DNA of 64,000 bases, from the NCBI GenBank assembly GCA_043799105.1, contig JAZDOB010000012.1:1620-65619 (forward strand). The letters are read 5' to 3'. The notes under the pieces are model-generated. The model saw only the letters and a list, made by a program, of their open reading frames with translations. It was not told the origin of the DNA and searched no databases. The DNA comes from Candidatus Zambryskiibacteriota bacterium (GTDB lineage Bacteria > Patescibacteriota > Minisyncoccia > Phycocordibacterales > WO2-35-19). Both the position numbers and the translations under genes were made by a program. Shown piece after piece: positions 1 through 64,000 of this stretch (within the stretch, counting starts at the first letter, position 1; every line of letters begins with the position of its first letter).

Positions 1-782
1 ATTTCGCCAATTTTTGCCCCCTTTAATCCGGCTTTTTCAATCAGCTCTCCGGCGTAAATTTTTTTGTTGTTTATTATTGGATTTATAAAATATGAACCGG
101 CATTTGGAATAATTTTTGGGTTCGGCAACTTGTTTCTTCTTATTTCTATGATGGCTTCTCGGATTTCTTTTAAAGTGGGGGAGTTATTGTTTTTTTGTTC
201 AAAATACTCTTCCACACCTTTGTATTTTGGCATCTTTGGTTTTTCTTTTGAAAGTTTGAGAGTAGTTAATATTACAATAAAACGATCTGGATATTTTTTA
301 AAAAAGCTATTTCTGTACCCAAACTGACATTCTTTTTTGTTTAGAAAAACGAACTCCTTTTTTGTTTTATCGTAAGCTTCAACATCTTCCAAACAATCAG
401 CAATTTCGGAGCCGTAAGCGCTAATGTTTTGAATTGGAGCAGCACCGCTTTTGCCGGGGATGGCCGAGAGGGCTTCAATACCCGACAAATTATTTTCCAC
501 GGAAATTTTCACAACATCATCCCATTTTTCTCCGCCCTCGATTTTTATCTGGTTGCCATTTATCTCGGTTCCTGCAGAATCCAAGATGGCTACCACGGCC
601 TTGACATAATCACGCAATATAATATTTGTGCCTTCTCCTATGACAATAAGGGGCAGACCTTCTTTTATCGCCAGATTATTTATTTCCAAAATCTCAGATC
701 TTGATTTTATTTTTGCTACGAAACTGGCTACTGCCGGAATAGCCAGGGAGTTGGGAACAGCTGATTCTCTATCCACAATCAT
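1..782 (-). CDS. murB: UDP-N-acetylenolpyruvoylglucosamine reductase MurB, C-terminus cut by window edge
   Basis: Absent from the ORF track because it runs off the left edge. My reverse-strand translation from ATG(782) gives MIVDRESAVPNSLAIPAVASF..LIVIGEGTNIIL..LSGIEALSAIPGKSGAAPIQNISAYGSEI..CQFGYRNSFFK, matching the MurB FAD-binding domain motifs. Plus-strand ORFs 64..704 are shadows of it. Confidence 0.85.
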   Translation of the reverse strand, partial: MIVDRESAVPNSLAIPAVASFVAKIKSRSEILEINNLAIKEGLPLIVIGEGTNIILRDYVKAVVAILDSAGTEINGNQIKIEGGEKWDDVVKISVENNLSGIEALSAIPGKSGAAPIQNISAYGSEIADCLEDVEAYDKTKKEFVFLNKKECQFGYRNSFFKKYPDRFIVILTTLKLSKEKPKMPKYKGVEEYFEQKNNNSPTLKEIREAIIEIRRNKLPNPKIIPNAGSYFINPIINNKKIYAGELIEKAGLKGAKIGE

Positions 783-792
783 ACTTTTATTA

Positions 793-810
793 TATATCAC
801 ATATGATATA
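793..810. promoter_or_regulatory. Perfect 7-4-7 inverted repeat TATATCA-cata-TGATATA in the 36-bp murB/murA divergent spacer; candidate operator overlapping -10-like hexamers on both strands
   Basis: Read directly from the sequence. TATAAT lies at 807..812 on the plus strand, and ATTATA at 789..794 reads as TATAAT on the minus strand. Each is about 6 nt from its ATG. Confidence 0.5.
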
Positions 811-818
811 ATTTATTT

Positions 819-2342
819 ATGAAAAGCGGGGATAACCAAAAAGCCATAGGAAGTTTCATCAAAAAACTTCGCGAAAAACGCTCTCTTACCCAAGAAGAGT
901 TGGCTGAGAGACTCAAAACATCTCAAAGCGCTATTGCCAGAATAGAAAGCGGAGGACAAAATTTGACTGCAGGAGAGTTGCTGAAAATAGGGGACGCTTT
1001 GGAGCATAAGATTGTTTCCCTTTCCGATTCGATAGATTTTAAAATTCATGGCGGCAAAAAACTAAAAGGGATGATTAAAACCAACGCCTCAAAAAATGGT
1101 GCAATGGGACTTTTGTGCGCCTCTCTTTTAAACAAAAGCACCACTATACTCTATGGCATACCGAGAATTGAAGAAGTAAACAGAATGCTGGAAATTTTTT
1201 CCGGTTTAGGAGTCAAATGCAGATGGCTGGAAAGACAGACTTTGGAAATTGTTCCTCCCCAAAAATTTAAAGCAGAGGGGCTAATTCACAATGCCGTGGC
1301 AAGCGTCAGATCAAGTCTGATGCTTATTCCTGCTGCCGTCCATAATCTTAAAAAATTTTCATTACTTCACACCGGTGGCTGTAAAATGGGCGAAAGAACG
1401 ATCGCCGCCCACCGTTATGCTCTTGAAAATTTTGGTATCTTTATGAAGACCCAGAGCAATAGATATATTATCTCCTCTAAGTCTCTTAAACCGGCAAACA
1501 TTGTTATGTATGAAGCGAGCGATACGGCAACAGAAAATGCAATTATGGCCGCAGCTCTGATACCGAGAATCACCAAAATATCCTTCGCTCCGCCCAACTA
1601 TCAGGTTCAGGAAGTCTGCTTTTTTCTTGAAAAATGCGGGGTAAAAATAGACGGTATAGGCACCACCACTCTCCTGATTCATGGTGTGAAGAAAATAAAC
1701 CAGAAAATTGAATATTACAATAGCGAAGATCCGATTGAGTCAATGATGTTTATAAGTGCCGCCATTACAACAGGTTCCAGACTAAAAATAGAGAGATGCC
1801 CCATTGATTTTTTGTCCCTAGAATTAATCAAGCTCAAAGCTATGGGTTTAAAGTATAAAATTTCAAAAGAATATCTTGCCTTAAACAAAAATACAAAACT
1901 CGCAGATATAACGATATTTCCTTCGAAGCTGAAAGCTCTACGAGACAAAATACATGCCCAGCCTTATCCGGGCATTAATTCTGACAACTTGCCGTTTTTT
2001 GTACCTATTGTGACTCAAGCCGAAGGCACCACTCTCATACACGACTGGATGTGGGAAAACAGAGCAATTTATTTCACCGAGTTAAATCGCCTCGGGGCAA
2101 ATATAACACTGGCTGATCCTCACCGCGTTTTCATAAACGGGCCGACAAATTTAAAACCGGCACAGGTGGTTTGTCCTCCGGCTCTACGGCCGGCCATGAT
2201 AATTCTCATTGCTATGCTTGCAGCTCCCGGTATTTCAATTTTAAGAAACGTCTATTCTATCAACCGTGGCTATGAAGATGTTGTTTCTCGTTTAAACAGC
2301 ATCGGTGCTTCTATTGAAAAAATAACGGATGTCCAAAATTGA
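819..2342 (+). CDS. murA: XRE-type HTH domain fused to UDP-N-acetylglucosamine 1-carboxyvinyltransferase (MurA)
   Basis: Residues 1-65 form a Cro/C1 HTH (IKKLREKRSLTQEELAERLKTSQSAIARIESG). The rest is a full MurA/EPSP-fold enzyme (KIHGGKKLKG..ASKNGAMGLL..; catalytic loop LHTGGCKMGERT retains the Cys). Confidence 0.9.
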   Translation: MKSGDNQKAIGSFIKKLREKRSLTQEELAERLKTSQSAIARIESGGQNLTAGELLKIGDALEHKIVSLSDSIDFKIHGGKKLKGMIKTNASKNGAMGLLCASLLNKSTTILYGIPRIEEVNRMLEIFSGLGVKCRWLERQTLEIVPPQKFKAEGLIHNAVASVRSSLMLIPAAVHNLKKFSLLHTGGCKMGERTIAAHRYALENFGIFMKTQSNRYIISSKSLKPANIVMYEASDTATENAIMAAALIPRITKISFAPPNYQVQEVCFFLEKCGVKIDGIGTTTLLIHGVKKINQKIEYYNSEDPIESMMFISAAITTGSRLKIERCPIDFLSLELIKLKAMGLKYKISKEYLALNKNTKLADITIFPSKLKALRDKIHAQPYPGINSDNLPFFVPIVTQAEGTTLIHDWMWENRAIYFTELNRLGANITLADPHRVFINGPTNLKPAQVVCPPALRPAMIILIAMLAAPGISILRNVYSINRGYEDVVSRLNSIGASIEKITDVQN

Positions 2343-2384
2343 TATTGCCCTCATTTTTTGGTATAAACAGGTCAGGAGGGTTCT

Positions 2385-2570
2385 ATGACAAACCATATCG
2401 ATCTCAGTAAAGTTGTTTTGGATTATTTTCTCGAGACTGGCACGCTGTATCCGGATGTTCTGAAGCTGGATGTTGGTGTGATTGAGGAACTCATCGACGC
2501 CATTCCGAGCGGACATCCTGGACTCATCGCTCAGTTGGTGGGGTATTTACAGAAAGAAGGAGTATGTTGA
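2385..2570 (+). CDS. small hypothetical protein (61 aa)
   Basis: AGGAGG lies 6 nt upstream of the ATG. It overlaps the next gene by 7 nt (coupled). No recognisable motif. Confidence 0.35.
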   Translation: MTNHIDLSKVVLDYFLETGTLYPDVLKLDVGVIEELIDAIPSGHPGLIAQLVGYLQKEGVC

Positions 2571-3307
2571 AATACAAAGAACATGTTTTTATGGATAGGC
2601 CGATACCGGACTTGTCTGATTTTAGATCAGACGAGTCTTTCTATCGGAATTATCCTATTTATCCAACCGACGAGGCGTGTGTAAAAGTAAACAACACGCT
2701 TCTGTGTCAGAGCTACTACTGGTATTATAATCCGAGACCAAAAGGAGCAATGGAACAGATCTTTCTGAGGAAAGAATTAATCTTCAGACTCATCAGAATC
2801 GACAAGGAACTCCGTCTTTTAGGTCTTCGTTTGTTGATTCAGGAGGGGTACCGACCCCTTTCTGTCCAGCGCTTTGTCCAGGAAGTTTCTGTATTTAAGG
2901 GGCTTAAGAAAGAAAATCCTGGCCTTACGGATGCAGAACTTCAAGAAAAAGTCAGGATGTTCGCTACTTCTGTTAATGGAGATTTTCGTCGGTATCCACC
3001 ACCTCACCTTACGGGTGGGGCTGTCGATTTGACCATTGTCTATGTGGAAAATGGCGAACAGGTTGATATGGGCAAGAAAGGGGGGTTGTATAACACGGCC
3101 TTTCCTGATGCTCTAGAAAGACAAAACCCGGGAGAGTTTGAGGGGGCGAAACGCTTCAGACGTCTTCTCTTCTGGCTTGCTTCTACAGAGCAGATGGCTA
3201 TGAATCCCACCGAATGGTGGCATCTTTCTTGGGAAGATCAGATGTGGGCGTGGGTCACCAAAGCGCCATTCGCGACATATGGTGTTGCGGAAAATTTTAT
3301 TCGGTGA
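2564..3307 (+). CDS. D-alanyl-D-alanine dipeptidase, VanX/DdpX-like (peptidase M15D)
   Basis: Carries the zinc/active-site signatures HLTGGAVDLT and EWWHLSW typical of VanX-family dipeptidases. AAGGAG Shine-Dalgarno upstream. Confidence 0.75.
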   Translation: MLKYKEHVFMDRPIPDLSDFRSDESFYRNYPIYPTDEACVKVNNTLLCQSYYWYYNPRPKGAMEQIFLRKELIFRLIRIDKELRLLGLRLLIQEGYRPLSVQRFVQEVSVFKGLKKENPGLTDAELQEKVRMFATSVNGDFRRYPPPHLTGGAVDLTIVYVENGEQVDMGKKGGLYNTAFPDALERQNPGEFEGAKRFRRLLFWLASTEQMAMNPTEWWHLSWEDQMWAWVTKAPFATYGVAENFIR

Positions 3308-3311
3308 CACA

Positions 3312-3350
3312 GGCGGGCTTCGAGTTGAAGCCCGCCATTTTGTTATTGTT
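3312..3350 (+). terminator. Rho-independent terminator
   Basis: A 10-bp GC stem ggcgggcttc/gaagcccgcc with a 5-nt loop is followed by attttgttattgtttt. Confidence 0.8.
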
Positions 3351-3355
3351 TTATT

Positions 3356-4759
3356 TTGCTGTATTATAAAAAAATGGAATTGAAAGATAAAAAAGTTTTG
3401 TTAATGGGACTAGGCTTGTTGGGTGGCGGTGTGGCTACTGCACGCTGGCTTGTAGAGCGGGGAGCCGTTTTGACCATAACAGACATGAAAGACGAAGAAT
3501 CGCTGAAACCTTCTATTGAAAAACTAAAAGAATACAAAAGTAAAATAAAATATATTCTTGGTAGACACGAAGAAAAAGATTTTTTGAATAACGATATTAT
3601 TGTTATAAATCCGGATGTTCCGGCGAACAACAAATTTGTTGAATTGGCGAGAAAAGCCGGTAAACAAATTGAAAACGAGCTTACTCTCTTTTATAAATTT
3701 TGTCCAAGCCGAAAAATTGTGGCAGTGACGGGTACTAGAGGAAAAACTACTACTGTAAATTGGATAGCTCACTTTCTTAAATCTGGGAATCCGAACACTT
3801 TAGTTATAGGCAACACACCAGAAAAGCCATTTTTGCAGGAGATAAAAAAATGCAATGCCGATACGCAAGTTGTTATAGAAGCGCCCTCTTTCCAATTAGA
3901 AATCTGTAGTGAATCTGAATTTGCTCCACATATTGCTGTCATCACAAATTTATACAGAGATCATATAAATAGGCACAAAAGCATGGAAGAATATGCAAAA
4001 GCCAAGAGCAATATTTTTAGACACCAAAAAGAAGATGATTTCCTTATTTTAGACAAAGAAAATGAGTGGACTAATTTTTTTCTGGCTCAAAAACCAAAAT
4101 CAAAAATACTGTTTTTTTCTGAAGAAAATTTAATCATAGATAAGAATGAATTTATAAAGCTTTGGGGAGAGCATAATTTGCAAAATTTTGCCACTTCTTC
4201 TTTGGTGGCTCTCACTTTAGGGATTTCTCCCGAGGAAATAAAAAAACAGATATCAAGTTTGCCTCAAATAAAATTCAGGCAGGAAAAAGTTTTTGAAAAT
4301 GAGAGATTGTCTATTTACAACGATACTACATCTACTTCTCCTGAAGCGCTAACTGCGGCCATGGAGAGATTTTTATCTGATGGGGAAAAGGCTGTTTTTA
4401 TCAGTGGTGGCACCGACAGAGAATTGGATTATAGGAAATGGGCTGAAACTGCCCAAAAACTCATTAAACCCGAGAATCTGATATTATTATCAGGCAGTGC
4501 CACGGAGAAAATGAAAAAAGAATTGGACGGGGATAGTTTCAATGAGTTCAACAGTCTTGAAGAATGTTTCAAAAAAGCTTTGGAAATTGTAAAAAAAGCC
4601 CCCACTTCGCTAAAGCTTCCCGCCCGAACGCTTCAGGCGGGCAGGCGCGGGGCAAGCAAGATCATTTTTTCACCCGGAGCAAAAAGCTTTGAAAAATTTA
4701 AAAACGAGTTTGACAGGGGTGAGCAGTTTAATTTACTAGTGAATAAATTATTGAAATGA
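3356..4759 (+). CDS. murD: UDP-N-acetylmuramoylalanine--D-glutamate ligase
   Basis: N-terminal Rossmann motif KKVLLMGLGLLGGG and the Mur-ligase P-loop VAVTGTRGKTTT. An alternative start is M7 at 3374. Carries an in-frame repeat insertion near 4600..4655 (APTSLKLPARTLQAGRRGAS). Confidence 0.9.
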   Translation: MLYYKKMELKDKKVLLMGLGLLGGGVATARWLVERGAVLTITDMKDEESLKPSIEKLKEYKSKIKYILGRHEEKDFLNNDIIVINPDVPANNKFVELARKAGKQIENELTLFYKFCPSRKIVAVTGTRGKTTTVNWIAHFLKSGNPNTLVIGNTPEKPFLQEIKKCNADTQVVIEAPSFQLEICSESEFAPHIAVITNLYRDHINRHKSMEEYAKAKSNIFRHQKEDDFLILDKENEWTNFFLAQKPKSKILFFSEENLIIDKNEFIKLWGEHNLQNFATSSLVALTLGISPEEIKKQISSLPQIKFRQEKVFENERLSIYNDTTSTSPEALTAAMERFLSDGEKAVFISGGTDRELDYRKWAETAQKLIKPENLILLSGSATEKMKKELDGDSFNEFNSLEECFKKALEIVKKAPTSLKLPARTLQAGRRGASKIIFSPGAKSFEKFKNEFDRGEQFNLLVNKLLK

Positions 4760-5589
4760 CAAACTATTGTTTTTTGAACGGAAAAATTTTGCCTCTTGAC
4801 GAGGCGAAGGTTGGAATAGAGGACATCGGCCTTCTGCGAGGCTATGGCATTTATGACGGGATAACAGTCGTCAATGGGAAAGTTTTTCATTTTGCCGACC
4901 ACTGGAATAGGTTTGTTTCCGGGGCTCACATGCTCAATCTGAACATTCCTATTACAGAAGAAAAAACCGAGAAAGTTATTAAAGAGATAGCCGAAAAAAG
5001 CGGGCTGAAAGAAAGAGCAAACATAAGGGTGATTTTGACGGGAGGAAAAACCGTAAATGGCATTGAATATGATTTTGAAACTCCGACATTTTATATTATT
5101 GCCGAAAAATGGGAGCCGCTCCCCGAAGATTTTTACAAAAATGGAGCCAAACTCATAACTTACAAACATGCGCGGGAAATGCCGGAAGTCAAGACAATAA
5201 ATTACGTCAAAGCTGTTAATTTGCAGAACTGGAGAAAAGACGAAAAAGCTGTGGAGATACTTTATACGTATGATGGAGAAGTCTTGGAGTGTGCCACATC
5301 CAATATTTTTGTTATCAAAAACAAGGTTTTAATAACCCCGACAGAAAATGTCTTATCCGGTATAACAAAAAAAGTGATATTAAAAATCGCAGAAGGGAAA
5401 TACCAAATAGAAGAAAGACCAATAAAAGAAGAGGAACTTAAAACAGCCGATGAAATCTTTATAACATCTTCTTTTAAAGATATTGTGCCGATTGTCAAAA
5501 TAGATGATTTTGAAGTGGCAAATGGCAAGGTTGGGTCGATTACAAAAGATTTGATGGGGGAGTTTGCAAAAGTTCTAAATATAGGTTAG
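4756..5589 (+). CDS. class IV aminotransferase (D-amino-acid / branched-chain aminotransferase family)
   Basis: Fold-type IV pattern: GLLRGYGIYDGI, ITGGK-like LTGGKT, KTINYVKAV and SNIFVIK. A 4-nt overlap with murD suggests a D-Glu supply role, which is inference. Confidence 0.75.
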   Translation: MTNYCFLNGKILPLDEAKVGIEDIGLLRGYGIYDGITVVNGKVFHFADHWNRFVSGAHMLNLNIPITEEKTEKVIKEIAEKSGLKERANIRVILTGGKTVNGIEYDFETPTFYIIAEKWEPLPEDFYKNGAKLITYKHAREMPEVKTINYVKAVNLQNWRKDEKAVEILYTYDGEVLECATSNIFVIKNKVLITPTENVLSGITKKVILKIAEGKYQIEERPIKEEELKTADEIFITSSFKDIVPIVKIDDFEVANGKVGSITKDLMGEFAKVLNIG

Positions 5590-5598
5590 GATAAGGCT

Positions 5599-5754
5599 AT
5601 GTCACAAGATCAACTAATAAGACTGGTAAATAAATCGACCGGAGAGGTCTATTTCACGCGCAAAAACAAGCGCAAAGTAGAACGCAAAATCGAACTCAAA
5701 AAATACTCCAAAAAACTCAGAAAAAGGGTGGTTTTCAAGGAAGCTAAAAAATAA
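5599..5754 (+). CDS. rpmG: 50S ribosomal protein L33
   Basis: A 51-aa ORF below the track cutoff. My translation is MSQDQLIRLVNKSTGEVYFTRKNKRKVERKIELKKYSKKLRKRVVFKEAKK, which matches the L33 consensus (..YxTxKNKRxxxxKLELKKYxPxLRKHVxxKExK). Confidence 0.85.
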   Translation: MSQDQLIRLVNKSTGEVYFTRKNKRKVERKIELKKYSKKLRKRVVFKEAKK

Positions 5755-5884
5755 AATAGCAAAATTGTCTGTTCGCTTAGCCGACGGATAAAATTCTGCT
5801 GAATTTTTCCTATACTCGGCCCAAGGCCTCCGTAAAGGCACGCTCACAGACAATTTTGCTATTTTCTGTTATATTGAAATTGTT

Positions 5885-5955
5885 GGGCCTATAGTTCAAT
5901 GGTAGAATGATCGTCTCCAAAACGATTGATCGAGGTTCAAATCCTCGTGGGCCCG
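5885..5955 (+). tRNA. trnW: tRNA-Trp (CCA)
   Basis: Cloverleaf folded by hand. Acceptor GGGCCUA/UGGGCCC, anticodon stem AUCGU/ACGAU, loop CUCCAAA, T-arm CGAGG-UUCAAAU-CCUCG. Confidence 0.9.
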
Positions 5956-6029
5956 CCTTCGGTACGCAGTAGCGTACCTTCGGCGTGGCGAAGCCCGCCA
6001 AGAAGGGACGCGAAGGCGACCTGAGTCGA

Positions 6030-6263
6030 ATGCACTACGTATATTCTCTAAAATGCAAAGATGGTTTTTATCTGGGTTGCACCAATGATTTAAAGGGTAG
6101 AATCAAAAGACATAAATCTGGACAAGTTAGCGCAACAAAAGAAAGATTACCAGTTGAATTAGATTTTTATATAGCACTAGAAAATGAATACAAAGCCTTC
6201 AATTTCGAAAAATATTTAAAATCTGGTTCAGGTAGATCTTTTATTAAGAAACATTTCACTTAA
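6030..6263 (+). CDS. GIY-YIG nuclease domain protein (UPF0213-like)
   Basis: MHYVYSLKCKDGFYLGCTNDLKGRIKRHKSG is a GIY..YIG motif plus the conserved R and H/K. I moved the start from 5985 because the extension lies in GC-rich repeat DNA abutting tRNA-Trp. Confidence 0.7.
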   Translation: MHYVYSLKCKDGFYLGCTNDLKGRIKRHKSGQVSATKERLPVELDFYIALENEYKAFNFEKYLKSGSGRSFIKKHFT

Positions 6264-6279
6264 TTTTTAAGATATAAAT

Positions 6280-6672
6280 ATGATAAAAGAAACACCAGAG
6301 CAACGTTCAGATAGAATACTCGGTCAACTATTGAGTAAGTACCCCAATACGAATGTCTTTGATATTGATGGACGGAAAGAGCATTTTGTTTGCGAATTAG
6401 AACCGACAAAAAATCATCCGGAATATGATCGGGCAATTGAGGTAATAATATCTAGTAAGCCACATAAACATTTGAAAACAACTCAAAATTACAAAATCCT
6501 TTCAGGAACACTTGAGTTGCATATAGGTGAAGAAATGATGATGCTAAAGATTGGAGATACATATACAATGGAACCAAATAATATTCATTGGGCAAAAAGT
6601 GACAATGAGTGCTGGGTAGAAATATATTCTAAACCGGGCTGGACCAAAGAAGATCACATCAATATGGATTAA
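6280..6672 (+). CDS. cupin domain protein
   Basis: Cupin motifs PHKHLKTTQNYKILSGTLEL and IGDTYTMEPNNIHW. Confidence 0.55.
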   Translation: MIKETPEQRSDRILGQLLSKYPNTNVFDIDGRKEHFVCELEPTKNHPEYDRAIEVIISSKPHKHLKTTQNYKILSGTLELHIGEEMMMLKIGDTYTMEPNNIHWAKSDNECWVEIYSKPGWTKEDHINMD

Positions 6673-6675
6673 ACT

Positions 6676-7653
6676 TTATAAAAATTTTCTCGCTTCTTTC
6701 TCTACCAAACCAATTCTTGGTGGTAGCCAAATAATACTTTTATCTTTTTTGAACCACGTCATCTGGCGTTTGGCGTATTGGTAAGTTTCAATTTGCATTC
6801 GTCTTATCATTTCCGGTTTTGATATTTTGTTTTGTAAGAATAGGGAAACAATCTTATATTCCAAACCGATTTCTGCCATCCTTTTCCAAGACAAGCCTTT
6901 TTTGTGCAAATTTTGAACTTCTTTCAGGAGTCCCATCTTAAACCACTTTTCTATTCTTTTATTTATTCTTGCTTTTAGTTTGTTTTCATCAAAAAAATAA
7001 CTCACCCCACCCTCTCTTACTACAAGAGAGGGTTTTCGGAGCCCCTTCCTTTTGTTGTAAGAGGAAGGGGTTGGGGATGGAGTTATCGGAGCGATTCCTA
7101 TCTTGCATACTTCATAATTCATACTTCTTGATTTAAATTTAGGTACCTTCCCGATGGCTTCGCATATCTCAATTGCCCTTATAAGCCGTCTCGGATTTTG
7201 TTTTTCAATCGTCTCTGCCCTCTCTGGATCTAGCTTTTTTAATATTTCGAAAAGTTCTCTCGTTGTTTTCTTTTCTAATTTCGCTCGCAGTTTGGGATTT
7301 GGTGGAACCTCGGGAATTTGCTTATCTCCCAAGAGTGCGTCAATGTAAAACCCCGTGCCCCCGCAGACAATCGGTAATTTTCCAGACTTAACAATTTCAG
7401 CGATCGCATAATTTGTTAAGTGCATAAAATCTGAGGCAGTAAATCTCTTCCGAGGGTCAGAAACATCAATCAAATGATGCTTAACTCCCTTCATTTCTTT
7501 TTTAGTAATTTTACCTGTGCCAATATCAAGTCCCTTATAAACTTGTCTTGAATCAGCCGAAATAATTTCCCCGTTATGTTTTTGAGCTAGCTTGACCGCC
7601 AGATCACTTTTACCGCTTGCGGTCGGTCCGAGGATTACAATTAGTTTTTGCAT
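6676..7653 (-). CDS. miaA: tRNA dimethylallyltransferase
   Basis: P-loop LGPTASGKSDLAV and SADSRQVYKGLDIGTGK. I moved the start to MQKLIVIL at 7653 because the track's N-terminal 23 aa overlap tRNA-Leu. Contains the in-frame repeat at 7001..7082. Confidence 0.9.
   Translation of the reverse strand: MQKLIVILGPTASGKSDLAVKLAQKHNGEIISADSRQVYKGLDIGTGKITKKEMKGVKHHLIDVSDPRKRFTASDFMHLTNYAIAEIVKSGKLPIVCGGTGFYIDALLGDKQIPEVPPNPKLRAKLEKKTTRELFEILKKLDPERAETIEKQNPRRLIRAIEICEAIGKVPKFKSRSMNYEVCKIGIAPITPSPTPSSYNKRKGLRKPSLVVREGGVSYFFDENKLKARINKRIEKWFKMGLLKEVQNLHKKGLSWKRMAEIGLEYKIVSLFLQNKISKPEMIRRMQIETYQYAKRQMTWFKKDKSIIWLPPRIGLVEKEARKFL
7001..7082. repeat. Family A palindromic element (two hairpins), in frame inside miaA
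   Basis: Outer arms ctcacccca / ttggggatggag. Inner hairpins ccctctctt..aagagaggg and ccccttcct..aggaagggg. Encodes PITPSPTPSSYNKRKGLRKPSLVVREGGVS. Confidence 0.75.
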
Positions 7654-7655
7654 TG

Positions 7656-7736
7656 TGCCGGAGGAGAGACTTGAACTCTCATGGGTTGCCCCACACGATT
7701 TTGAGTCGTGCATGTCTACCATTCCATCACTCCGGC
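7656..7736 (-). tRNA. trnL: tRNA-Leu (CAA)
   Basis: The reverse complement folds as GCCGGAG..D-arm..CACGA-CUCAAAA-UCGUG, a long variable arm UGGGGCAACCCAUG, and a T-arm AGAG-UUCAAGU-CUCU. It ends 2 nt before the miaA ATG. Confidence 0.9.
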
Positions 7737-7819
7737 TTCGATTAAAATATACCCTAAATATCCACCAAAATCAAAAGTTTTAGCTTTTATTTTTGGTCGT
7801 TGTGATGTAAAATACCACC

Positions 7820-8791
7820 ATGTCTAACACTTCAAATTTTTATCAAAACTCAATATTTTGGGTGGAGGTGGATAAAATAAAGCCAAACCCCTTTCAGCCA
7901 AGACGTGAATTTGACGAGGATTCTATGAAAGCTCTAGCAGACTCCATAAAGCAATATGGGGTTCTTCAAGCGCTTGTGGTCACTCGAAAGGAAATCATTA
8001 AAGACGACGGTCTGGCGGTGGAGTACGAACTGATTGCCGGTGAACGCCGCTTAAGAGCTTCCAAAATGGCAGGCCTTTCGCAAGTGCCGGTCATCATAAG
8101 GATGGGCGAAGGAGAGGAGACCAAAGACGACTTGATGAAATTAGAGTTGGCAATTATTGAAAATGTCCAAAGAGAAGATTTGAATCCGGTAGAAAGAGCT
8201 CGAGCTTTCAAAAAGTTGGCTGACCAGTTTGGTTTCAAGCATCATCAGATAGCTCAAAAAATAGGCAAGAGCAGAGTATATGTCACCAATTCTATGCGTA
8301 TTTTGGATTTACCGGAAGAGATGCTCACGGCTCTTTCGGAAGGAAAAATAAATGAAGGGCACACAAGACCTCTCCTCATGCTTATTGACAGGCCGGAAGA
8401 ACAGAAAGTTCTTTTTCAGGATATTATGTTGCGCAAAATGAACGTGCGCGATGCTGAGCTCGCGGCGCGCAAGATCGCGATTGAAAGAGTGAGGAAATTT
8501 AATGCTTCGATTGACCCGGAGATTTGTGCTTTGGAAGAAAAGTTTGCGGCAAGTCTTGGCACTCGGGTGAGAATTGAGAAAAAAGAAAATGGCGGCAAGC
8601 TCATGATTGAATTTTTTAGTAACGATGATTTGGAGGATATTTTGAAGATGCTGAATCAAAATCAAGAGGCGATTGATGACAGAACTCCGGAGGAAATAAA
8701 AAAAGCGGAGGATACTCCGATTCCCACCGATGCTGAAGCTATAGCAGGCAAGGAAGAAGATTTATATTCAATCAAAAATTTTTCAATATAA
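7820..8791 (+). CDS. parB: ParB/Spo0J chromosome partitioning protein
   Basis: IKPNPFQPRREFD, GVLQALVV and GERRLRASKMAGL form the ParB N-terminal box plus HTH. No parA in the window. Confidence 0.9.
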   Translation: MSNTSNFYQNSIFWVEVDKIKPNPFQPRREFDEDSMKALADSIKQYGVLQALVVTRKEIIKDDGLAVEYELIAGERRLRASKMAGLSQVPVIIRMGEGEETKDDLMKLELAIIENVQREDLNPVERARAFKKLADQFGFKHHQIAQKIGKSRVYVTNSMRILDLPEEMLTALSEGKINEGHTRPLLMLIDRPEEQKVLFQDIMLRKMNVRDAELAARKIAIERVRKFNASIDPEICALEEKFAASLGTRVRIEKKENGGKLMIEFFSNDDLEDILKMLNQNQEAIDDRTPEEIKKAEDTPIPTDAEAIAGKEEDLYSIKNFSI

Positions 8792-8801
8792 AGAAGTTAT
8801 C

Positions 8802-10193
8802 TTATCCTTTAATAAAATTTCTGATTTGTTTTCTGGCGAGACTGGTCTTAACCCACTCAAGCCATTTGCGTTTTGGGCGTGCATTTTTGCTGATGATAAT
8901 CTCTACAATCTCGTTTCCCTTAAGAACGTTGCCGATAGAACAGAGCTTGCCGTCTATTTTCGCTCCTGACATTTGATTGCCGATATCAGAATGTATGGCA
9001 TAAGCGAAATCAATCGCCGAAGAGCCGGCAGGTAAATCAACCACATCACCCAAGGGAGTGAAGACAAATATTCTTTCACTCAAAAAATCTTTTTTTATTT
9101 CGTTTATGGAATGGGGAAGCATGGCCTGTATCCAGGGGGCAACTTGCTTTTCATTTTTTTCTCCCGCCTTGTAGAGGGCGTGCGCGGCTATCCCGTATTC
9201 TGCCTCTTTGTGCATTTCCTCTGTACGTATCTGTATTTCCACTATACTGCCGTCTCCGGTGAAGACGGTGGTGTGCAGACTTTGATAGCCATTGAGCTTG
9301 GGGAAAGCTATATAATCTTTCATTCTCCCAGGAACTGGTTTCCAGGCGCCGTGGATTATACCGAGCGCTTTGTAGCAGTCTTCTGTTTTTTCCACAACAA
9401 GTCGCATTGCCAAAATATCAGCAATTTTTCCCACATCTTTCTTGTATTTTAGATATTTTTTGTAAAGACTGTACAAGTTTTTAACCCTGTAATCAGAACG
9501 AAAATTAGCAAAACCCGCTTTGACCAGTTCCTTCATCACAGATTTTCTGAATTTTTCCAGACTTTCTATTTTTTCATCATGGCTTCTCTGAAAAACAGAA
9601 GCCATTTCGTTATAACCCTCTTTGTCCACATATGGAAAAGAGAGATCTTCAAGTTCGTGAGAAAGTTTCCTTATGCCCAACCGATAGGCGATGGGCGCGT
9701 AAATTTCCAAAGTCTCTTTTGCTATCCTGTCTTGTTTTTCTTTGGGCACAAAAGAAAGAGTTTTGATGTTGTGCAATCTGTCGCAAAGCTTGACTATAAG
9801 CACCCGCAAGTCTTTGGAAGTGGCGAAAAGGAGTTTACGCAAAGATTCGTTGTGCCGGTCGGCGCCACGATATTTTATCGTTCCCAATTTTGTGACTCCT
9901 TCAACTATGAATGCAACTTCTTTGCCAAATTCTTTTTCCAAGACTTCAATCCCAATGTCAGTATCTTCCAATATATCATGCAAAAAAGCTGCGGCGACGG
10001 ATACAGCGTCCAAACCGAGTTCAGCGATGCTCCTAGCTGTCTCAAACGGGTGGACAAGATATGGCTCCCCACTGTTTCTTTTTTGTCCTTCGTGGGCTTT
10101 TTCCGCAAACTGGTACGCTTTTCTTACGAGATCTTTTTCTTCTCTACTGCTTTTTGTTAAAAGGTCTATTATTTTTTCTAAGTCTTCTTCCAT
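8802..10193 (-). CDS. RelA/SpoT homolog, (p)ppGpp synthetase/hydrolase with TGS domain
   Basis: HD motif LHDILEDT; synthetase motifs YRVKNLYSLYKK, GYQSLHTTV and EIQIRTEEMH; TGS segment IFVFTPLGDVVDLPAGSSAIDFAYAIH. Confidence 0.9.
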   Translation of the reverse strand: MEEDLEKIIDLLTKSSREEKDLVRKAYQFAEKAHEGQKRNSGEPYLVHPFETARSIAELGLDAVSVAAAFLHDILEDTDIGIEVLEKEFGKEVAFIVEGVTKLGTIKYRGADRHNESLRKLLFATSKDLRVLIVKLCDRLHNIKTLSFVPKEKQDRIAKETLEIYAPIAYRLGIRKLSHELEDLSFPYVDKEGYNEMASVFQRSHDEKIESLEKFRKSVMKELVKAGFANFRSDYRVKNLYSLYKKYLKYKKDVGKIADILAMRLVVEKTEDCYKALGIIHGAWKPVPGRMKDYIAFPKLNGYQSLHTTVFTGDGSIVEIQIRTEEMHKEAEYGIAAHALYKAGEKNEKQVAPWIQAMLPHSINEIKKDFLSERIFVFTPLGDVVDLPAGSSAIDFAYAIHSDIGNQMSGAKIDGKLCSIGNVLKGNEIVEIIISKNARPKRKWLEWVKTSLARKQIRNFIKG

Positions 10194-12511
10194 TTTCTTC
10201 TTCCCATTTTCTTCGGTTCTTTGAAAATTTCCAGAGCTCGTTCTAGAGTAATGTTATGCACGTCATCTTTTTTGAGAGAACGGAAATCTTTTTGGTGTAC
10301 GACATAAGGGCCGAATCTTCCTATATTTGCTGATATCATCTCTCCGCTTTCCGGGTGTTTCCCGAGTTCTCTAGGCAAGCTCAAATATTTAAGCGCCTCC
10401 TCCAGTGTCACAGATTTTGGATCTTTGTCTTTTGGTATGCTTGACCGCCTGGGTTTTTTATTTTTTTCGTCTTTCACGCCAAGCTGTACGTACGGCCCAA
10501 ATCTGCCGTCCATTATAAAGACGGGGAGGCCGGTCGCTTCGTCATTGCCTATCGCTTCGGCCTCTTTGATTTCACTACCGTCAAAATTTCTCATGCCTTT
10601 GCATTTGGGGAACTTTTCACAGCTCAAAAACTTTCCTCCCTTGCCGAGCTTGATTATCATATCAGCTCCGCAAATTGGACATTTGAATTTGGGATTGGCA
10701 TCTCCTAGATTGGTCAGTTTGGCTGTTTTCTCTTTTTCTTTTATTTCTTTGGAGAAAGGTTTATAAAATTCCCGCAAAGTCGGTTCGTATTCTCTTTCGC
10801 CGTCGGCAATTTGGTCCAGCTCGTTTTCCATTTCAGCGGTGAAGGTGTCGCTTATATATTTTTCAAAATTATTTTCCAAAAAAGTGGAGACGACATCACC
10901 AGTATCGGTGGGTTTGAGTGCTCTCCCGTCTTTTTCGACATAACCCCTTTCTATTATGGTACCGATAATTGAAGCGTAAGTAGAAGGCCTGCCAATGCCT
11001 CTTTTTTCCAGCTCTTTAATTAAACCAGCTTCACTGTATCTGCCTGGTGGCTGTGTCTGTTTTTCCTCGTTATTTAGATTAAGTAAAGAAAGTGGATCTT
11101 CGGCTTTGACCTTAGGAAGCAAGACGTCTTCTCCTTTTGCTTCCGGATCAGCCAAAAGCCACCCGCTTTTTACGACTCTTGAGCCGTTTGCGACAAAGTT
11201 TGGAAGCCCGGGAAATGTTGCTCCCTCATCGCGCTTCGCTGATTTTCTTTCAGAAAATATCGCTTCGGTATCAACATTTCCCGGGCTTTGGATATTGGTG
11301 ACGATTTTTGTCCTCATCATCTCAGCATCTTTCATTTGGCTGGCTACAGCTCTCTGCCAAATCAAACGATATAATCTTTTTTGGTCTTCAGTGTGTCCGA
11401 CGTTTTCTTTGTCAAAATGAGTTGGGCGAATAGCCTCGTGAGCCTCCTGTGCGTTTTTTGATTTAGTTTTGTAAGTGCGAAATTGGTGATTTTCAGCTCC
11501 AAATTTATTTGCCACTACCCCTTTTATTTGTCCGAGCGCTACTCCTGCCATATTTAAACTGTCAGTGCGCATATAAGTGATATGTCCGGCTTCATAAAGT
11601 TTTTGGGCCGTCATCATCGTCCGTTTAGGAGAAAACCCCAGTCTTGTTGAAGCTGCTTGTTGAAGAGTGGAGGTGGTGAATGGGGCGTAGGGTGCTCTTT
11701 TTGCACTTGTTTCCGTCACATCTTTTACAAACCACTTTCCGTTTTTTGCCGCCTCGTAAATTTCATCGGCTTCTTTTTTTGTTTTTGGCTCTTTCTCGCA
11801 AAAAGCAATGAAAGACGCTCCAGAAAAAGTTTCTCCCTCAGCGCGCTTCGCTGATTTTCTTTCAGAAAATATCGCTTCGGGAGAAACTTTTTCTTTTGTT
11901 AATTCTGCGCTGATTACATAAAAAGTTTCCGGCTTAAAAGCGCGGATTTCTCTTTCTTTCTCCATTAAAATACGCAGAGCGGGGGATTGTACTCTGCCTG
12001 CCGAAAGTCCGTACCTCACTTTTTTCCAAATCAGTCCCGACAAATCATAACCCACCAGTCTGTCCAAAACCCTCCTGGCTTCTTGCGCCTTCCTCAAATT
12101 TTGGTCAATGCTTCGCGGGTGCAGGAGTGCCTCTTCTATCGCTTCTTTTGTAATCTCATGATAAGTGACTCTTTTTACTTTGCCCGCCGAAGCTTTAGCG
12201 GAGGAGGGTTTGTCTTCTCTTATTATTTCGGCCAAATGCCAAGCGATAGCTTCACCTTCTCGGTCGGGGTCTGTCGCCAATATTATTTCGTCCGCTTTTT
12301 CCGCCAGTTTTTTTATTTCCGCCACCACTCTCTCTTTTCCTTTTGAAATTTCATAATGAGGAATAAAACCACCTTCTATGTCTATGGCTTTTTTGTTTGA
12401 TTTTGGCAAATCGCGCACGTGTCCGACAGACGCGACCACTTCGTAATCACTCCCAATATATTTGCCAATCGTCTTTGCTTTGGCGGGGGATTCTACAATT
12501 AATAATTTCAT
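10178..12511 (-). CDS. topA: DNA topoisomerase I
   Basis: Toprim MKLLIVESPAKAKTIGKY, active-site region GHITYMRTDS, and the C-terminal zinc ribbon CPICG..CEKFPKC. Carries three in-frame repeat insertions. Confidence 0.95.
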   Translation of the reverse strand: MKLLIVESPAKAKTIGKYIGSDYEVVASVGHVRDLPKSNKKAIDIEGGFIPHYEISKGKERVVAEIKKLAEKADEIILATDPDREGEAIAWHLAEIIREDKPSSAKASAGKVKRVTYHEITKEAIEEALLHPRSIDQNLRKAQEARRVLDRLVGYDLSGLIWKKVRYGLSAGRVQSPALRILMEKEREIRAFKPETFYVISAELTKEKVSPEAIFSERKSAKRAEGETFSGASFIAFCEKEPKTKKEADEIYEAAKNGKWFVKDVTETSAKRAPYAPFTTSTLQQAASTRLGFSPKRTMMTAQKLYEAGHITYMRTDSLNMAGVALGQIKGVVANKFGAENHQFRTYKTKSKNAQEAHEAIRPTHFDKENVGHTEDQKRLYRLIWQRAVASQMKDAEMMRTKIVTNIQSPGNVDTEAIFSERKSAKRDEGATFPGLPNFVANGSRVVKSGWLLADPEAKGEDVLLPKVKAEDPLSLLNLNNEEKQTQPPGRYSEAGLIKELEKRGIGRPSTYASIIGTIIERGYVEKDGRALKPTDTGDVVSTFLENNFEKYISDTFTAEMENELDQIADGEREYEPTLREFYKPFSKEIKEKEKTAKLTNLGDANPKFKCPICGADMIIKLGKGGKFLSCEKFPKCKGMRNFDGSEIKEAEAIGNDEATGLPVFIMDGRFGPYVQLGVKDEKNKKPRRSSIPKDKDPKSVTLEEALKYLSLPRELGKHPESGEMISANIGRFGPYVVHQKDFRSLKKDDVHNITLERALEIFKEPKKMGRRKWKKT
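11221..11268. repeat. 48-nt direct repeat copy 1 inside topA
   Basis: ctccctcatcgcgcttcgctgattttctttcagaaaatatcgcttcgg. Encodes EAIFSERKSAKRDEGATFPG on the minus strand. Confidence 0.9.
11833..11880. repeat. 48-nt direct repeat copy 2 inside topA
   Basis: Identical to copy 1 except for one base (ctccctcaGcgcg..). Encodes EAIFSERKSAKRAEGETFSG. Confidence 0.9.
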
Positions 12512-12594
12512 AACACGACACTAATTACGAATAAAACCGAATGACACGAATAAAGTAAGAATAAGTTATAAAAACAAAAAAAGCAAAAATAATG

Positions 12595-12638
12595 TAAAAA
12601 GGAAAAGGTCTAGACGTTGCAGTCAATGCGTCTAGACC
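12595..12638 (-). terminator. Rho-independent terminator (minus strand)
   Basis: Stem ggtctagacg/cgtctagacc. The plus-strand A-run aaaaaggaaaa gives a U-tract on the minus transcript. Confidence 0.7.
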
Positions 12639-12726
12639 CTTGAAACAGAGGCGCGGTTTCCCCATATGTGGCAGGAGTAACTGCGAGGTGAACTCATCTG
12701 TTATAAATATAACACGAGAGTTGAAA

Positions 12727-12954
12727 TCAAAGAATGTATTCTTTCCCGTGGCGATCGGTATATGCGACCCTTCCGTTTTTTAGGAACGCTCTCTCGTTCC
12801 TACGATTGCGCACAGGGGATCCGTCTGACCAGTGCAACCGGCCGCAAATTTTGCAGGGGTGGGCCAAATCAAAAGAATAACAACCCACCTGCAAGCCCAC
12901 TTTTGTTTCGGTATCAATGATACCTTTCCTGCAGCTATGATCACGGCACTTCAT
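12727..12954 (-). CDS. small Cys-rich hypothetical protein (about 75 aa)
   Basis: The start MKCRDHSC is preceded by AGGAGG 7 nt upstream. Cys pairs (C..C, CKIC) suggest a zinc ribbon. No family recognised. Confidence 0.45.
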   Translation of the reverse strand: MKCRDHSCRKGIIDTETKVGLQVGCYSFDLAHPCKICGRLHWSDGSPVRNRRNERAFLKNGRVAYTDRHGKEYIL

Positions 12955-13030
12955 TTTTTCTCCTCCTTTTTTGTGGTGAGCAAATTTTACCTGTTCATTA
13001 TTATGCACCAAAATAATTTCCTGTCAATTT

Positions 13031-13049
13031 GTCAAAGTCGGACTTTGAC
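13031..13049. repeat. Palindrome gtcaaagtcggactttgac (same core as the nifS insertion)
   Basis: Read directly. It shares the caaagtcggactttg core with 34000..34056. Confidence 0.7.
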
Positions 13050-13071
13050 ATCTGAGTGTGTGGTGTAATTT

Positions 13072-13140
13072 GTAAATAAAAACCGCCCCGGCAGTTTGCA
13101 TTGCATTTCTGCTTTGCAAACTGCCCAGGGCAGTCGGAAG
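13072..13140 (-). terminator. Candidate terminator (minus strand)
   Basis: Arms ggcagtttgca (13090..13100) and tgcaaactgcc (13125..13135), with a flanking A-run on the plus strand. Confidence 0.5.
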
Positions 13141-13143
13141 AAG

Positions 13144-13689
13144 TTACTTCAGTTGCAGATAATCGCCGGATTTTTTGAGAGTATACATGCCGGCTTTACG
13201 GGCCACGGCGTGCGTGAACCAGAATGTTTCCTTACGTTTTTTAATATCGTTTTCTAAGCCTTCCAGGCGCGAAAGAGATTCATTCACAAATTCACGACCT
13301 TCTGTTAATGATCTGGTACCCGGCAAGGACTTGAGTAGAAACTCCTTCTCGTTGCACGCCGTGTGAAAAGATTCGGATAATATCTTCAGAACAGAATTAA
13401 CCAATGGCTGATGGATTCTCTTTTCTTCCGGACGATAGGGGAACGGCAGTCCAAATATTTTTTCGTACTTCACACGAGTCGCCCCCGCGGCGGAACAACG
13501 ACCCAGACCAATAAACGACATTGACAACAGGAGCCCACCGAAGACTAATGACCACGGTCGTGGCTCTTCGGTACGGATGATTTGCATTATAGTAAACAGG
13601 AGTAACCCGCTTGATATTGCAATACCCAAAAATGCGGGCCAGACTTCTCTGTCCAAATATGCCATTAACTCGTTGAATTTCCGCAACAT
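13144..13689 (-). CDS. hypothetical membrane protein (2 predicted TM segments)
   Basis: AAGGAG Shine-Dalgarno. Hydrophobic segments WPAFLGIAISSGLLLFTIMQII and WSLVFGGLLLSMSFIGL. No family recognised. Confidence 0.5.
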   Translation of the reverse strand: MLRKFNELMAYLDREVWPAFLGIAISSGLLLFTIMQIIRTEEPRPWSLVFGGLLLSMSFIGLGRCSAAGATRVKYEKIFGLPFPYRPEEKRIHQPLVNSVLKILSESFHTACNEKEFLLKSLPGTRSLTEGREFVNESLSRLEGLENDIKKRKETFWFTHAVARKAGMYTLKKSGDYLQLK

Positions 13690-13807
13690 AACGTTTCTCC
13701 TTTTCAGTGAACTGTTTTTACCGCTGTTTATACGGTAGTGGTGGGATTGTTTTGCCCACCCTCTGATTACAAGTATAGCATATTACACAAGAAAAAGCAA
13801 GTATTTG

Positions 13808-14740
13808 TCAAGAAAGCCTTATTTCACCGAGGGTTTCTTTAATTAGGCCTTTGAGTTCCAAAAGGGAGAGGAGAGTTTGAGTTTCGGAGACGGGGATTTG
13901 ATGTTGAGAACTTGCCTGACGTAAGATTTCATCGCGAGGCAAGGGCTCTATCAAAAGTTTTATAATAAGCATTTCTCTTTCTGAGCAATTTTCATAATCA
14001 GTTTCATTTTTGCCGGAACCTTTTTTAGACGGCGAACCAAAATCCAATTTTCCAATTTTTAGAGCTTCTAAAATATCATCGGCGCTACGAATTGGTGTCG
14101 CTCCCAAGCGCAGGAGCATATGTGGCCCATCCGAATGTGGAGAAAATATGCTTCCCGGAATTGTGAGAACTTCGCGATTATACTCCGTCGCCAGTTTGGA
14201 AGTAATTAAAGTTCCAGATTTTAATTCCGCTTCTACAACCAGAATAGCGTGGCACATACCGGCCATTATTCTGTTCCGCCTGGGAAAACTAAAAAATACT
14301 TTTTTGGCCGCGGTGTCGTGCATAAGCAAAGACGCTTTTTGCTCTGGCTCCATTTCTGAAATCAGAGTGCCACCGCTCCCTACTATTTCTTCAGCGAGCA
14401 TAACGTGCGTCTGCGGGTGGAGGGCTTTGGGGTGGAGTCCGGATCCGGGAATGGCAATTGTTGATAGATTATTTTTAAGTGCTGCACGATGTGCAATGGA
14501 GTCAATACCCAAAGCAAGCCCGGACACTACTGTTATAGGATAGCCACTAAGTTCTCGTATCAAGTATTCAATTGCCTCTCTGCCGTAATTGGTGTATTTG
14601 CGGCTTCCAACCACGCACAAAAGTTTCCTTTCATAATCTGGTATTTGCCCTGCATAATATAATTGCTCGGGAGGATCATTTATCTCCTCCAAAAGAGGCG
14701 GCCAATCTTTCTTATTCAATTTTTTTATTTCATATTTCAT
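13808..14740 (-). CDS. dprA: DNA processing protein DprA (Smf)
   Basis: LLCVVGSRKYTNYGREAI..VVSGLALGIDSIAHRAAL..IAIPGSG is the DprA Rossmann core. Confidence 0.9.
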   Translation of the reverse strand: MKYEIKKLNKKDWPPLLEEINDPPEQLYYAGQIPDYERKLLCVVGSRKYTNYGREAIEYLIRELSGYPITVVSGLALGIDSIAHRAALKNNLSTIAIPGSGLHPKALHPQTHVMLAEEIVGSGGTLISEMEPEQKASLLMHDTAAKKVFFSFPRRNRIMAGMCHAILVVEAELKSGTLITSKLATEYNREVLTIPGSIFSPHSDGPHMLLRLGATPIRSADDILEALKIGKLDFGSPSKKGSGKNETDYENCSEREMLIIKLLIEPLPRDEILRQASSQHQIPVSETQTLLSLLELKGLIKETLGEIRLS

Positions 14741-14788
14741 TCACTTTTTTGAGTTCACATTTATTATAACATTTGATACTATCTAAAC

Positions 14789-16069
14789 ATGCTTGATATT
14801 AAATTTATAAGAGAAAATGCCGAGCTTGTGCAGGAAGGCGCCCAAAAAAAGCGGATTGATTTTGACGTTAAAAAACTTATTGAAGTTGATGACAAAAGAA
14901 AAACCCTAAGCCAAAACCTTGAGGAAAAGAGGGCTAAGCAAAACAAAGTGAGCGAGGAGGTGGCAAAAGCCGGACAAGCAGGCAATATGGCCGAAAAAGA
15001 CAAGCTCATAAAAGAAATGCAACCCCTGAAAGAAGAAATGCAAAAGTTGGAAGAAGAATTAAAAGAAGTGATGATAGAATGGCAAAAACTTATGATTTCT
15101 GTGCCAAATATTCCCGATATGTCGGTGCCGGAAGGAAAAGATGATGCGGATAATCTGGAGGTAAAACAATGGGGTAAGATTCCAAAATTTGATTTTGAGC
15201 CGAAAGATCACATTGAAATTATGGAAAGACTTGATTTGGCTGACTTTGAAACTGGCGCCAAAGTGGCGGGCTTCCGCGGATACTTTTTGAAAAACGAAGG
15301 GGCCGAACTTTGTTTTGCTTTGTGGCAATTAGTGGCTGATTTGTTCAGACAAAAACACGCGGAATATTCCATGATGCTCGTGCCCTCTTTGGTAAAAAGG
15401 GAGACGCTCATGGGTACCGGGTATTTGCCCCAAGGCGAGGATGATTTGTATAAAACTCAAGACGGAGACTTTTTAGCCGGTACGGCCGAGGTGGCCACCA
15501 TGAGTTATTTTGCCGACAAAGTTTTGGACAAAAAAGATTTTCCTATAAAAAAGTTGGCGCTTTCTCCGGCCTTCAGGAGAGAAGCGGGCAGTTATAGCAA
15601 AGATGTCAAAGGACTTTATAGAGTGCACGAGTTTATGAAATTTGAACAGGTGATTTTGTGCGAAGCTTCTCATGAAGAGAGTGTCAAATATCACGAGGAG
15701 TTGCTTTCAAACGCGGAAGAGATTTTGCAGGCGCTCAAATTACCTTATCGTGTAGTGGCAAGTTGCGGTGGCGATCTCGGTCTCGGTCAAGTCAAAAAAT
15801 ATGACATAGAAACCTGGATGCCATCCAAAAATAAATACGGCGAAACTCATTCTTGCTCATATTTTCACGATTTTCAAACTCGCAGGCTCAACATAAAATA
15901 TCGCGATGCCGATGGCAAATTGAGATTTGCCCATTCTTTAAACAACACCGCTCTGGCTACCCCGAGAGTTTTGATTCAAGTCTTGGAAAACAATCAGCAG
16001 GCGGACGGTTCCGTCATTATTCCAGAAGTGTTGAGACCTTATATGGGAAGGAAGGAAAAGATAGGATAA
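14789..16069 (+). CDS. serS: seryl-tRNA synthetase
   Basis: MLDIKFIREN plus a coiled-coil arm. Class II motifs FRREAGS, RVHEFMKFE and GLGQVKKYDIETWMP. Confidence 0.95.
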   Translation: MLDIKFIRENAELVQEGAQKKRIDFDVKKLIEVDDKRKTLSQNLEEKRAKQNKVSEEVAKAGQAGNMAEKDKLIKEMQPLKEEMQKLEEELKEVMIEWQKLMISVPNIPDMSVPEGKDDADNLEVKQWGKIPKFDFEPKDHIEIMERLDLADFETGAKVAGFRGYFLKNEGAELCFALWQLVADLFRQKHAEYSMMLVPSLVKRETLMGTGYLPQGEDDLYKTQDGDFLAGTAEVATMSYFADKVLDKKDFPIKKLALSPAFRREAGSYSKDVKGLYRVHEFMKFEQVILCEASHEESVKYHEELLSNAEEILQALKLPYRVVASCGGDLGLGQVKKYDIETWMPSKNKYGETHSCSYFHDFQTRRLNIKYRDADGKLRFAHSLNNTALATPRVLIQVLENNQQADGSVIIPEVLRPYMGRKEKIG

Positions 16070-16085
16070 AGATATCACCCCCTGT

Positions 16086-16901
16086 ATGGTTATGTATAAA
16101 AGCAAATATAAAAAAGCGTCTTCTAAGATTGCCAAGAGAAATAAAACCAGAAGATATGCCGGTTTATTTTTGAAAATAAGTGTACCGGTAATTTTTATTG
16201 TCGGTATAGTTTTTCTTTTGCGCTCCAATTTTTTACAAGTCAAGAGTTTTGAAGTTTTGGGGGCAAATAGCATATCGCAGGAAAGCATAAAAAACACCGC
16301 CTCCGCCTTTATCTCCGGCAACAAACTTTTATTCATACCACGCTCCGATATTTTATTTTTAAATAAAGACAAACTGGCAACGGCTTTGCTTTCAAATTTT
16401 ACGAGGATAGAAAAAGTGACAGTTAACAAAAATTTTTTTAGCAAAAATATCACTCTGTCGCTTACCGAAAGACAGGCCGATTTTTTGTGGTGTTCTCCGA
16501 CGGGTGAATGCTTCAATATGACCAAAGACGGGCTAGTTTTTGAAAAGTCCAACTTCGCTGAAGCTTCGTCGGACAAGATTTCCTTTAGGGGAAGTCTTGA
16601 AGGGAATCCGCTTATGAAAAATTTTGCCACTCCGGCGGAAATGCAAAATTATTTGAAGCTTCTCAAATTTTTTAAAGACGCCGGTTTTGAAATTAGTTCG
16701 GTAAATATTGAATCAGCTGATAAAGCTGTCGCCAGATCAAATGTGGGAGACATAATATTTAATCCAGGAGAAGCAGACCTCTCAATCCCCGCTCAAAACG
16801 CAATTCTTTTGATAAATGAAACAAGAAACAAAAACCCCTCCGCTCTTTTCAACTACATTGACGCCCGTTTTGGCAACAAAATGTTTTATAAGCTGTTATA
16901 A
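16086..16901 (+). CDS. ftsQ: FtsQ-like cell division protein (TM + POTRA)
   Basis: N-terminal TM segment followed by a POTRA-like stretch: LQVKSFEVLGANSISQESIKN..ITLSLTERQADFLWC. Confidence 0.6.
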   Translation: MVMYKSKYKKASSKIAKRNKTRRYAGLFLKISVPVIFIVGIVFLLRSNFLQVKSFEVLGANSISQESIKNTASAFISGNKLLFIPRSDILFLNKDKLATALLSNFTRIEKVTVNKNFFSKNITLSLTERQADFLWCSPTGECFNMTKDGLVFEKSNFAEASSDKISFRGSLEGNPLMKNFATPAEMQNYLKLLKFFKDAGFEISSVNIESADKAVARSNVGDIIFNPGEADLSIPAQNAILLINETRNKNPSALFNYIDARFGNKMFYKLL

Positions 16902-16908
16902 TAAAGGT

Positions 16909-17310
16909 ATGTCTGAAGTTTTTGAGAAAGAGCCGTTCTTTTTGGCTTATATAAAATGGCATTACGGTCAAGGACTGAGAGAGCTTTTTGGGGTGTCCGG
17001 CAATTTCCTGTGGTTTGTTGGTAACTTCTTCTCTTTTAAACTGCTTCTCAAAACTCTATTTGCGCCATGGAAAAGGCTAGGCGAGCACTACGAGGGTGGT
17101 TTTGATTTGGGCGCCTTTGCCTCCGTTTTGGTAGTGAACAGTCTTATGAGGGTAGTTGGTTTTGTCACTAAAACTTTGGTGCTTCTGGTTGGTTTGGTTT
17201 CTTATATTTTAGTATTGGTCTTTTCTTTCTTTGTTTTCATTATTTGGATTTTAGCTCCCGTAATAATTTTGGGTAGTTTGGTTTTGTCGGTTACATTTTT
17301 TGTTATATGA
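16909..17310 (+). CDS. hypothetical membrane protein
   Basis: I moved the start to MSEVFEKE because the track start overlaps ftsQ. C-terminal TM helices. Overlaps the next gene by 4 nt. Confidence 0.5.
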   Translation: MSEVFEKEPFFLAYIKWHYGQGLRELFGVSGNFLWFVGNFFSFKLLLKTLFAPWKRLGEHYEGGFDLGAFASVLVVNSLMRVVGFVTKTLVLLVGLVSYILVLVFSFFVFIIWILAPVIILGSLVLSVTFFVI

Positions 17311-19724
17311 CTTTCAAAAAACTTAAAGAAATATCACAACCTCATTTTTTTTGTCTCGGTCTAGACAGGTTTTTCCCCAAAACTTTACGCAGTATTTTGA
17401 GGAAGGGTTCAGCCATGGCTTCTCTTATAGCTTTCGCTTTTTCTTTTGATACTTTGCCACTTTATTTGGGGTTTGCGGACGGCTTGTTTTTCTTTTTCAT
17501 TTTTATCTATCTCGCACTTTCTTTTTTGGAATTTTTCTACAAATCAAACAAAAGCGATGGTCTTCAGGTTAGAATCAACGAAAAATTTTTGAATAAAAGT
17601 AAAAATATTGATTATGCTCTCTCTTGTATTTTATATGTGACCGATGAGATAGATGTCGCCAGAGCGTTTTTTGAAGCCAGTGTGGGAGTGGAAATTTTGA
17701 TGAGATCGGGCATTGCTCCTGCCGATTTGAAGCATTTTATCTATTCCGAAAGGACGTCTACCATAGCTTCTTCGTTAAATTTGGGAAATGACTCCTTTGA
17801 TTTGGTTCAATACGCTGGTATCGTCTACGACGCCGACAAATCTTTGCGGGCTTTTCTTTCTCAAAATTCCGTGAGTCGGGAAGAGTTTATGGGGACGGTA
17901 AATTGGGTTATGAATATGGAAAACCAAAAACTTCGCAAAGAACGATTTTGGAGCCGAGAAAATCTGGGAGCCATACCTTCCATCGGTACTAGCTGGTCAT
18001 ATGGAATGGCCTCCGACTTGGGCAAATATGGCATTCCTTTTGAAAATTCCGTCAATGTTTCTTCGCTTGATGTTGAAAACGGCTATCGCAAAAGGGAAGT
18101 GACAGCTTTGGAAGGCATCTTGGAAAGACAGGAAGAGGCTAACGTTATAATCATTGATGACAATGAAGCGGTGGCAAGAGATATCGTGGGGAGGTTCTTA
18201 AAAAAGATTAAATTGGGTATTGCCCCGCCTTCTTTGGAACATAAAAATATAATTGAATTGGACTGGAATGCTCTTTTGGCTTCTTACAAAAACAAAAGCG
18301 AGCTTGAGGGGGAACTTCTCAAGATTTTGAACCAATCGCTTTCGGCTGGCAATGTCGTTGTCTTCATAAGAGATTTGTCGGCACTTGTTTCAAACGTTAA
18401 AACTTTGGGGATCAATTTGCCGTCGCTTCTGTCTCCTTATCTTTCTTCCGGAGATCTGCCCATTATCGCTTCGGCTACCAATCCCGATTTTCATTTCTTC
18501 ATCGAAACCAGTCCGGCTCTTTTGGAAAAATTTGAGAGAATTATTCCTGACTCGGCCGGAGCGGAAGCGTCAATGGGAATTCTCTTGGAGCAAGTACCTT
18601 CTATGGAAAGACAGTATGGAATCTTATTTTCCTTTCCGGCTGTTTTGGCCCTGGCAAACAATGCTGACCGTTTTATTACTTATGGAGAAATGCCCGGTAA
18701 AGCTCTTGATATGCTCATAGAAATAGTGCCTTGGGCTACCAAAAGAAAGATAGCCATCTTAAAAGAGAATGACGTTTCAACTTTTGTGTCGGAAAAAACC
18801 GGCATTACTACCGGAGCCATCAAAGAGCAGGAAGCGAATAAAATAGAACACTTGGAGGAACTTCTTCATAAAAGAATAATCGGTCAAAACGAAGCAGTAA
18901 GTGGCATAGCCAACGCTATTAGAAGAGCGCGTTCCGGTATAAGCAACCCGAAACGACCACTTTCTTCCTTCCTGTTTATCGGTCCAACCGGAGTGGGTAA
19001 GACCGAAGTTTCTAAAACTTTGGCTGAAAGTTTTTTTGGTGATGAAAAAAAGATGATTCGTTTTGATATGTCCGAATATAACGGACCGGAAGCTATCGCG
19101 GAACTCATTGGAGATTTTGCTGAGAACAGAAGCGGTCTCTTGGCGAGCAAGGTTAGAGACAATCCTTACAGTGTTCTCCTTTTGGATGAATTTGAAAAAG
19201 CTGCGCCGGATGTTTTGGATTTGTTTTTGCAAATTTTAGACGAAGGTATTTTCACCGATGCCCTGGGTCACCAAGTGAGTTGTCGCAACCTGATAATTAT
19301 TGCCACCTCCAACGCGGGCAGTTCTATCATCTGGGAGATTGTAAAGTCGGGCAAGGAGCTTGCCAAATCAAAGAGTGTCATTATAGATGCCATTATCAGA
19401 GACAAAACCTTCCGGCCGGAGCTTTTGAATCGTTTTGACGGTGTCATACTCTTTCATCCTTTGATAAACAAAGAGCTTGAAGATATTGCAAAACTTGAAC
19501 TTGAAAAATTAGCAAAAAGACTCAAAGAGCAAAATGTTGAACTGGTCATAAACGAAGAGGTTATAAACTTTTTGGTGGAAAAGGGAAGCGACCCGCAATT
19601 TGGCGGTCGTTCCATAAACCGCGCCATTCAAGATAAAATTGAAAACATTATTGCCAGCAAGATTGTGAGTGGGGAAGCGGGGCCTGGCTCCAGAATTGAA
19701 ATCAAAAGGGAAGAATTAATGTGA
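17307..19724 (+). CDS. membrane-anchored Clp/Hsp100-family AAA+ ATPase with degenerate first nucleotide-binding domain
   Basis: The D2 module is intact (IIGQNEAVSGIANAIRRARSG..FLFIGPTGVGKTEVSK..VLLLDEFEKA). At the D1 position the Walker A site reads IIIDDNEAVARDIVGRF. N-terminal hydrophobic helices are present. Confidence 0.8.
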   Translation: MTFKKLKEISQPHFFCLGLDRFFPKTLRSILRKGSAMASLIAFAFSFDTLPLYLGFADGLFFFFIFIYLALSFLEFFYKSNKSDGLQVRINEKFLNKSKNIDYALSCILYVTDEIDVARAFFEASVGVEILMRSGIAPADLKHFIYSERTSTIASSLNLGNDSFDLVQYAGIVYDADKSLRAFLSQNSVSREEFMGTVNWVMNMENQKLRKERFWSRENLGAIPSIGTSWSYGMASDLGKYGIPFENSVNVSSLDVENGYRKREVTALEGILERQEEANVIIIDDNEAVARDIVGRFLKKIKLGIAPPSLEHKNIIELDWNALLASYKNKSELEGELLKILNQSLSAGNVVVFIRDLSALVSNVKTLGINLPSLLSPYLSSGDLPIIASATNPDFHFFIETSPALLEKFERIIPDSAGAEASMGILLEQVPSMERQYGILFSFPAVLALANNADRFITYGEMPGKALDMLIEIVPWATKRKIAILKENDVSTFVSEKTGITTGAIKEQEANKIEHLEELLHKRIIGQNEAVSGIANAIRRARSGISNPKRPLSSFLFIGPTGVGKTEVSKTLAESFFGDEKKMIRFDMSEYNGPEAIAELIGDFAENRSGLLASKVRDNPYSVLLLDEFEKAAPDVLDLFLQILDEGIFTDALGHQVSCRNLIIIATSNAGSSIIWEIVKSGKELAKSKSVIIDAIIRDKTFRPELLNRFDGVILFHPLINKELEDIAKLELEKLAKRLKEQNVELVINEEVINFLVEKGSDPQFGGRSINRAIQDKIENIIASKIVSGEAGPGSRIEIKREELM

Positions 19725-19742
19725 TAGAATGACGGGATGAAT

Positions 19743-19845
19743 CCCGTTAGAAGTCACGGAAATCAAAAGCGGGATTGTTTATAAGTTATCTAATGTGAGT
19801 AAGAAATTGCAAACTAGGGTAATGAGATTTCCTACTTCTAACGGG
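19743..19845 (+). promoter_or_regulatory. Leader inverted repeat cccgttagaagt ... acttctaacggg ending at the dus ATG
   Basis: 12-nt perfect arms at 19743..19754 and 19834..19845. An inner alternative pair aatcccg/cgggatt is present. Same motif as 47478..47538. Confidence 0.6.
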
Positions 19846-21048
19846 ATGAATTTTTGGGAAAAGATGAAACAACCCCTCGACTCCGCTCGGGGTAAACCGA
19901 TACTTTGTTTGGCGCCGATGGCCGATGTTACCGACGCGGCTTTCAGATTTATTATCGCTAAAGTGTCAAAAGAAAAGCCAGAGGCGGACTTTCTGGCCCC
20001 ATCTTCAAAGTCCGCCTTTGGCTTTTCTGACACTTATGTTACCTACACGGAATTTGTTTCAGCTGATGGATTGGTTTTAGCACCGGAAAAAGGCAGGAAA
20101 AAACTTTTAAAAGATTTGGAATATGACGAAATTGAGAGGCCAATAGTGGCGCAGTTTTTTACAAATAAACCGGAAATGATGGAAAAAGCAGCGGCTTTGG
20201 CAGTAGAACTAGGCTTTGACGGAGTAGATATAAATATGGGCTGTCCCGACAAGAGCATTGAAAAACAGGGTGCAGGCGCTACTCTTATGAAAAATCTGCC
20301 CCTAGCTCGCGAGCTTATCAAAGCCGCAAAGCTGGGGGCATCCCGCGGAGCTTTAGCGAAGTGGAGCAGTATAAGCAAAGCCATTCCGGTCTCTGTCAAA
20401 ACTCGGCTTGGTTATAACAAGGACGAACTTGAAACTTGGTTGCCGGAATTGCTAGCTGAAAATCCGGCAGCCATTATCATTCACGCTCGTACCCGCAAGG
20501 AAATGTCCAAGGTGCCAGCCAGATGGGAGAGGATAAAGAGAGCAGTTGAGATAAGAGACGAGATTCAGACCTCACCCCTTACCCCTCTCCTAGCCTTAGG
20601 AGAGGGGAACCATCGTTCATATCCCGATAATTCTGATTCCTCTCTTTTTCCCTCCCCTGATCAAGGGGAGGGCCACACGAAGTGGGGGGTGGGGTTCAGA
20701 ACTTTAATCATAGGCAACGGGGATGTTTTCAACGTTGAGGACGCAAGGAGAAAGTGCGAAGAAAGCGGAGCCGATGGAGCAATGCTTGGACGAGCGATTT
20801 TTGGCAACCCGTGGCTTTTTGCTGATTATGAACCGACTGCGGAGGAAAGATTAAGGGTTTTGATAGAACACACTAAATTATTTGAAGAAAAATTTGCTGT
20901 AATAAAAAATTTTGCTGTTATGAAAAAACATTTTAAGGAATATCTAAAAGATCCAGAGCTAAGAGATTTGCGCTATAAACTTATGAGAACCAAAAGTGCA
21001 AAAGAAGCGGAAGAAACGATTAAAAACTATTTTCAAGCTTATTCTTAA
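19846..21048 (+). CDS. dus: tRNA-dihydrouridine synthase
   Basis: LCLAPMADVTDAAFR, DGVDINMGCP and VSVKTRLG. I moved the start to MNFWEK because the track start lies inside the leader hairpin. Two in-frame repeat insertions. Confidence 0.85.
   Translation: MNFWEKMKQPLDSARGKPILCLAPMADVTDAAFRFIIAKVSKEKPEADFLAPSSKSAFGFSDTYVTYTEFVSADGLVLAPEKGRKKLLKDLEYDEIERPIVAQFFTNKPEMMEKAAALAVELGFDGVDINMGCPDKSIEKQGAGATLMKNLPLARELIKAAKLGASRGALAKWSSISKAIPVSVKTRLGYNKDELETWLPELLAENPAAIIIHARTRKEMSKVPARWERIKRAVEIRDEIQTSPLTPLLALGEGNHRSYPDNSDSSLFPSPDQGEGHTKWGVGFRTLIIGNGDVFNVEDARRKCEESGADGAMLGRAIFGNPWLFADYEPTAEERLRVLIEHTKLFEEKFAVIKNFAVMKKHFKEYLKDPELRDLRYKLMRTKSAKEAEETIKNYFQAYS
20569..20696. repeat. Family A palindromic element (two hairpins), in frame inside dus
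   Basis: Outer arms cctcacccc/ggggtgggg. Hairpins cccctctcc..ggagagggg and ccctcccct..aggggaggg. Encodes TSPLTPLLALGEGNHRSYPDNSDSSLFPSPDQGEGHTKWGVGF. Confidence 0.8.
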
Positions 21049-21580
21049 ACCATTCGAAACAGAGCAAAAGTTTATGTAATTTTGTGCCGATAAATAGCCA
21101 GATTAAACCAATCGCGTATCCAGCCAGCACATCCGAAAGATAGTGTACTCCCAGATATAGACGGCTTACTCCCACTAAGATAATCAGGGCGAAAAGAAAA
21201 ACCATAAAAGGTTTTTTGAGATAATGCCTGTCATGCTTCCAAATTATGTACAGAAAAAAACCGTACAAAGCCATAACCATAGTGGCACGACCGCTGGGGA
21301 AAGAGGATCCCGTCTCCAAATAAACGGCTTCGACAATAGGTCTGGCTCTATAAAAAACATGTTTGATTATGTAAGCCGTTGCGGCGCTGCCGCCAACCGT
21401 TACCAATAAAGGAAAAATTCTCGCAAGATGTTTGTGGAAATAAAAAGAAATCGCTGAAATAAAGGTTAATCCTCCTACCAACATGTAACTGCCGGAATAT
21501 GTAATCACCATCATAAAAAATGTAAGCCACTCCGCCCTGCTATTTACGAAAAAATTCAAGACGGTTTGATCTAAGGTCAT
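21020..21580 (-). CDS. PAP2-family phosphatase (undecaprenyl-diphosphatase-like)
   Basis: PAP2 motifs KHVFYRARP, PSGRAT and SRLYLGVHYLSDV. Multi-TM protein. Confidence 0.8.
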   Translation of the reverse strand: MTLDQTVLNFFVNSRAEWLTFFMMVITYSGSYMLVGGLTFISAISFYFHKHLARIFPLLVTVGGSAATAYIIKHVFYRARPIVEAVYLETGSSFPSGRATMVMALYGFFLYIIWKHDRHYLKKPFMVFLFALIILVGVSRLYLGVHYLSDVLAGYAIGLIWLFIGTKLHKLLLCFEWFKNKLENSF

Positions 21581-21605
21581 GGGAATAATTATATCATACC
21601 TTAAT

Positions 21606-21726
21606 AACCCACCCCTTTCCCCTCCCTTACCTTAAGGGAGGAGTATCTTACATTTAGTACTTACCATTTGACTCGGGTTGTAGTTACCCTCTCCTTAAAG
21701 TAAGGAGAGGGATAGGGAGAGGTTAG
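21606..21726. repeat. Family A palindromic element, intergenic
   Basis: Hairpins cctccctta-cc-ttaagggagg and ccctctcctta-aag-taaggagaggg. Structurally parallel to 32109..32231. Confidence 0.8.
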
Positions 21727-21748
21727 AGTATGCTAGTATAATAAAATT

Positions 21749-22480
21749 ATGGACGGCATAATGCGCTGTAGCAGATATTCTTTTGGGCCAAACCGCCTGC
21801 ATTATTGCGGGCCGGATGCCAACAAAGAATTGCACGATTTGATTGAAAGTGGAGAGAGTGATATTGGTTTATCTGTTTTGTTAAAACAATTCAAAACTCT
21901 TTTCCCTTATCTGCGATACATAGCCAAAGCAAATAATATTTCTGACCCTTTTGACGCGCGGGTGGTTGAAGCTTATTGGCTTGGCAATAGACTTTTGGAA
22001 AACATAGAAAGAAATACTCTATATAGTTTTTTGGTTGACGATCTAAAAGTTAAAGATAAACTGAAGAGCAAAGAGTTTTCTTGGCTGGAGGAGAAAATAA
22101 AGCAAGGAGCGGTGCCACATCATTCTTTTCATATATTAAATGTGTGGCTACAAGATGGTCACGGTGACGGTCTGGAAGCTCTGACGAGAATGGATGAATG
22201 TAGAATTTCCAGCGGGATAGTCACGGCCGTGAAAGGCCCTGAGATAATAGTTTCAACCGAGCCCCTCATATACACGGCTGGTAAATTTGCTCTCGGTGAG
22301 ACGGCCCAGAGAGCCCTAACGAGGCAACTAGAGGCCGAATACGATATAGAGCAGATAAAACCAGGCCAAATTGTCTCAATCCACTGGAGTGTGCCGTGCG
22401 AAGTCATCACTCAAAAACAGGCCGAAACTTTACGCAAATACACCCTAAAAAACATCGCTTTTGCCAATTTAACGATTTAA
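21749..22480 (+). CDS. conserved hypothetical protein with C-terminal HypC/HupF-like domain (inferred)
   Basis: The C-terminus ECRISSGIVTAV...IKPGQIVSIHWSVPCEVITQKQAETL parallels HypC (MCIGVPGQI...GQWVLVHVGFAMSVI). The roughly 150-aa N-terminal domain is unassigned. Confidence 0.45.
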   Translation: MDGIMRCSRYSFGPNRLHYCGPDANKELHDLIESGESDIGLSVLLKQFKTLFPYLRYIAKANNISDPFDARVVEAYWLGNRLLENIERNTLYSFLVDDLKVKDKLKSKEFSWLEEKIKQGAVPHHSFHILNVWLQDGHGDGLEALTRMDECRISSGIVTAVKGPEIIVSTEPLIYTAGKFALGETAQRALTRQLEAEYDIEQIKPGQIVSIHWSVPCEVITQKQAETLRKYTLKNIAFANLTI

Positions 22481-22489
22481 TAAAATAAA

Positions 22490-22861
22490 ATGAAAGTTTT
22501 TGTTTTTGGAAATGAGGATTTAAAGGGGGACAATTTGCCAATAAAAATTTTGCCCAGACTGCAAGATAAATTCCCGGAAATAAAATTTGAAATAAAAGAT
22601 CCAAATGAAGAATGGGAAGTTCCAGAAGAATTAATTATCTTGGACACAGTTGTTGGCATCAAAGATGTGAAAGTTTTTGATAATTTGGAAAAATTTTCAA
22701 AAACACCAAGAGTGGGAATGCATGATTTTGACGCTCTTACTAATCTTCGCTACTTGTGGAAGCTCGGCAAAATAAAAAAAATAAAAATTATAGGAGTACC
22801 AGCTGAAATGAACGAACCAGAAGCGGTTCAAAAAATAATTAAAACTTTAGAAAAACTCTAG
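22490..22861 (+). CDS. hydrogenase maturation endopeptidase (HycI/HoxW-like)
   Basis: MKVFVFGNEDLKGDN (GNxxxGDD-like), ILDTV Asp and GMHDF His match the three metal ligands of hydrogenase maturation proteases. Confidence 0.65.
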   Translation: MKVFVFGNEDLKGDNLPIKILPRLQDKFPEIKFEIKDPNEEWEVPEELIILDTVVGIKDVKVFDNLEKFSKTPRVGMHDFDALTNLRYLWKLGKIKKIKIIGVPAEMNEPEAVQKIIKTLEKL

Positions 22862-22886
22862 AGCGCCTCCTTTCGTCGGCGCCCTA

Positions 22887-23378
22887 CTAAATCCCCTCTC
22901 CTTTTTTTGTTTTTTTCCGCTCCTTCATCACTACTACTCGGCGATGGACCAAAACCTTCTCTCCAACCTTAAGTCCCCGGTGATATGAATTGGAACACGG
23001 AACAGATGATTCCTCGCCAAAAACTACAAAAACAATATTGTTGGTGATGAAATCAACTATGCCGACCCTCACCGCACACTCACTCTCGTGGCCGTGATGG
23101 TATCGCCAGGTCTTATAAACTGTCCCCGACGACCACTCTTTTTTCTCTTTCGCCTTGGACAACGCCAAATGGTTTCTTACTGCATTGGGAAAGTTTTTTC
23201 TCAAAAGAGAAATCTTCGGACTGGTCTTGTTTCGGAGATGTTTTTCCAAGACTTGGAAATCTTTCTCGCTGATTTTGTTAGCGAGCCGCAGGTCTTCCAT
23301 ACAAGGACCGGCAAAACGCAAAAAAAGCAGTAACCCGGACACATACTCTTCTCCGTTTATTTTTCTCGGCATAGACAA
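22887..23378 (-). CDS. hypothetical protein with C-terminal HypC-like domain (inferred), last gene of the hydrogenase operon
   Basis: ECAVRVGIVDFI...LKVGEKVLVHRRVVV follows the same pattern as 21749..22480 and HypC. Confidence 0.4.
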   Translation of the reverse strand: MSMPRKINGEEYVSGLLLFLRFAGPCMEDLRLANKISEKDFQVLEKHLRNKTSPKISLLRKNFPNAVRNHLALSKAKEKKEWSSGTVYKTWRYHHGHESECAVRVGIVDFITNNIVFVVFGEESSVPCSNSYHRGLKVGEKVLVHRRVVVMKERKKTKKGEGI

Positions 23379-23408
23379 GAGCTCCTTTCTTCCAATATAA
23401 CTATACCA

Positions 23409-24758
23409 CTATTCCTCTTTCCATTCAACCTTCAAAAAGTGCGAGGCGCAGGACATGCAGGGATCGTAAGCGCGAATGAACTTTTCAATTTCAAAGCCAA
23501 TCTTGGCTTTGTCCAGCGGCTTGTCCGGCATAGCTTTAGCGGCGTCGGAAGCTTTAGCGGAGTTGGACTTGTCAATTAACTGCTGTACCAACACACCGAT
23601 ATCTCTTTCTATGTTTATCTGATTTTGACCGGTAGGAACCACAACTTCTCCCGACTCTATTTTTCCATCTTTGCCGATAACAATTTTATGATAAAGAGTG
23701 CCGCGTGGCGCTTCGACTACTCCTATGCCGACGGCTCCTTCTTTTTCCTCTCCTTTTATAATTGGTTCGTGGGCAAATTTGTTGTTTGAAAGAATATCGA
23801 TAGACTCGTCTACGCTGTGCAATATTTCAATGGCCTGGGCCAGGTTGTTGTAATAAATATCGGTTGAAGGAAATAGGTTTAAGGCTTCTGTCGCTGATTC
23901 TTTTGTTTTTGAATGCAATTTATCTTTTGACAGATTTATGCGAGCCAGAGCGCCCACCATATAACCCTCGCCCTCGTATTTATATCCCATAGCTTCGGAA
24001 TACGGCACAACCGTGTTTTCAAGATGTGATTTAAAATCTTTTTCTTCGTATCTTTCGCCGGCGCTGGTCACTATGTTGCCGTTTATATAGCCAAAAATAT
24101 CATCCGGCGCCAATGCCATGTATTTTGTTTTTCTATCAAAATGGTCTGGAGCGTTTTTGAAAACTTCTATGAGGCGCAAGACGGCGGGTCTTATATTTTT
24201 TAATTTTTCTATTGCTTCATTTACACCGGCTTCATCTGGAAATTTAAGAAATCCGCCAATGACGGGAAAGGTGGCGTGAACACTTCGGCCGGCAATAAGA
24301 GTTGCCAAAAAGTTTCCTGCTGACTTTACTTCAAAACCATCGTGCAAAAGCTGGTGTTGAATCGGATCGCTTTCATCAAAATCAAGAAAAGCGTCTTTGC
24401 CAAAAATATCGGGCATTGAAAAAAGATAGAGATGAAGAGCATGATCACGGACCATAAGCCCGTGCATGACCAGAGCCCTTAATTTTTTTGTCTGTTCAGA
24501 CGGCTTGATGCCCAGGGCGTTTTCGCAAGCTTCAATACTGCACATAATGTGGGCGTTGGAGCATGTACCGCAAATGCGCGAAAGGTGAGCGGGGATAGAA
24601 TCAATATCTTTGCCTTTCATCGCTTCGGTGAAAAAACGTTTGTATTCGGTGATGGCAAACTTAACATCAGCGACTTTTCCATCAACCACTTTCAAATTTA
24701 ATGTGGCGTTGCCCTCAATTTTTGTAATGTGTTCTAAAGATAAATCAAAACTATGCAT
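23409..24758 (-). CDS. [NiFe]-hydrogenase large subunit (cytosolic group 3-like)
   Basis: N-terminal RICGTCSNAH (RxCGxCxxxH) and C-terminal DPCMSCASH, followed by a 9-aa tail for protease cleavage. Confidence 0.9.
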   Translation of the reverse strand: MHSFDLSLEHITKIEGNATLNLKVVDGKVADVKFAITEYKRFFTEAMKGKDIDSIPAHLSRICGTCSNAHIMCSIEACENALGIKPSEQTKKLRALVMHGLMVRDHALHLYLFSMPDIFGKDAFLDFDESDPIQHQLLHDGFEVKSAGNFLATLIAGRSVHATFPVIGGFLKFPDEAGVNEAIEKLKNIRPAVLRLIEVFKNAPDHFDRKTKYMALAPDDIFGYINGNIVTSAGERYEEKDFKSHLENTVVPYSEAMGYKYEGEGYMVGALARINLSKDKLHSKTKESATEALNLFPSTDIYYNNLAQAIEILHSVDESIDILSNNKFAHEPIIKGEEKEGAVGIGVVEAPRGTLYHKIVIGKDGKIESGEVVVPTGQNQINIERDIGVLVQQLIDKSNSAKASDAAKAMPDKPLDKAKIGFEIEKFIRAYDPCMSCASHFLKVEWKEE

Positions 24759-25233
24759 TTGAGCGTAATTCAGCTACTAATAAATTAACTTTTTCCAAAA
24801 ATACTTCTGGAGTCATAGGACAGCCGGGGATTTCCACGTCTACTTTTATAACATCGGAAACCTTTTTGACTTCAAGAAACATATTAAATTTGGCAACCAA
24901 AAAATCAACACTTTCTTTTTGCTCGGGAGTAAAAGTGTTGCGTTGAGCGGCTGGCAAGCCTGTAATAGCGCAAGCGCCCACAGCCACCACCTTTTTTGAA
25001 ATATTTCTTATTTCTTTTATTTTATTCTCTTGTTCCTGCGATGCCACTGCGCCTTCTATAAAAGCAATATCAAATTCATCAAAAGTATTTTTTGATTTTA
25101 AAACCCTGAAATGGCGAAAATCAAAAATCTTCTTCCATTCCTGCCAGTGGTCGTTCATAATCTCGGTCATCACTATCGTGTTGTCCTCACAACAACTAAA
25201 CGAAAACCACCCGATTTTGATTTTATTTTCCAT
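24751..25233 (-). CDS. [NiFe]-hydrogenase small subunit, minimal (proximal cluster only)
   Basis: The protein is 160 aa. Cys ligands FSCCEDN, GACAITG and PGCP fit the NuoB/HoxY-like 20-kDa family. Confidence 0.8.
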   Translation of the reverse strand: MENKIKIGWFSFSCCEDNTIVMTEIMNDHWQEWKKIFDFRHFRVLKSKNTFDEFDIAFIEGAVASQEQENKIKEIRNISKKVVAVGACAITGLPAAQRNTFTPEQKESVDFLVAKFNMFLEVKKVSDVIKVDVEIPGCPMTPEVFLEKVNLLVAELRSNA

Positions 25234-25255
25234 AAATCCAGTATATCACAGACGT

Positions 25256-25996
25256 TTATTTTAGAGTCCACCCACCGTCAACAACAATTACCTGACCGGT
25301 AATATAGTCTGATTGAGAAGAAGCAAGAAACACCACTGCGCTTGCTATGTCTTCTGGAAGACCGGCTCTTCCCCACGGGATTATTGTTGTCATCTGTTTT
25401 ATTGCTTCATCATTCATTCCTGCGCTTACTCCCGGTGTGTTTATAAGTCCTGGGGCTATGGCATTAACATTTATTTTTTTAGGCGCAAGCTCTAGAGCCA
25501 AAGCCCTGGTAAGCCCGTTTATTCCGCCTTTGGAAGCACAATAATGAGTCAAATTTTCAAAACCAATTAAGGAAGCTATGGAAGAGATAGTTACAATTTT
25601 GCTACCCTCCTTCATAATTTTAGCCGCTGCCTGTGAACAAAAGAAGACGCTTTTTAGATTAATATCAAGCACCTTGTCCCAATCAGATTCGGTGAGCTCC
25701 AAAAACGGTTTGAAGGGAAATATCCCTGCATTATTTACTAAAATATCCAATGCTCCGAACTTTTCTGTCGCCGTTTTGATAAGCGCGTCCACATCTTCTT
25801 TTTTTGAGACATCGCATTCTACTCCCACACATTTTGATTTTGTGAGTTCCTCTATTTCCCTGGCGGAATTTTCGTTTGCTGTCTTGTCCAGGTCGGCCAT
25901 GACCACATTGGCGCCCTCTTTGGCAAACGCTAACGCTATGCCGTACCCGATGCCTTTGGCTGCGCCCGTGACCACGGCTGTTTTATTTTTAAACAT
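25256..25996 (-). CDS. short-chain dehydrogenase/reductase (FabG-like)
   Basis: TGAAKGIGYG, NNAG and YCASKGG (YxxxK), plus PG..T. Confidence 0.85.
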   Translation of the reverse strand: MFKNKTAVVTGAAKGIGYGIALAFAKEGANVVMADLDKTANENSAREIEELTKSKCVGVECDVSKKEDVDALIKTATEKFGALDILVNNAGIFPFKPFLELTESDWDKVLDINLKSVFFCSQAAAKIMKEGSKIVTISSIASLIGFENLTHYCASKGGINGLTRALALELAPKKINVNAIAPGLINTPGVSAGMNDEAIKQMTTIIPWGRAGLPEDIASAVVFLASSQSDYITGQVIVVDGGWTLK

Positions 25997-26036
25997 AGTA
26001 CAAAAATAACTTATAATGCTATAATTATACTACTTT

Positions 26037-27482
26037 ATGAAAGATATATTCACTATAGGTGTGGGAGGGGCGGCGGGAGAGGGAGTCAAAAAGACCGGTA
26101 TTGATATTGGCAACTTTTTGAGTAGCTTGGGATTTCAGATTTATTTGTCTGTGGATTACCCATCGCTTATTCGTGGCGGGCACAATTTCGTCCGTTTAAC
26201 TGTCGGGGGTGAAAAAGTTTGGAATGATTATTCTAAACTTGATATTTTGGTTGCTTTAAACGAAGAAACCAAAGAGCTCCACAAAAACGAAATGAAAGAG
26301 AACGCTGTTGTACTTTCGGGGTTATCTACGGCTGAGGCCATAGAAAAGATAAAATCTGTTTTAAAAGAGAGAAATTTCGTGCCAGCCGACTCCGCCGAAG
26401 GCTCTGTCGTGCCAAAGAAGGAACTAATTGACGGAAATACGGCTTTTGCGAGAGGTCTGCAGGCGGCTGGGTTGGATTTTTATATTTCTTATCCAATGAC
26501 ACCGGCCACTTCCATTTTGCATTATTTGGCAAGCAAGCAAACCAAAGAAGGTTTGAAAGTCATACAGCCCGAAAACGAGATTGGTACTATCAATATGGCT
26601 CTTGGGGCGGTTTATGCCGGCAAGAGGGCGGCTGTCGGGACGGCGACCGGAGGGTTCGCTTTGATGCAAGAGGCGTTTAGTTTTGCCGGAATGGCCGAGC
26701 TCCCGCTCGTGGTGGCAGTAGCGCAGAGGCAGGCGCCGGCGACCGGGGTGCCGACACGCTCTTCCCAATCTGATTTGCGTTTTGCTATTCATGCTGGCCA
26801 TGGCGAATTTCCCCGGATTGTTTTGGCGCCCGGAGACCCGGAGGAAAGTTTCAAAACCGGAGCAGAGGCTCTCAATCTTGCCTGGAAGTTTAGAATACCA
26901 GTCATCGTCCTCATGGATAAAATTTTGTCTGAACATATGATGACGAGTAGCCTTGACGAAAGTTCTATTTCTGTGGAATTAAATAAAAGCATGATTTTCC
27001 CAAGTACACCGGACAAAGTGATAAAAGTGACGAGTTATGAGCACAGCGAGGATGGTATTACTACCGACAATGCAGAAGAAGTTAAAGAAGCATTTGACAA
27101 GAGATTTGCCAAAAATGATGAAATAGGAATGGAAATGCGAAGTAGAGAAACAGTTAAAATATTTGGCGACTCAACAAACGAAAACGCAGTTGTGTTTTTT
27201 GGTTCAACCAAAGGTCCAGTGTTGGAAGCGTCAAAATATTTTGATAAGCCGGCCAAACTCGTTCAGATAATTTGGCTTGAACCGTTTGATACTGAAAAAG
27301 TGAAAAAAGAATTAGAAAGTGCAAAAAACATAGTTTGCGTTGAAGGAAATCATGATGGCCAACTGGCATCATTGATAAGAGAAAGGACGGGAATTGAAAT
27401 TAAGGACAGAATTTTGAGATATGATTCATTGCCGTTTGATCCGACGGAATTAGCCAAACAAATAAACACATTATGGAAATAA
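26037..27482 (+). CDS. 2-oxoacid:ferredoxin oxidoreductase, fused gamma-alpha subunit
   Basis: The N-terminal gamma-like part is GVGGAAGEGVKKTG..YPSLIRGGHNFVRLTV..DILVALN. The alpha part follows: IDGNTAFARG..YPMTPATS. Confidence 0.85.
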   Translation: MKDIFTIGVGGAAGEGVKKTGIDIGNFLSSLGFQIYLSVDYPSLIRGGHNFVRLTVGGEKVWNDYSKLDILVALNEETKELHKNEMKENAVVLSGLSTAEAIEKIKSVLKERNFVPADSAEGSVVPKKELIDGNTAFARGLQAAGLDFYISYPMTPATSILHYLASKQTKEGLKVIQPENEIGTINMALGAVYAGKRAAVGTATGGFALMQEAFSFAGMAELPLVVAVAQRQAPATGVPTRSSQSDLRFAIHAGHGEFPRIVLAPGDPEESFKTGAEALNLAWKFRIPVIVLMDKILSEHMMTSSLDESSISVELNKSMIFPSTPDKVIKVTSYEHSEDGITTDNAEEVKEAFDKRFAKNDEIGMEMRSRETVKIFGDSTNENAVVFFGSTKGPVLEASKYFDKPAKLVQIIWLEPFDTEKVKKELESAKNIVCVEGNHDGQLASLIRERTGIEIKDRILRYDSLPFDPTELAKQINTLWK

Positions 27483-28279
27483 AAGATTTAGCTACAAAAG
27501 CAAAGATAACGTGGTGTCCGGGTTGTCCAAATTCGCAGATTTTGGTTTCTTTCAGAAAAACAATTACAGAGTTGGTAAACGAAGAAAAATTAAAACCTGA
27601 AAATCTGGTGGCTTTTGCCGGTATTGGCTGTCACGGCAAGATATCAGATTATCTGAATATAAACTCGTTTACTTCCCTTCACGGACGGCTCATTCCCGCT
27701 ATGACTGGCGCCAAATGCGCCAATCCGGCTTTGACTATTGTTGGTTTTTCGGGGGATGGGGATTCTCTGGATGAGGGTATCGAGCATTTAATTCACGCTG
27801 CCAAAAGAAATTCCGATATAAATCTTTTTATTCACGATAACCGTGTCTTTGCTTTAACCACAGGCCAGTTTAATGCCCTGAGCCCCAAGGGTTTTAAAAG
27901 CAAATCGGCTCCATTTGGGAGCGTTGAAGAACCGTTCAATCCTCTCCTTCTTATGCTTTCCGCTGGCGCCACTTTCGTGGCAAGAACATATGCCGGAGAT
28001 TTCGAAGGTACAAAAAAAATAATGCAGGCCGCTATAGCCCACAAGGGATTTTCGTTTGTAGATATTATCCAGCCGTGCATAACGTTTTTTGACACCAGAG
28101 ATTATTTTAAGGAGAGAATTTATTGGATAGATGAAAACTTTCCAAAGAATGATTTGAAAATGGCCATGGAAAAGGTCTCTGAAAAAACAAACGACCTGCC
28201 TGCGCAGACAGGAAAAGTTCCTCTTGGCATATTTTATCAAGTGGAAAAACCGACTTTTGAAGAAGAGTTATACAAATAA
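27473..28279 (+). CDS. 2-oxoacid:ferredoxin oxidoreductase beta subunit (TPP-binding)
   Basis: WCPGCPN, GIGCHGK and GDGDSLDEG..HDNRVFALTTGQ. Confidence 0.9.
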   Translation: MEIKDLATKAKITWCPGCPNSQILVSFRKTITELVNEEKLKPENLVAFAGIGCHGKISDYLNINSFTSLHGRLIPAMTGAKCANPALTIVGFSGDGDSLDEGIEHLIHAAKRNSDINLFIHDNRVFALTTGQFNALSPKGFKSKSAPFGSVEEPFNPLLLMLSAGATFVARTYAGDFEGTKKIMQAAIAHKGFSFVDIIQPCITFFDTRDYFKERIYWIDENFPKNDLKMAMEKVSEKTNDLPAQTGKVPLGIFYQVEKPTFEEELYK

Positions 28280-28281
28280 TT

Positions 28282-30321
28282 ATGGATTTAGAAAAATTTT
28301 TTAATCCAGAATCTATTGCGATAATAGGAGCGTCAAACGACAAAAATAAAATCGGCTATGCGCTGATGAAAAATCTGCTTGATGGGAAAAAAAGAAAAAT
28401 TTATCCCGTCACGCTTTCTGAGAAAGAAATATTAGAGATTCCCGCCTTTAAATCGATTTTGGATATTCCCGAGACGGTTGATCTGGCTCTCATTGCTGTC
28501 CGTGCCGATATTGTGTCGCAAGTTTTGACCGATTGCGGTAAAAAACAGATACCAAATGCCATCATCATTTCTTCCGGTTTTAAAGAAATCGGTTCTGCAG
28601 GGAAAGAGCTTGAAGAAAAAGTTGCCGATATTGCGCGAGAGCAAAACATTACACTTTTGGGCCCGAATTGTTTCGGTGTTATTGATACCAAAAACGATTT
28701 CAATGCTTCTTTTTCGGCTCAAAAGTCGCTTCCTTCCGGTAAAATTTCTTTTCTGTCCCAATCGGGGGCTTTGGGTTCTGCGCTTATAGATTGGGCTAAC
28801 GGCCAAGGGGTTGGTATTTCCAAATTTATAAGTTTGGGCAATGAAAGTTGTCTTACGGAGATTGAGTTTCTCGAATATTTGGAAAACGATCCGGACACAT
28901 CTGCGATTTTAATGTATCTTGAAAATGTAAAAAACGGACCAAAGTTTTTGGAGACCGTTGGTAGGATTACACCCAAAAAACCGATTGTCATCATAAAAGC
29001 GGGCATGGGTAGCCACGGAAATTTGGCCATTATGTCGCATACCGGCGCGCTTGCTCCGGAAGCCTCTGTGTTTATTGCAGCATGTAAACAAGCGGGAGCC
29101 GCAACAGTCTCATCCCTGCGGGCGTTTTTCCATCTGGTTAAAGTTTTGCCACAGGTGTTGGATGTGAGCACGCCGGTTCAGCGACTTATCATATTAACAA
29201 ATGGCGGCGGTCCCTCTGTCGTTGCGGCTGATCTTGTAGACCGCTCTCGCTCCCTCTCTTTGTCGGTCTTGAGCGAGGATATGAAAGAATCTTTGCGAAA
29301 AGTTTTGCCTCCTATGGCAGCGATTGGAAATCCGGTTGATATCATCGGTGATGCTTTGGCTGAGCGGTATGATAAGGCTTTGGAAATTTTATCCAGCGAT
29401 GAAAATACCGATGGAATTATAGTTATACTAACTCCGCAAATGATGACACAAGCCGAGGAGACGGCAAAAGTTTTGGCTAAATACAAAAATAAGAAAAAAA
29501 TATTTCCGATTTTCACCGGCGGTTCTTCAGTACAAGCCGGACGCGATGAACTTATTAAATCAGGAATGGCTTACTTCACCTTCCCGAGAGATGTCGTAGA
29601 GAGCTTGGATTATCTGGCAAAAGACATCCCCAAAATAAAATCACCATACGGGCATCACGGAGATTCAACAGAATCAGTATCAGAAAACGGGAAAATGATG
29701 GAGTTTTCAGGTGCGCTAAATTTGCTTTCCAAATATAATATTTCTGTCAGCGGGAAATTTGTAAAAGATAAAGATGAGTTGTACAACGTAGTTAATGAAT
29801 ATGATGGAAATGTTTTTGCCATGAAAATTATTTCTCCCGATATTGTTCATAAAACTGATAGTGGCGCGGTGGCTTTAAATATAAAAAATATAGAAGAGGC
29901 AAAGGAGGCGTGGGACAAAATGCGTGAAAAAAACAAAAAAGTAAATATCGAAGGTGTATTAGTCCAAAAAATGGAAAAGGGGAGAGAAATAATAATCGGC
30001 ATGAAGCGCAATATCACATTTGGCCCGACAATTTTGTTTGGACTGGGAGGCATTTTGGCCGAAGCAATCAAAGACACGGCGCTTCGCATCGCTCCATTCT
30101 CAAAAGAGGAAGCATTAAAAATGATGCAGGAAATAAAAGGTATTAAAATTTTGCAAGGTATGCGCGGCGAACCGTCAGTAAACTTTGATGCTCTCGCTGA
30201 CATTATTGTTAACCTTTCCCACCTCGCTCTCGAACATACAGAAATAAAAGAAATAGACCTCAACCCCGTTATCTGTTCTGAGAATTCCGCTACAATCGTA
30301 GATGCTAGAATAATGATTTAA
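28282..30321 (+). CDS. acetate--CoA ligase (ADP-forming), fused alpha-beta
   Basis: FFNPESIAIIGAS (CoA-binding), GPNCFGV and SQSGALG (phosphohistidine-loop region MSHTGAL), plus a C-terminal ATP-grasp domain. Confidence 0.85.
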   Translation: MDLEKFFNPESIAIIGASNDKNKIGYALMKNLLDGKKRKIYPVTLSEKEILEIPAFKSILDIPETVDLALIAVRADIVSQVLTDCGKKQIPNAIIISSGFKEIGSAGKELEEKVADIAREQNITLLGPNCFGVIDTKNDFNASFSAQKSLPSGKISFLSQSGALGSALIDWANGQGVGISKFISLGNESCLTEIEFLEYLENDPDTSAILMYLENVKNGPKFLETVGRITPKKPIVIIKAGMGSHGNLAIMSHTGALAPEASVFIAACKQAGAATVSSLRAFFHLVKVLPQVLDVSTPVQRLIILTNGGGPSVVAADLVDRSRSLSLSVLSEDMKESLRKVLPPMAAIGNPVDIIGDALAERYDKALEILSSDENTDGIIVILTPQMMTQAEETAKVLAKYKNKKKIFPIFTGGSSVQAGRDELIKSGMAYFTFPRDVVESLDYLAKDIPKIKSPYGHHGDSTESVSENGKMMEFSGALNLLSKYNISVSGKFVKDKDELYNVVNEYDGNVFAMKIISPDIVHKTDSGAVALNIKNIEEAKEAWDKMREKNKKVNIEGVLVQKMEKGREIIIGMKRNITFGPTILFGLGGILAEAIKDTALRIAPFSKEEALKMMQEIKGIKILQGMRGEPSVNFDALADIIVNLSHLALEHTEIKEIDLNPVICSENSATIVDARIMI

Positions 30322-31537
30322 GCTCGAAGTTTGGATCAGAAAGTTCTGATTCATGGCCCACGACTTTGAAATCAAGCTCAATGAGTTTGTTTATTGGTTG
30401 CAAATCTTGAGTACGGTTTATGAAAGTAGCGCCGATGATTTCGTTGTCCTTATCTACTATAATGCGAGCGAAAGAGCCAGATTCCGGCGAGCCCCTCCTT
30501 ATTACATTACAAGTTGGCTTACTACAAGCGTCTCCCGACACGGCGATATTCAATCCAAAACCAATTGATGAATAAAAAGAGACCATTTTAAACGGCTCGT
30601 GATTTCCCATCATATTTTTTGCTACAGTACGGCCTTGGGTTTGGGCATTAACCCAATTTCCAAGCTGAACTCTTTCGCCCAAAACCAAGTCATTAAACTC
30701 GGCCACATCTCCTGCCGCATAAATATCTGGAATGTTTGTTTCCAGATATTCATTTGCCAAAATTCCTCTGCCCGTTTCCACCCCAGCTTCTTTAATCCAA
30801 TCTAGATGACACTCAAGGCCGATGCCTATGAGCGCAAGCTGGCAGGGAATTTGTGTGCCGTCTTTCAAAATCACACCCTCAATATTTTCATTGCCAATAA
30901 TTTCTGAAACTTCACTTTCTCTTAAAATTTTTACCCCACCTTTTTCCATCGCCACCCCAATCATTTTTCCGGATTCTTCATCTAAAAGAGGATACCAGTA
31001 ATACGGCTCGCGCATGACGAGTGTCACTTCCAGCCCGGCCAGGCGCATCATTTCGCACATTTCAAAGCTTACAAATCCGGAGCCAATGGCTATTGCATGC
31101 TTGGCGCTTTTTACATTTTTTATCAATTCCTCTGCTTCTCTCAAATCTCGCAGGTAGCAGATGCCTTTTTTATCTGCTCCTGGAATGTTCCAACGCCCCG
31201 CTTCTCCCCCTGTGGCGAGCAAAAGTTTCTCATATTTTAAAATTTTTCCATCAGAAAGTTCTATTGTTTTATCTGCGCTGTTTAGTTTTTTAGCAAGAAC
31301 ATTTCCTATAAAATCTATTTTATTTTCTGTGTACCATTTCTCTTCACGGAGCCAGACACTATCAAAAGGTATTTTGCCCAAGAAAAAATTTGGCTTGGAG
31401 AGCATTATGCGGGAATACATTCGCGGCTCGTCGGAAACGATAGCGATACTCCCGTCTCTATCTTTTTGGCGTAAAGTCTCCGCGGCTGTTGTGCCAGCTA
31501 CCCCTCCGCCGATTATTAAGTATTTGTAACTGTCCAT
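30305..31537 (-). CDS. FAD/NAD(P)-dependent pyridine nucleotide-disulfide family oxidoreductase (ferredoxin/rubredoxin reductase-like)
   Basis: YLIIGGGVAGTTAAE, a second dinucleotide fold AIAIGSGFVSFE, and AAGDVAEF. Its ATG overlaps the ferredoxin stop. Confidence 0.75.
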   Translation of the reverse strand: MDSYKYLIIGGGVAGTTAAETLRQKDRDGSIAIVSDEPRMYSRIMLSKPNFFLGKIPFDSVWLREEKWYTENKIDFIGNVLAKKLNSADKTIELSDGKILKYEKLLLATGGEAGRWNIPGADKKGICYLRDLREAEELIKNVKSAKHAIAIGSGFVSFEMCEMMRLAGLEVTLVMREPYYWYPLLDEESGKMIGVAMEKGGVKILRESEVSEIIGNENIEGVILKDGTQIPCQLALIGIGLECHLDWIKEAGVETGRGILANEYLETNIPDIYAAGDVAEFNDLVLGERVQLGNWVNAQTQGRTVAKNMMGNHEPFKMVSFYSSIGFGLNIAVSGDACSKPTCNVIRRGSPESGSFARIIVDKDNEIIGATFINRTQDLQPINKLIELDFKVVGHESELSDPNFELKSLF

Positions 31538-31806
31538 TATTTTGGAAACACCTGCTTGCCTTCTTTATCAAACAAAAATATGGCTTTGGTTGGGCAAGAT
31601 TCGGCCGACATCATCAAAGTAGCATCATCCGCCGCGTTTGCGCCTGCGCTGGCGTTTGTAATAACCGCTTTATTTTCATTATCAAGCTCCCAAGTCTCTC
31701 CCGAAACGGCTATGCACGAAGCGGCGCCGATACATAAATCTCTATCAACAACTATCTTACTAATATTTGAACCTTCTTTATTGCGGGCATATTCTTTTGT
31801 TGCCAT
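31537..31806 (-). CDS. small ferredoxin, three-Cys type (probable [3Fe-4S]/[4Fe-4S])
   Basis: VDRDLCIGAASCIAV...ESCPTKAI gives CxxAxxC...CP, with the middle Cys replaced by Ala. Confidence 0.65.
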   Translation of the reverse strand: MATKEYARNKEGSNISKIVVDRDLCIGAASCIAVSGETWELDNENKAVITNASAGANAADDATLMMSAESCPTKAIFLFDKEGKQVFPK

Positions 31807-31812
31807 AATTTT

Positions 31813-31857
31813 AACCTCACCCCTTGCCCCTCTCCTAAATGCAGGAGAGGGGTTTGG
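31813..31857. repeat. Family A element, single-hairpin copy, intergenic
   Basis: aacctcacccc ttg cccctctcc taaatgca ggagagggg tttgg. Confidence 0.75.
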
Positions 31858-31868
31858 AAATAATTTTA

Positions 31869-32102
31869 TTAATTAATAACGACTTCTTTAACTTCCGGGA
31901 CTTCTTCTTTTATCATTCCTCCGAGCATTCCGCTAAACGTCTCATCTGCCATACCGCACCCAACGCAAGCCCCGCTTACTTTAAGTTTAACAATTTTATC
32001 TTTTATTTCCACCAAAGAAACATCACCTCCGTGCATTTGAATATACGGCCTCATCTTCTCTATAATTTTTTGTACTTTTTTTTGCATGTGAGAATTATAC
32101 AC
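31869..32102 (-). CDS. NifU C-terminal (Nfu-type) Fe-S cluster carrier
   Basis: IRPYIQMHGGDVSLVEI..GACVGCGM (CxxC). Confidence 0.8.
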   Translation of the reverse strand: MYNSHMQKKVQKIIEKMRPYIQMHGGDVSLVEIKDKIVKLKVSGACVGCGMADETFSGMLGGMIKEEVPEVKEVVIN

Positions 32103-32108
32103 TATTTT

Positions 32109-32231
32109 TCTAACCTTCTCCCTTCCTCTCCCTTACCTTAAGGGAGAGGTGACTGCATTCTGGAGTTCAACTGTTTAATAAATGTGTTGCGTGGTTCCCT
32201 CCTTAAAGTAAGGAGGGTTAGGGAGGTTAGA
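32109..32231. repeat. Family A palindromic element (two hairpins), intergenic
   Basis: Outer arms tctaaccttctccc / gggaggttaga. Hairpins ctcccttaccttaagggag and ccctccttaaagtaaggaggg. Confidence 0.85.
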
Positions 32232-32257
32232 AATCCTTATTTTTAAGTGTGTGATTT

Positions 32258-32917
32258 TCATTTCCCAAAATATTTTTCTTTATAAAATCTAATCAACTCT
32301 TCTACTTTAGGCAAACACTGCGGATAACCGATGCCGACTTTGGTGCGTTTTTGGACGGCGGCGAGAGTGGTGGCGCCTTCCAAGACGGCTTCTTCAATAT
32401 CGGCTTCTGTTGTGTTTGTGTTGGGATCCAAAATTTGAGCGCCGTCTACAACTATACGGCTGAATTGTTTTGTTTTTTTGAACCAGTCATTGAGGGCGGC
32501 TCGCAAAGCTTTGTCTCCCAAAACCGAGCAGTGGATTTTGCGATCAGGAAGTCCACCCAATCTTTTTATAATATCCTGCGGTTTTATCTGCAAGGCTTTG
32601 TCTATTTTCATACCGCCTTTTTCGGTGACCATAACGGAAAGCATAGAAGTAGAGGCGATAGCCGAAGCGCAACCAAATGTGCGCCATTTGAGTTCTTTTA
32701 TCTTGTCATTTTTTTTGTCTATTTTGAGCCACACCCTCATAACATCTCCGCAAGCGGGGGAACCGACAACTCCTTCACCGTCATATTTTGCTTTCCTCGG
32801 ATCTTCCAAAAGCAAATTTTTTGGTTTGAAAAAATGCTCACGCACTTGTTTTGTGTAAGCCCAAGAATCGCCGGTGTATTTATTAACGATGTCTGGTTTT
32901 TTATTTTGTTTTTTCAT
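32258..32917 (-). CDS. nifU: NifU/IscU-type Fe-S scaffold with BFD-like [2Fe-2S] domain
   Basis: GSPACGDVMRVWL, FGCASAIASTS and KIHCSVLG are the three scaffold Cys. A C-terminal BFD-like segment is present. Confidence 0.85.
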   Translation of the reverse strand: MKKQNKKPDIVNKYTGDSWAYTKQVREHFFKPKNLLLEDPRKAKYDGEGVVGSPACGDVMRVWLKIDKKNDKIKELKWRTFGCASAIASTSMLSVMVTEKGGMKIDKALQIKPQDIIKRLGGLPDRKIHCSVLGDKALRAALNDWFKKTKQFSRIVVDGAQILDPNTNTTEADIEEAVLEGATTLAAVQKRTKVGIGYPQCLPKVEELIRFYKEKYFGK

Positions 32918-34314
32918 TTTTTTGCTTGTCTCGCCGTAGCTTTTAGCGAAGGCGGATTATTTTTTCTTAAAAAGTGTAGCGTTTGTCCACCGACGAAGGC
33001 TCGCGGATCTGAAATTTTCTTTCTCTGGTTTAGACTGACATCGAGAGGCGAAATGTTTCTTAATATTTGGACGACTTTTGGTAAATGTTTAAGAACATAT
33101 TTTATATCTTGAATCGTGTTTTCTCTGCCAAGAGTGAAGCGAATACTGCCGTGAATATGTTCGTATGGACGACCGAGAGCCGTGAGGATATATGATGGCT
33201 CTAAACTTTGTGAATTGCAGGCGGAGCCGGTGGAGACCATTATACCAAGTTCGTCGAGATAAAGAAGCATCGCTTCGCCTTCAACATCTAAAATTGATAC
33301 GTTCAAAAAGCCGGGCAGGCGTTTATCGGGATGGCCGTTCAAGACGATTTTGGGTATGGATTTGAAAATTCCTTTTTCAAGAGTGTCGCGCATTTTTTTA
33401 ATCCGTGCCGATTCTTTTTTGCTTTCTTTACGGATGAGTTCTAGAGCTTTGGCGAAACCGACGATGCCGGGGACGTTTTCGGTACCGCTTCGCAGGTTGC
33501 CCTGTTGACCACCGCCAAAAATAATGGGGGAGATTTTTGTCCCTCTTTTTACATAAAGAGCGCCAACACCTTTTGGTCCGTAAATTTTGTGGGACGAAAT
33601 GGTCATCATATCCACACCAAGCTTGTTCATATCAATATCCATATATCCGGCGACTTGGCTGGCATCAGTATGGAAGTAGGGGACCTCACCCCAACCCCTC
33701 TCCTTGGCAAGGAGAGGGGCAAGGGGAGAGGACTTCTTAAATTCCTTGATTATTTTTGAAATTTCAGAAATTGGCTGGATAGTGCCGGTTTCGCTGTCGG
33801 CGTAAGTTATGGAAACTAGAATTGTTTTTTCGTTCAATTCTTTTTTGAATTCGTCCAAATCGATTAATCCATTTTTGCGGACTGGTAATTTTACAATTTC
33901 AAAACCCCGCCCGACCGAGTCATTCGGGCAGGCTTCTTTTTCCAAAACATCACAAACGGCCAAGATGCCCTTGTGCTCTATTTGTGACACGATTATTTTG
34001 GAAGCCAAAGTCGGACTTTGAACTGCCCCGGTCCCAAAAGTCCGACTTTGGCTTCCCCGGGCAACACCAAAAATGGCTAAATTGTCAGCTTCTGTTGCTG
34101 AACCGGTATAAAATATTTCATCGGGCCGGCAATTTAGAATTCCAGCTATTGTCTGGGAGGATTTGTCTATAGCATCTTTGGCTCTTCTGCTTAAACTATA
34201 CAAATTTGACGGGTTACCAAACTCTTTTTTGAAATACGGCAACATAACGGAAAAAACTCTCGGGTCAAGAGCTGTTGTGCCAGCGTGGTCAAGATAAATT
34301 CGTCTTTTGGACAT
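32914..34314 (-). CDS. nifS: cysteine desulfurase (NifS/IscS) with three in-frame repeat insertions
   Basis: IYLDHAGTT, SQIEHKG, SSHKIYGPKG (PLP Lys) and SGSACNS (active Cys). Confidence 0.9.
   Translation of the reverse strand: MSKRRIYLDHAGTTALDPRVFSVMLPYFKKEFGNPSNLYSLSRRAKDAIDKSSQTIAGILNCRPDEIFYTGSATEADNLAIFGVARGSQSRTFGTGAVQSPTLASKIIVSQIEHKGILAVCDVLEKEACPNDSVGRGFEIVKLPVRKNGLIDLDEFKKELNEKTILVSITYADSETGTIQPISEISKIIKEFKKSSPLAPLLAKERGWGEVPYFHTDASQVAGYMDIDMNKLGVDMMTISSHKIYGPKGVGALYVKRGTKISPIIFGGGQQGNLRSGTENVPGIVGFAKALELIRKESKKESARIKKMRDTLEKGIFKSIPKIVLNGHPDKRLPGFLNVSILDVEGEAMLLYLDELGIMVSTGSACNSQSLEPSYILTALGRPYEHIHGSIRFTLGRENTIQDIKYVLKHLPKVVQILRNISPLDVSLNQRKKISDPRAFVGGQTLHFLRKNNPPSLKATARQAKK
33684..33731. 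repeat. Family A element, single hairpin, 48 nt in frame inside nifS
   Basis: cctcacccc aa cccctctcc ttggcaa ggagagggg caa ggggagagg. Encodes SSPLAPLLAKERGWGEV on the minus strand. Confidence 0.8.
34000..34056. repeat. 57-nt perfect palindrome (20-bp arms) in frame inside nifS
   Basis: ggaagccaaagtcggacttt-gaactgccccggtccca-aaagtccgactttggcttcc. At 19 codons it encodes GSQSRTFGTGAVQSPTLAS. Confidence 0.9.
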
Positions 34315-34476
34315 GCATAAACTTTAACACATCGGGCAGAAATTTCTCTAGACAAAAAGTCATAATTATGGTAGCACTATGACGAAATAGATTTTTGAGA
34401 AATACGGCCAAAAGCCGTCATATTCATTGTTTTTTCACGGTTTCTGTCAATTAAGATAAAAGGGGGAAAGAAAAAA

Positions 34477-36636
34477 ATGAGAATCGCAATTGCGATGCTT
34501 ATTGCTTTTGTGCTTTTTCCGGTCTTTGCCGAAGCGAGCATACATTTGTCTCCCTGCGTTCTCCACAACTACAAAGTAGTGGATGGGGATACGTTGTGGG
34601 ACATTGCGGGACGTGAGTTGGGTAATCCCAATTCTTACCCCGAGATTGCAAAGGCAAGCAATATCACCGATCCTGACCTGATTTATGTCGGTCAGACGAT
34701 TACCATCCCATGCTTTATCTTGCCAGCTTTGAAAGACAAGTTGGCGGAAGTAATTCCACCCGAAATCAAGTCGCTCCAGATTGAATCGCTTCCGGTTGAA
34801 ATGAATCCGGAACCATCGCCAGTTGAAACTCTGCAAATTGAGTTTCTGGCCATTGATATTCCATCATCTCAATATTCCAATGGGAATGTTTGGGATTTGT
34901 CAGCGCGAGATTCATTAGTTGAGTCGAAAGTTGAGTCGAATTCAGAAACCACCATTCCCATTGCTCCTATAAAACGGAGTGCCGATGTTCTAAACCAAAA
35001 GAAAGGAAGTGTCATGAACATTATGCGAGTACCATTTAAGGCCTTTATATGGCCGGTCAAGAATTACAGAAAGGCACTCGCATACGCGAGTGTCATCGTC
35101 AGCTTTTTGCCCATACCGCAGGCCAAAGTGGTTGCAGTCGGGGCGTCTATCGTTCTCGCGGCCACATCCTCGTCGGCGGCAGGACGGGAATTCATTCTTC
35201 AGTCTTCGGTTTCGGAAACCAAGACGACGACCATCAGCCGTACGGAAATTGAACAAGCGGGGAAAACTCCATACCTGCGATACACTTTGCCGGAGGGGGA
35301 GTTAGACTTCGTTTCCAATTCCATATTCCAACAGCCGTTGTTCTCTGAGCAAAAAGCAAACATTGAAAAGATGCCGAGAGATCTGGCATCGAGCCTTGGT
35401 CTTGCTGATGCCTATGTGTGGAACGAAATCCCCGGTAAATCAGCGGTGAAAGTTCGTCTCTCGGACAAAGCCGTAGTGATTTTTACACAAGATCAGCGTG
35501 GCGCTATGGTCCCGCTATATTTGGCAGATTGTCAATATGAAGGAAAACCATGGGCCAATCGGCTTAAGCTGGTGGCAACACCGCCTCCTCCGCAACAGCC
35601 TCAGCAGATGCAGAGTAACGCTCAGGCATCCGCGCAACAGCAAGTGATTGTGCCACCGGCGCCAATCACTAATAATATGAACATTCCGCCGTTTCCGGCG
35701 ACGATCAACTTGAATCTCAATGGTTTGCCACAACAGCCGGTAATACCGACTGAAACAACGCAGCATATCATTTATGAGACGAAGGAGACTTTTGCCGACA
35801 AAGTGAAAAAAATCGGCACCGGAGTTGGTGTCGGTCTCCTCGGATCTGCTGCGCAGACGGCGGCCATAAGATTCCCAAACGCCATGAGAGATACGGCGCG
35901 CATTAATGCTGATGGCATGGTGGAAGTGGCGAATATAAATGCAGCTACAGCGCAACAAGTTGCCACGACCCAAGCAGTTTCTGCTCAACAGGTTGCTAGC
36001 ACAGTTGCCCAGGGTTTGGTTGATGCGGCCAAGAACCGCGTGCCGGATCGGGTTGACATAAACAACACGGGAGTGAACAATCCGGTAAATACAGTGAGCC
36101 CCACTATCAATCCCAATATTAGTCCGACCATAAGTCCGATTAATACGGTGAGTCCTACCATCAGTCCGACCAATACCAACACAGTCAGTCCTTCTATCGT
36201 CGCTCAGGGTGGACAGGGCGGGCAAGGAGGCCAAGGTGGACAGGGTGGAGAGACCGGCCCCGTTAATGTCACTGCAAATGGTGGCTCAGTTAATAACTCT
36301 GGCAACTCTTCCTCATCCTCGTCATCTAACTCCAAGGCTGAAGGAGGAAACTCAAACGCCTTTGCAAATTCCAACTCAAATTCGTCTTCCTCTGCGAAGA
36401 ACGAAACAAATGTTGACGTCAACAACGCCAACATTAACGTCAACAAAAATGACAACACCAACAATAATTCCAATTCCGTAAAAAACGAGAACAAGCCTCC
36501 AAGTCCTCCACCAGACAAGAAGGATGACCATGGTGGGGACAAGGATAAAAAAGATGACAACAAAGGCGGAGACAAGGATAAAGATAAGGACAAGGAATGT
36601 CCTCCCACTGTCCCGCCACCAATGAAGAAGAAGTAG
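34477..36636 (+). CDS. secreted LysM-domain protein with long low-complexity C-terminal region
   Basis: Signal-like MRIAIAMLIAFVLFPVFAEA. LysM segment YKVVDGDTLWDIAG..LIYVGQTITIP. Also contains P/Q-rich, (V/I)SPTI(S/N)P, GGQ x5, S/N-rich and D/K-rich tracts. Confidence 0.75.
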   Translation: MRIAIAMLIAFVLFPVFAEASIHLSPCVLHNYKVVDGDTLWDIAGRELGNPNSYPEIAKASNITDPDLIYVGQTITIPCFILPALKDKLAEVIPPEIKSLQIESLPVEMNPEPSPVETLQIEFLAIDIPSSQYSNGNVWDLSARDSLVESKVESNSETTIPIAPIKRSADVLNQKKGSVMNIMRVPFKAFIWPVKNYRKALAYASVIVSFLPIPQAKVVAVGASIVLAATSSSAAGREFILQSSVSETKTTTISRTEIEQAGKTPYLRYTLPEGELDFVSNSIFQQPLFSEQKANIEKMPRDLASSLGLADAYVWNEIPGKSAVKVRLSDKAVVIFTQDQRGAMVPLYLADCQYEGKPWANRLKLVATPPPPQQPQQMQSNAQASAQQQVIVPPAPITNNMNIPPFPATINLNLNGLPQQPVIPTETTQHIIYETKETFADKVKKIGTGVGVGLLGSAAQTAAIRFPNAMRDTARINADGMVEVANINAATAQQVATTQAVSAQQVASTVAQGLVDAAKNRVPDRVDINNTGVNNPVNTVSPTINPNISPTISPINTVSPTISPTNTNTVSPSIVAQGGQGGQGGQGGQGGETGPVNVTANGGSVNNSGNSSSSSSSNSKAEGGNSNAFANSNSNSSSSAKNETNVDVNNANINVNKNDNTNNNSNSVKNENKPPSPPPDKKDDHGGDKDKKDDNKGGDKDKDKDKECPPTVPPPMKKK

Positions 36637-36659
36637 CTTCTTCTTTCAACAGCTCTTTC

Positions 36660-36699
36660 GGCCCCGCATCGCGCATAGCGTGGTGCGGGGCCATTTTTT
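36660..36699 (+). terminator. Rho-independent terminator
   Basis: Stem ggccccgca/tgcggggcc followed by atttttta. Confidence 0.8.
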
Positions 36700-36723
36700 A
36701 TACAGACGTTTTCAAAAATAGAT

Positions 36724-36888
36724 TTATCCCAAAAATCCGAGTGCTTTGTAGACCAAAAATGCCGGCCAGACTATGGCCTTGAGAAGTCCGAGTATTCCAA
36801 CCCAAAAACTGTCTGCGTGCTGGATATAAAATATAACCGCGCCGACGAATCCCAAACCATATATAGCTCCTGTGGTGCCTTTACACAT
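36724..36888 (-). CDS. small membrane protein (54 aa)
   Basis: Below the track cutoff. My translation is MCKGTTGAIYGLGFVGAVIFYIQHADSFWVGILGLLKAIVWPAFLVYKALGFLG, with two hydrophobic helices. Confidence 0.45.
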   Translation of the reverse strand: MCKGTTGAIYGLGFVGAVIFYIQHADSFWVGILGLLKAIVWPAFLVYKALGFLG

Positions 36889-36941
36889 ATATTTAAATTA
36901 AATTATAAGCTCACATATATTATCGCTACCATTTCAAAATA

Positions 36942-36969
36942 TTGCAACAAGCCAAATTTTTGCTACAAT
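36942..36969 (+). promoter_or_regulatory. sigma70-like promoter for tRNA-Asn (TTGCAA-16-TGcTACAAT)
   Basis: The -35 box is at 36942..36947 and the extended -10 at 36961..36969, about 30 nt upstream of the tRNA 5' end. Confidence 0.55.
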
Positions 36970-36999
36970 GCTAATGTTCTTTAGACAAAAGAATAATAT

Positions 37000-37347
37000 T
37001 CCGGAGTAGCTCAGCGGTAGAGCGGCCGCCTGTATCGGTTAATGCAGCTTCCCAAAGAAATTTGGGATGAAAAACGAGGTGAATTCGGGGGAACCCAAAC
37101 TTTAAAAAGTGGGCAATCCCGAGCCAAGTCCAGCACCACTTTTGATTTTTAAAATTAGAAGTTAAAAGTGGTGCTGGGAAGGTGTAGAGACTATCCTTAA
37201 CGGAGTAGGACGTGATTGCGAAGCAATTTTACGTTCGAAGCCCCTCGCCCCTAAATCGAAAGACATGGGGATGATATAGTCCATGCTTCTAGTAATAGGA
37301 GATTAAATGTAAGCGGTTGGTCGTAGGTTCGATCCCTACCTCCGGAG
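37000..37347 (+). tRNA. trnN: tRNA-Asn (GUU) interrupted by a group I intron
   Basis: Exons 37000..37033 and 37310..37347 join to UCCGGAGUAGCUCAGCGGUAGAGCGGCCGCCUGU|UAAGCGGUUGGUCGUAGGUUCGAUCCCUACCUCCGGAG. This is a 72-nt cloverleaf with anticodon loop CUGUUAA. Confidence 0.85.
37034..37309 (+). ncRNA. group I intron (IC3-like), 276 nt, no ORF
   Basis: P1 pairs exon CUGU plus intron AU with AUGCAG (37042..37047), with U-G at the splice site. The intron ends in G. The core strings GUGAAUUCGGGGGAACCCAAAC, CCCGAGCCAAGUCC and GGGAAGGUGUAGAGACUAUCC match the Azoarcus and Anabaena tRNA introns as I recall them. Confidence 0.8.
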
Positions 37348-37377
37348 CTTAGTGATGATTTTAAGATAAAATCTTAG

Positions 37378-37407
37378 GCCGTCAGCAATGACGGCTTTTG
37401 ATTTTTT
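37378..37407 (+). terminator. Rho-independent terminator after tRNA-Asn
   Basis: Stem gccgtca/tgacggc followed by ttttgatttttt. Confidence 0.75.
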
Positions 37408-37534
37408 GACTGAAAAAATTTTGAGTTGAGGGAGAAATTCCAACCTGCGGAGCTGACTTGACATAAGTATTCTATTATGCTATCTTGTAAATAGTAGTTT
37501 TTTGTTCAACTTCTAAAAATAGGAGGAAAATCGA

Positions 37535-37936
37535 ATGCCTATCTGTAAAGAATGCAATGATACGGGTGTAATCGAAACCGGCAACAACGATATCCCCTGC
37601 ATATGCGTTGCGGGTGATACGGCATCATTCAATGTTGCGGGTGAAGGGTTATTGACCGGAGCACAAATCAAGAGTCGTGATGCTCTGCCCCAAATGCCTA
37701 CCATGTTCGGCAATCGCCGTGAGAATGATGTTGACTTTGAATGGGACAACGAAAGTGGTTGTTGGTGGAGTATTAATGAACAACAAGAAGTAAAAGTAAT
37801 TCCGCCAGCATCACCGAATGAATCCCAAGAGTGGACAATTCTGGTCGTTGAGACGGGTGAAGGATTCAGTTTTTCTGGTCATCGGGCGGAAAAAAGAGCA
37901 TTCGGAGCCGCTACTGTGTTTGCAAAGTCAAAATAG
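37535..37936 (+). CDS. hypothetical protein (133 aa), N-terminal Cys cluster
   Basis: AGGAGG Shine-Dalgarno. MPICKECNDTGVIETGNNDIPCICV. No family recognised. Confidence 0.5.
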   Translation: MPICKECNDTGVIETGNNDIPCICVAGDTASFNVAGEGLLTGAQIKSRDALPQMPTMFGNRRENDVDFEWDNESGCWWSINEQQEVKVIPPASPNESQEWTILVVETGEGFSFSGHRAEKRAFGAATVFAKSK

Positions 37937-37957
37937 TTGAGCAACACAAAATTAAAA

Positions 37958-37985
37958 GCCGCCCTTTCGGAGGGCGGCTCTTTTA
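37958..37985 (+). terminator. Rho-independent terminator
   Basis: Stem gccgccct/agggcggc with loop ttcgg, followed by tcttttat. Confidence 0.8.
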
Positions 37986-38160
37986 TATCAAATTAGTTCT
38001 GAAGTGAAAGATTTGAAAACAGATCTAAAATCCCATTTTTCTCAATTTCTTTTTTAATTGCAATATCCAGTTCAAAGTTCTCCTCTTTCGTCAAGACTAC
38101 AGCGGGACAAAGTAAATTTGTGTATAATAGGGAGCAGAGTTGTGTGATATAATTTCAAAT

Positions 38161-38526
38161 ATGGAAATCACAATTTTTTTGGCAAGATTTTGGGGAAGTC
38201 TTTTTATGATTCTTGGCGCTATGTCTGTTGGCGCGAAGTTACTGGGGAGAATCATTGAGTATACCGAGGACAGGACTATCACCATATCTACCGGTTATAT
38301 CACTTTTCTTTTGGGATTAATTACTGTAGTTTTGCATAACATCTGGGTTTGGGATTGGAGAATCGCCATCACTATTTTGGGTTGGGTCACCTTATTTAAA
38401 GGGATTGAAAAAATCGGGTTTCCTGATCGTGTTAACAAAAAAGCCCAGATGTTTAAAGGCGGGCAGGTGCTATGGGGCGTTGTTATTTTCCTCATCGGTG
38501 CCTGGTTTTTTTGGATGGGATATTAA
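38161..38526 (+). CDS. hypothetical membrane protein (4 predicted TM segments)
   Basis: The ATG at 38161 lies 7 nt after TATAAT (38148..38153). The track start at 38140 is a TTG. Hydrophobic throughout. Confidence 0.55.
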   Translation: MEITIFLARFWGSLFMILGAMSVGAKLLGRIIEYTEDRTITISTGYITFLLGLITVVLHNIWVWDWRIAITILGWVTLFKGIEKIGFPDRVNKKAQMFKGGQVLWGVVIFLIGAWFFWMGY

Positions 38527-38653
38527 GTAAAACGGGTTCTAAATTTATCTGACCACAGATCTAAAATCTCACTAAACTGAAGCTCTTGTTTAATCTTGGT
38601 CCAGTTTAAAGTTCTAAACTTATGTACAATAGGGAGCCAACATTTTTAGTAGT

Positions 38654-38998
38654 ATGAATATTTCAAGGACAAAATTCGTCATTCTCTTCATCGTTTCCGG
38701 GTTCGCTTTTCTTTTTATTACTACCTCACTTTTGGGATCAACAGGTCCCCGCGGCTTTCCTAAACCCCCCGACTCTGTCCTCAGAACTGGTGGTGACTCG
38801 CCAATGGCCTGGAAGAGTGCTGTGTCCACAATTATATTACCTATCAAAATTGTCTTGATAGGACCTGTGTCGCCCCCCATTGAATACATGAGGCAAGACG
38901 ATCCGCCACCCCCGTTTATTGCTATCATTCTTGCTTTCTATTGGACTATTCTTGCCTCAATTATTCATTATCTCCTCATTAAATTAAAACACTCCTAA
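38654..38998 (+). CDS. hypothetical membrane protein
   Basis: TM helices at the N- and C-termini. The upstream region duplicates that of the preceding gene. Confidence 0.5.
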   Translation: MNISRTKFVILFIVSGFAFLFITTSLLGSTGPRGFPKPPDSVLRTGGDSPMAWKSAVSTIILPIKIVLIGPVSPPIEYMRQDDPPPPFIAIILAFYWTILASIIHYLLIKLKHS

Positions 38999-39095
38999 CT
39001 GGCCATCATCAAAGAAATTCCGGAAGACCGTGTATGTGACTGCTTTGCCAAATCCGAGCGCGCCGTGATTTCATAAACTATGATAGTATTGTCAT

Positions 39096-39983
39096 ATGAA
39101 AGAAAAAAACCATAGAAACGAAAAACGAAATATTATTATCGTGGCTATAATTGCGGCCTTGAGTATAGGTGGCGGGGGTTATCTTTATTACAAAACAGCA
39201 AAAAACATAATTCAAAATAAGGAAGATCTGGAAAGTACAAAAATAGAACTTACTAATACCAAATTGGCGTTGACTCAATCGGAAGAAAAAGTAAAAGATT
39301 TAAGCAATCGTTTGGGAACCGAGGTATACAAGAACTCTCTCTTTAGCGGACAAATAAATGAAATAATCGGTACAGTTGGCAAGCTGGATAAATTATCCAA
39401 GACCGACAAGGAACTTTTGCAGAAATATTCAAAAATATATTTTTTGAACGAAAATTATGTGCCGGAATCGCTCACTGTGATTCCTGCAGAGTTTGTTTAT
39501 GAAAAAGACAAAGAGTTGCAGATCCACACCAAAGTTTTACCGTTTCTTGAGGATCTTCTCAAAGCCGCAAGAAACGCCGGAATGGATTTAAAAATAATCT
39601 CGGCTTACCGTTCGTTTGGAGAACAGAGTGTCTTGAAGGGCGCTTATACGGTAAATTATGGTAGTGATGCCAATACGTTTTCGGCTGACCAGGGTTATTC
39701 GGAACATCAATTAGGCACGACAATTGATTTTACCACTGCTTCTGTCGGGGCGACTTTCTCCGGATTTTCCAAGACGAAAGAATACGAATGGTTGCTCCAG
39801 AATGCTTACAAATACGGATTTACAATTTCCTATCCCAAAGAAAATACATATTACCAGTTTGAACCGTGGCATTGGCGTTTCGTGGGCAGAAGCCTGGCTG
39901 ACCAGCTTCACACAGAAGGACAATATTTTTACGATTTGGATCAGAGGACGATAGACACATACCTGATTAATATTTTTGATTAG
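39096..39983 (+). CDS. D-alanyl-D-alanine carboxypeptidase, VanY-like (peptidase M15B)
   Basis: N-terminal TM segment. SAYRSFGEQ, SEHQLGTTIDF and EPWHWRFVG. Confidence 0.8.
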   Translation: MKEKNHRNEKRNIIIVAIIAALSIGGGGYLYYKTAKNIIQNKEDLESTKIELTNTKLALTQSEEKVKDLSNRLGTEVYKNSLFSGQINEIIGTVGKLDKLSKTDKELLQKYSKIYFLNENYVPESLTVIPAEFVYEKDKELQIHTKVLPFLEDLLKAARNAGMDLKIISAYRSFGEQSVLKGAYTVNYGSDANTFSADQGYSEHQLGTTIDFTTASVGATFSGFSKTKEYEWLLQNAYKYGFTISYPKENTYYQFEPWHWRFVGRSLADQLHTEGQYFYDLDQRTIDTYLINIFD

Positions 39984-40016
39984 TCTGTTTATTATTAACT
40001 CATAAATCTTAAAGAT

Positions 40017-40415
40017 ATGAGGACAAACATAAAGGCAACCGGTATCACACTTACTGCGTCTATAACCGATTATATTGAAAAGAAAATAAATATGCTGGAA
40101 AAGTTTTTCCGGGGGGAAGAAGTTTTGGTAAACGTGGAAGTGGGCAGGACGACAAGACATCATAAATCGGGAGATATTTTTAGAGCTGAGATCCGCATTA
40201 CCTCCGGCGGGGAGGAATATTATTCAGTGGTGGAAACGGAGGACCTTTATGCGGCTATTGATGAAGTCAAAGATGAAATAGTACACGAACTGACATCAAA
40301 AAGAAAAAAAGCTTTTCATCTTTTCAGACGCGGAGGAGCTCAGATAAAAAACTTATTGAAAGGAATAGCGAATGTGGGGGATAGGGGATGGAAAAGATTT
40401 AAGAACAGGAAATAA
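40017..40415 (+). CDS. hpf: ribosome hibernation promoting factor / RaiA family
   Basis: MRTNIKATGITLTASITDYIEKKI..VNVEVGR..FRAEIRI. Confidence 0.8.
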   Translation: MRTNIKATGITLTASITDYIEKKINMLEKFFRGEEVLVNVEVGRTTRHHKSGDIFRAEIRITSGGEEYYSVVETEDLYAAIDEVKDEIVHELTSKRKKAFHLFRRGGAQIKNLLKGIANVGDRGWKRFKNRK

Positions 40416-40418
40416 ATC

Positions 40419-41435
40419 TTATTTTTGTCCTCTCAGAAAATCGTCAAAAGACATTGCTCTTTTGCCCTCGGGAATTACTCTTAATATTTTTAGCTCATTA
40501 TTTTCTGTGGTGGCGTCTGTGATTATGATGCGTTTTTGTTCTGAACCGCCTCCGCTTTGCTTCGGCGTGTCGAGGAAAAAATAAGCGGTTGGCCATTCTT
40601 CAAATGCTTTTATTTTGAGAAGATTTTGGCGAGCATTTTTTCCTAAATCATTCAAATCTATTTGAAGTTCTCCATCTTCTTTTTCAACTTTTTTACAATA
40701 TGTCGCTTTGCTCTCGTCTTGCATTATGGGGTCAATCGCGCCCTGCATCCACTCGGGCAGAATATGGGCAAAAAGCTGTGCACCCTCAATTGCCAAAAAT
40801 TTCTCTAATTCCTTCCTGCTCATAACCTCATCCCCGGCCCTTCCCCTAGGCGCAGGGGAAGGGAGAGGGACATTAGAATTGTCACTGTGTGAAGTATGTT
40901 TCCCCTCTCCTGCATCTACTCGCCCGGCGTAGCCTTGGCGAAGCGGGGGGAGAGGGGTAAGGGGTGAGGTTTGGACAACAACCGGCCCCGTGTCCATAGT
41001 TTCCTCGATTTGCATAATGGTCACGCCCACTTCTTTTTCATCGTTTAAAATCTGGCTCTGAATGGGGGAGGCCCCGCGGTATTTGGGCAGGAGGGAAGGA
41101 TGAATATTTAAAGTTTTATGTTTGGGGATTTCGAAAATTTCTTTTGGAATTATTTTGCCGTAAGAAGCAACCAAAAAAAGGTCGTAGCTTGCAGCTTGTA
41201 GCTTGGAAATCAGATCCACATTATTTTTTAAAGATATTGGATCAAGAATCTCAATTTTATTTTCTTGTGCCCAGATTTTCACCGGAGTAGGCGTCAGTAC
41301 CAACTTTCGGCCCTTAGGTTTGTCGAGAGTGGTTACAATAAGGGAAGGTAAAATATTATGGATTTTTAATTCATCCAAAACATAAACGCTAAATTCCGAA
41401 CTTCCAAAAAATACCCAGTTTGCTTTATTTGTCAT
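40419..41435 (-). CDS. fmt: methionyl-tRNA formyltransferase with in-frame repeat insertion
   Basis: VFFGSSEFSV, LVASYGKIIP, LNIHPSLLPKYRGASPIQ and METGPV-like MDTGPVV. Confidence 0.9.
   Translation of the reverse strand: MTNKANWVFFGSSEFSVYVLDELKIHNILPSLIVTTLDKPKGRKLVLTPTPVKIWAQENKIEILDPISLKNNVDLISKLQAASYDLFLVASYGKIIPKEIFEIPKHKTLNIHPSLLPKYRGASPIQSQILNDEKEVGVTIMQIEETMDTGPVVVQTSPLTPLPPLRQGYAGRVDAGEGKHTSHSDNSNVPLPSPAPRGRAGDEVMSRKELEKFLAIEGAQLFAHILPEWMQGAIDPIMQDESKATYCKKVEKEDGELQIDLNDLGKNARQNLLKIKAFEEWPTAYFFLDTPKQSGGGSEQKRIIITDATTENNELKILRVIPEGKRAMSFDDFLRGQK
40824..40971. repeat. Family A palindromic element (two hairpins, nested family B core), in frame inside fmt
   Basis: Outer arms aacctcatcccc / ggggtgaggtt. 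Encodes SPLTPLPPLRQGYAGRVDAGEGKHTSHSDNSNVPLPSPAPRGRAGDEV. Confidence 0.8.
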
Positions 41436-42009
41436 TTTGATTTTTTTCTTCCGGTACCATTTCTCTCAAATCTGTCGCTTTGTCGGTGAAAAGAATGCCA
41501 TTTAGATGGTCCACTTCATGCTGAAAAGCTTGGGAAAGCAAGCCGGAACCGCCCATGGTGAAAGGTTTGCCGTTTTCGTCGTAGGCTCTGACGAGTGTTT
41601 TTTGTGCTCTTTTAACTCTGCCATAAAGCCAACGCACCGAGAGGCACCCCTCATCGGTTGTCATTTTTTGTTTTGAAGTTTTGAGTATTTCCGGATTTAT
41701 GAAAACCATATCTTTGTAATCGGGTTTTTCTTTTGCAAATTCTTCCAGATTTTCTCTTTTGGATTTTTTACTTTTTACTTTTTCTTCGTCCATTATTTCA
41801 AATATTTTTTTTGAAACTACAAAAATGCGCAGATTTTCTCCGATTTGCGGAGCGGCGATAGCCACGCCATCTTCTTGATTATCCAAAGCCTTTATCATTC
41901 TTCTTATGATAGTTTCAATCTTTCTGCCGTTGATTTCTTCAATGGCTACGGGCTTGGCTATTTTCCTCAAAACCTTATTCTCCTTTTGCACTATTCCATT
42001 TTTGTCCAT
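41425..42009 (-). CDS. def: peptide deformylase
   Basis: GVAIAAPQIG, EGCLSV and QHEVDHLNG. Carries a Lys/Glu-rich internal insertion. Confidence 0.9.
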   Translation of the reverse strand: MDKNGIVQKENKVLRKIAKPVAIEEINGRKIETIIRRMIKALDNQEDGVAIAAPQIGENLRIFVVSKKIFEIMDEEKVKSKKSKRENLEEFAKEKPDYKDMVFINPEILKTSKQKMTTDEGCLSVRWLYGRVKRAQKTLVRAYDENGKPFTMGGSGLLSQAFQHEVDHLNGILFTDKATDLREMVPEEKNQNDK

Positions 42010-42050
42010 ATTCTCATTCTACAACATAATTATCATTTAATCTATCAAAA

Positions 42051-43940
42051 TTACAGCAAGTTATCGGGGTCAACCTTAATTTCGAAATGAGGTGGAAGGG
42101 ATTTTAAGATTGCCCAAAGTCCAACATTAGGCCAGTCGTTTTTTGGAAGTTTAATAACTGCGTTTACAGCGGATTGCTCGCCACGTTTTTCATGAACCGA
42201 ATTAAATATGGTCGGATTGTAATCTTTAAAAATTTTCTTAAGATTTTCGATTTCTCTGACTACAAAATTTCTGGTACCTCTTGTTGTAATCTTTATAAAA
42301 ATACCAAAAGGCGGATAACCCAAAGCCCGACGGTCCTCCAATTCTTTTTTATAAAATTCCGCCAAGTTGCCGGAGACCGCAAATTCTATGGTCGAGTCTT
42401 TGGGATTACGAGTTTGTATCAAAAATCTTTCTTTGGCCATGCTTTTGGTTTGCAAAATGAGACGGAATATCTTTTCTCTGATACGAAAGTCGGGAATGGA
42501 AAAGAGAGAATCAAAAGAAGAAATGGCGGTGGAGGCCACTTTTTTATAAAGATAGGGGAAAGCCATATCAGTGCCCAAAAGCACTGCCCCTCGAGTCTCA
42601 TAAAAATTTTCAGAAACTGCCAGAGCCTTGATACTGGTTGGAATAATATCTTTATGAATTTCAAAGAGATTTATATTTGGAATATTTTTTTTGATTTCCT
42701 CGGCCACGCGATCAATGCCCGAGCCAAAAGCGGCTAATTTCCAACTGCCACAGTTTTGGCAGACTTCGGCAGCGTCCCGCGTCTCTCCGCATTGATGGCA
42801 TTTGAAAGCCCCTCCATCTCTGGTTTTATAGAGAACCATAGGAGATGAGCAATTATTGCATTTAACTTGTTCTCCGCAATCTCGGCAAACTGTTACTGAA
42901 GAAAGACCTTTCCTGGCAGCAAAAATAAACATATTGGAGCCTTTTTCTACTGTGGTTTTTATTAAATCCAACAATTCTGGTGAAAGAGTATTGAACTCTT
43001 TCACTTTTTTTGAGTTTTCTTTCAAATCTACTACAGTCGTTTTAATTTCCGATGGCAATCTCCACTTGACACTTTCAAATTCGGTGATTTCTCCCTGTTT
43101 GTATCTGTGCAAAGTCTCTGTTCTTAAAAAAGCGTCTCCAATTACTATGCGGATATTTTTTTTGCTGGCTAATGTTTCCGCAAAAAATCTTGAATCTATA
43201 AAAGGTCGTGATAAAGTTTTCCAACCCCCTTCGTTTTCTTTGTCTATAATGATGGTGCCAAAATCATTTCTGGGTAGAAACAGCCATCTGGTTGTAGCGA
43301 TAATGAGTACCGGATGCGAAGTCTGACAGACCTTTTTCCATTCTTTATTTAAATCTTTCTTGCTCATTTCGTTGTGGAACGTATAGACAAATGATTCTAT
43401 GCCACGCGAAAGTTTCGTTTTGGCCCGTCTCACATCTTCATTTTGGGGCAGACAAATAAAGACCGATTTTTTTCGGGCAAACTCTTCTCTTACAAGTGAT
43501 TTGTAAATAGCCAGTCTTTCTTCGTCCGGCGCCTGCAAAACAGAGACGCCAAAGGGCACCTTCAAACTGTCTCGGTTCCAGAAGGTGCCTTTTGACATCA
43601 TATTTGGATTTTCTAAAACAAGAGCCGGGATTAGTTGAGACAACACACCGCCGGAAGTCGTAGCAAAATATTCTGCGGTTGTTTTCACTGCTTCTAAAAA
43701 TTCTTTTTGCAAAAAAGGTTTGCTCGTCACCGCAGAGATTTTTTTAAGCTGAAAATTTGCTGATTTTATTTCAGATTTTGCTTCGCTCGCGTCTCTGCTT
43801 TCCAGTACCAACGCTGATATACTTTTGCTTCTTATATTTATTTTGAGCAGAGAACCGGGCTCCAAATATTTAGGGCCGAAATAGGACAGGGACTCCTTAT
43901 TCAACCCCTTCGAAAATGGCAGACAATCAATTATAAACAT
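42051..43940 (-). CDS. priA: primosomal protein N' (PriA) homolog with degenerate helicase motifs
   Basis: N-terminal MFIIDCLPF..; Cys-rich region CRDCGEQVKCNNCSSPMVLY..CHQCG..CQNCGS. Where GVTGSGKT and DEEHD are expected it reads LQAPDEERL and IIDKENEG. Confidence 0.75.
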   Translation of the reverse strand: MFIIDCLPFSKGLNKESLSYFGPKYLEPGSLLKINIRSKSISALVLESRDASEAKSEIKSANFQLKKISAVTSKPFLQKEFLEAVKTTAEYFATTSGGVLSQLIPALVLENPNMMSKGTFWNRDSLKVPFGVSVLQAPDEERLAIYKSLVREEFARKKSVFICLPQNEDVRRAKTKLSRGIESFVYTFHNEMSKKDLNKEWKKVCQTSHPVLIIATTRWLFLPRNDFGTIIIDKENEGGWKTLSRPFIDSRFFAETLASKKNIRIVIGDAFLRTETLHRYKQGEITEFESVKWRLPSEIKTTVVDLKENSKKVKEFNTLSPELLDLIKTTVEKGSNMFIFAARKGLSSVTVCRDCGEQVKCNNCSSPMVLYKTRDGGAFKCHQCGETRDAAEVCQNCGSWKLAAFGSGIDRVAEEIKKNIPNINLFEIHKDIIPTSIKALAVSENFYETRGAVLLGTDMAFPYLYKKVASTAISSFDSLFSIPDFRIREKIFRLILQTKSMAKERFLIQTRNPKDSTIEFAVSGNLAEFYKKELEDRRALGYPPFGIFIKITTRGTRNFVVREIENLKKIFKDYNPTIFNSVHEKRGEQSAVNAVIKLPKNDWPNVGLWAILKSLPPHFEIKVDPDNLL

Positions 43941-44006
43941 ACAAAGATTGTGGCAGAGATTTGAGTAAAGCTCAAGATTGCTGAAAGGGAAAGGAGCTTG
44001 TAGTAT

Positions 44007-45026
44007 TTGGGTATGACATTTTTTTCTAAAAAGCTAGGCATTGATTTGGGCACAGCCAATACCTTGGTTTTCGTGCCGGGCAGAGGGATAGTTTTAAACG
44101 AGCCCTCCGTGGTTGCTATTTCTCTTGAAGACAATAGAATTCTGGCGGTGGGCACCGAAGCCAAAACTATGATAGGGAGGACCCCGGAAGCTATTGTGGC
44201 TTACAGACCGATGAAAGACGGAGTAATTGCAGATTATAAAGTAACGGAAGCCATGCTTTCTTACTATATGAAAAAAGCTTTGGGCGGTTGGAGTTTTATA
44301 AAACCGGAAGTACTAATTAGTGTGCCGGCCGGAGTGACTTCTACCGAAAGACGAGCAGTGATAGAAGCTGCGATTAAAGCTGGAGCCAAAAATGCTTATG
44401 TGATCAAAGAACCAATCTTGGCAGCTATCGGTGCCGGTATCCCTATTTATGAAGCCAAGGGGCATATGATAGCCGATATCGGCGGAGGCACTACCGATGT
44501 GGCAGTCATTTCTTTGGGGGGTATCGTCTCGGCCATTTCGGTCAAATGTGCCGGCAACAAGATTGATGAAAGTATTATTGATTACATAAAAAAAACTTTT
44601 AATTTGGCGATTGGAGATAAAACGGCCGAAGATATAAAAATAAAAATAGGATCAGCCTTGCCCATAGATGAAGAACTTTCTCTGTTCATAAAGGGTCGAG
44701 ATTTAATTTCCGGTTTGCCGAGGTCGGTTGAAATTAAAACCAATGAAATAGTGAAGGCCATTTCCCGGGAATTACGGGAAATAATAAAAGCTATCAAAGA
44801 TGTCTTGCAGGAAACTCCACCCGAGCTTGCCGCGGATATCATAGATTACGGCATTATTATGACTGGCGGGACTTCCGCTTTGCGTAATCTTCCGGAGTTG
44901 ATTTTTAGAAGGATTGGAGTAAAAGCTATTATGGCAGAGGATCCTCTTTATTGTGTCGCCAAAGGCACCGGCATCGCTTTGGAACATCTGGGCGCTTATA
45001 AGAGAACCATAATTGCCAAAAGATAA
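44007..45026 (+). CDS. mreB: rod shape-determining protein MreB (paralog 1)
   Basis: LGIDLGTANTLVFV, VISVPAGVTSTERRA and IADIGGGTTDVAVISLGG. Confidence 0.9.
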   Translation: MGMTFFSKKLGIDLGTANTLVFVPGRGIVLNEPSVVAISLEDNRILAVGTEAKTMIGRTPEAIVAYRPMKDGVIADYKVTEAMLSYYMKKALGGWSFIKPEVLISVPAGVTSTERRAVIEAAIKAGAKNAYVIKEPILAAIGAGIPIYEAKGHMIADIGGGTTDVAVISLGGIVSAISVKCAGNKIDESIIDYIKKTFNLAIGDKTAEDIKIKIGSALPIDEELSLFIKGRDLISGLPRSVEIKTNEIVKAISRELREIIKAIKDVLQETPPELAADIIDYGIIMTGGTSALRNLPELIFRRIGVKAIMAEDPLYCVAKGTGIALEHLGAYKRTIIAKR

Positions 45027-45027
45027 A

Positions 45028-45690
45028 ATGCATACAGAAAAATTGCATCACGCCAATGTCATAGCGGGAGACGACTGCCGAAATTTTGTTTTTGAAATTT
45101 TAGAAAAAAATTTAAATTTTGACGTTAACGCCAACCCGGATTTTTTGCTTTTAGAAAGCCCATTTTTTGGTATTGATGATGTGCGGAATTTTGAAAAATG
45201 GGTTATATGCAAGCCACTTCTTGGTAAAGTAAAAGTTTCCCTCATAATCGTAAAATCGATCACTCACGAAGCACAAAATGCTCTGCTCAAAGTTCTGGAA
45301 GAACCGCCTTTGGGGACTTACATTTTTATAAATCTGGAGAGTCTAGGCGGGGTTTTACCGACTTTTATTTCAAGAGTGAGGATCTTGGAGTTACCAAAGC
45401 CGGTAAAAAGCGTCTTTGAGACGCCCCAATCCCCAAAGACACCCTTTACCAGCGAAGCGGAAAAATTTTTGTTTTCAAAAATAAAAGAAAAATTTGCTCT
45501 TATTCGTTCTCTTGCAAAGAAAGAAGACAAAAATGAGATAAAAGAGCTGATTAAAAATCTGGAAGAAATTGCTTACCAAAATAATTTTGAGCCGAGAAAT
45601 ATGAAAGATATATTGACTGCCAAAATTTTTGCCAGCACTCGCGGCTCATCACCAAAAATGCTTTTAGAGTGGCTTTCGTGTGTGCTATAA
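45028..45690 (+). CDS. holB: DNA polymerase III delta' subunit-like (HolB)
   Basis: NALLKVLEEPP and TFISRVRILEL. The ATG at 45028 follows the mreB stop; the track start is a TTG. Confidence 0.6.
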   Translation: MHTEKLHHANVIAGDDCRNFVFEILEKNLNFDVNANPDFLLLESPFFGIDDVRNFEKWVICKPLLGKVKVSLIIVKSITHEAQNALLKVLEEPPLGTYIFINLESLGGVLPTFISRVRILELPKPVKSVFETPQSPKTPFTSEAEKFLFSKIKEKFALIRSLAKKEDKNEIKELIKNLEEIAYQNNFEPRNMKDILTAKIFASTRGSSPKMLLEWLSCVL

Positions 45691-45720
45691 TGGTTCGACA
45701 AGCTCACCATAAATAAACCC

Positions 45721-46269
45721 ATGTTTGATTTTTTGGAATTAAAAACAAAAAGCAAAGAGATAGAAAACTGGCTTTCAAAAGAGCTTTCGGTCATTCGCAC
45801 AGGCAGAGCCACCCCGACTATTCTTGATTTCGTGCAAGTGGAAGCTTACGGGTCAAGAATGACAATAAAAGAACTCGCCAATATCGTTGTAGAAGACGCA
45901 AAAACCGTGAGAGTGGAGCCGTGGGATGCAAGCGTCGGTAAGAGTATTGAAAAAGCGATAGACTCTTCTAATCTGGGACTTTCGGTGGCTCCGTTTGAAA
46001 AAGGTTTGCGGATTATTTTTCCCGAGCTTACCGCGGAGAGGAGAGAGCAATTTATAAAAGTGGTCAAAGCCAAGCTGGAGGAAGGTAGAGTCTCATTGCG
46101 AAGTTTGCGCGACAAAACGGGAAAAGCGATTGACGAAAAAGAGAAAACAGGAGGGATGGGCGAGGACGAAAAGTTTAGATTTAAAGAAGAGATGCAAAAA
46201 ATGATAGACCAGAGTGGCAAAAAACTTGAAGAATTAGCAGAGAGAAAAGAAGCGGAAATAAAGTCCTAA
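45721..46269 (+). CDS. frr: ribosome recycling factor
   Basis: LSVIRTGRATPTILD, PFEKGLRIIFPELTAERR. Confidence 0.9.
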   Translation: MFDFLELKTKSKEIENWLSKELSVIRTGRATPTILDFVQVEAYGSRMTIKELANIVVEDAKTVRVEPWDASVGKSIEKAIDSSNLGLSVAPFEKGLRIIFPELTAERREQFIKVVKAKLEEGRVSLRSLRDKTGKAIDEKEKTGGMGEDEKFRFKEEMQKMIDQSGKKLEELAERKEAEIKS

Positions 46270-46280
46270 ACTTATAGCAG

Positions 46281-47429
46281 ATGACAATTTTAATTTTCTT
46301 AATTGTTTTGGGGATACTTGTTTTTGTTCACGAGCTTGGGCATTTTTTGGCAGCCAAAAAAGCGGGAGTGCAAGTAAATGAATTTGGTTTTGGCTATCCA
46401 CCGAGGGCCTTGGTGCTCGGCAAAAGATGGGGCACTTTGTTTAGTTTAAACTGGATTCCTTTTGGCGGTTTTGTAAAAATTTTTGGTGAGGATTATGAGG
46501 ATCAAGTGGCGGCAACAGATGATTCCTTACACTCCCAAGATGCTTCGCATATCTCGCTTCAGGAACATCTGCTGCCGCCACAAAAATCATTCATCCAAGT
46601 CTCCAAAAAATGGCAGGCGGGGATACTTGTCGCTGGGGTTGCTTTCAATGTTATTTTTGCTTGGCTTCTTTTTTCTTTGGGTTTTATGATCGGTTTGCCA
46701 ACGCCGGTGGAAAATGATTTTGGCGGTGTTGTTGAAAACCCCGCTCTTACGATAACGGGACTTCTGGCGGATTCACCAGCTCAAAAGATCGGTTTAAAGA
46801 CGGGTGATAAAATAAAAAGTATATCTCTAGAAAACGGCAAAGTGTTACAAAAACTGATTCCTGAAGAAGTATCAAATTTCGTAAACAATTCTTCTGGATA
46901 TATTTTGGTGGAAGTGGACAGGGGCGGAAAAATTTTAGATTTTAATATTACGCCAGAAACAGGTTTGGAAAAAGATAGAAAAATAATCGGCATAAATATG
47001 GACATGGTAGGCACACTTTATTTACCAATACACAAAGCCATTTATGAAGGTGGTCGAACCACTTTTGAAATAACCTATCTGACAGTCGGAGGAATTGCAA
47101 ATTTAATCAAGGATGCGGTCAGGGGCAAAGCGGATATTTCTCAAGTGGCTGGCCCAGTAGGGATCGTCGGTTTGGTGGGAGACGCTTCGCGTCTTGGCTT
47201 CGCTTATCTCCTCACGTTCACTGCTCTTATTTCTATAAACTTGGCCATTATAAATCTTATACCGTTTCCCGCTCTTGATGGCGGTCGCATACTTTTCGTA
47301 GCAATTGAAGGAATTACTAAGAGAAAAATAAATCCAAAAGTGGCTGGTACTTTGAATACAATCGGTTTCGCTCTCCTTATCGCCGTTATGCTCATCGTCA
47401 CCTACCGCGACATTTTGAAGTTGTTCTAG
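46281..47429 (+). CDS. rseP: RIP metalloprotease RseP (site-2 protease, M50)
   Basis: HELGHFLAAK, a PDZ-like middle region, and NLIPFPALDGG. Confidence 0.9.
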   Translation: MTILIFLIVLGILVFVHELGHFLAAKKAGVQVNEFGFGYPPRALVLGKRWGTLFSLNWIPFGGFVKIFGEDYEDQVAATDDSLHSQDASHISLQEHLLPPQKSFIQVSKKWQAGILVAGVAFNVIFAWLLFSLGFMIGLPTPVENDFGGVVENPALTITGLLADSPAQKIGLKTGDKIKSISLENGKVLQKLIPEEVSNFVNNSSGYILVEVDRGGKILDFNITPETGLEKDRKIIGINMDMVGTLYLPIHKAIYEGGRTTFEITYLTVGGIANLIKDAVRGKADISQVAGPVGIVGLVGDASRLGFAYLLTFTALISINLAIINLIPFPALDGGRILFVAIEGITKRKINPKVAGTLNTIGFALLIAVMLIVTYRDILKLF

Positions 47430-47477
47430 CGGAATTTTGCTCAAATTCAAAATTTGGGATATCATAAAAGCATGAGT

Positions 47478-47538
47478 CCCGTTAGAAATTTACGGGATTC
47501 AAGGTGAAGCAATAAGTTTATTATTTATTTCTAACGGG
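47478..47538 (+). promoter_or_regulatory. Leader inverted repeat cccgttagaaat ... atttctaacggg ending at the proS ATG
   Basis: 12-nt perfect arms at 47478..47489 and 47527..47538. The inner cgggatt..ataagttta is shared with 19743..19845. Confidence 0.6.
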
Positions 47539-48780
47539 ATGAGACAATCGCAGCTTTTTACAAGAACGAGGAAAGAGGCACCAGCTGATGAGACAGCAAA
47601 AAACGCGCAGCTATTGGTGCGTGCCGGATATATTCATAAAGAAATGGCCGGGGTGTATTCATATCTGCCGCTTGGCTTGCGCGTGATAAAAAAGATTGAG
47701 GATATTATCAGGGAAGAAATGGACGCTATCGGAGGCATAGAGATGAAAACATCCGTGCTTCAAAACAAAGAGGTATGGGAAAAATCGAACAGATGGGATA
47801 ACAGTGCCGTGGATACTTGGTTTAAAACAAAATTAAAAAATGGCGGAGAAGTCGGCTTATCATTTACCAACGAAGAGGCCTATTCGAATATTTTAAAACA
47901 GTACATAAATTCTTATAAAGATCTGCCCGTTTTCCCCTATGATTTCAAAGAGATTTTCAGAAACGAAGCGAGGAGCAAATCAGGAGTCATAAGAGGAAGG
48001 GAGTTTTACTGGAAAGCGTTATATTCTTTCACTAAAGATGAAACGGAACACAACGCTTTTTATGAAAAAGCGAAGATTGCGTACCAGAACATTTTCAAAA
48101 GGGCTGGCATTGGCGATTTAACATATCTGACATTTGCCTCGGGAGAGACTTTTTCAAAATTCTCGCACGAATTCCAGACTTTGACGGAAGCCGGAGAAGA
48201 CACGGTCTATGTTGATGAAAAGAGGGGCTTGGCGGTGAACAAAGAGGTCTATAACGACGAGGTTATTGAAAGCTTGGGACTAAAAAAAGAAGATCTTGTA
48301 GAAAAGACAGCTGTTGAAGTCGGCAACATTTTTACTCTCGGGACCAAGTTTTCCGAGCCATTTGATCTGAAATATAAAAATGAGAAGGGAGAAGATAAAC
48401 TGGTTTTCATGGGTTCTTACGGTATCGGTCTGGGACGGCTTATGGGTACAATCATAGAGGTTATGTCTGATGATAAGGGCATCGTCTGGCCCGAAACTGT
48501 GGCGCCATTTAAATTTCATCTTATAGAGATTCCAGGAGATAAATCAGAGGTGAAAGAAATGGCAGATAAAATTTACAAAAAAATAGGCGAGAATGATGTC
48601 TTATATGACGATCGGGATTTAAGAGCGGGAGAAAAATTTGCCGATGCTGACTTACTTGGTATGCCTTATCAAATTGTCGTGAGTGAAAAAAATATAGCCT
48701 CTGGAAGATTAGAATTAAAGAACAGAAAAACGGGCGAAGTAAAGATGATTTCAGAGGACGAACTTCAAAATTTGTGCTAG
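47539..48780 (+). CDS. proS: prolyl-tRNA synthetase, short bacterial form without INS editing domain
   Basis: MRQSQLFTRTRKE..LLVRAGYI, FRNEARSKSGVIRGREF, and a C-terminal anticodon-binding domain. Confidence 0.85.
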   Translation: MRQSQLFTRTRKEAPADETAKNAQLLVRAGYIHKEMAGVYSYLPLGLRVIKKIEDIIREEMDAIGGIEMKTSVLQNKEVWEKSNRWDNSAVDTWFKTKLKNGGEVGLSFTNEEAYSNILKQYINSYKDLPVFPYDFKEIFRNEARSKSGVIRGREFYWKALYSFTKDETEHNAFYEKAKIAYQNIFKRAGIGDLTYLTFASGETFSKFSHEFQTLTEAGEDTVYVDEKRGLAVNKEVYNDEVIESLGLKKEDLVEKTAVEVGNIFTLGTKFSEPFDLKYKNEKGEDKLVFMGSYGIGLGRLMGTIIEVMSDDKGIVWPETVAPFKFHLIEIPGDKSEVKEMADKIYKKIGENDVLYDDRDLRAGEKFADADLLGMPYQIVVSEKNIASGRLELKNRKTGEVKMISEDELQNLC

Positions 48781-48789
48781 ATTATCCAT

Positions 48790-49857
48790 ATGTTCAAAGA
48801 AAAATGGGAGGAATGGATGCGTATTTTGCGCAATGATATAGGCATTGATTTGGGGACAGCCAATATGCTGGTCTATGTTCGTGGCAAAGGGATTGTGCTA
48901 AACGAGCCCTCGGTGGTCGCGGTAAATCAAAAAACGGGGCAAGTTGTAGCCGTCGGAACAGAAGCAAAAAATATGATTGGCCGGACGCCACCACATATTG
49001 TTGCGGTACGGCCCATTGTTGACGGAGTGATTTCTGATTTTGAAGTGACGGAAGAAATGCTTCACTATCTTTTAAATAAAGCTCAAACTGTATCAAAAAA
49101 GATTTTAGGGCCGAGAGTGGTGGTGGGAGTACCTTCCGGCATCACTAATGTGGAAACCAGAGCAGTTCGAGATGCTACCAAAAATGCCGGAGCCAGTGAA
49201 GTACACATAATTGAAGAACCTATGGCAGCTGCAATCGGAATGCATTTACCCATAGAAGAACCGCTTGGCAATATGGTTATTGATATAGGGGGAGGCACAG
49301 CGGATATTGCCGTTATTTCTTTGGGTGGAGTCGTAAGTTCCAAAAATATACGTATAGCCGGGGATAAATTAAACAACGATATCGCTTCCTATATAAGAAG
49401 TGAATTCAAAATAGTGATTGGAGACAAAACTGCCGAAGATATAAAAATATCCATCTGCTCCCTTTTGCCGGAAGAAAATCTCATTGAGACTCAAGCCAGA
49501 GGTCGGGATCTTATCACCGGATTGCCGAGAGAAGTGGCGGTTACCGATTCTGACGTGAGAGATGCCGTATCGCACTCTATTGAAAGATTGGTGGAGGCCA
49601 CTAAAGAAGTATTGGAAATTACCCCGCCGGAAATACTCTCCGACATTATGCATCGTGGTATCCATTTAGCTGGCGGTGGAGCCCTTATGAAAGGATTTGC
49701 CAAGGTTTTGGAGAGAGAAATAAAAATGCCTGTTTACATTGCCGATGACCCCCTGACTTGTGTGGTTCGTGGCACCGGTATCATTTTGGAAAAGCTCGGA
49801 CAATTTAAAGATATATTAATTGCTGACGAAAATGACATTTCAAATAAAACACACTAA
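48790..49857 (+). CDS. mreB: rod shape-determining protein MreB (paralog 2, heads the mreBCD-mrdA operon)
   Basis: IGIDLGTANMLVYV, VVGVPSGITNVETRA and VIDIGGGTADIAVISLGG. An alternative start is at 48817. Confidence 0.9.
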   Translation: MFKEKWEEWMRILRNDIGIDLGTANMLVYVRGKGIVLNEPSVVAVNQKTGQVVAVGTEAKNMIGRTPPHIVAVRPIVDGVISDFEVTEEMLHYLLNKAQTVSKKILGPRVVVGVPSGITNVETRAVRDATKNAGASEVHIIEEPMAAAIGMHLPIEEPLGNMVIDIGGGTADIAVISLGGVVSSKNIRIAGDKLNNDIASYIRSEFKIVIGDKTAEDIKISICSLLPEENLIETQARGRDLITGLPREVAVTDSDVRDAVSHSIERLVEATKEVLEITPPEILSDIMHRGIHLAGGGALMKGFAKVLEREIKMPVYIADDPLTCVVRGTGIILEKLGQFKDILIADENDISNKTH

Positions 49858-50638
49858 ACCAAACTTGTTTGGTAGAAGTTTTTTTAAAATACTTTTGATA
49901 TCTTTGTCGGTTTTGGTATTGGTTTTGGTATTTAATTTTTCCATTTCGGCCCGCTCTTTGGTGTCTGATATATTTTCCATTTTTTTTAGGAGTGGAGATT
50001 ATCTTTATCAAAATATCGGCCAAGTGCCAAAGTTTTTTTCTGACAAGAATAATCTCATAAAAGAAAATAAAAATCTTTCGGATGAAATAGAAAAAAAACG
50101 TCTTAATTTGATTGATTATGAATCGATAAAATATGAAAATCAAAAATTACGGGAGACGCTTGGAATAAAATCAACACAAAACATTATTACGGCCTCTATT
50201 ATTGCCAGATCGCCCCAAATACCCCTGGACTCTCTTTTTTTAGACAAGGGAATCAATGACGGTCTAAATAAAGGGGATTTAGTGTTGGTTGGAGAAAGAA
50301 TTTTGGTTGGTAAAATTGTTGAATCTTTCAAAAACAAATCAACTGTAGCTCTCAATTCTTTTGCCGGTGCGATTTCTTACGGATTTGTAGCGAGGACCAA
50401 CGAGCCTCTGGAGATTAAGGGGGTGGGTGGGGGCAGTCTGGAAGCTAAAGTTCCAATCGATTTTGATATTGTAATCGGGGACAAATTGATGATTTCCGGT
50501 TCATTTACTTACCTGGCGGCTGTTGTTGGTGTGATAGAAGAAGACCGTTCGTCTGGTTTCAAAAATATTTTGATGTCTTTGCCGGTTGATGTCTCGAAGA
50601 CCAGTATGGTTTTTATAGAACCCCAAATCAATGAATAG
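49832..50638 (+). CDS. mreC: rod shape-determining protein MreC
   Basis: TM segment, coiled coil (ENKNLSDEIEKK..ENQKLRE), then beta-rich LVLVGERILVGKIVE. Position is after mreB. Confidence 0.75.
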   Translation: MTFQIKHTKPNLFGRSFFKILLISLSVLVLVLVFNFSISARSLVSDIFSIFFRSGDYLYQNIGQVPKFFSDKNNLIKENKNLSDEIEKKRLNLIDYESIKYENQKLRETLGIKSTQNIITASIIARSPQIPLDSLFLDKGINDGLNKGDLVLVGERILVGKIVESFKNKSTVALNSFAGAISYGFVARTNEPLEIKGVGGGSLEAKVPIDFDIVIGDKLMISGSFTYLAAVVGVIEEDRSSGFKNILMSLPVDVSKTSMVFIEPQINE

Positions 50639-50891
50639 AACCTTATTTTTTTTGGTTACGGTTCTTCTCCCGATCATTTTTGGTTGGTGGCTTTTTATCC
50701 CAATGGCTCTGCTTTTCGTTTATCTCGCCAAATTGCCGTATGAAATTATTTTGGCCGGTTTTATTCTGGACATGGTTTATTATTTTGGAGACGGTTTTTT
50801 CGCGAAACATTTGCTGACTTTATTTTCTCTTCTTCTTATTATTGCGGCTTTCTTTTTGAGCAAAAGGATTCATTGGCGTAAAATTATATAA
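50631..50891 (+). CDS. mreD: MreD-like small membrane protein
   Basis: An 86-aa polytopic protein located between mreC and mrdA. Confidence 0.55.
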   Translation: MNRTLFFLVTVLLPIIFGWWLFIPMALLFVYLAKLPYEIILAGFILDMVYYFGDGFFAKHLLTLFSLLLIIAAFFLSKRIHWRKII

Positions 50892-50895
50892 AAAT

Positions 50896-52611
50896 ATGAT
50901 TGGAATTTTTAAGAGGATTCTGCATAAATGGAAAAAAAGAAGTTATAAGGATATAGATCCTGACGAGATTTTTCTTGATTCAAAAAATTTACCGGATTTC
51001 GACATCTATCAATTTGAGGGCCGTTTGGAAAAGCCGATTTCTTCCAAAGTTTTTTCTATTTTTGGCTTGCTCTGTCTTTTGGCGGTCGTTGTCTTCTTGG
51101 TCAAGTTTGGATCTTTGCAAATCGTTCACGGGTCTTTTTATAAAGACAAAAGCGAAAATAATAAATTGAAACAAATTTTAATAATAGCTCCGAGAGGTAC
51201 AATCTATAGTAGAGATGGGATACAATTGGCCTGGAATCAAAAATCGGATAACAGGGAAGACTTTCCATTGCGTAAATATATAGAAGCTCCCGGCTTTGGA
51301 AATCTTTTGGGATTTGTAAAATATCCAGCCAAAGATAAATCCGGCTTTTATTACGAAGAAGAATTTTTACCTAAAGATGGCGCTGAACTTTATCTAAATG
51401 AAATACTTTTTGGTGAAAATGGTCTGAAACTTATAGAAATTTCGGTAAACGGAGAAGTAATTTCCCAAAGTGCTATAGAACCACCTCGAAACGGCGAAAA
51501 AGCCGTTCTTTCGGTTGACAGTCGGGTGCAGGAAAAATTTTTCGATACGATTAAAGACCTTTCCGGTTCGGTGGGTTTTGGGGGCGGAGCCGGAGCGATT
51601 ATGGATGTTAATTCCGGAGAAATATTAGCCATGGTGAGTTTCCCGGAATATAGTTCGGAAGTTATGACCGAAGGTGATGACATCCAGAAAATAGAAAGTT
51701 ATTACAATGATACAAATAATCCCTTTTTAAACAGAGTCACATCTGGGCTCTATACCCCAGGCTCGATAGTTAAGCCGTTTTTAGCTTTTGCCGCTCTGGA
51801 AGAAAAAGTCATCACTCCGGAGAAAGAAATCATAAGCACCGGCAAAATAGAAATACCCAACCCCTATGATCCAGACAATCCCTCGGTGTTTAAAGACTGG
51901 AAAGCTCACGGAGCGGTGGATATGAGGAAAGCTATCTCTGTTTCTTCGGATGTTTATTTTTACGAAATAGGCGGTGGTTTTGGAAACCAAAAGGGTCTGG
52001 GCATTGAAAATATAAAAAAATATTTGGAGATGTTCGGCTTCACAAAAAAAACCGGCCTTGATACCTCAAAGGAGGCCACCGGAATAATTCCTGACCCAAA
52101 ATGGAAAGAAAAAACTTTTGACGGAGAAATATGGCGTCTTGGAGATACTTATAATACCGCTATCGGTCAATATGGTATGCAGGTTACACCCATTCAGATG
52201 GTTGTCGCGACAGCGGCTTTAGCCAATGGAGGCAAGCTGGTGGCTCCGTCTATTTTGTTTACTTCTACAAGCACTGTCGCGTCCGGCACAAAAATAAAAG
52301 GCGACCCCGAAAGTTTCCGGGTGGTGAGAGAAGGAATGCGACAGGGTGTGGCTGAAGGCGGTACCGCCACCGGTTTAAATTCTCCGGACGTGGAAGTGGC
52401 CGGTAAAACGGGTACAGCAGAACTTGGTTCACGAAAGCAGTTTGTTAATTCCTGGGTCATCGGATTCTTTCCTTTTGAAAAACCCAAATATGCTTTTGCT
52501 GTCGTGATGGAAAGGGGTCCGTCTACCAATCTCATTGGTGCCACTTACGTTATGCGCCAGCTTCTTGATTGGATGGCAGTAAATACTCCCGAATATTTGG
52601 AGAATGAATAA
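50896..52611 (+). CDS. mrdA: penicillin-binding protein 2 (class B transpeptidase)
   Basis: SxxK (GSIVKP), SSD (SVSSDVY) and KTGT (AGKTGTAE). Confidence 0.9.
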   Translation: MIGIFKRILHKWKKRSYKDIDPDEIFLDSKNLPDFDIYQFEGRLEKPISSKVFSIFGLLCLLAVVVFLVKFGSLQIVHGSFYKDKSENNKLKQILIIAPRGTIYSRDGIQLAWNQKSDNREDFPLRKYIEAPGFGNLLGFVKYPAKDKSGFYYEEEFLPKDGAELYLNEILFGENGLKLIEISVNGEVISQSAIEPPRNGEKAVLSVDSRVQEKFFDTIKDLSGSVGFGGGAGAIMDVNSGEILAMVSFPEYSSEVMTEGDDIQKIESYYNDTNNPFLNRVTSGLYTPGSIVKPFLAFAALEEKVITPEKEIISTGKIEIPNPYDPDNPSVFKDWKAHGAVDMRKAISVSSDVYFYEIGGGFGNQKGLGIENIKKYLEMFGFTKKTGLDTSKEATGIIPDPKWKEKTFDGEIWRLGDTYNTAIGQYGMQVTPIQMVVATAALANGGKLVAPSILFTSTSTVASGTKIKGDPESFRVVREGMRQGVAEGGTATGLNSPDVEVAGKTGTAELGSRKQFVNSWVIGFFPFEKPKYAFAVVMERGPSTNLIGATYVMRQLLDWMAVNTPEYLENE

Positions 52612-52638
52612 ATGATTTTTGTGCATATTGAAGTATTT

Positions 52639-52670
52639 TTAACAAATTAAGCGATCGCTAAATTTGTTAA
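52639..52670. repeat. 32-nt palindrome ttaacaaatt-aagcgatcgcta-aatttgttaa upstream of 52699 gene
   Basis: 10-bp perfect arms around a GCGATCGC core. A second inverted repeat, TATCAC-atta-GTGATA, follows at 52672..52687. Confidence 0.8.
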
Positions 52671-52698
52671 CTATCACATTAGTGATATTATTTAATCT

Positions 52699-53199
52699 AT
52701 GAGTTTGGTAATGGAAATATTGGAAAGCCTTTGGAATACACACCTTTACTACAAAGGGGTTAAAGTAAATTTGCTTGGGGTGCCGGTGCTTTGGGAAGAC
52801 AAAAAGGATTGTTCAAAAAATTCATTTAAAAGCACACTCTCAAGATTAAAAAGCAAAGGATTTATAGAAATAAAATCAGGTAAATGGTTTTTGACAAAAG
52901 CGGGAAAAGAATATTTTGAAAATAAGAGAAGACTCTCAACAAAATTTGCCTCTTCTTTTCCACTCAATTCTCCCAAAAATCTCTTGCTGATGTTTGACAT
53001 CCCGGAATCTAAAAAAGCCGAGAGGGAATGGTTAAGATGGCACTTGCGCGAATTTCAATATTTTATGATTCAAAAAAGCGTGTGGGTTGGACCAAGCCCG
53101 TTACCCAAAAAGTTTAAAGATCACGCGAAAAATATCGGTTTAAACGATTTTATAAAAACTTTCAAGTTGGCAAAACCTTACGGAATTATTAAAAGTTAA
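52699..53199 (+). CDS. winged-helix + PaaX-C/Cas2-like fold regulator (inferred)
   Basis: The N-terminus STLSRLKSKGFIEIKSGKWFLTKAGKEYF looks like a wHTH wing. The C-terminus LLLMFDIPESKKAEREWLRWHLREFQYFMIQKSVWVGP fits the PaaX C-terminal / Cas2-like pattern. Confidence 0.5.
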   Translation: MSLVMEILESLWNTHLYYKGVKVNLLGVPVLWEDKKDCSKNSFKSTLSRLKSKGFIEIKSGKWFLTKAGKEYFENKRRLSTKFASSFPLNSPKNLLLMFDIPESKKAEREWLRWHLREFQYFMIQKSVWVGPSPLPKKFKDHAKNIGLNDFIKTFKLAKPYGIIKS

Positions 53200-53228
53200 C
53201 AAATTTAGCGATCGCTGGATTTGTTAAC
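53195..53228. repeat. Second copy of the palindrome gttaacaaat-ttagcgatcgctgg-atttgttaac, overlapping the stop codon
   Basis: 10-bp perfect arms and the same GCGATCGC core. Together with 52639..52670 it brackets the gene. Confidence 0.8.
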
Positions 53229-53328
53229 CACTGGAAATTGATTTTTGGAGATTGCTTAATATTTTTATATAAAAACAGAAACTCGCCAAGGTAGATTTCT
53301 GCTCGGGCGGGGACATATTCGAACAAAT

Positions 53329-53493
53329 TTATTTCTTTGTAACCTTCTTGAGGATTTCGTAAATTGTTGAAAGAAAGAAAAACACAGTACTCAATACTGC
53401 TACCAATCCTGCGCCGTTTCCAGAGAGCGAAATGGTAGCGAGACCAGCCAGCAAACTTGCACCCATTAGAAAAACAAAAATAGTTTTTGTCAC
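53329..53493 (-). CDS. possible small membrane protein (54 aa, GTG start)
   Basis: GGAGA lies 5 nt upstream of the GTG. Translation: VTKTIFVFLMGASLLAGLATISLSGNGAGLVAVLSTVFFFLSTIYEILKKVTKK. Confidence 0.3.
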   Translation of the reverse strand: MTKTIFVFLMGASLLAGLATISLSGNGAGLVAVLSTVFFFLSTIYEILKKVTKK

Positions 53494-53562
53494 GGCCGTC
53501 TCCTTACGGTTAGTTTCTTAGTAAATTATAGCAAATACACAGATTTTGTCAAGTGTGGTGAG

Positions 53563-54873
53563 ATGGATATATTAAGATACAATAATAAAGTGAAATCTAT
53601 CTTAAAAAATATTTTGGCGGGGGTGTTGGGGTGGCAAGTGAGACAATTTAGGAAGAAAAATAATTTCAAAATTATTGGAGTGGTAGGAAGTATTGGTAAG
53701 ACCAGTACAAAACTGGCCATTGCCCAAGTTCTGGAAGGAAATATTAAAACCAGATACCAAAAGGGCAATTATAATGATATTGTCAGCGTGCCTCTCGTAT
53801 TTTTTGGCCAGGAAATGCCATCGCTTTGGAACATCTTTTCGTGGCTTAAAATTATTTTTCAGAACGAAATACAAATTTATTCAAGATATCCTTTTGACGT
53901 CGTGGTAGTAGAACTTGGCACTGACGCGCCGGGTCAGATAAGCCAATTTAGAAAATATCTGCATCTGAATGTGGCGGTTTTGACTGCCGTTACGCCCGAA
54001 CATATGGAATTTTTTAGCAGTATTGAGAATGTGGCAGAAGAAGAATGGTCGGTGAGTTTCTTCAGTGATATTGTTTTTGCCAACAAAGATTTGTGCAGAG
54101 TTGTGCCGGAAAACATTGACCACCGAAAAATAGTTTTTTATGGAATGGATTTTGGCTCAGCTTACAAGATAGAAAACGTCTTAAGAACCAAAAACGGATT
54201 TTCCTTTGATATTTCTCATAAAGGCGAAAGAATAATAAAAGTTTCGCATAACGCCTTTTCCGAAGTGCAATTGTATTCCATTGATGCGGCTGTTGCTCTG
54301 GCTAAGAAATTTAAAATTTCCAATGAGGGGATAGAAAAAGCTTTAGGTGGGATTAAAAGTTTTGCGGGCAGAATGCAAAAAATTAGAGGCATTAAAAACT
54401 CTTTAATTATTGATGATACTTACAACGCCAGTCCGGAAGCGGTTAAATTGGCCCTAAATAGTTTATATGCGCAGCCAGCTACCCAGAGGATCGCTATTTT
54501 GGGTATGATGAACGAGCTTGGCGACACATCAAAAGAAGAGCATGAAAAAATAGGCAAGCATTGCAATTCCAAGTTTTTGGATCTGGTAGTAACGGTGGGC
54601 AAAGACGCAAATTTATTTTTAGCTTCAACCGCAAGGGGAAACGGGTGCGAGGTTTATGAAGCCAAAAATTCGGTTGACGCCGGCAATTTCGTGGCTGGAA
54701 AAATCCTGCCTGCGCAAGCGGGGAAAGAAGGAGCTGTTGTTTTGGCCAAAGGTTCTCAAAATGGGGTTTTTGTAGAGGAGGCATTAAAGCCCCTGCTTAA
54801 AGACCAATCGGACATTTCAAAACTCGTTCGTCAAGATAAATATTGGATGAACAAAAAACATTTGACTTTTTGA
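53563..54873 (+). CDS. murF: UDP-N-acetylmuramoyl-tripeptide--D-alanyl-D-alanine ligase
   Basis: IGVVGSIGKTSTK, ELGTDAPGQI and IDDTYNASPEA. Confidence 0.85.
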   Translation: MDILRYNNKVKSILKNILAGVLGWQVRQFRKKNNFKIIGVVGSIGKTSTKLAIAQVLEGNIKTRYQKGNYNDIVSVPLVFFGQEMPSLWNIFSWLKIIFQNEIQIYSRYPFDVVVVELGTDAPGQISQFRKYLHLNVAVLTAVTPEHMEFFSSIENVAEEEWSVSFFSDIVFANKDLCRVVPENIDHRKIVFYGMDFGSAYKIENVLRTKNGFSFDISHKGERIIKVSHNAFSEVQLYSIDAAVALAKKFKISNEGIEKALGGIKSFAGRMQKIRGIKNSLIIDDTYNASPEAVKLALNSLYAQPATQRIAILGMMNELGDTSKEEHEKIGKHCNSKFLDLVVTVGKDANLFLASTARGNGCEVYEAKNSVDAGNFVAGKILPAQAGKEGAVVLAKGSQNGVFVEEALKPLLKDQSDISKLVRQDKYWMNKKHLTF

Positions 54874-54897
54874 TAGATTCACATACAATAGTCCCTT

Positions 54898-55362
54898 ATG
54901 GAAGAAAAAGAATATCTAACAAAAGATAAATATAAAACCCTTTCGGAGGAGTTGGATTATCTCAAAAAAACCAAGCGTAGAGAAGTCGCCGAACAATTGG
55001 AATACGCCAAATCTTTGGGTGATCTTTCTGAAAATGCCGAATATCACGAAGCTCGAGATATGCAGGGGGTGGTAGAAGACCGGATTCAAAAATTAGAATT
55101 TATTCTGAAGAATGCCATTATTGTCTCTTCTCACGGCACGGAAACGGTGGTTGTCGGTTCGGTGGTGACGGTAACCAAAAGTGGAGATAGAAATGAGAGA
55201 GTTTATACTATCGTGGGAGGCGAAGAATCGGATCTTTCCTCCGGCAAAATCTCCATACACTCTCCATTCGGCGAAGCTATTGTCGGCAAGAAAAAAAATG
55301 ACTCTTTCACTTACAATGCACCTTCCGGCCCTATCACATACAAAATAATTAGTATAAAATAG
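54898..55362 (+). CDS. greA: transcription elongation factor GreA
   Basis: LGDLSENAEYHEARD, followed by the C-terminal FKBP-like domain. Confidence 0.9.
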   Translation: MEEKEYLTKDKYKTLSEELDYLKKTKRREVAEQLEYAKSLGDLSENAEYHEARDMQGVVEDRIQKLEFILKNAIIVSSHGTETVVVGSVVTVTKSGDRNERVYTIVGGEESDLSSGKISIHSPFGEAIVGKKKNDSFTYNAPSGPITYKIISIK

Positions 55363-55366
55363 AAGC

Positions 55367-56824
55367 ATGGCTTCTTTGGAAGAAATTCGTGTCGCCAGAT
55401 TAAAAAAACTAAGCGCCCTCAAAGAAGCGGGCGTTGATCCGTATCCTGCCAAAACGGGGAGGAATTTTGAAATTAGTGAACTAATAAAAGAATTTGAAAA
55501 TCTCCAGAAAGAAAACAAACTGATAACAGTCGTCGGCCGAGTGATGGCTCTGCGTACGCAGGGAGCAATCGCCTTTGCTGACATTTTTGACGGTACGAGC
55601 AAATTTCAAATTCTTCTTAAAAAAGGGGAGGGTGTCAAAGACCAAGATTTTGATTTATTCATAGAAACGGTAGATATCGGAGATTTCATAGAAACGACAG
55701 GCACTCTTTTCGTTACCAAAAGAGAAGAAAAAACACTCCAAGTTTCCGATTGGAAAATGCTGGCTAAAAGCTTACGGCCTTTGCCTGAAAAGTGGCACGG
55801 CTTACAGGATTTGGAAGAGCGATATCGCCGGCGATATCTGGATTTTTTAATGAACGAAGAATTGAGGGATTTGATAATCAAAAAATCAAAATTTTGGGAT
55901 ATTATTCGAATTTTTTTCAAAGAGAGAGGCTTTTTGGAAGTAGAAACGCCAACACTGGAAATAACTACCGGCGGAGCCGAAGCTCGACCGTTTAAAACTC
56001 ATCACAATGACTTTGATTTGGATATGTATCTTAGAATTTCAGTTGGCGAACTGTGGCAAAAGAGACTTATGGCGGGAGGTTTCCCCAAGACTTTTGAAAT
56101 AGGCAGGATTTATAGAAATGAGGGTAGTTCCCCGGAGCATCTGCAGGAGTTTACCAACCTGGAATTTTACTGGAGCTATGCCGACTACAAAGATGGTATG
56201 AATTTGGTTAAAGAATTGTATAAAAATATAGCAGAAAGCGTTTTTGGCAGGACCAAATTTGAATATAACGGGCATACTTTTGATTTGGCCGATGAATGGA
56301 AGGAGGTTGATTACACGGAAGAAATAAAAAAGCAAACAGGTATAGATATTGAAAAAGCAAGCGAAAAGGAAATGAAAGAAAAACTGCAGGAACTCAAAAT
56401 AACTTATCAGGGAGAGAATAAGGAACGTCTCATTGACACTCTTTGGAAATACTGCAGGAAAAATATTTCAGGTCCGACTTTTGTGGTAAATCATCCTGCC
56501 ATTGTCGCTCCGCTCGCTAAAAAAATCCCAGGAAAGGATATCACTCAAATGTTCCAGCCTATTATTGCTGGCAGTGAAATGGGCCGGGGTTATTCTGAAC
56601 TTAATGATCCGATTGATCAGCAAAAAAGATTTGAAGAACAGGGAAAGTTTTTGGAAGCCGGAGACGAAGAGGCCATGATGCCAGATTTGGAATTTATTGA
56701 AATGCTTGAGCACGGTATGCCGCCGACTTGCGGATTTGGATTCGGCGAACGCCTCTTCGCGATTTTGGCCGGCAAACCTGTCCGCGAACTCCAAACCTTC
56801 CCCCTCATGCGTCCGAGGGAATAA
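55367..56824 (+). CDS. lysS: lysyl-tRNA synthetase, class II
   Basis: OB-fold VVGRVMALRTQGAIAFADI. Motifs FLEVETP, RIYRNEG and GFGFGERL. Confidence 0.95.
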   Translation: MASLEEIRVARLKKLSALKEAGVDPYPAKTGRNFEISELIKEFENLQKENKLITVVGRVMALRTQGAIAFADIFDGTSKFQILLKKGEGVKDQDFDLFIETVDIGDFIETTGTLFVTKREEKTLQVSDWKMLAKSLRPLPEKWHGLQDLEERYRRRYLDFLMNEELRDLIIKKSKFWDIIRIFFKERGFLEVETPTLEITTGGAEARPFKTHHNDFDLDMYLRISVGELWQKRLMAGGFPKTFEIGRIYRNEGSSPEHLQEFTNLEFYWSYADYKDGMNLVKELYKNIAESVFGRTKFEYNGHTFDLADEWKEVDYTEEIKKQTGIDIEKASEKEMKEKLQELKITYQGENKERLIDTLWKYCRKNISGPTFVVNHPAIVAPLAKKIPGKDITQMFQPIIAGSEMGRGYSELNDPIDQQKRFEEQGKFLEAGDEEAMMPDLEFIEMLEHGMPPTCGFGFGERLFAILAGKPVRELQTFPLMRPRE

Positions 56825-56908
56825 ACCCTCAAAATAAACATTAAAATAGTTCCCGTTAGGCGGGATTTTTAGTTATCCACTTATCCACAGGGGAGAGTGG
56901 TAGACGAG

Positions 56909-56960
56909 TATAATGAGGTGGTGTAAGATGGAACCAAGTGGGAAAAAGTGGATAACACAC
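56909..56960 (+). promoter_or_regulatory. mraZ promoter (-10 TATAAT 56909..56914) followed by four about 10-nt-phased GTGG/ATGG boxes (candidate MraZ operator)
   Basis: The sequence reads gaGGTGGtgta aGATGGaacc aAGTGGgaaa aAGTGGataa, immediately upstream of the mraZ ATG. Confidence 0.5.
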
Positions 56961-56965
56961 TCGTC

Positions 56966-57403
56966 ATGCTCATAGGAGAATATACACACACCATAGATGA
57001 TAAAAACAGAGTTTCTCTGCCGTCCAAATTTAGGTCTCTTATGGGCAAGAAGATTGTGATTACCCCCGGGTTGGACCAGTGTCTATTTGCCTTCACCATC
57101 AAAGAATGGGAAAAAATTGCGGGCAAGTTGTCGGAAAACGCATCGATACTTTCTGCCGATATGCGAAGTTTTACAAGGTATATGTTTGGGGGAGCGAGTG
57201 AAGTTGAAGTAGATAACATCGGACGAGTTTTGGTTCCGGATTTCCTGCGGGAACGCGCCAGTCTCAAAACCAAAGTGGTTTTGATTGGGGTGCAGAACCG
57301 ATTGGAAATATGGAACGAAAAATCGTGGACCGATTACAAGAGACAAGTAGAGAAACAAGCCGATGGCCTGGCCGAAAAATTATCAGGCCTAGGCATAATG
57401 TAA
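56966..57403 (+). CDS. mraZ: transcriptional regulator MraZ
   Basis: MLIGEYTHTIDDKNRVSLPSKFR and a second SpoVT/AbrB repeat, DNIGRVLVPDFLR. Confidence 0.9.
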   Translation: MLIGEYTHTIDDKNRVSLPSKFRSLMGKKIVITPGLDQCLFAFTIKEWEKIAGKLSENASILSADMRSFTRYMFGGASEVEVDNIGRVLVPDFLRERASLKTKVVLIGVQNRLEIWNEKSWTDYKRQVEKQADGLAEKLSGLGIM

Positions 57404-58309
57404 ATGGCTCACGCAAGTGTTCTTTTAAAAGAAGTAATAGAGAGTCTTGATTTCCAAAACGGAGACGTTTATTTGGACGCGACCATTGGTAGTGGCGGGC
57501 ATATGGAGGAGATTTGGAAAAAGATGAAAGATACAGTCACACTTTGTGGCATTGATGCGGACGAAATGTCTGTTTCTATCGCCAGAGAGAAGCTGGATCT
57601 TTCGGGGGCCAAAGCCAAACTTTTGGTACTTAATTTCAGAAACATTGATGAAGCTCCGGAAATATTTAGCATCAAAAATCCGACCAAAATTCTTTTTGAT
57701 CTCGGTTGGAGTACCGACCAATTTGATGAGGGGGGTAGAGGTTTCAGTTTCCAAAAGGATGAACCGCTCATCATGACTTTCAGACAAAAGGTGGGAGAAG
57801 AAGATACGACGGCTTATGATGCCATCAATCGGTGGAGTGAAGAAAATCTGGCGGATGTAATTTATGGATACGGAGAAGAAAAATATGCCAGAAGGATTGC
57901 TGAAGCTATCGTGGAAAAGAGAAAAGAAAAAGCCATTGAGACATCGCGAGAATTGGCAGAAATTGTTAAAGGTGCTGTGCCGATATTTTACCGCTTTGGT
58001 CATATTCATCCGGCCACCAAAACCTTCCAAGCTATCAGGATAGCGGTCAATGATGAGCTTCGAGCACTTAAAGAGGGTTTAGAAAATGGATTTAAGATTT
58101 TAGAAGAAGGAGGAAGAATGGCAATAATTTCATTTCATAGTTTAGAAGACAGAATAGTTAAAAGATTTTTCAAATTGCAAATAGCTGAAAATCGAGGAGA
58201 ACTTATAAATAAAAAGCCAATCACACCCAGTGAGGAAGAAATAAGCAAAAACCCAAGATCGAGAAGCGCCAAACTAAGAGTAATAAAAAAGGTTAAAAAA
58301 TATGACTAA
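57404..58309 (+). CDS. rsmH: 16S rRNA (cytosine1402-N4)-methyltransferase
   Basis: HASVLLKEV, DATIGSGGH, DLGWSTDQFD and SFHSLEDRIVK. Confidence 0.95.
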   Translation: MAHASVLLKEVIESLDFQNGDVYLDATIGSGGHMEEIWKKMKDTVTLCGIDADEMSVSIAREKLDLSGAKAKLLVLNFRNIDEAPEIFSIKNPTKILFDLGWSTDQFDEGGRGFSFQKDEPLIMTFRQKVGEEDTTAYDAINRWSEENLADVIYGYGEEKYARRIAEAIVEKRKEKAIETSRELAEIVKGAVPIFYRFGHIHPATKTFQAIRIAVNDELRALKEGLENGFKILEEGGRMAIISFHSLEDRIVKRFFKLQIAENRGELINKKPITPSEEEISKNPRSRSAKLRVIKKVKKYD

Positions 58310-58628
58310 TTTCATAAAACAAAAAACCAAAACCCTAGTAATGCATAAGGCCACCAATTATATTTTTATGACTCTCATTTTTGCAGTCGCTATCTCTTAT
58401 GTATATTTTGCCAATATAGCCGTACACGCTCTCACTGTTCTGGAAAAAACCAGGCAACATATGCAATCATTAAGCGTGGAGGTGAGTGAAATGGAATCAA
58501 AGAGATTGGCTATCGAAAATAATTTCAGCACCGAAAAAGTTCTGAGCTTGGGTTTTACGGAAGTAACCGCTCCGATTTTTATATTAAAAAATTCCGTAAA
58601 AACTACCCTTTCCTTTAAAATAGATTAA
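58302..58628 (+). CDS. ftsL: FtsL-like small bitopic membrane protein
   Basis: Single TM segment plus a coiled coil, located between rsmH and ftsI. Confidence 0.5.
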   Translation: MTNFIKQKTKTLVMHKATNYIFMTLIFAVAISYVYFANIAVHALTVLEKTRQHMQSLSVEVSEMESKRLAIENNFSTEKVLSLGFTEVTAPIFILKNSVKTTLSFKID

Positions 58629-58637
58629 AATAAGCAA

Positions 58638-60359
58638 ATGATTGGCAGGATTCGTCTCATATCCGTTATCATAATCGTGATGGCGCTCGTTACGTCTGTT
58701 CGTTTGTATTTTGTACAGATAGTGCACGGGGAATCTTTTGCTTCCGATGCCGAGAGACAAAATATAAACGAAAATACCACGCTTTATGATAGAGGAGAAA
58801 TTTATTTTGAAAGCAAAGCCGGAGAAATTATACCAGCGGCTATTTCCCGGTCTGGTTTTACTGTTGCCATAAATCCGAAAATTATAAAAGATCCGGAGGA
58901 AATTTATAAAAACTTGAGCCAAGTTTTGGTTTTGGACAAAGAGACATTCATAGCCAAAGCCTCAAAAAAAGATGATCCCTATGAAGAAATCGCGGAACAT
59001 CTTAATGCTGAAACTGCCGACAAAATAAAAGCCCTTAATATTTATGGTGTTAACATATCTACCGACAAATGGCGGTTTTATCCTGGGGGCAGACTAGCTT
59101 CCAATGTTATAGGTTTTGTGGCTTATAGCGGTAATGAACTGGCCGGCCGTTACGGGCTTGAAAGATATTATGAAGATATTCTAAAAAAGGATCCCTCAAA
59201 AGCTTATAACAATTTTTTCGCCGAATTTTTTTCAAATGTTAAGGAATCTCTGAATGAATATCCGCAAGAAGAGGGCAACATCATCACCTCTATCGAACCG
59301 TCAACACAACTTTTCCTTGAGAATGAACTTAAAAATGTCAGAGAAAAATGGGGAAGTGACCAGGCCGGAGGAATTATAATAAATCCAATGAACGGAGAAA
59401 TTATTGCTATGGCTTGGAATCCTTCTTTTGACCTCAATAATTTTAAGGAAAGTGGCGTTAATTTCTTTAACAATCCTCTTGTGGAAAATAGGTATGAGAT
59501 GGGCTCCATTATAAAATCTTTGACTATGGCTTCAGGCATTGATTCGGGCGTAGTCTCGGCTGCCAGCACCTACTATGATGCCGGATTTTTGGTTTTGAAT
59601 AATAAGCGTATCTCAAATTATGACAATAAAGGAAGAGGCACAGTCAATATGCAAGAAGTCTTAAATCAATCTCTAAACACCGGCGCCGCTTATGTGGCTA
59701 TGAAAATGGGCAACGAAAAATTTTCGGAATATATGAAAAATTTTAACGTTGGCACTGAGACCGGTATTGATCTGCCAAATGAGGGGCTTGGTCTTATAAG
59801 CAATTTGGACAGCAAGAGAGACATTGAAATTGCTACCGCTTCCTATGGACAGGGTGTTGCTTTTACCCCCATTGCCACCGTTAGGGCGCTTTCCGCTTTG
59901 GCTAACGGCGGAACACTTATCACTCCCCACGTAGTCAAAAAGATAGAATATCAAAATGGTCTCTCAAAAAAAATATCTTTTGCTCCGGAAAAACAGGTAA
60001 TAAAAAAAGAAACTTCGGAAGAAATTACTAGAATGCTTGTTAATGTTGTCGACAAAGCTTTGCGCGGAGGTACGGCCAAAGTTCCAGGGTTTAGTGTCGC
60101 GGCAAAAACAGGTACTGCCCAAATGACGAACGAAGGCACAGCCGGTTATGTGGAAGGGAAGTACCTGCATTCTTTCTTCGGCTACTTTCCCGCCTACAAC
60201 CCGAAGTTTTTGGTTTTTCTCTTTCATATTTATCCCAAAAATGTCCGCTATGCTTCCGAAACTTTGACCGACCCCTTCCTTGATATCACAAAATTTCTCA
60301 TAAACTACTACCAGATCCCTCCCGACAGGCCGGAAGATACTCTAACCAAAACTCAATAA
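58638..60359 (+). CDS. ftsI: penicillin-binding protein (FtsI/PBP3-like class B transpeptidase)
   Basis: SxxK (GSIIKS), SxN (QSLNTG) and KTGT (AAKTGTAQ). Confidence 0.9.
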   Translation: MIGRIRLISVIIIVMALVTSVRLYFVQIVHGESFASDAERQNINENTTLYDRGEIYFESKAGEIIPAAISRSGFTVAINPKIIKDPEEIYKNLSQVLVLDKETFIAKASKKDDPYEEIAEHLNAETADKIKALNIYGVNISTDKWRFYPGGRLASNVIGFVAYSGNELAGRYGLERYYEDILKKDPSKAYNNFFAEFFSNVKESLNEYPQEEGNIITSIEPSTQLFLENELKNVREKWGSDQAGGIIINPMNGEIIAMAWNPSFDLNNFKESGVNFFNNPLVENRYEMGSIIKSLTMASGIDSGVVSAASTYYDAGFLVLNNKRISNYDNKGRGTVNMQEVLNQSLNTGAAYVAMKMGNEKFSEYMKNFNVGTETGIDLPNEGLGLISNLDSKRDIEIATASYGQGVAFTPIATVRALSALANGGTLITPHVVKKIEYQNGLSKKISFAPEKQVIKKETSEEITRMLVNVVDKALRGGTAKVPGFSVAAKTGTAQMTNEGTAGYVEGKYLHSFFGYFPAYNPKFLVFLFHIYPKNVRYASETLTDPFLDITKFLINYYQIPPDRPEDTLTKTQ

Positions 60360-60412
60360 TTTGTGTTATATTTTATTTGCAAGGCTTGCCACGCGGAGCT
60401 TTAGCGAAGTAT

Positions 60413-60484
60413 GGCCTCATCGTCTAGCGGCTAGGACATTGCCTTCTCAAGGCAAGAACCGGGGTTCGATTCCCCGTGAGGTCA
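60413..60484 (+). tRNA. trnE: tRNA-Glu (CUC)
   Basis: GGCCUCA..GUCU-AGCGGCUA-GGAC..UUGCC-UUCUCAA-GGCAA..CGGGG-UUCGAUU-CCCCG-UGAGGUC-A. Confidence 0.9.
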
Positions 60485-60491
60485 CATTTTC

Positions 60492-60519
60492 TTGACAATT
60501 TTTGCTACTCTGCTATACT
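60492..60519 (+). promoter_or_regulatory. near-consensus sigma70 promoter TTGACA-16-TGcTATACT
   Basis: The -35 box is at 60492..60497 and the -10 at 60514..60519, directly after tRNA-Glu. Confidence 0.65.
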
Positions 60520-60525
60520 AAACTT

Positions 60526-60708
60526 TGTAGTAAAGAGCGAGCAGTTCTCCGGCTGGATGGCGTTGAATTATGAACAACCGGAGAGGCTTAGGCTTAAAAC
60601 CCACTCGGCGATGCCGAGAGTTGGGTCCCTCTAATGAGGAGGCCGAAGATGAAAGCTTGCTCTCGGGCCCGCCTGTTGCCAGTGTGCGCAGGTGGGCCCT
60701 TTTGTTTT
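60526..60708 (+). ncRNA. candidate structured small RNA, class unassigned
   Basis: A locally GC-rich stretch between the strong promoter and a terminator (gggcccgcctg..caggtgggccc plus ttttgttttt). Four or five hand-foldable hairpins. Only start-poor overlapping ORFs on both strands. Confidence 0.45.
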
Positions 60709-60807
60709 TACATTTCGCTATACACACTTCCTATTTCATTTCAAAAAATATCGTTGTACAATTCGGGCAAGGTCGTTTTATAAACATTAAAAATTAATTA
60801 TAATTTT

Positions 60808-61017
60808 ATGCAAAAAGTAGCACATTGGCTCCTTATAATCGGAGGTCTCAACTGGCTTTTGTTTGCTCTTTTGAGCAAAGATATTTTTGGGCTCTTGGGT
60901 ATGGATATGGGAGGTTGGTTGCCACGCATAGTCTATATCCTTGTCGGTCTTTCAGCCCTTTTGGCCTTGAAACCAAAATCTTCCGCTCCTATCGCTCCTT
61001 CTGCTCCTCAGATGTAA
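60808..61017 (+). CDS. DUF378-family small membrane protein
   Basis: VAHWLLIIGGLNWLLFAL...IVYILVGLSAL is the typical DUF378 pattern. Confidence 0.7.
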   Translation: MQKVAHWLLIIGGLNWLLFALLSKDIFGLLGMDMGGWLPRIVYILVGLSALLALKPKSSAPIAPSAPQM

Positions 61018-61045
61018 GAAAAAAATCGGATTCTAACTCCCCAAA

Positions 61046-61072
61046 CCCCGCTTAATTTAAGCGGGGATTTTT
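61046..61072 (+). terminator. Rho-independent terminator
   Basis: ccccgcttaa-t-ttaagcgggg followed by attttt. Confidence 0.75.
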
Positions 61073-61135
61073 GGAGTACTTTGCACACTATTTTTTAAAA
61101 ACAAAAAAGCACTTTGATGATTTCTGTCAAATTAT

Positions 61136-61246
61136 TCTAACTCCCTAAATCCCTCTCAACCTAAGAGGGAATTTGTGGAAAAATGCTAATGCATTTTTCT
61201 TCCTTGAACCCCCCCTTAAATTAAGGGAGGGTTCGGGAGAGTTAGG
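61136..61246. repeat. Family A palindromic element (two hairpins), overlaps the 3' end of the DUF559 gene
   Basis: tctaactccctaaat-ccctctcaacctaagaggg-aatttgtgg ... cccccccttaaattaagggaggg-ttcgggagagttagg. Confidence 0.8.
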
Positions 61247-61605
61247 TTATTTATTTCTAACCTGATTTTTTCCAGCATCACTTCTGTATTATTCATCACT
61301 TCACTATTCCAAAACCTAATAATTTTGATATTTGAAGCCTGCAAAATTCTTTCTCTGTCTTTGTCATAGAGCATTGTTTCTTTTTCTATATGTTGACTTC
61401 CGTCAAGTTCAATCCCGAGCCTTATTTTTGGGCAATAAAAATCCAAAATATAACCGCTAACGCCATATTGGCGAAAAAATTTTAATCCGTGAAATTCTTT
61501 ATTGCGAAGAAATAGCCATAATTTTTCTTCAGCTTCGGTCTGTTTGGCTCTTAGTTCCTTTCTGCGTCCTTTAAGTGTTTTGTTGTTGAATATGAATTTA
61601 TTCAC
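61216..61605 (-). CDS. DUF559 (Vsr-like, PD-(D/E)XK superfamily) endonuclease domain protein
   Basis: EEKLWLFLRNKEFHGLKFFRQYGVSGYILDFYCPKIRLGIELDGSQH..DKDRERIL..IKIIRFWNSEV. Confidence 0.8.
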   Translation of the reverse strand: MNKFIFNNKTLKGRRKELRAKQTEAEEKLWLFLRNKEFHGLKFFRQYGVSGYILDFYCPKIRLGIELDGSQHIEKETMLYDKDRERILQASNIKIIRFWNSEVMNNTEVMLEKIRLEINNLTLPNPPLI

Positions 61606-61653
61606 GAAAAGATTATAACTCGTTTTTTACTAAAAAAGATAGGCGTAGCCTAT

Positions 61654-61696
61654 CCACAAATTCCCCCTTAACTTAAGGGGGATTTAGGGGGTTATG
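61654..61696. repeat. Family A half-element, inverted copy of 61136..61178
   Basis: ccacaaatt-cccccttaacttaaggggg-atttagggggttat is the reverse complement of the left half-element, with matching flanks. Confidence 0.8.
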
Positions 61697-61714
61697 TTAT
61701 AATTAAGAGTAAAT

Positions 61715-64000
61715 ATGGAATACAAATTTCCACTGCCTAAAGAGCCATTCAAAAACCCCGAAGATGAAATAACTCATCTGCGTAAATTGATAGCCCAAAA
61801 AGAAAAAGATTTAGAGAATATAGGCCTGAAAAGAGAATCTCTGACGCCGGCCAAAGAAACTTTGGCGCAGTACAAAACTGTTCCCACAGCTTCCACCCTT
61901 CACCCCGAATATGAAGTAAAAAAGGAGGAGATAGAACAAATAGCCATCAAACTTTCTCCCGAAGAACATGACGAGCAAATAAGTGAACTGGTCAGTTTGG
62001 CCAAAGAAAAAGGCATAAAAAACGCCCTTGCTGTTGTTGAAAAAATGGCTAATTTCCACATCACCGATGATTTCCATCGTTTTGTGGCCGAATATTTGAA
62101 AGAGGGTTTTACCATTCCCGGAATCAATGTAAAAGAAAAAATTTCCAAGGGTTTAAATATGTCTTTATATGAAATTTTGATACCGGAAGAAAATGACAAA
62201 GAGGGTGTCAAGAATACTTTGGAGGAAGTTATTTCCGGTATGGAGCAATTTTATGCCGGCATGCTCTCTATTTCCGACACCGGCAAAGCGGAAGAAAACT
62301 GGATGTCTCTGGAAATAGCCAATGCCAATTTTTCCCAAGAAATAATTTTCTATGTGGCGGTGCCGATTCTTAGAAAAAATCTTTTTGAGAAGCAAATTCT
62401 TTCTGTTTTTCATAATGCCAAAATTACCGAAAAACCGGACGATTACAACATTTTCAATGAGACGGGGGTGACTGCTGGCGTTTTTGCCTCCTTTACAAAA
62501 AATCCTATTTATCCTCTGAAAACTTATGAAAGTTTTGTTCACGATCCACTCAACGCCATTCTCTCTTCTTTTTCAAAAGTAAACAGGGACGGAGAGGGGG
62601 CGGCCATCCAGCTTATTTGGTCACCGGCAGGGGATAAGTATGTCAAAAAATACAAAGGAGCTCTAGATAAAATAAAAAAAGGCATTCCGCTCAAAGAGGC
62701 CATAGATATTCCAGATAGTGTTCCCGGAGAAATCATACATACTTTCAAGGATTTGTTTTCATCATCCCCAAAGCCCAAAGAAGAAGAGAGGGATAAAAAA
62801 CCAGAACCTATCGACGAAAACGCAGTATCAGAAATAACCAAGAAAATAGGAGCGCCTATCGTAAAATGCAACTTGCGTCTTTTGGCTTCTTCGGGCACCA
62901 AAGAAGAAGCGGAGGAGATATTGAGCAGTCTTAAATCCAGCTTCAATCAATTTGACAATACTCTGGGCAACGCTTTTAAATGGGAAAAGGCCGAAAAGGG
63001 CAATCTGCGAAATCTGGTTAAGAATTTCAGTTTTCGTGTTTATGACGACGGCTCCGCTCTGCCTATGAATTTGCGAGAGGTTACGAGTATTATGCATTTC
63101 CATACCAAAGCCTTGAGCGCTTCCGAAGGCCTGCGTCAATCAAGGAGCGCTACTGCTCCGGCTCCGCTTGATATAAGCAAAGAAGGAATATTGCTCGGCA
63201 TAAATAACCATCGTAATATCCCGACTGAAATAAGAATGGCCGAACTTGATCGCCTGAGACACTTTTATTGTGTGGGCCAGACCGGCACGGGCAAAACCAC
63301 TTTGCTCAAAGAAATGATCATTCAGGATATGCAAATGGGCCACGGTGTTTGCATGATTGATCCGCATGGCTCCGATTTGCAAGATGTCATAGCCAATGTT
63401 CCGCCAGAAAGATTTGACGACGTGATTTATTTTGATCCGGCTTATACAGCTCGGCCGATGGCCCTCAATATGCTTGAATTTGATGAAAATTTCCCCGAGC
63501 AGAAAACTTTTGTGGTCAATGAACTTTTTAGTATTTTCCAGAAACTTTACGGCGCCATACCGGAATCAATGGGTCCTGCTTTTGAACAATATTTCAGGAA
63601 TTCCGCTCTTTTGGTGATGGAAGATCCCGCCTCCGGCAATACTTTGGTGGATATGTCGCGCGTTCTTTCCGACAAAACTTACAGAGATTTCAAAATAACC
63701 AGGTGTAAAAATCCTCTGGTCAAACAATTTTGGGTTAATGCTGAGAAGACCACCGGCGAACAGGGGCTCGCTAACTACGTCCAATACGTCACCAACAAAT
63801 TTGATGTCTTCCTGGCAAATGATGTCATGCGGCCCGTCATTGCTCAGGAAAAATCTTCTTTCAATTTCCGCGACATTATGGATAACAAAAAAATACTTCT
63901 TGTTAATCTTTCCAAAGGCAGGTTGGGAGATATAAATGCCAACTTAATCGGACTTATCTTGGTAGGCAAGATTCTTATAGCCGCTCTCTCGCGAGTAGAT
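61715..64000 (+). CDS. large FtsK/HerA-superfamily ATPase, TraD/VirD4-like type IV coupling protein candidate; continues past window end
   Basis: Absent from the ORF track because it has no stop. My translation is open for 762 codons: MEYKFPLPKEPF...RHFYCVGQTGTGKTTLLKEMI..VCMIDPHGSDL..ILLVNLSKGRLG. This gives a Walker A plus an IDPHG motif after a roughly 480-aa N-terminal domain. Confidence 0.6.
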   Translation, partial: MEYKFPLPKEPFKNPEDEITHLRKLIAQKEKDLENIGLKRESLTPAKETLAQYKTVPTASTLHPEYEVKKEEIEQIAIKLSPEEHDEQISELVSLAKEKGIKNALAVVEKMANFHITDDFHRFVAEYLKEGFTIPGINVKEKISKGLNMSLYEILIPEENDKEGVKNTLEEVISGMEQFYAGMLSISDTGKAEENWMSLEIANANFSQEIIFYVAVPILRKNLFEKQILSVFHNAKITEKPDDYNIFNETGVTAGVFASFTKNPIYPLKTYESFVHDPLNAILSSFSKVNRDGEGAAIQLIWSPAGDKYVKKYKGALDKIKKGIPLKEAIDIPDSVPGEIIHTFKDLFSSSPKPKEEERDKKPEPIDENAVSEITKKIGAPIVKCNLRLLASSGTKEEAEEILSSLKSSFNQFDNTLGNAFKWEKAEKGNLRNLVKNFSFRVYDDGSALPMNLREVTSIMHFHTKALSASEGLRQSRSATAPAPLDISKEGILLGINNHRNIPTEIRMAELDRLRHFYCVGQTGTGKTTLLKEMIIQDMQMGHGVCMIDPHGSDLQDVIANVPPERFDDVIYFDPAYTARPMALNMLEFDENFPEQKTFVVNELFSIFQKLYGAIPESMGPAFEQYFRNSALLVMEDPASGNTLVDMSRVLSDKTYRDFKITRCKNPLVKQFWVNAEKTTGEQGLANYVQYVTNKFDVFLANDVMRPVIAQEKSSFNFRDIMDNKKILLVNLSKGRLGDINANLIGLILVGKILIAALSRVD

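Follow-up and report, generated by a model that had tools for sequence, protein, structure and literature searches.

Self-splicing group I introns that interrupt tRNA-Asn(GUU) genes between anticodon positions 35 and 36 are a described class. Nakagawa et al. (mSystems 2026; PMC13011429) reported 15 such introns in 95 complete Patescibacteria genomes and further examples in the Cyanobacteriota, Nitrospirota and Bipolaricaulota; the class is enriched in the Patescibacteria but not exclusive to the phylum. In the same study, the introns of GCA_016700035.1 (Asn) and GCA_001029755.1 (Asp) were found to self-splice in vitro, precisely at 35/36 and in a GTP-dependent manner, and an omega-G-to-C mutant was blocked in exon ligation. 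The paper also cites an earlier catalogue, tFind, in which the class is entered as 'Asn.4Ug'. An earlier note on the DNA analysed here had taken tRNA-Asn(GUU) to be a new host for such an intron. Given these publications the claim of novelty falls: the arrangement is already known, from the same bacterial group, and its splicing in vitro has been published.

We examined a gene of this kind in a window of 64 kb (the whole stretch of DNA that was analysed; all coordinates refer to it and all features given below lie on its + strand). The locus is very probably a tRNA-Asn(GUU) gene with a 276-nt IA-type group I intron of the known 35/36 class, in a Patescibacteria host. The observation is real, and the intron is a functional-looking, ordinary member of that class. 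Gene structure, a unique splice register, membership of the group I family, and the conservation and covariation of the fold are all established for the window.

The 5' exon (37000..37033, 34 nt), recovered by ARAGORN from both the spliced and the intron-containing sequence, comprises the 5' strand of the acceptor stem, the D arm, the 5' strand of the anticodon stem and the loop nucleotides C32, U33, G34 and U35, with the 5' splice site directly after U37033. The 3' exon (37310..37347, 38 nt), delimited by ARAGORN and by comparison with the related genome L001, contributes U36, A37 and A38, the 3' strand of the anticodon stem, the variable loop, the T arm and the 3' strand of the acceptor stem; the discriminator is G37347 and CCA is not encoded. 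Joined, the exons form a 72-nt tRNA-Asn(GUU) with a clean cloverleaf and the anticodon loop CUGUUAA, in agreement with the coordinates and sequence given in the earlier note. ARAGORN called the spliced sequence tRNA-Asn(gtt) and, when run with intron search, returned tRNA-Asn [37000,37348] (gtt) i(35,276). The split gene was missed by default ARAGORN (without -i) and by the Rfam tRNA model. The spliced tRNA was identical at 66 of 72 positions to the intron-less tRNA-Asn(GTT) of L001 and at 70 of 72 to the split tRNA-Asn of L003, both differences in the latter case being compensatory. BLAST against E. coli genomes gave an uninformative best match, a plasmid tRNA-Thr (77%), and the intron-less tRNA-Asn genes of relatives serve here in place of the E. 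coli tRNA-Asn to which the earlier note had likened the gene. An origin of the two halves in different tRNA genes was considered and rejected. Searches for tRNAs, including ARAGORN, found no second tRNA-Asn in the 64-kb window, as had been claimed.

The insertion separates U35 from U36 of the anticodon (exon CCUGU, intron a...g, exon UAAGCG). Although eight registers are possible within the anticodon loop, U(-1), omega-G and the loop CUGUUAA (anticodon GUU) are found together in this one only. ARAGORN and tFind often call members of the class tRNA-Thr(UGU) with an intron at 33/34, and ARAGORN did so for L003, L028 and 23 metagenomic loci. For the window gene the chance that this call is right is negligible, and the 33/34 register was rejected: a shift of -2 makes omega an A rather than a G, the pairing of the guide GCAG with CUGU sets the wobble on U35, the body of the tRNA agrees with that of tRNA-Asn genes lacking an intron, and ARAGORN itself calls Asn here.

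Elements resembling transcription signals flank the gene. A consensus scan found a promoter-like site (36942..36969; TTGCAA, 16 nt, TACAAT, with TG upstream) approximately 30 nt upstream of the tRNA 5' end, in a region where five sites were seen and 1.7 expected. A hairpin of the intrinsic-terminator type (37376..37407; AGGCCGUCA-GCAA-UGACGGCUU, followed by a T-run) begins 29 nt 3' of the tRNA. From these resemblances we infer that the two elements act as promoter and terminator, respectively.

Between the exons lies the intron (37034..37309, 276 nt), identified by its Rfam match, its published homologues and covariation. Rfam RF00028 (Intron_gpI) matched 37044..37302 on the + strand over the whole length of the model (1-253), with a score of 62.3 bits (E 2e-13) that exceeds the gathering threshold of 50 bits, so the covariance check proposed in the earlier note gave a significant result. 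This match and the ARAGORN call i(35,276) agree with that note in placing a group I intron within the anticodon of tRNA-Asn(GUU). The intron ends, as had been read, in omega-G (G37309); the terminal G and the UAA that follows it are invariant in an alignment of homologues (alignment A1, below). An endonuclease-bearing intron was considered and rejected; the intron contains no ORF of homing-endonuclease size, its longest stop-free stretch being 65 codons on the opposite strand; the earlier note had likewise seen none. The intron aligned block by block with 10 published Asn 35/36 introns, including that of GCA_016700035.1. Identity reached 0.61-0.63 with Paceibacteria members; with the in vitro-spliced intron of GCA_016700035.1 it was 0.57. 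One metagenome scan yielded at least 44 further tRNA-Asn intron examples, and the subtype motif AAGGTKYAGAGACTATYCY of the window recurs in at least 120 metagenomic stretches and in three of the published Paceibacteria introns.

To describe the fold we used alignment A1, which comprises 40 homologous sequences and a structure derived from the window's own row. In total, 90.8% of cells were paired compared with 71.9% in shuffles, and none of 500 shuffles reached the observed value. When the register was slid, at most 44% of cells were paired; this control is inflated because the structure was taken from the window row, but the compensatory changes counted in the remaining sequences are unaffected. 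Compensatory changes, on both sides of the pair, occurred in 44 of the 68 pairs, while P1, P6 and P7 were invariant. The alignment supports helices P1-P9 together with P7.1 and P7.2, including the P3/P7 pseudoknot.

P1 (37030..37047) pairs exon CUGU (37030-37033) and intron AU with AUGCAG (37042-37047). Its core, CUGU/GCAG, is invariant in 40/40 homologues and contains the U37033.G37044 wobble at the 5' splice site, as the earlier note had recognised within CUGUAU/AUGCAG. The P1 loop CGGUUA (37036-37041) could form a P10 helix with the 3' exon sequence UAAGCG (5 of 6 pairs). P2 (37050..37067; UCCCAAA/UUUGGGA), with compensatory changes in all 7 of its pairs, is capped by the GAAA tetraloop L2 at 37057-37060. 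The strands of P3, CGAGGUG (37075..37081) and CCCCUCG (37241..37247), are paired in 97.5% of cells with both-side changes in 4 of 7 pairs; the window has one U-C mismatch where the family has U.G, in a column that is unpaired in 3 of 40 sequences. P4 encloses P5 (37084..37123). P4 pairs UUCGGG (37084-37089) with CCCGAG (37118-37123), 5 of 6 pairs being compensatory and 99.2% of cells paired, and P5 pairs CCCA (37094-37097) with UGGG (37110-37113), 3 of 4 pairs being compensatory. The next domain (37124..37182) consists of P6 (CC/GG) and its extension P6a, a 15-bp stem (37129-37143 with 37164-37178) with a 20-nt A/U-rich loop. The long extra hairpin that had been described as peripheral is this extended P6, not a free-standing peripheral domain. 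Outer P6a pairs covary, and the extension past approximately 10 bp is present in only 1-3 of 40 homologues; a P6a of 15 bp is atypical.

The 5' strand of P7, GACUA (37189..37193), pairs with UAGUC (37277-37281), is invariant in 40/40 sequences and forms the pseudoknot with P3; P7 presumably holds the guanosine-binding site. The string GGGAAGGUGUAGAGACUAUCC, labelled J8/7-P7 in the earlier note, maps instead to P6'-J6/7-P7(5'). Two additional hairpins occupy the interval from P7 to P3' (37194..37235): P7.1 (UCC 37194-37196 with GGA 37202-37204), which is 100% paired and has compensatory changes in 1 of its 3 pairs, and P7.2 (GACGU 37209-37213 with ACGUU 37231-37235), which is 89% paired and has them in 5 of 5. 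P8 (37248..37270; CCCC/GGGG, 3 of 4 pairs compensatory) has within it a motif, CCUAAA...CAUGG, similar to the 11-nt receptor for GAAA tetraloops. GNRA loops and receptor-like motifs co-occur: L2 is GAAA in 6 of 7 sequences bearing this receptor-like motif, and the co-occurrence suggests that L2(GAAA) and P8 are probably in tertiary contact. J8/7 and the P7 3' strand (37271..37281; AUGAUA and UAGUC) lie in a block, GAUAUAGUCC, that is nearly invariant in A1. P9 (CUUCUA/UAGGAG), which is closed by a GUAA tetraloop and shows compensatory changes in 5 of 6 pairs, and the tail AUUAAAUG complete the intron (37286..37309) up to omega-G37309. L9(GUAA) probably contacts P5, and in the window both P5 and L9 deviate from the commonest receptor/GAAA combination.

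A hallmark of IA introns is the presence of additional helices in the interval from P7 to P3'. In the RF00028 alignment a 46-nt insertion falls exactly between P7(5') and P3'. P7 and P7' are 83 nt apart in the window; the corresponding distance is 39 nt in the IC3 intron of Nostoc tRNA-Leu and 41-50 nt in compact introns. Because two extra helices lie in that interval, and because Table S5 of PMC13011429 gives the homologous tRNA-Asn 35/36 introns the labels IA1 or IA2, we assign the intron to the IA type and not to IC3. The same paper shows a P7.1 helix in its Fig. 2a, classes 25 of 28 introns at 35/36 as IA and places no Patescibacteria tRNA intron in IC.

The earlier note had favoured IC3, likening the intron to those in tRNA-Ile of Azoarcus and tRNA-Leu of Anabaena. 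The three core strings that it quoted (P3-P4, P4'-P6 and J6/7-P7(5')) do closely match IC3-labelled tRNA introns in Tables S4/S5. Of these sequences, CCCGAGCCAAGTCC occurs exactly in an Acidobacteriota Ile2 IC3 intron (Table S5), and AAGGTG[TC]AGAGACT is common to the window and the Nostoc tRNA-Leu intron. Identity to IC3 examples (0.54-0.55) is little under that to the IA-labelled homologues; permissive global pairwise identity did not separate IA from IC3 introns, and structural criteria and a stricter alignment were used. The resemblance is confined to the 5' two-thirds of the intron. Were this an IC3 intron, the additional sequence would be merely a peripheral insertion, whereas the 46 nt fold as two hairpins that covary over 40 sequences and the homologues carry IA labels in a group whose tRNA introns include no IC. 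We therefore consider an IC3 identity very unlikely and retain the IA assignment.

On this fold, splicing would proceed as follows. A monocistronic precursor would be transcribed from the gene's own promoter to its own terminator, and the intron would adopt the canonical P1-P9 core, stabilised by P7.1/P7.2 and the extended P6, with the L2(GAAA)-P8 and L9(GUAA)-P5 contacts probably adding stability. The guide GCAG (37044-37047) would pair with exon C32-U33-G34-U35, so that the 5' splice site lies at the U37033.G37044 wobble. P7 would bind an exogenous guanosine, which would attack after U37033; omega-G37309 would then take the P7 guanosine site and the free 3'-OH of U35 would attack after G37309. 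The ligated exons would constitute the mature 72-nt tRNA-Asn, with CCA addition still required. We infer catalysis by the window copy by analogy with the homologue for which in vitro splicing has been demonstrated.

Many group I introns require protein help in vivo. A genuine group I intron might need a host protein, such as a chaperone or a maturase-like factor, or particular conditions in order to splice in the cell, its splicing regulating the supply of tRNA-Asn, and regulatory roles have been speculated for these introns (PMC13011429). However, GTP alone sufficed for the in vitro self-splicing of two members of the class (PMC13011429), the intron encodes no protein, and the window gives no hint of a cofactor, all of which makes such dependence very unlikely.

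A further reading is that the intron is a decayed, non-splicing relic within a tRNA-Asn pseudogene, a functional tRNA-Asn being encoded elsewhere in a genome of which 64 kb is visible. The P3 mismatch, the non-canonical combination of P5 and L9 and the unusually long P6a would be compatible with decay. Yet A1 contains 65 invariant columns, which by definition include the window copy, and 25 that are nearly invariant; both exons are intact and fold perfectly; and the promoter-like and terminator-like sites have been kept. Moreover, intron-bearing and intron-less copies of one anticodon rarely coexist in a genome (PMC13011429). Decay of this copy is accordingly highly improbable, and a self-splicing intron in a working tRNA-Asn gene is the reading that we prefer.

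Since intron-bearing tRNA genes have been reported as sole copies (PMC13011429), it is plausible that splicing is essential for the host of this gene, the window covering 64 kb. Default tRNA finders miss the gene and the genome would therefore appear to lack tRNA-Asn, lowering completeness scores for Patescibacteria MAGs, a point of annotation already made in PMC13011429. By analogy with those cases, the locus would represent another case, within a reduced genome, of a sole-looking essential tRNA gene that relies on a self-splicing ribozyme; it opens no new question.

The seven closest relatives of the window's NifS (62-75% identity) all derive from Patescibacteria MAGs, one of them Ca. Zambryskibacteria of the Parcubacteria group. 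The window is syntenic with L001, the closest genome ('Patescibacteria group bacterium'), at 74-78% nucleotide identity, and the gene content of the window is CPR-like. These three lines point indirectly to a Patescibacteria host of the Parcubacteria/Paceibacteria type. A 133-aa ORF just downstream of the tRNA had no relatives in a scan of the genome collection.

Among relatives compared at the U35/U36 site, with NifS identities of 66-75% and near-identical tRNA-Asn exons, the site is empty in L001 and L005, holds the IA-type intron in the window and holds a compact intron in L003 and L028; the exons of L028 are identical to those of the intron-less L005. One tentative and rather doubtful interpretation is that a single site in Patescibacteria can acquire, lose or exchange endonuclease-less tRNA introns over short evolutionary times, possibly by reverse splicing or by in-trans homing driven by HNH-bearing relatives. 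If true, this would contradict the published inference that horizontal movement of these introns is limited (PMC13011429). An empty site and two intron types at one position in related genomes offer the only mildly new angle.

The compact 35/36 introns, of which GCA_030583765.1 (Asn), GCA_016699995.1 (Tyr) and GCA_023898525.1 (Asp) are published and L003 and L028 come from this analysis, occur in close relatives of the window organism and have the same insertion site and CUGU/GCAG P1. They differ from the window intron in their length of 190-216 nt, in lacking P7.1/P7.2 and in their J3/4 and P4'-P6 sequences; identity to the window intron is 0.47-0.51, and RF00028 scores them at no more than 39 bits. 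The self-splicing introns of Azoarcus tRNA-Ile(CAU) and Anabaena/Nostoc tRNA-Leu(UAA) are, like that of the window, small, ORF-less and situated in the anticodon loop of a bacterial tRNA, with very similar P3-P4-P6 and J6/7-P7 core strings and probably a similar periphery of GNRA loops and receptors. They differ in host tRNA and in site (36/37, 33/34 or 34/35, as opposed to 35/36), and in IC3 introns no helix separates P7 from P3', where the window has P7.1/P7.2.

With the Asn.4Ug class the window intron shares the tRNA, the anticodon, the insertion site between U35 and U36, U(-1).G, omega-G, the GCAG guide and the phylum. The two are collinear, with P1-P9 in common and extra helices after P7; an endonuclease gene is usually absent, and standard tRNA finders miss both. 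The sequence of the window intron is new, the sequences searched containing nothing nearly identical to it, and it is set apart within the class by its 15-bp P6a, its GUAA L9 and a P5 that lacks the 11-nt receptor motif. P7.1 and P7.2 are two short hairpins in the window and in the Paceibacteria members, compared with a single long hairpin in the Saccharimonadia members, including the one spliced in vitro. Its closest published counterparts are the Paceibacteria introns of GCA_026016225.1, GCA_016699245.1 and GCA_025999335.1, the members to which it is 0.61-0.63 identical.

The DNA at 37000..37347 was read in the earlier note as a tRNA-Asn(GUU) gene split by an intron, and the sequence given there agreed exactly with the window. 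ARAGORN with intron search returned the same gene, as tRNA-Asn [37000,37348] (gtt) i(35,276). The exons of 34 and 38 nt (37000..37033 and 37310..37347) join to a clean 72-nt tRNA-Asn(GUU) cloverleaf, whose anticodon loop is CUGUUAA and whose discriminator base is G, and the 276-nt intron (37034..37309) lies between U35 and U36 of the anticodon (35/36). Default ARAGORN and the Rfam tRNA model missed the split gene, reporting only tRNA-Trp, tRNA-Leu(CAA) and tRNA-Glu(CUC) within the window. No second tRNA-Asn was found elsewhere in the 64 kb, as previously observed. A promoter-like site upstream (TTGCAA-16-TACAAT, 36942..36969) and a terminator-like hairpin with T-run downstream (37376..37407) suggest that the gene is a monocistronic unit.

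To assess the splice register, both splice sites were shifted across the eight registers possible in the anticodon loop. The proposed register was the only one to combine a U at -1, omega-G (G37309, the last intron nucleotide) and a GUU anticodon. Genes split at 35/36 are frequently mis-called by ARAGORN and tFind as Thr(UGU) 33/34 (Nakagawa et al., mSystems 2026; PMC13011429); in the window this reading, at the -2 register, is very unlikely, as omega would be A.

RF00028, the Rfam Intron_gpI model, matched 37044..37302 over its whole length (62.3 bits, gathering 50; E 2e-13), confirming the group I assignment, and no endonuclease-sized ORF was found within the intron, in keeping with the claim that it lacks a homing endonuclease. 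A fold model was derived by hand from the window and mapped onto A1, an alignment of 40 tRNA-Asn introns comprising the window, 3 published and 36 metagenomic sequences. Its helices are P1 (37030-33 with 37044-47), P2 (37050-56 with 37061-67), P3 (37075-81 with 37241-47), P4 (37084-89 with 37118-23), P5 (37094-97 with 37110-13), P6 (37124-25 with 37181-82), P6a (37129-43 with 37164-78), P7 (37189-93 with 37277-81), P7.1 (37194-96 with 37202-04), P7.2 (37209-13 with 37231-35), P8 (37248-51 with 37267-70) and P9 (37286-91 with 37296-301). Standard pairs made up 90.8% of 2,468 cells, compared with 71.9 +/- 0.6% in shuffles (observed value reached in 0/500) and at most 44% in slid registers, a count that takes its model from one row and its sequences from related introns. 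Independent evidence for the fold comes from the compensatory changes counted in the 39 sequences besides the window's. Across A1, both sides had changed in 44 of 68 pairs, the covariation score was 0.464 versus 0.142 for shuffles, and compensatory changes were present in every variable helix, P7.1 and P7.2 included. P1, P6 and P7 were invariant, as expected of the exon-defined guide and the catalytic core. The hairpin formerly described as an extra peripheral one is P6a, whose extension in the window (37129-37178) is a 15-bp stem capped by an A/U-rich loop of 20 nt; of the 40 aligned homologues, only 1-3 have a P6a longer than ~10 bp.

Three core strings of the intron had been likened to IC3 introns. 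All three indeed resemble those of IC3 tRNA introns: CCCGAGCCAAGTCC has an exact match in an Acidobacteriota Ile2 intron labelled IC3, and the Nostoc tRNA-Leu intron has the window's J6/7-P7 string too. The string labelled J8/7-P7 is actually P6'-J6/7-P7(5'). The intron itself, however, is probably of a different subgroup. IA-type introns are defined by helices between P7 and P3'. The RF00028 alignment opens a 46-nt insertion between P7(5') and P3', made up of the two covarying hairpins P7.1 and P7.2, and P7-to-P7' spacing is 83 nt in the window intron as against 39 nt in the Nostoc tRNA-Leu intron. Furthermore, among homologous Asn 35/36 introns, Table S5 of PMC13011429 labels those of Bipolaricaulota and Nitrospirota as IA1 and a cyanobacterial one as IA2; none of the Patescibacteria tRNA introns is IC, and IA accounts for 25 of the 28 introns at 35/36 (PMC13011429). 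Judged by this insertion, the spacing and the IA-labelled homologues, the window intron is most probably IA-type.

GNRA loops and receptor-like motifs co-occurred in A1 (Fisher p = 0.003 and 0.015, phylogeny ignored). L2 = GAAA accompanied CCUAA...AUGG in P8 in six of the seven receptor-bearing sequences, and L9 = GAAA accompanied CCUAA...UAUGG in P5 in 9/9. In the window, L2 (37057-37060) is GAAA and P8 (37248-37270) carries CCUAAA...CAUGG, while L9 (37292-37295) is GUAA and P5 (37094-37113) a plain CC:GG helix. With the known 11-nt receptor motif as guide, these two loop/helix pairs would fit an Azoarcus-like pair of peripheral contacts.

We consider it very probable that this is a functional, self-splicing IA-type group I intron. 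The guide GCAG would pair with C32-U35, exogenous G would be used first and omega-G37309 thereafter, and the predicted product is mature tRNA-Asn(GUU) once CCA has been added. Splicing by the window copy may be essential.

Gene content in the window marks it as part of a bacterial chromosome (PriA-Def-Fmt, NifS, TopA, RelA/SpoT, SerRS, ProRS, LysRS, Mur ligases, PBPs and two MreB), with NiFe hydrogenase, pyruvate:ferredoxin oxidoreductase and ADP-forming acetate-CoA ligase also encoded; the majority of its proteins fall far under NCBIfam equivalog cut-offs. The full-length MreB/Mbl paralogues (44007-45026 and 48790-49857, +) lie < 5 kb apart, neighboured by an M50 protease, ProRS and peptidoglycan-synthesis genes. 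A single 507-aa ORF (819-2342, +) joins an N-terminal HTH_3 (XRE-type) to a full-length EPSP_synthase/MurA-type domain, and may be an unusual fusion or reflect an over-extended start codon. Just 3' of the tRNA-Asn gene, a 133-aa ORF (37535-37936, +) is preceded by a good ribosome-binding site and is rich in Cys at its N-terminus (MPICKECNDTG...); it had no NCBIfam match and no relative among 185,579 species genomes.

NifS (32914..34314, minus strand) was scanned against the same number of species genomes. Seven relatives at 62-75% identity were recovered. All are Patescibacteria MAGs, one of which carries the name Candidatus Zambryskibacteria (Patescibacteria group; Parcubacteria group); below them, identity drops to <= 51%. 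L001 ('Patescibacteria group bacterium') shows synteny across window 21962..32919, where the nucleotide sequences are 74-78% identical. These relationships indicate that the host is a Parcubacteria/Paceibacteria-type member of the Patescibacteria.

Divergently upstream of NifS, L001 (287-361, -) and a second relative, L005 (9222-9296, -), carry uninterrupted tRNA-Asn(GTT) genes matching the window's spliced tRNA at 66/72 and 58/72 positions, respectively. In two further relatives, L003 (8994-9256, +) and L028 (3224-3512, +), tRNA-Asn is split at 35/36 by a compact intron that lacks P7.1/P7.2 and measures 190 nt in L003 and 216 nt in L028. Both introns are homologues of the one published from GCA_030583765.1, to which their identity is 0.65-0.66, and both genes are wrongly reported by ARAGORN as tRNA-Thr(tgt) i(33). 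RF00028 scored 39 bits on the L028 intron and gave no match at E <= 1 on that of L003. The L003 exons differ from the window's at two mutually compensating positions. Those of L028 are identical to the intron-less L005 gene, a clean pair of occupied and empty sites. One site in related genomes is thus empty (L001, L005) or holds an IA-type intron (window) or a compact one (L003, L028), a modest hint of intron turnover. CCA is unencoded in the window gene (37345-37350, GGAG followed by CTT) and in L003, and encoded in the L001 and L005 genes.

The host tRNA had been thought new; tRNA-Asn(GUU) 35/36 introns are, however, already published; the annotation is correct and the biology known. In complete Patescibacteria genomes tRNA-Asn and tRNA-Asp seem absent because of group I introns at this unusual position, often in the sole copy of the tRNA; 15 tRNA-Asn(GUU) cases were found in 95 Patescibacteria genomes (PMC13011429). 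Among 4,934 complete bacterial genomes there were 28 introns at 35/36: 19 in Patescibacteria, three each in Cyanobacteriota and Nitrospirota, and one each in Bacillota_A, Bipolaricaulota and Pseudomonadota. One Asn intron and one Asp intron were spliced in vitro in a GTP-dependent, sequence-verified reaction; with omega-G mutated to C, the reaction halts at the intron-3' exon intermediate (PMC13011429). As cited there, the class name 'Asn.4Ug' is credited to earlier tFind work, whose preprint describes 21 classes.

A metagenome scan by a 19-nt subtype pattern matched at least 120 stretches. At least 44 tRNA-Asn(GUU) genes split at 35/36 (introns 216-342 nt) were recovered, 43 among the matches listed and one later. 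The matches listed also held at least seven tRNA-Phe(GAA) 33/34 (L086, L102, L117, L145, L156, L170, L172), two tRNA-Asp(GUC) 35/36 (L105, L126) and one tRNA-Leu(UAA) 34/35 (L151) introns, all with pattern AAGGTKYAGAGACTATYCY; the others were incomplete stretches or without host-tRNA assignment, and none was a near-identical copy of the window. L034 and L037, two Patescibacteria MAGs that came from the NifS genome scan and not from the pattern scan, have a related intron in tRNA-Phe at 33/34.

Compared with the published introns of Table S3 (PMC13011429), the window intron aligns block by block: the GCAGC guide, P2 with GNRA loop, GAAAAAC-GRGGUGAAUU-P4, GGYAAUCC-P4'-GCCAAG and GAAGGUKYAGAGACUA in the 5' part, followed by the extra hairpins, GAAGCGCC-P3', P8, GAUGAKAUAGUCCA, P9 with GNRA loop and a tail that ends in G, after which comes UAA. 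Under stringent global alignment, its identity was 0.61-0.63 to the three Paceibacteria members with the same post-P7 motif and 0.57 to the Saccharimonadia intron spliced in vitro; IC3 examples reached 0.54-0.55, and compact introns 0.47-0.51.

Follow-up and report, generated by a model that had tools for sequence, protein, structure and literature searches.

A lineage-specific structured RNA candidate with its own predicted promoter and terminator downstream of tRNA-Glu in a Zambryskibacteria-like genome

Introduction

What is encoded in the short, GC-rich interval that separates a tRNA-Glu gene from a DUF378 gene in a Candidatus Zambryskibacteria-like genome (Paceibacteria, CPR)? The interval (60492-60709, hereafter the element) lies in the window, by which we mean the whole 64-kb stretch of DNA analysed here, within the gene order lysS, mraZ, rsmH, ftsL-like, ftsI, tRNA-Glu(CUC), element, DUF378, DUF559; the FtsI-encoding gene occupies 58638-60359, and its product is 100% identical to a protein from an NCBI MAG named Candidatus Zambryskibacteria. 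A preliminary description of this DNA had proposed an unassigned structured RNA with its own promoter and terminator, and had suggested a 6S-type housekeeping RNA or a riboswitch for DUF378 as possible identities.

CPR/Patescibacteria have reduced genomes with little room for non-coding DNA, and we know of no experimentally characterised small RNAs from this group; literature searches likewise found none. Orphan bacterial small RNAs (sRNAs) of genomic islands and hot spots have genes of their own, each equipped with a sigma-70 promoter and an intrinsic terminator and frequently situated beside a tRNA gene. Here we examine the signals, predicted fold, distribution and genomic setting of the element and weigh the explanations that they allow.

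Results

A promoter and an intrinsic terminator bracket a GC-rich interval

The near-consensus promoter of the preliminary description stands, with 11 of 12 consensus positions and an upstream TG (Table 1). Only three sites scoring at least 11/12 occur on the two strands of the 64-kb window, the element's promoter among them, and sites of 11/12 with TG are expected by chance about 0.07 times over this length. Transcription is predicted to start at approximately 60526-60529. The interval is also, as described, more GC-rich than its surroundings, with a GC content of 0.59 in 60550-60699 relative to approximately 0.30-0.45 in the flanks and approximately 39% in the genome.

At its 3′ end the interval closes with the strong terminator recognized earlier, in which GGGCCCGCCUG (60665-60675) pairs with CAGGUGGGCCC (60689-60699) ahead of the U-tract UUUUGUUUUU (60700-60709). 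This hairpin reaches -28.3 kcal/mol on its own and forms independently of the body; an automated terminator scan missed it solely because its loop is longer than 8 nt. As in a stand-alone sRNA gene, the element's own promoter and intrinsic terminator thus bracket a short non-coding interval. These features, together with the absence of an Rfam match (below), fit the original call of an unassigned structured RNA with its own promoter and terminator.

Table 1. Coordinates of the element, its neighbours in the window and features of related loci (L numbers).
Feature	Position	Strand	Description
tRNA-Glu(CUC)	60413-60485	+	ARAGORN; Rfam tRNA 59.8 bits
Sigma-70-type promoter	60492-60519	+	TTGACA-16-TGcTATACT; 11/12, TG two bases 5′ of the -10 box
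Structured RNA body	60527-60664	+	~138 nt; predicted closed three-way junction P1/P2/P3, P3 bearing P3a and P3b
P1	60534-60542 with 60655-60663	+	9-bp long-range helix closing the body, AGAGCGAGC with GCUUGCUCU, including G60539.U60658
P2 hairpin	60545-60585	+	8-bp stem UUCUCCGG/CCGGAGAG; 25-nt A/U-rich apical loop 60553-60577, mostly unpaired
P3 three-way arm	60587-60648	+	Carries P3a and P3b
P3a long hairpin	60599-60626	+	CCCA-CUCGGC-GAU-GCCGAG-UGGG, GAU loop
P3b hairpin	60628-60639	+	CCUC-UAAU-GAGG
Single-stranded junction	60649-60654	+	AUGAAA, between P3 and P1
44-codon ORF	60649-60783	+	Starts at junction AUG 60649, 6 nt 3′ of GAGGAGG
Intrinsic terminator	60665-60709	+	11-bp GC-rich stem (one G.U pair), 13-nt loop, then UUUUGUUUUU
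Conserved block upstream of DUF378	60713-60763	+	Outside the element; marks the insertion's downstream edge; -10-like box
DUF378 gene	60808-61017	+	Pfam E = 1.2e-13
DUF559 gene	61216-61605	-	ORF list/Pfam
Palindromic repeat, four copies	61030-61075, 61134-61179, 61207-61240, 61653-61694		~45 nt (ATTCTAACTCCC..hairpin..)
Family A RNA	L001:7722-7895, L015:4578-4704	-	Directly after tRNA-Glu
Family B RNA	L013:7775-7905 (-), L050:11525-11658 (+), L027, L042, L048, L019, L044 (several copies)		
Family B RNA, further loci	L033, L002, L090, L052, L058, L059, L041		
Small hydrophobic ORFs	L010:7760-7925, L081:2329-2592	-	Variable slot between ftsI and tRNA-Glu/DUF378
Large serine recombinase-like ORF	L089:2690-4350	-	Translation read by eye; missing from source annotation

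The body is predicted to fold into a closed three-way junction

Minimum-energy (MFE) and centroid predictions alike give a closed three-way junction with a separate terminator hairpin, and the paired bases have a mean pairing probability of 0.91. The body alone reaches an MFE of -55.1 kcal/mol (z = -4.0) and the whole transcript -83.4 kcal/mol (z = -5.1), values that none of 200 shuffles equalled in either case. The most accessible part of the predicted fold is the apical loop of P2, where approximately 16 of the 25 bases have an unpaired probability of at least 0.9; the bases scoring lower take part in a weak inner 3-bp stem and two further pairs. The G.U pairs in P1, P2, P3 and the terminator favour the plus strand, since on the opposite strand each would become an A-C mismatch; the minus-strand fold shows a bulge where G60539.U60658 would be such a mismatch. 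Together with the promoter and the U-tract, these pairs fix the plus strand.

Of the four hairpins that had been drawn by hand, the first three reappear in the computed structure: UCUCCGG/CCGGAGA at 60546-60584 (one base away from the 60547 originally given), the hairpin drawn as accca..tgggt (CCCA..UGGG at 60599-60626), and cctc-taat-gagg at 60628-60639. The fourth, ccgaaga..tctcgg, does not, and in the minimum-energy fold the long-range helix P1 takes its place. The structure as predicted rests on one sequence.

The element matches no known RNA family

Searches with Rfam 15 at gathering thresholds gave no match in the element, and at E ≤ 10 with relaxed filters (521 nt) returned only the tRNA and noise, none of it in the element. 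The preliminary description had found no fit to SRP, tmRNA, RNase P or several riboswitch consensus sequences, and the cmscan search agrees, with none even at E ≤ 10. SRP RNA, RNase P RNA, tmRNA, 5S rRNA and Y RNA were rejected on the lack of a family-model match (Rfam, and for tmRNA also ARAGORN, which called none). Retron ncRNAs, omega/reRNA guides and type III antitoxins were set aside as well, with no reverse transcriptase, IscB/TnpB or repeat array adjoining, as judged from the ORF list and Pfam matches of the immediate neighbours.

The suggestion of a 6S-type RNA was not supported. The element and 6S RNA (RF00013 and related) are alike in size and promoter strength, and both have their 5′ and 3′ ends paired, but the element matches neither RF00013 nor the lineage-specific 6S families at gathering threshold or at E ≤ 10, and its predicted fold, a closed three-way junction, lacks the rod shape and central bubble of 6S RNA. 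It also differs in conservation, with no homologue in 84 related loci (approximately 13 kb searched per genome) and no copy at the syntenic site of relatives.

Elsewhere in the window, Rfam identified a group I intron (62.3 bits, 37044-37302) within 37000-37340 (+), in the anticodon loop of a tRNA; ARAGORN did not call the intron-split tRNA, and its splice sites are ambiguous. A separate unit at 53330-53552 (-) carries the only perfect sigma-70 promoter in the window (TTGACA-16-TGcTATAAT, 12/12); it drives a gene for a hydrophobic protein of approximately 50 aa, which has its own terminator and an AAGGAG sequence as ribosome-binding site.

No homologue is found in related genomes

No homologue of the element was found in 102 related or candidate loci. 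Neither nhmmer nor blastn detected one in 80 ftsI-anchored loci of GTDB species representatives, a single-sequence covariance model (R1) run against 84 sources matched the window only, and nhmmer, blastn and the covariance model together found none over approximately 0.96 Mb of related loci, corresponding to approximately 13 kb per genome. The related loci, whose collection for covariation analysis had been proposed earlier, therefore yielded no second sequence.

The nearest GTDB relatives by FtsI are Zambryskibacteria at no more than 86% identity, and the closest FtsI relatives in a collection of 5.8 billion proteins reach 85-89%; exact look-up of the window's FtsI and DUF378 proteins found neither on record. 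With the nearest FtsI in the databases only 89% identical, the species is effectively unsampled elsewhere. None of the closest FtsI relatives was found to carry the element: two of their contigs end at ftsI and the others have different content, and at the syntenic site no copy is present in relatives whose FtsI is 86-89% identical.

Broader collections gave the same answer. Used as a "spurious ORF" query, the concatenated six-frame translation had no match at E ≤ 10 among 5.8 billion proteins, and the minus-strand ORF spanning the whole element had none among 1.84 billion representatives. When JGI metagenomes were scanned with a 21-mer, four matches appeared, all due to chance and set in unrelated GC-rich or coding sequence; four viral pattern scans returned none or one chance match each, and blastn against phage and plasmid collections returned none. 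Within the window itself the element is not repeated, and its best antisense match (13 nt at 52744-52756, E = 0.19) is at chance level and includes bases that precede the predicted start of the transcript.

The element is an insertion or replacement between tRNA-Glu and a conserved block upstream of DUF378

Several relatives that keep the order ftsI, tRNA-Glu, DUF378 (L004, L008, L010, L027 and others) lack the element, and in these the counterpart of approximately 60708-60763 of the window follows the tRNA directly or within approximately 55 nt. The conserved block in this region (Table 1) is 86-93% identical over 27-52 nt to L004, L008 and L027, all without the element, and its -10-like box reads TACAAT in the window and TATAAT in the relatives. 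Since the block is shared by element-free relatives, the element is an insertion or replacement of approximately 220 nt upstream of it.

The element takes the place of the short tRNA terminator found in otherwise syntenic relatives. Relatives without the element have a terminator hairpin directly 3′ of tRNA-Glu, while tRNA-Glu(CUC) of the window, which ARAGORN confirms to lie directly upstream of the element, has no terminator of its own. Its transcripts would therefore run into the element and end at the element's terminator, which also has to serve the upstream tRNA. On the 5′ side of the tRNA gene, the window (60379-60412), L024 (8133-8165), L016 and L013 share a conserved leader of approximately 30 nt (..AGGCUUGCC.CGCGRAGCUUUAGCGAAGU..) that separates the mature 5′ end from the tRNA-Glu promoter; it is absent from L003, L004 and L009.

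The DUF378 gene lies, as first described, approximately 100 nt downstream on the same strand, and its Pfam match bears out the assignment. The idea of a DUF378 riboswitch was not supported: none of the DUF378 homologues examined is preceded by the element, across approximately 20 homologous loci that include 11 with other upstream neighbours, and the only signal in the DUF378-anchored loci, a 16-bit match inside a coding gene, is noise. Folding at seven transcript lengths showed the body and the terminator to be independent domains. There is no antiterminator, in that nothing competes for the 5′ strand of the terminator even when P1 is forbidden, and no known riboswitch class was matched (Rfam, E ≤ 10). 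The conserved block with its -10-like box sits 3′ of the element's terminator and 5′ of the DUF378 gene, which therefore seems to have its own predicted promoter. The element shares with leaders and riboswitches that sequester a Shine-Dalgarno (SD) sequence a multi-helix junction, a paired SD, a junction AUG and a terminator directly after the closing helix, but differs from them in being tied to no gene family, in having no competing structure or known class, and in being separated from DUF378 by the conserved block. On this evidence the element is most unlikely to be a riboswitch for the adjacent DUF378 gene.

A canonical SD-AUG motif lies inside the predicted RNA

Overlooked in the preliminary description, a canonical GAGGAGG-N6-AUG occurs inside the element at 60636-60651, and its SD-like GAGGAGG (60636-60642) is fully paired within P3b and P3 of the predicted fold. 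The two ORFs listed earlier, 60518-60727 (-) and 60570-60797 (+), both exist; the statement that ORFs here lack ribosome-binding context fails for the 44-codon ORF starting at 60649, although that ORF is probably not real. The terminator hairpin begins 14 nt after its AUG, the ORF ends 74 nt past the U-tract and 25 nt before the DUF378 start, and its second half corresponds to the conserved non-coding block upstream of DUF378. The 44-codon ORF has no Pfam match and no homologues, and neither does any frame of the element. A type I toxin mRNA or small membrane protein gene is a poor fit, the ORF not being contained upstream of the terminator.

In two of the chance metagenome matches (L085, L086) the element's 21-mer forms the ribosome-binding site and start codon of unrelated genes, and in L084 it spans a junction between two genes, from the stop codon of the first to the start of the second. 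The motif is most likely fortuitous or a relic of donor sequence, and it keeps alive two minor rivals, a translation-coupled attenuator and a truncated gene start.

The tRNA-Glu 3′ flank is hypervariable in the clade

Among relatives the tRNA-Glu gene occurs in either orientation, and its 3′ flank is hypervariable; in other lineages this flank carries unrelated structured RNAs, small ORFs or a serine recombinase-like ORF. Two such RNAs, here called family A and family B, recur across loci.

Family A consists of a terminator-less tRNA, a TTGCAA-17-CATAAT promoter preceded by TG, an RNA of approximately 130 nt and a strong terminator. Its multi-stem body is closed by a 10-bp helix, and the two copies (L001 and L015) are 77% identical with compensatory changes; a pseudoknot of CCACU with AGUGG is possible. 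The element thus resembles family A in its place beside a terminator-less tRNA-Glu, its own promoter, a closed body of approximately 130 nt and a terminator, but differs in its unrelated sequence and internal helix layout, and in orientation, as the tRNA and RNA of family A are inverted as a unit relative to the window and the flanking genes. Membership of the element in family A was rejected (local alignment z = -0.1 and 0.8; no nhmmer match).

Family B is a structured RNA of approximately 120 nt (UGUGAAG..CGAG..GGUCGCAAGUACUUAG..hairpin..UUGUGACCACA) without an Rfam match, whose covariance model (R2) contains 33 predicted pairs, 16 of them with compensatory changes, and gives 23 matches at E ≤ 1 in 15 loci. 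Its copies are located a short way 3′ of tRNA-Glu and, in L044, 3′ of tRNA-Ala genes. The copies in L002 and L059 are 85% identical, in genomes whose FtsI proteins share 86% and 53% identity with that of the window. R2 gives no match in the window, and the element was accordingly rejected as a member of family B.

Signs of mobility also occur at this flank. In relatives, stem-closed elements have a 3′ strand that copies the tRNA 3′ end, and L019 contains a direct duplicate of that end; the window has no duplicated tRNA 3′ end of this kind, which would be a signature of integration. The recombinase-like ORF of L089 (FtsI identity 87%) adjoins tRNA-Glu(CUC) and tRNA-Glu(UUC). The small hydrophobic ORFs of the variable slot include one reading MILKAVIISAVFLALLIVGLCYCVCKG.. 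with an GGAAGGAG ribosome-binding site. Downstream of DUF378, the DUF559 endonuclease-like gene is flanked by two copies of the palindromic repeat, which make up 42-nt inverted repeats with 86% complementarity; this gene is absent from several syntenic relatives, which suggests a small mobile cassette.

Discussion

The promoter, the stable predicted fold, the terminator and the status as an insertion at the tRNA-Glu flank characterise the element. The explanation that we favour, with about even confidence, is that 60492-60709 is a self-contained, lineage-specific (orphan) small non-coding RNA gene at an insertion-prone tRNA-Glu flank, acting in trans. The GC content of 59% in a genome of approximately 39%, the absence from every relative and the variable site suggest acquisition by insertion over inheritance. 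The RNA would be released as a discrete species of approximately 180 nt, whether initiated at its own promoter or cut out of a transcript shared with tRNA-Glu, and would also be made as a 3′ trailer of tRNA-Glu. It would act in trans, probably through the accessible 25-nt A/U-rich loop of P2, by loop-mediated base pairing or by protein binding, and the adjacent gene would not be regulated in cis. The element shares with island and hot-spot orphan sRNAs a promoter-RNA-terminator unit of approximately 180 nt, a stable fold, restriction to one lineage and a variable tRNA flank; it differs in a body more GC-rich and more compactly closed than in typical seed-pairing sRNAs, and in belonging to a CPR bacterium, a group from which we know of no characterised sRNA. 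An sRNA gene leaves the SD-AUG motif inside the RNA without explanation.

The main alternative, which we consider less likely, is that the element is a functionless or decaying remnant of inserted foreign DNA whose fold and signals were inherited from the donor and are not maintained. Such a remnant could be the beginning of a gene that has lost its body, with promoter, structured 5′ UTR, ribosome-binding site and initial codons, or the end of a mobile element formerly at the tRNA-Glu site. The element carries GAGGAGG-N6-AUG-AAA with a sequestered SD, as translational leaders do, and the identical 21-mer is a real ribosome-binding site and start codon in unrelated metagenome genes. A foreign fragment that was inserted recently and has no function would also be expected to show high GC and a strongly negative z-score. 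The 59% GC in a genome of approximately 39%, the absence from all relatives at the syntenic site and the insertion hot spot (serine recombinase-like ORF of L089, duplicated tRNA 3′ ends in several relatives, inverted repeats at DUF559) fit this explanation. However, no donor was found among 5.8 billion proteins (six frames) or 1.8 billion representatives (one ORF), nor any match in phages, plasmids or viral contigs; the window lacks a duplicated tRNA 3′ end; and promoter, fold and terminator are all intact, the last being needed by the tRNA. Given the reduced genomes of CPR bacteria, a unit of 220 nt whose promoter ranks among the best three in 64 kb is unlikely to be idle.

A further alternative is a cis-regulatory DUF378 leader, be it a riboswitch, a thermosensor or a translation-coupled attenuator in which opening of P3/P3b frees the SD and ribosomes starting at AUG 60649 melt the terminator, allowing read-through into DUF378. 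The shared strand, the 100-nt distance, the SD sequestered in a helix and an ORF that spans the terminator and stops 25 nt before DUF378 suit this arrangement, but we consider it improbable, as the element is missing at the approximately 20 homologous DUF378 loci examined, DUF378 seems to have its own promoter in the conserved -10-box block beyond the terminator, neither an RNA-only antiterminator nor a riboswitch class was found, and the ORF takes its C-terminal half from that conserved non-coding block. A housekeeping RNA (6S, SRP, Y-like or other) diverged beyond Rfam detection would account for the strong promoter, tRNA-like GC, size of approximately 180 nt and paired ends; it is a slim prospect in view of the lack of an Rfam match at E ≤ 10 with relaxed filters, a fold that is not rod-like with a central bubble, and the lack of any counterpart in relatives at 86-89% FtsI identity (0.96 Mb, approximately 13 kb per genome). 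We give least credence, and very little of it, to a small protein gene, be it for the hydrophobic 44-aa peptide that starts at AUG 60649 or for the product of a 69-75-aa ORF. Its attractions are a perfect SD at 6-nt spacing, a peptide with a basic N-terminus and hydrophobic core, strong promoters that here drive tiny membrane-protein genes (for example the 12/12 promoter at 53552 (-)) and the small hydrophobic ORF at the equivalent site of L010. Against these, the ORF crosses a -28 kcal/mol terminator with a U-tract, which begins 14 nt 3′ of the AUG, and its second half coincides with the conserved non-coding block preceding DUF378; no frame has a homologue or Pfam match, and the peptide is hydrophobic because the sequence is T-rich.

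Beyond the single locus, a wider and rather doubtful interpretation makes the tRNA-Glu(CUC) 3′ flank in Paceibacteria a dedicated landing site for structured RNAs that are unrelated, have transcription of their own and are installed and swapped time and again; the element would then be the one member sampled so far from a new functional RNA class. Its examples would be the element, family A and family B, the last being widely conserved, supported by covariation and also present after tRNA-Ala; site-specific recombinases may carry out the exchange. If this were true, the class of the element could be, for example, a defence, anti-defence or host-interaction factor of episymbiotic bacteria.

Read as an orphan sRNA gene, the element is an unclassified example of a familiar kind of gene and a candidate from a single genome. 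The tRNA-Glu flank in which it lies carries different structured RNAs in different lineages, with family B clearly conserved, and so offers a concrete place to hunt for RNA function in these bacteria.
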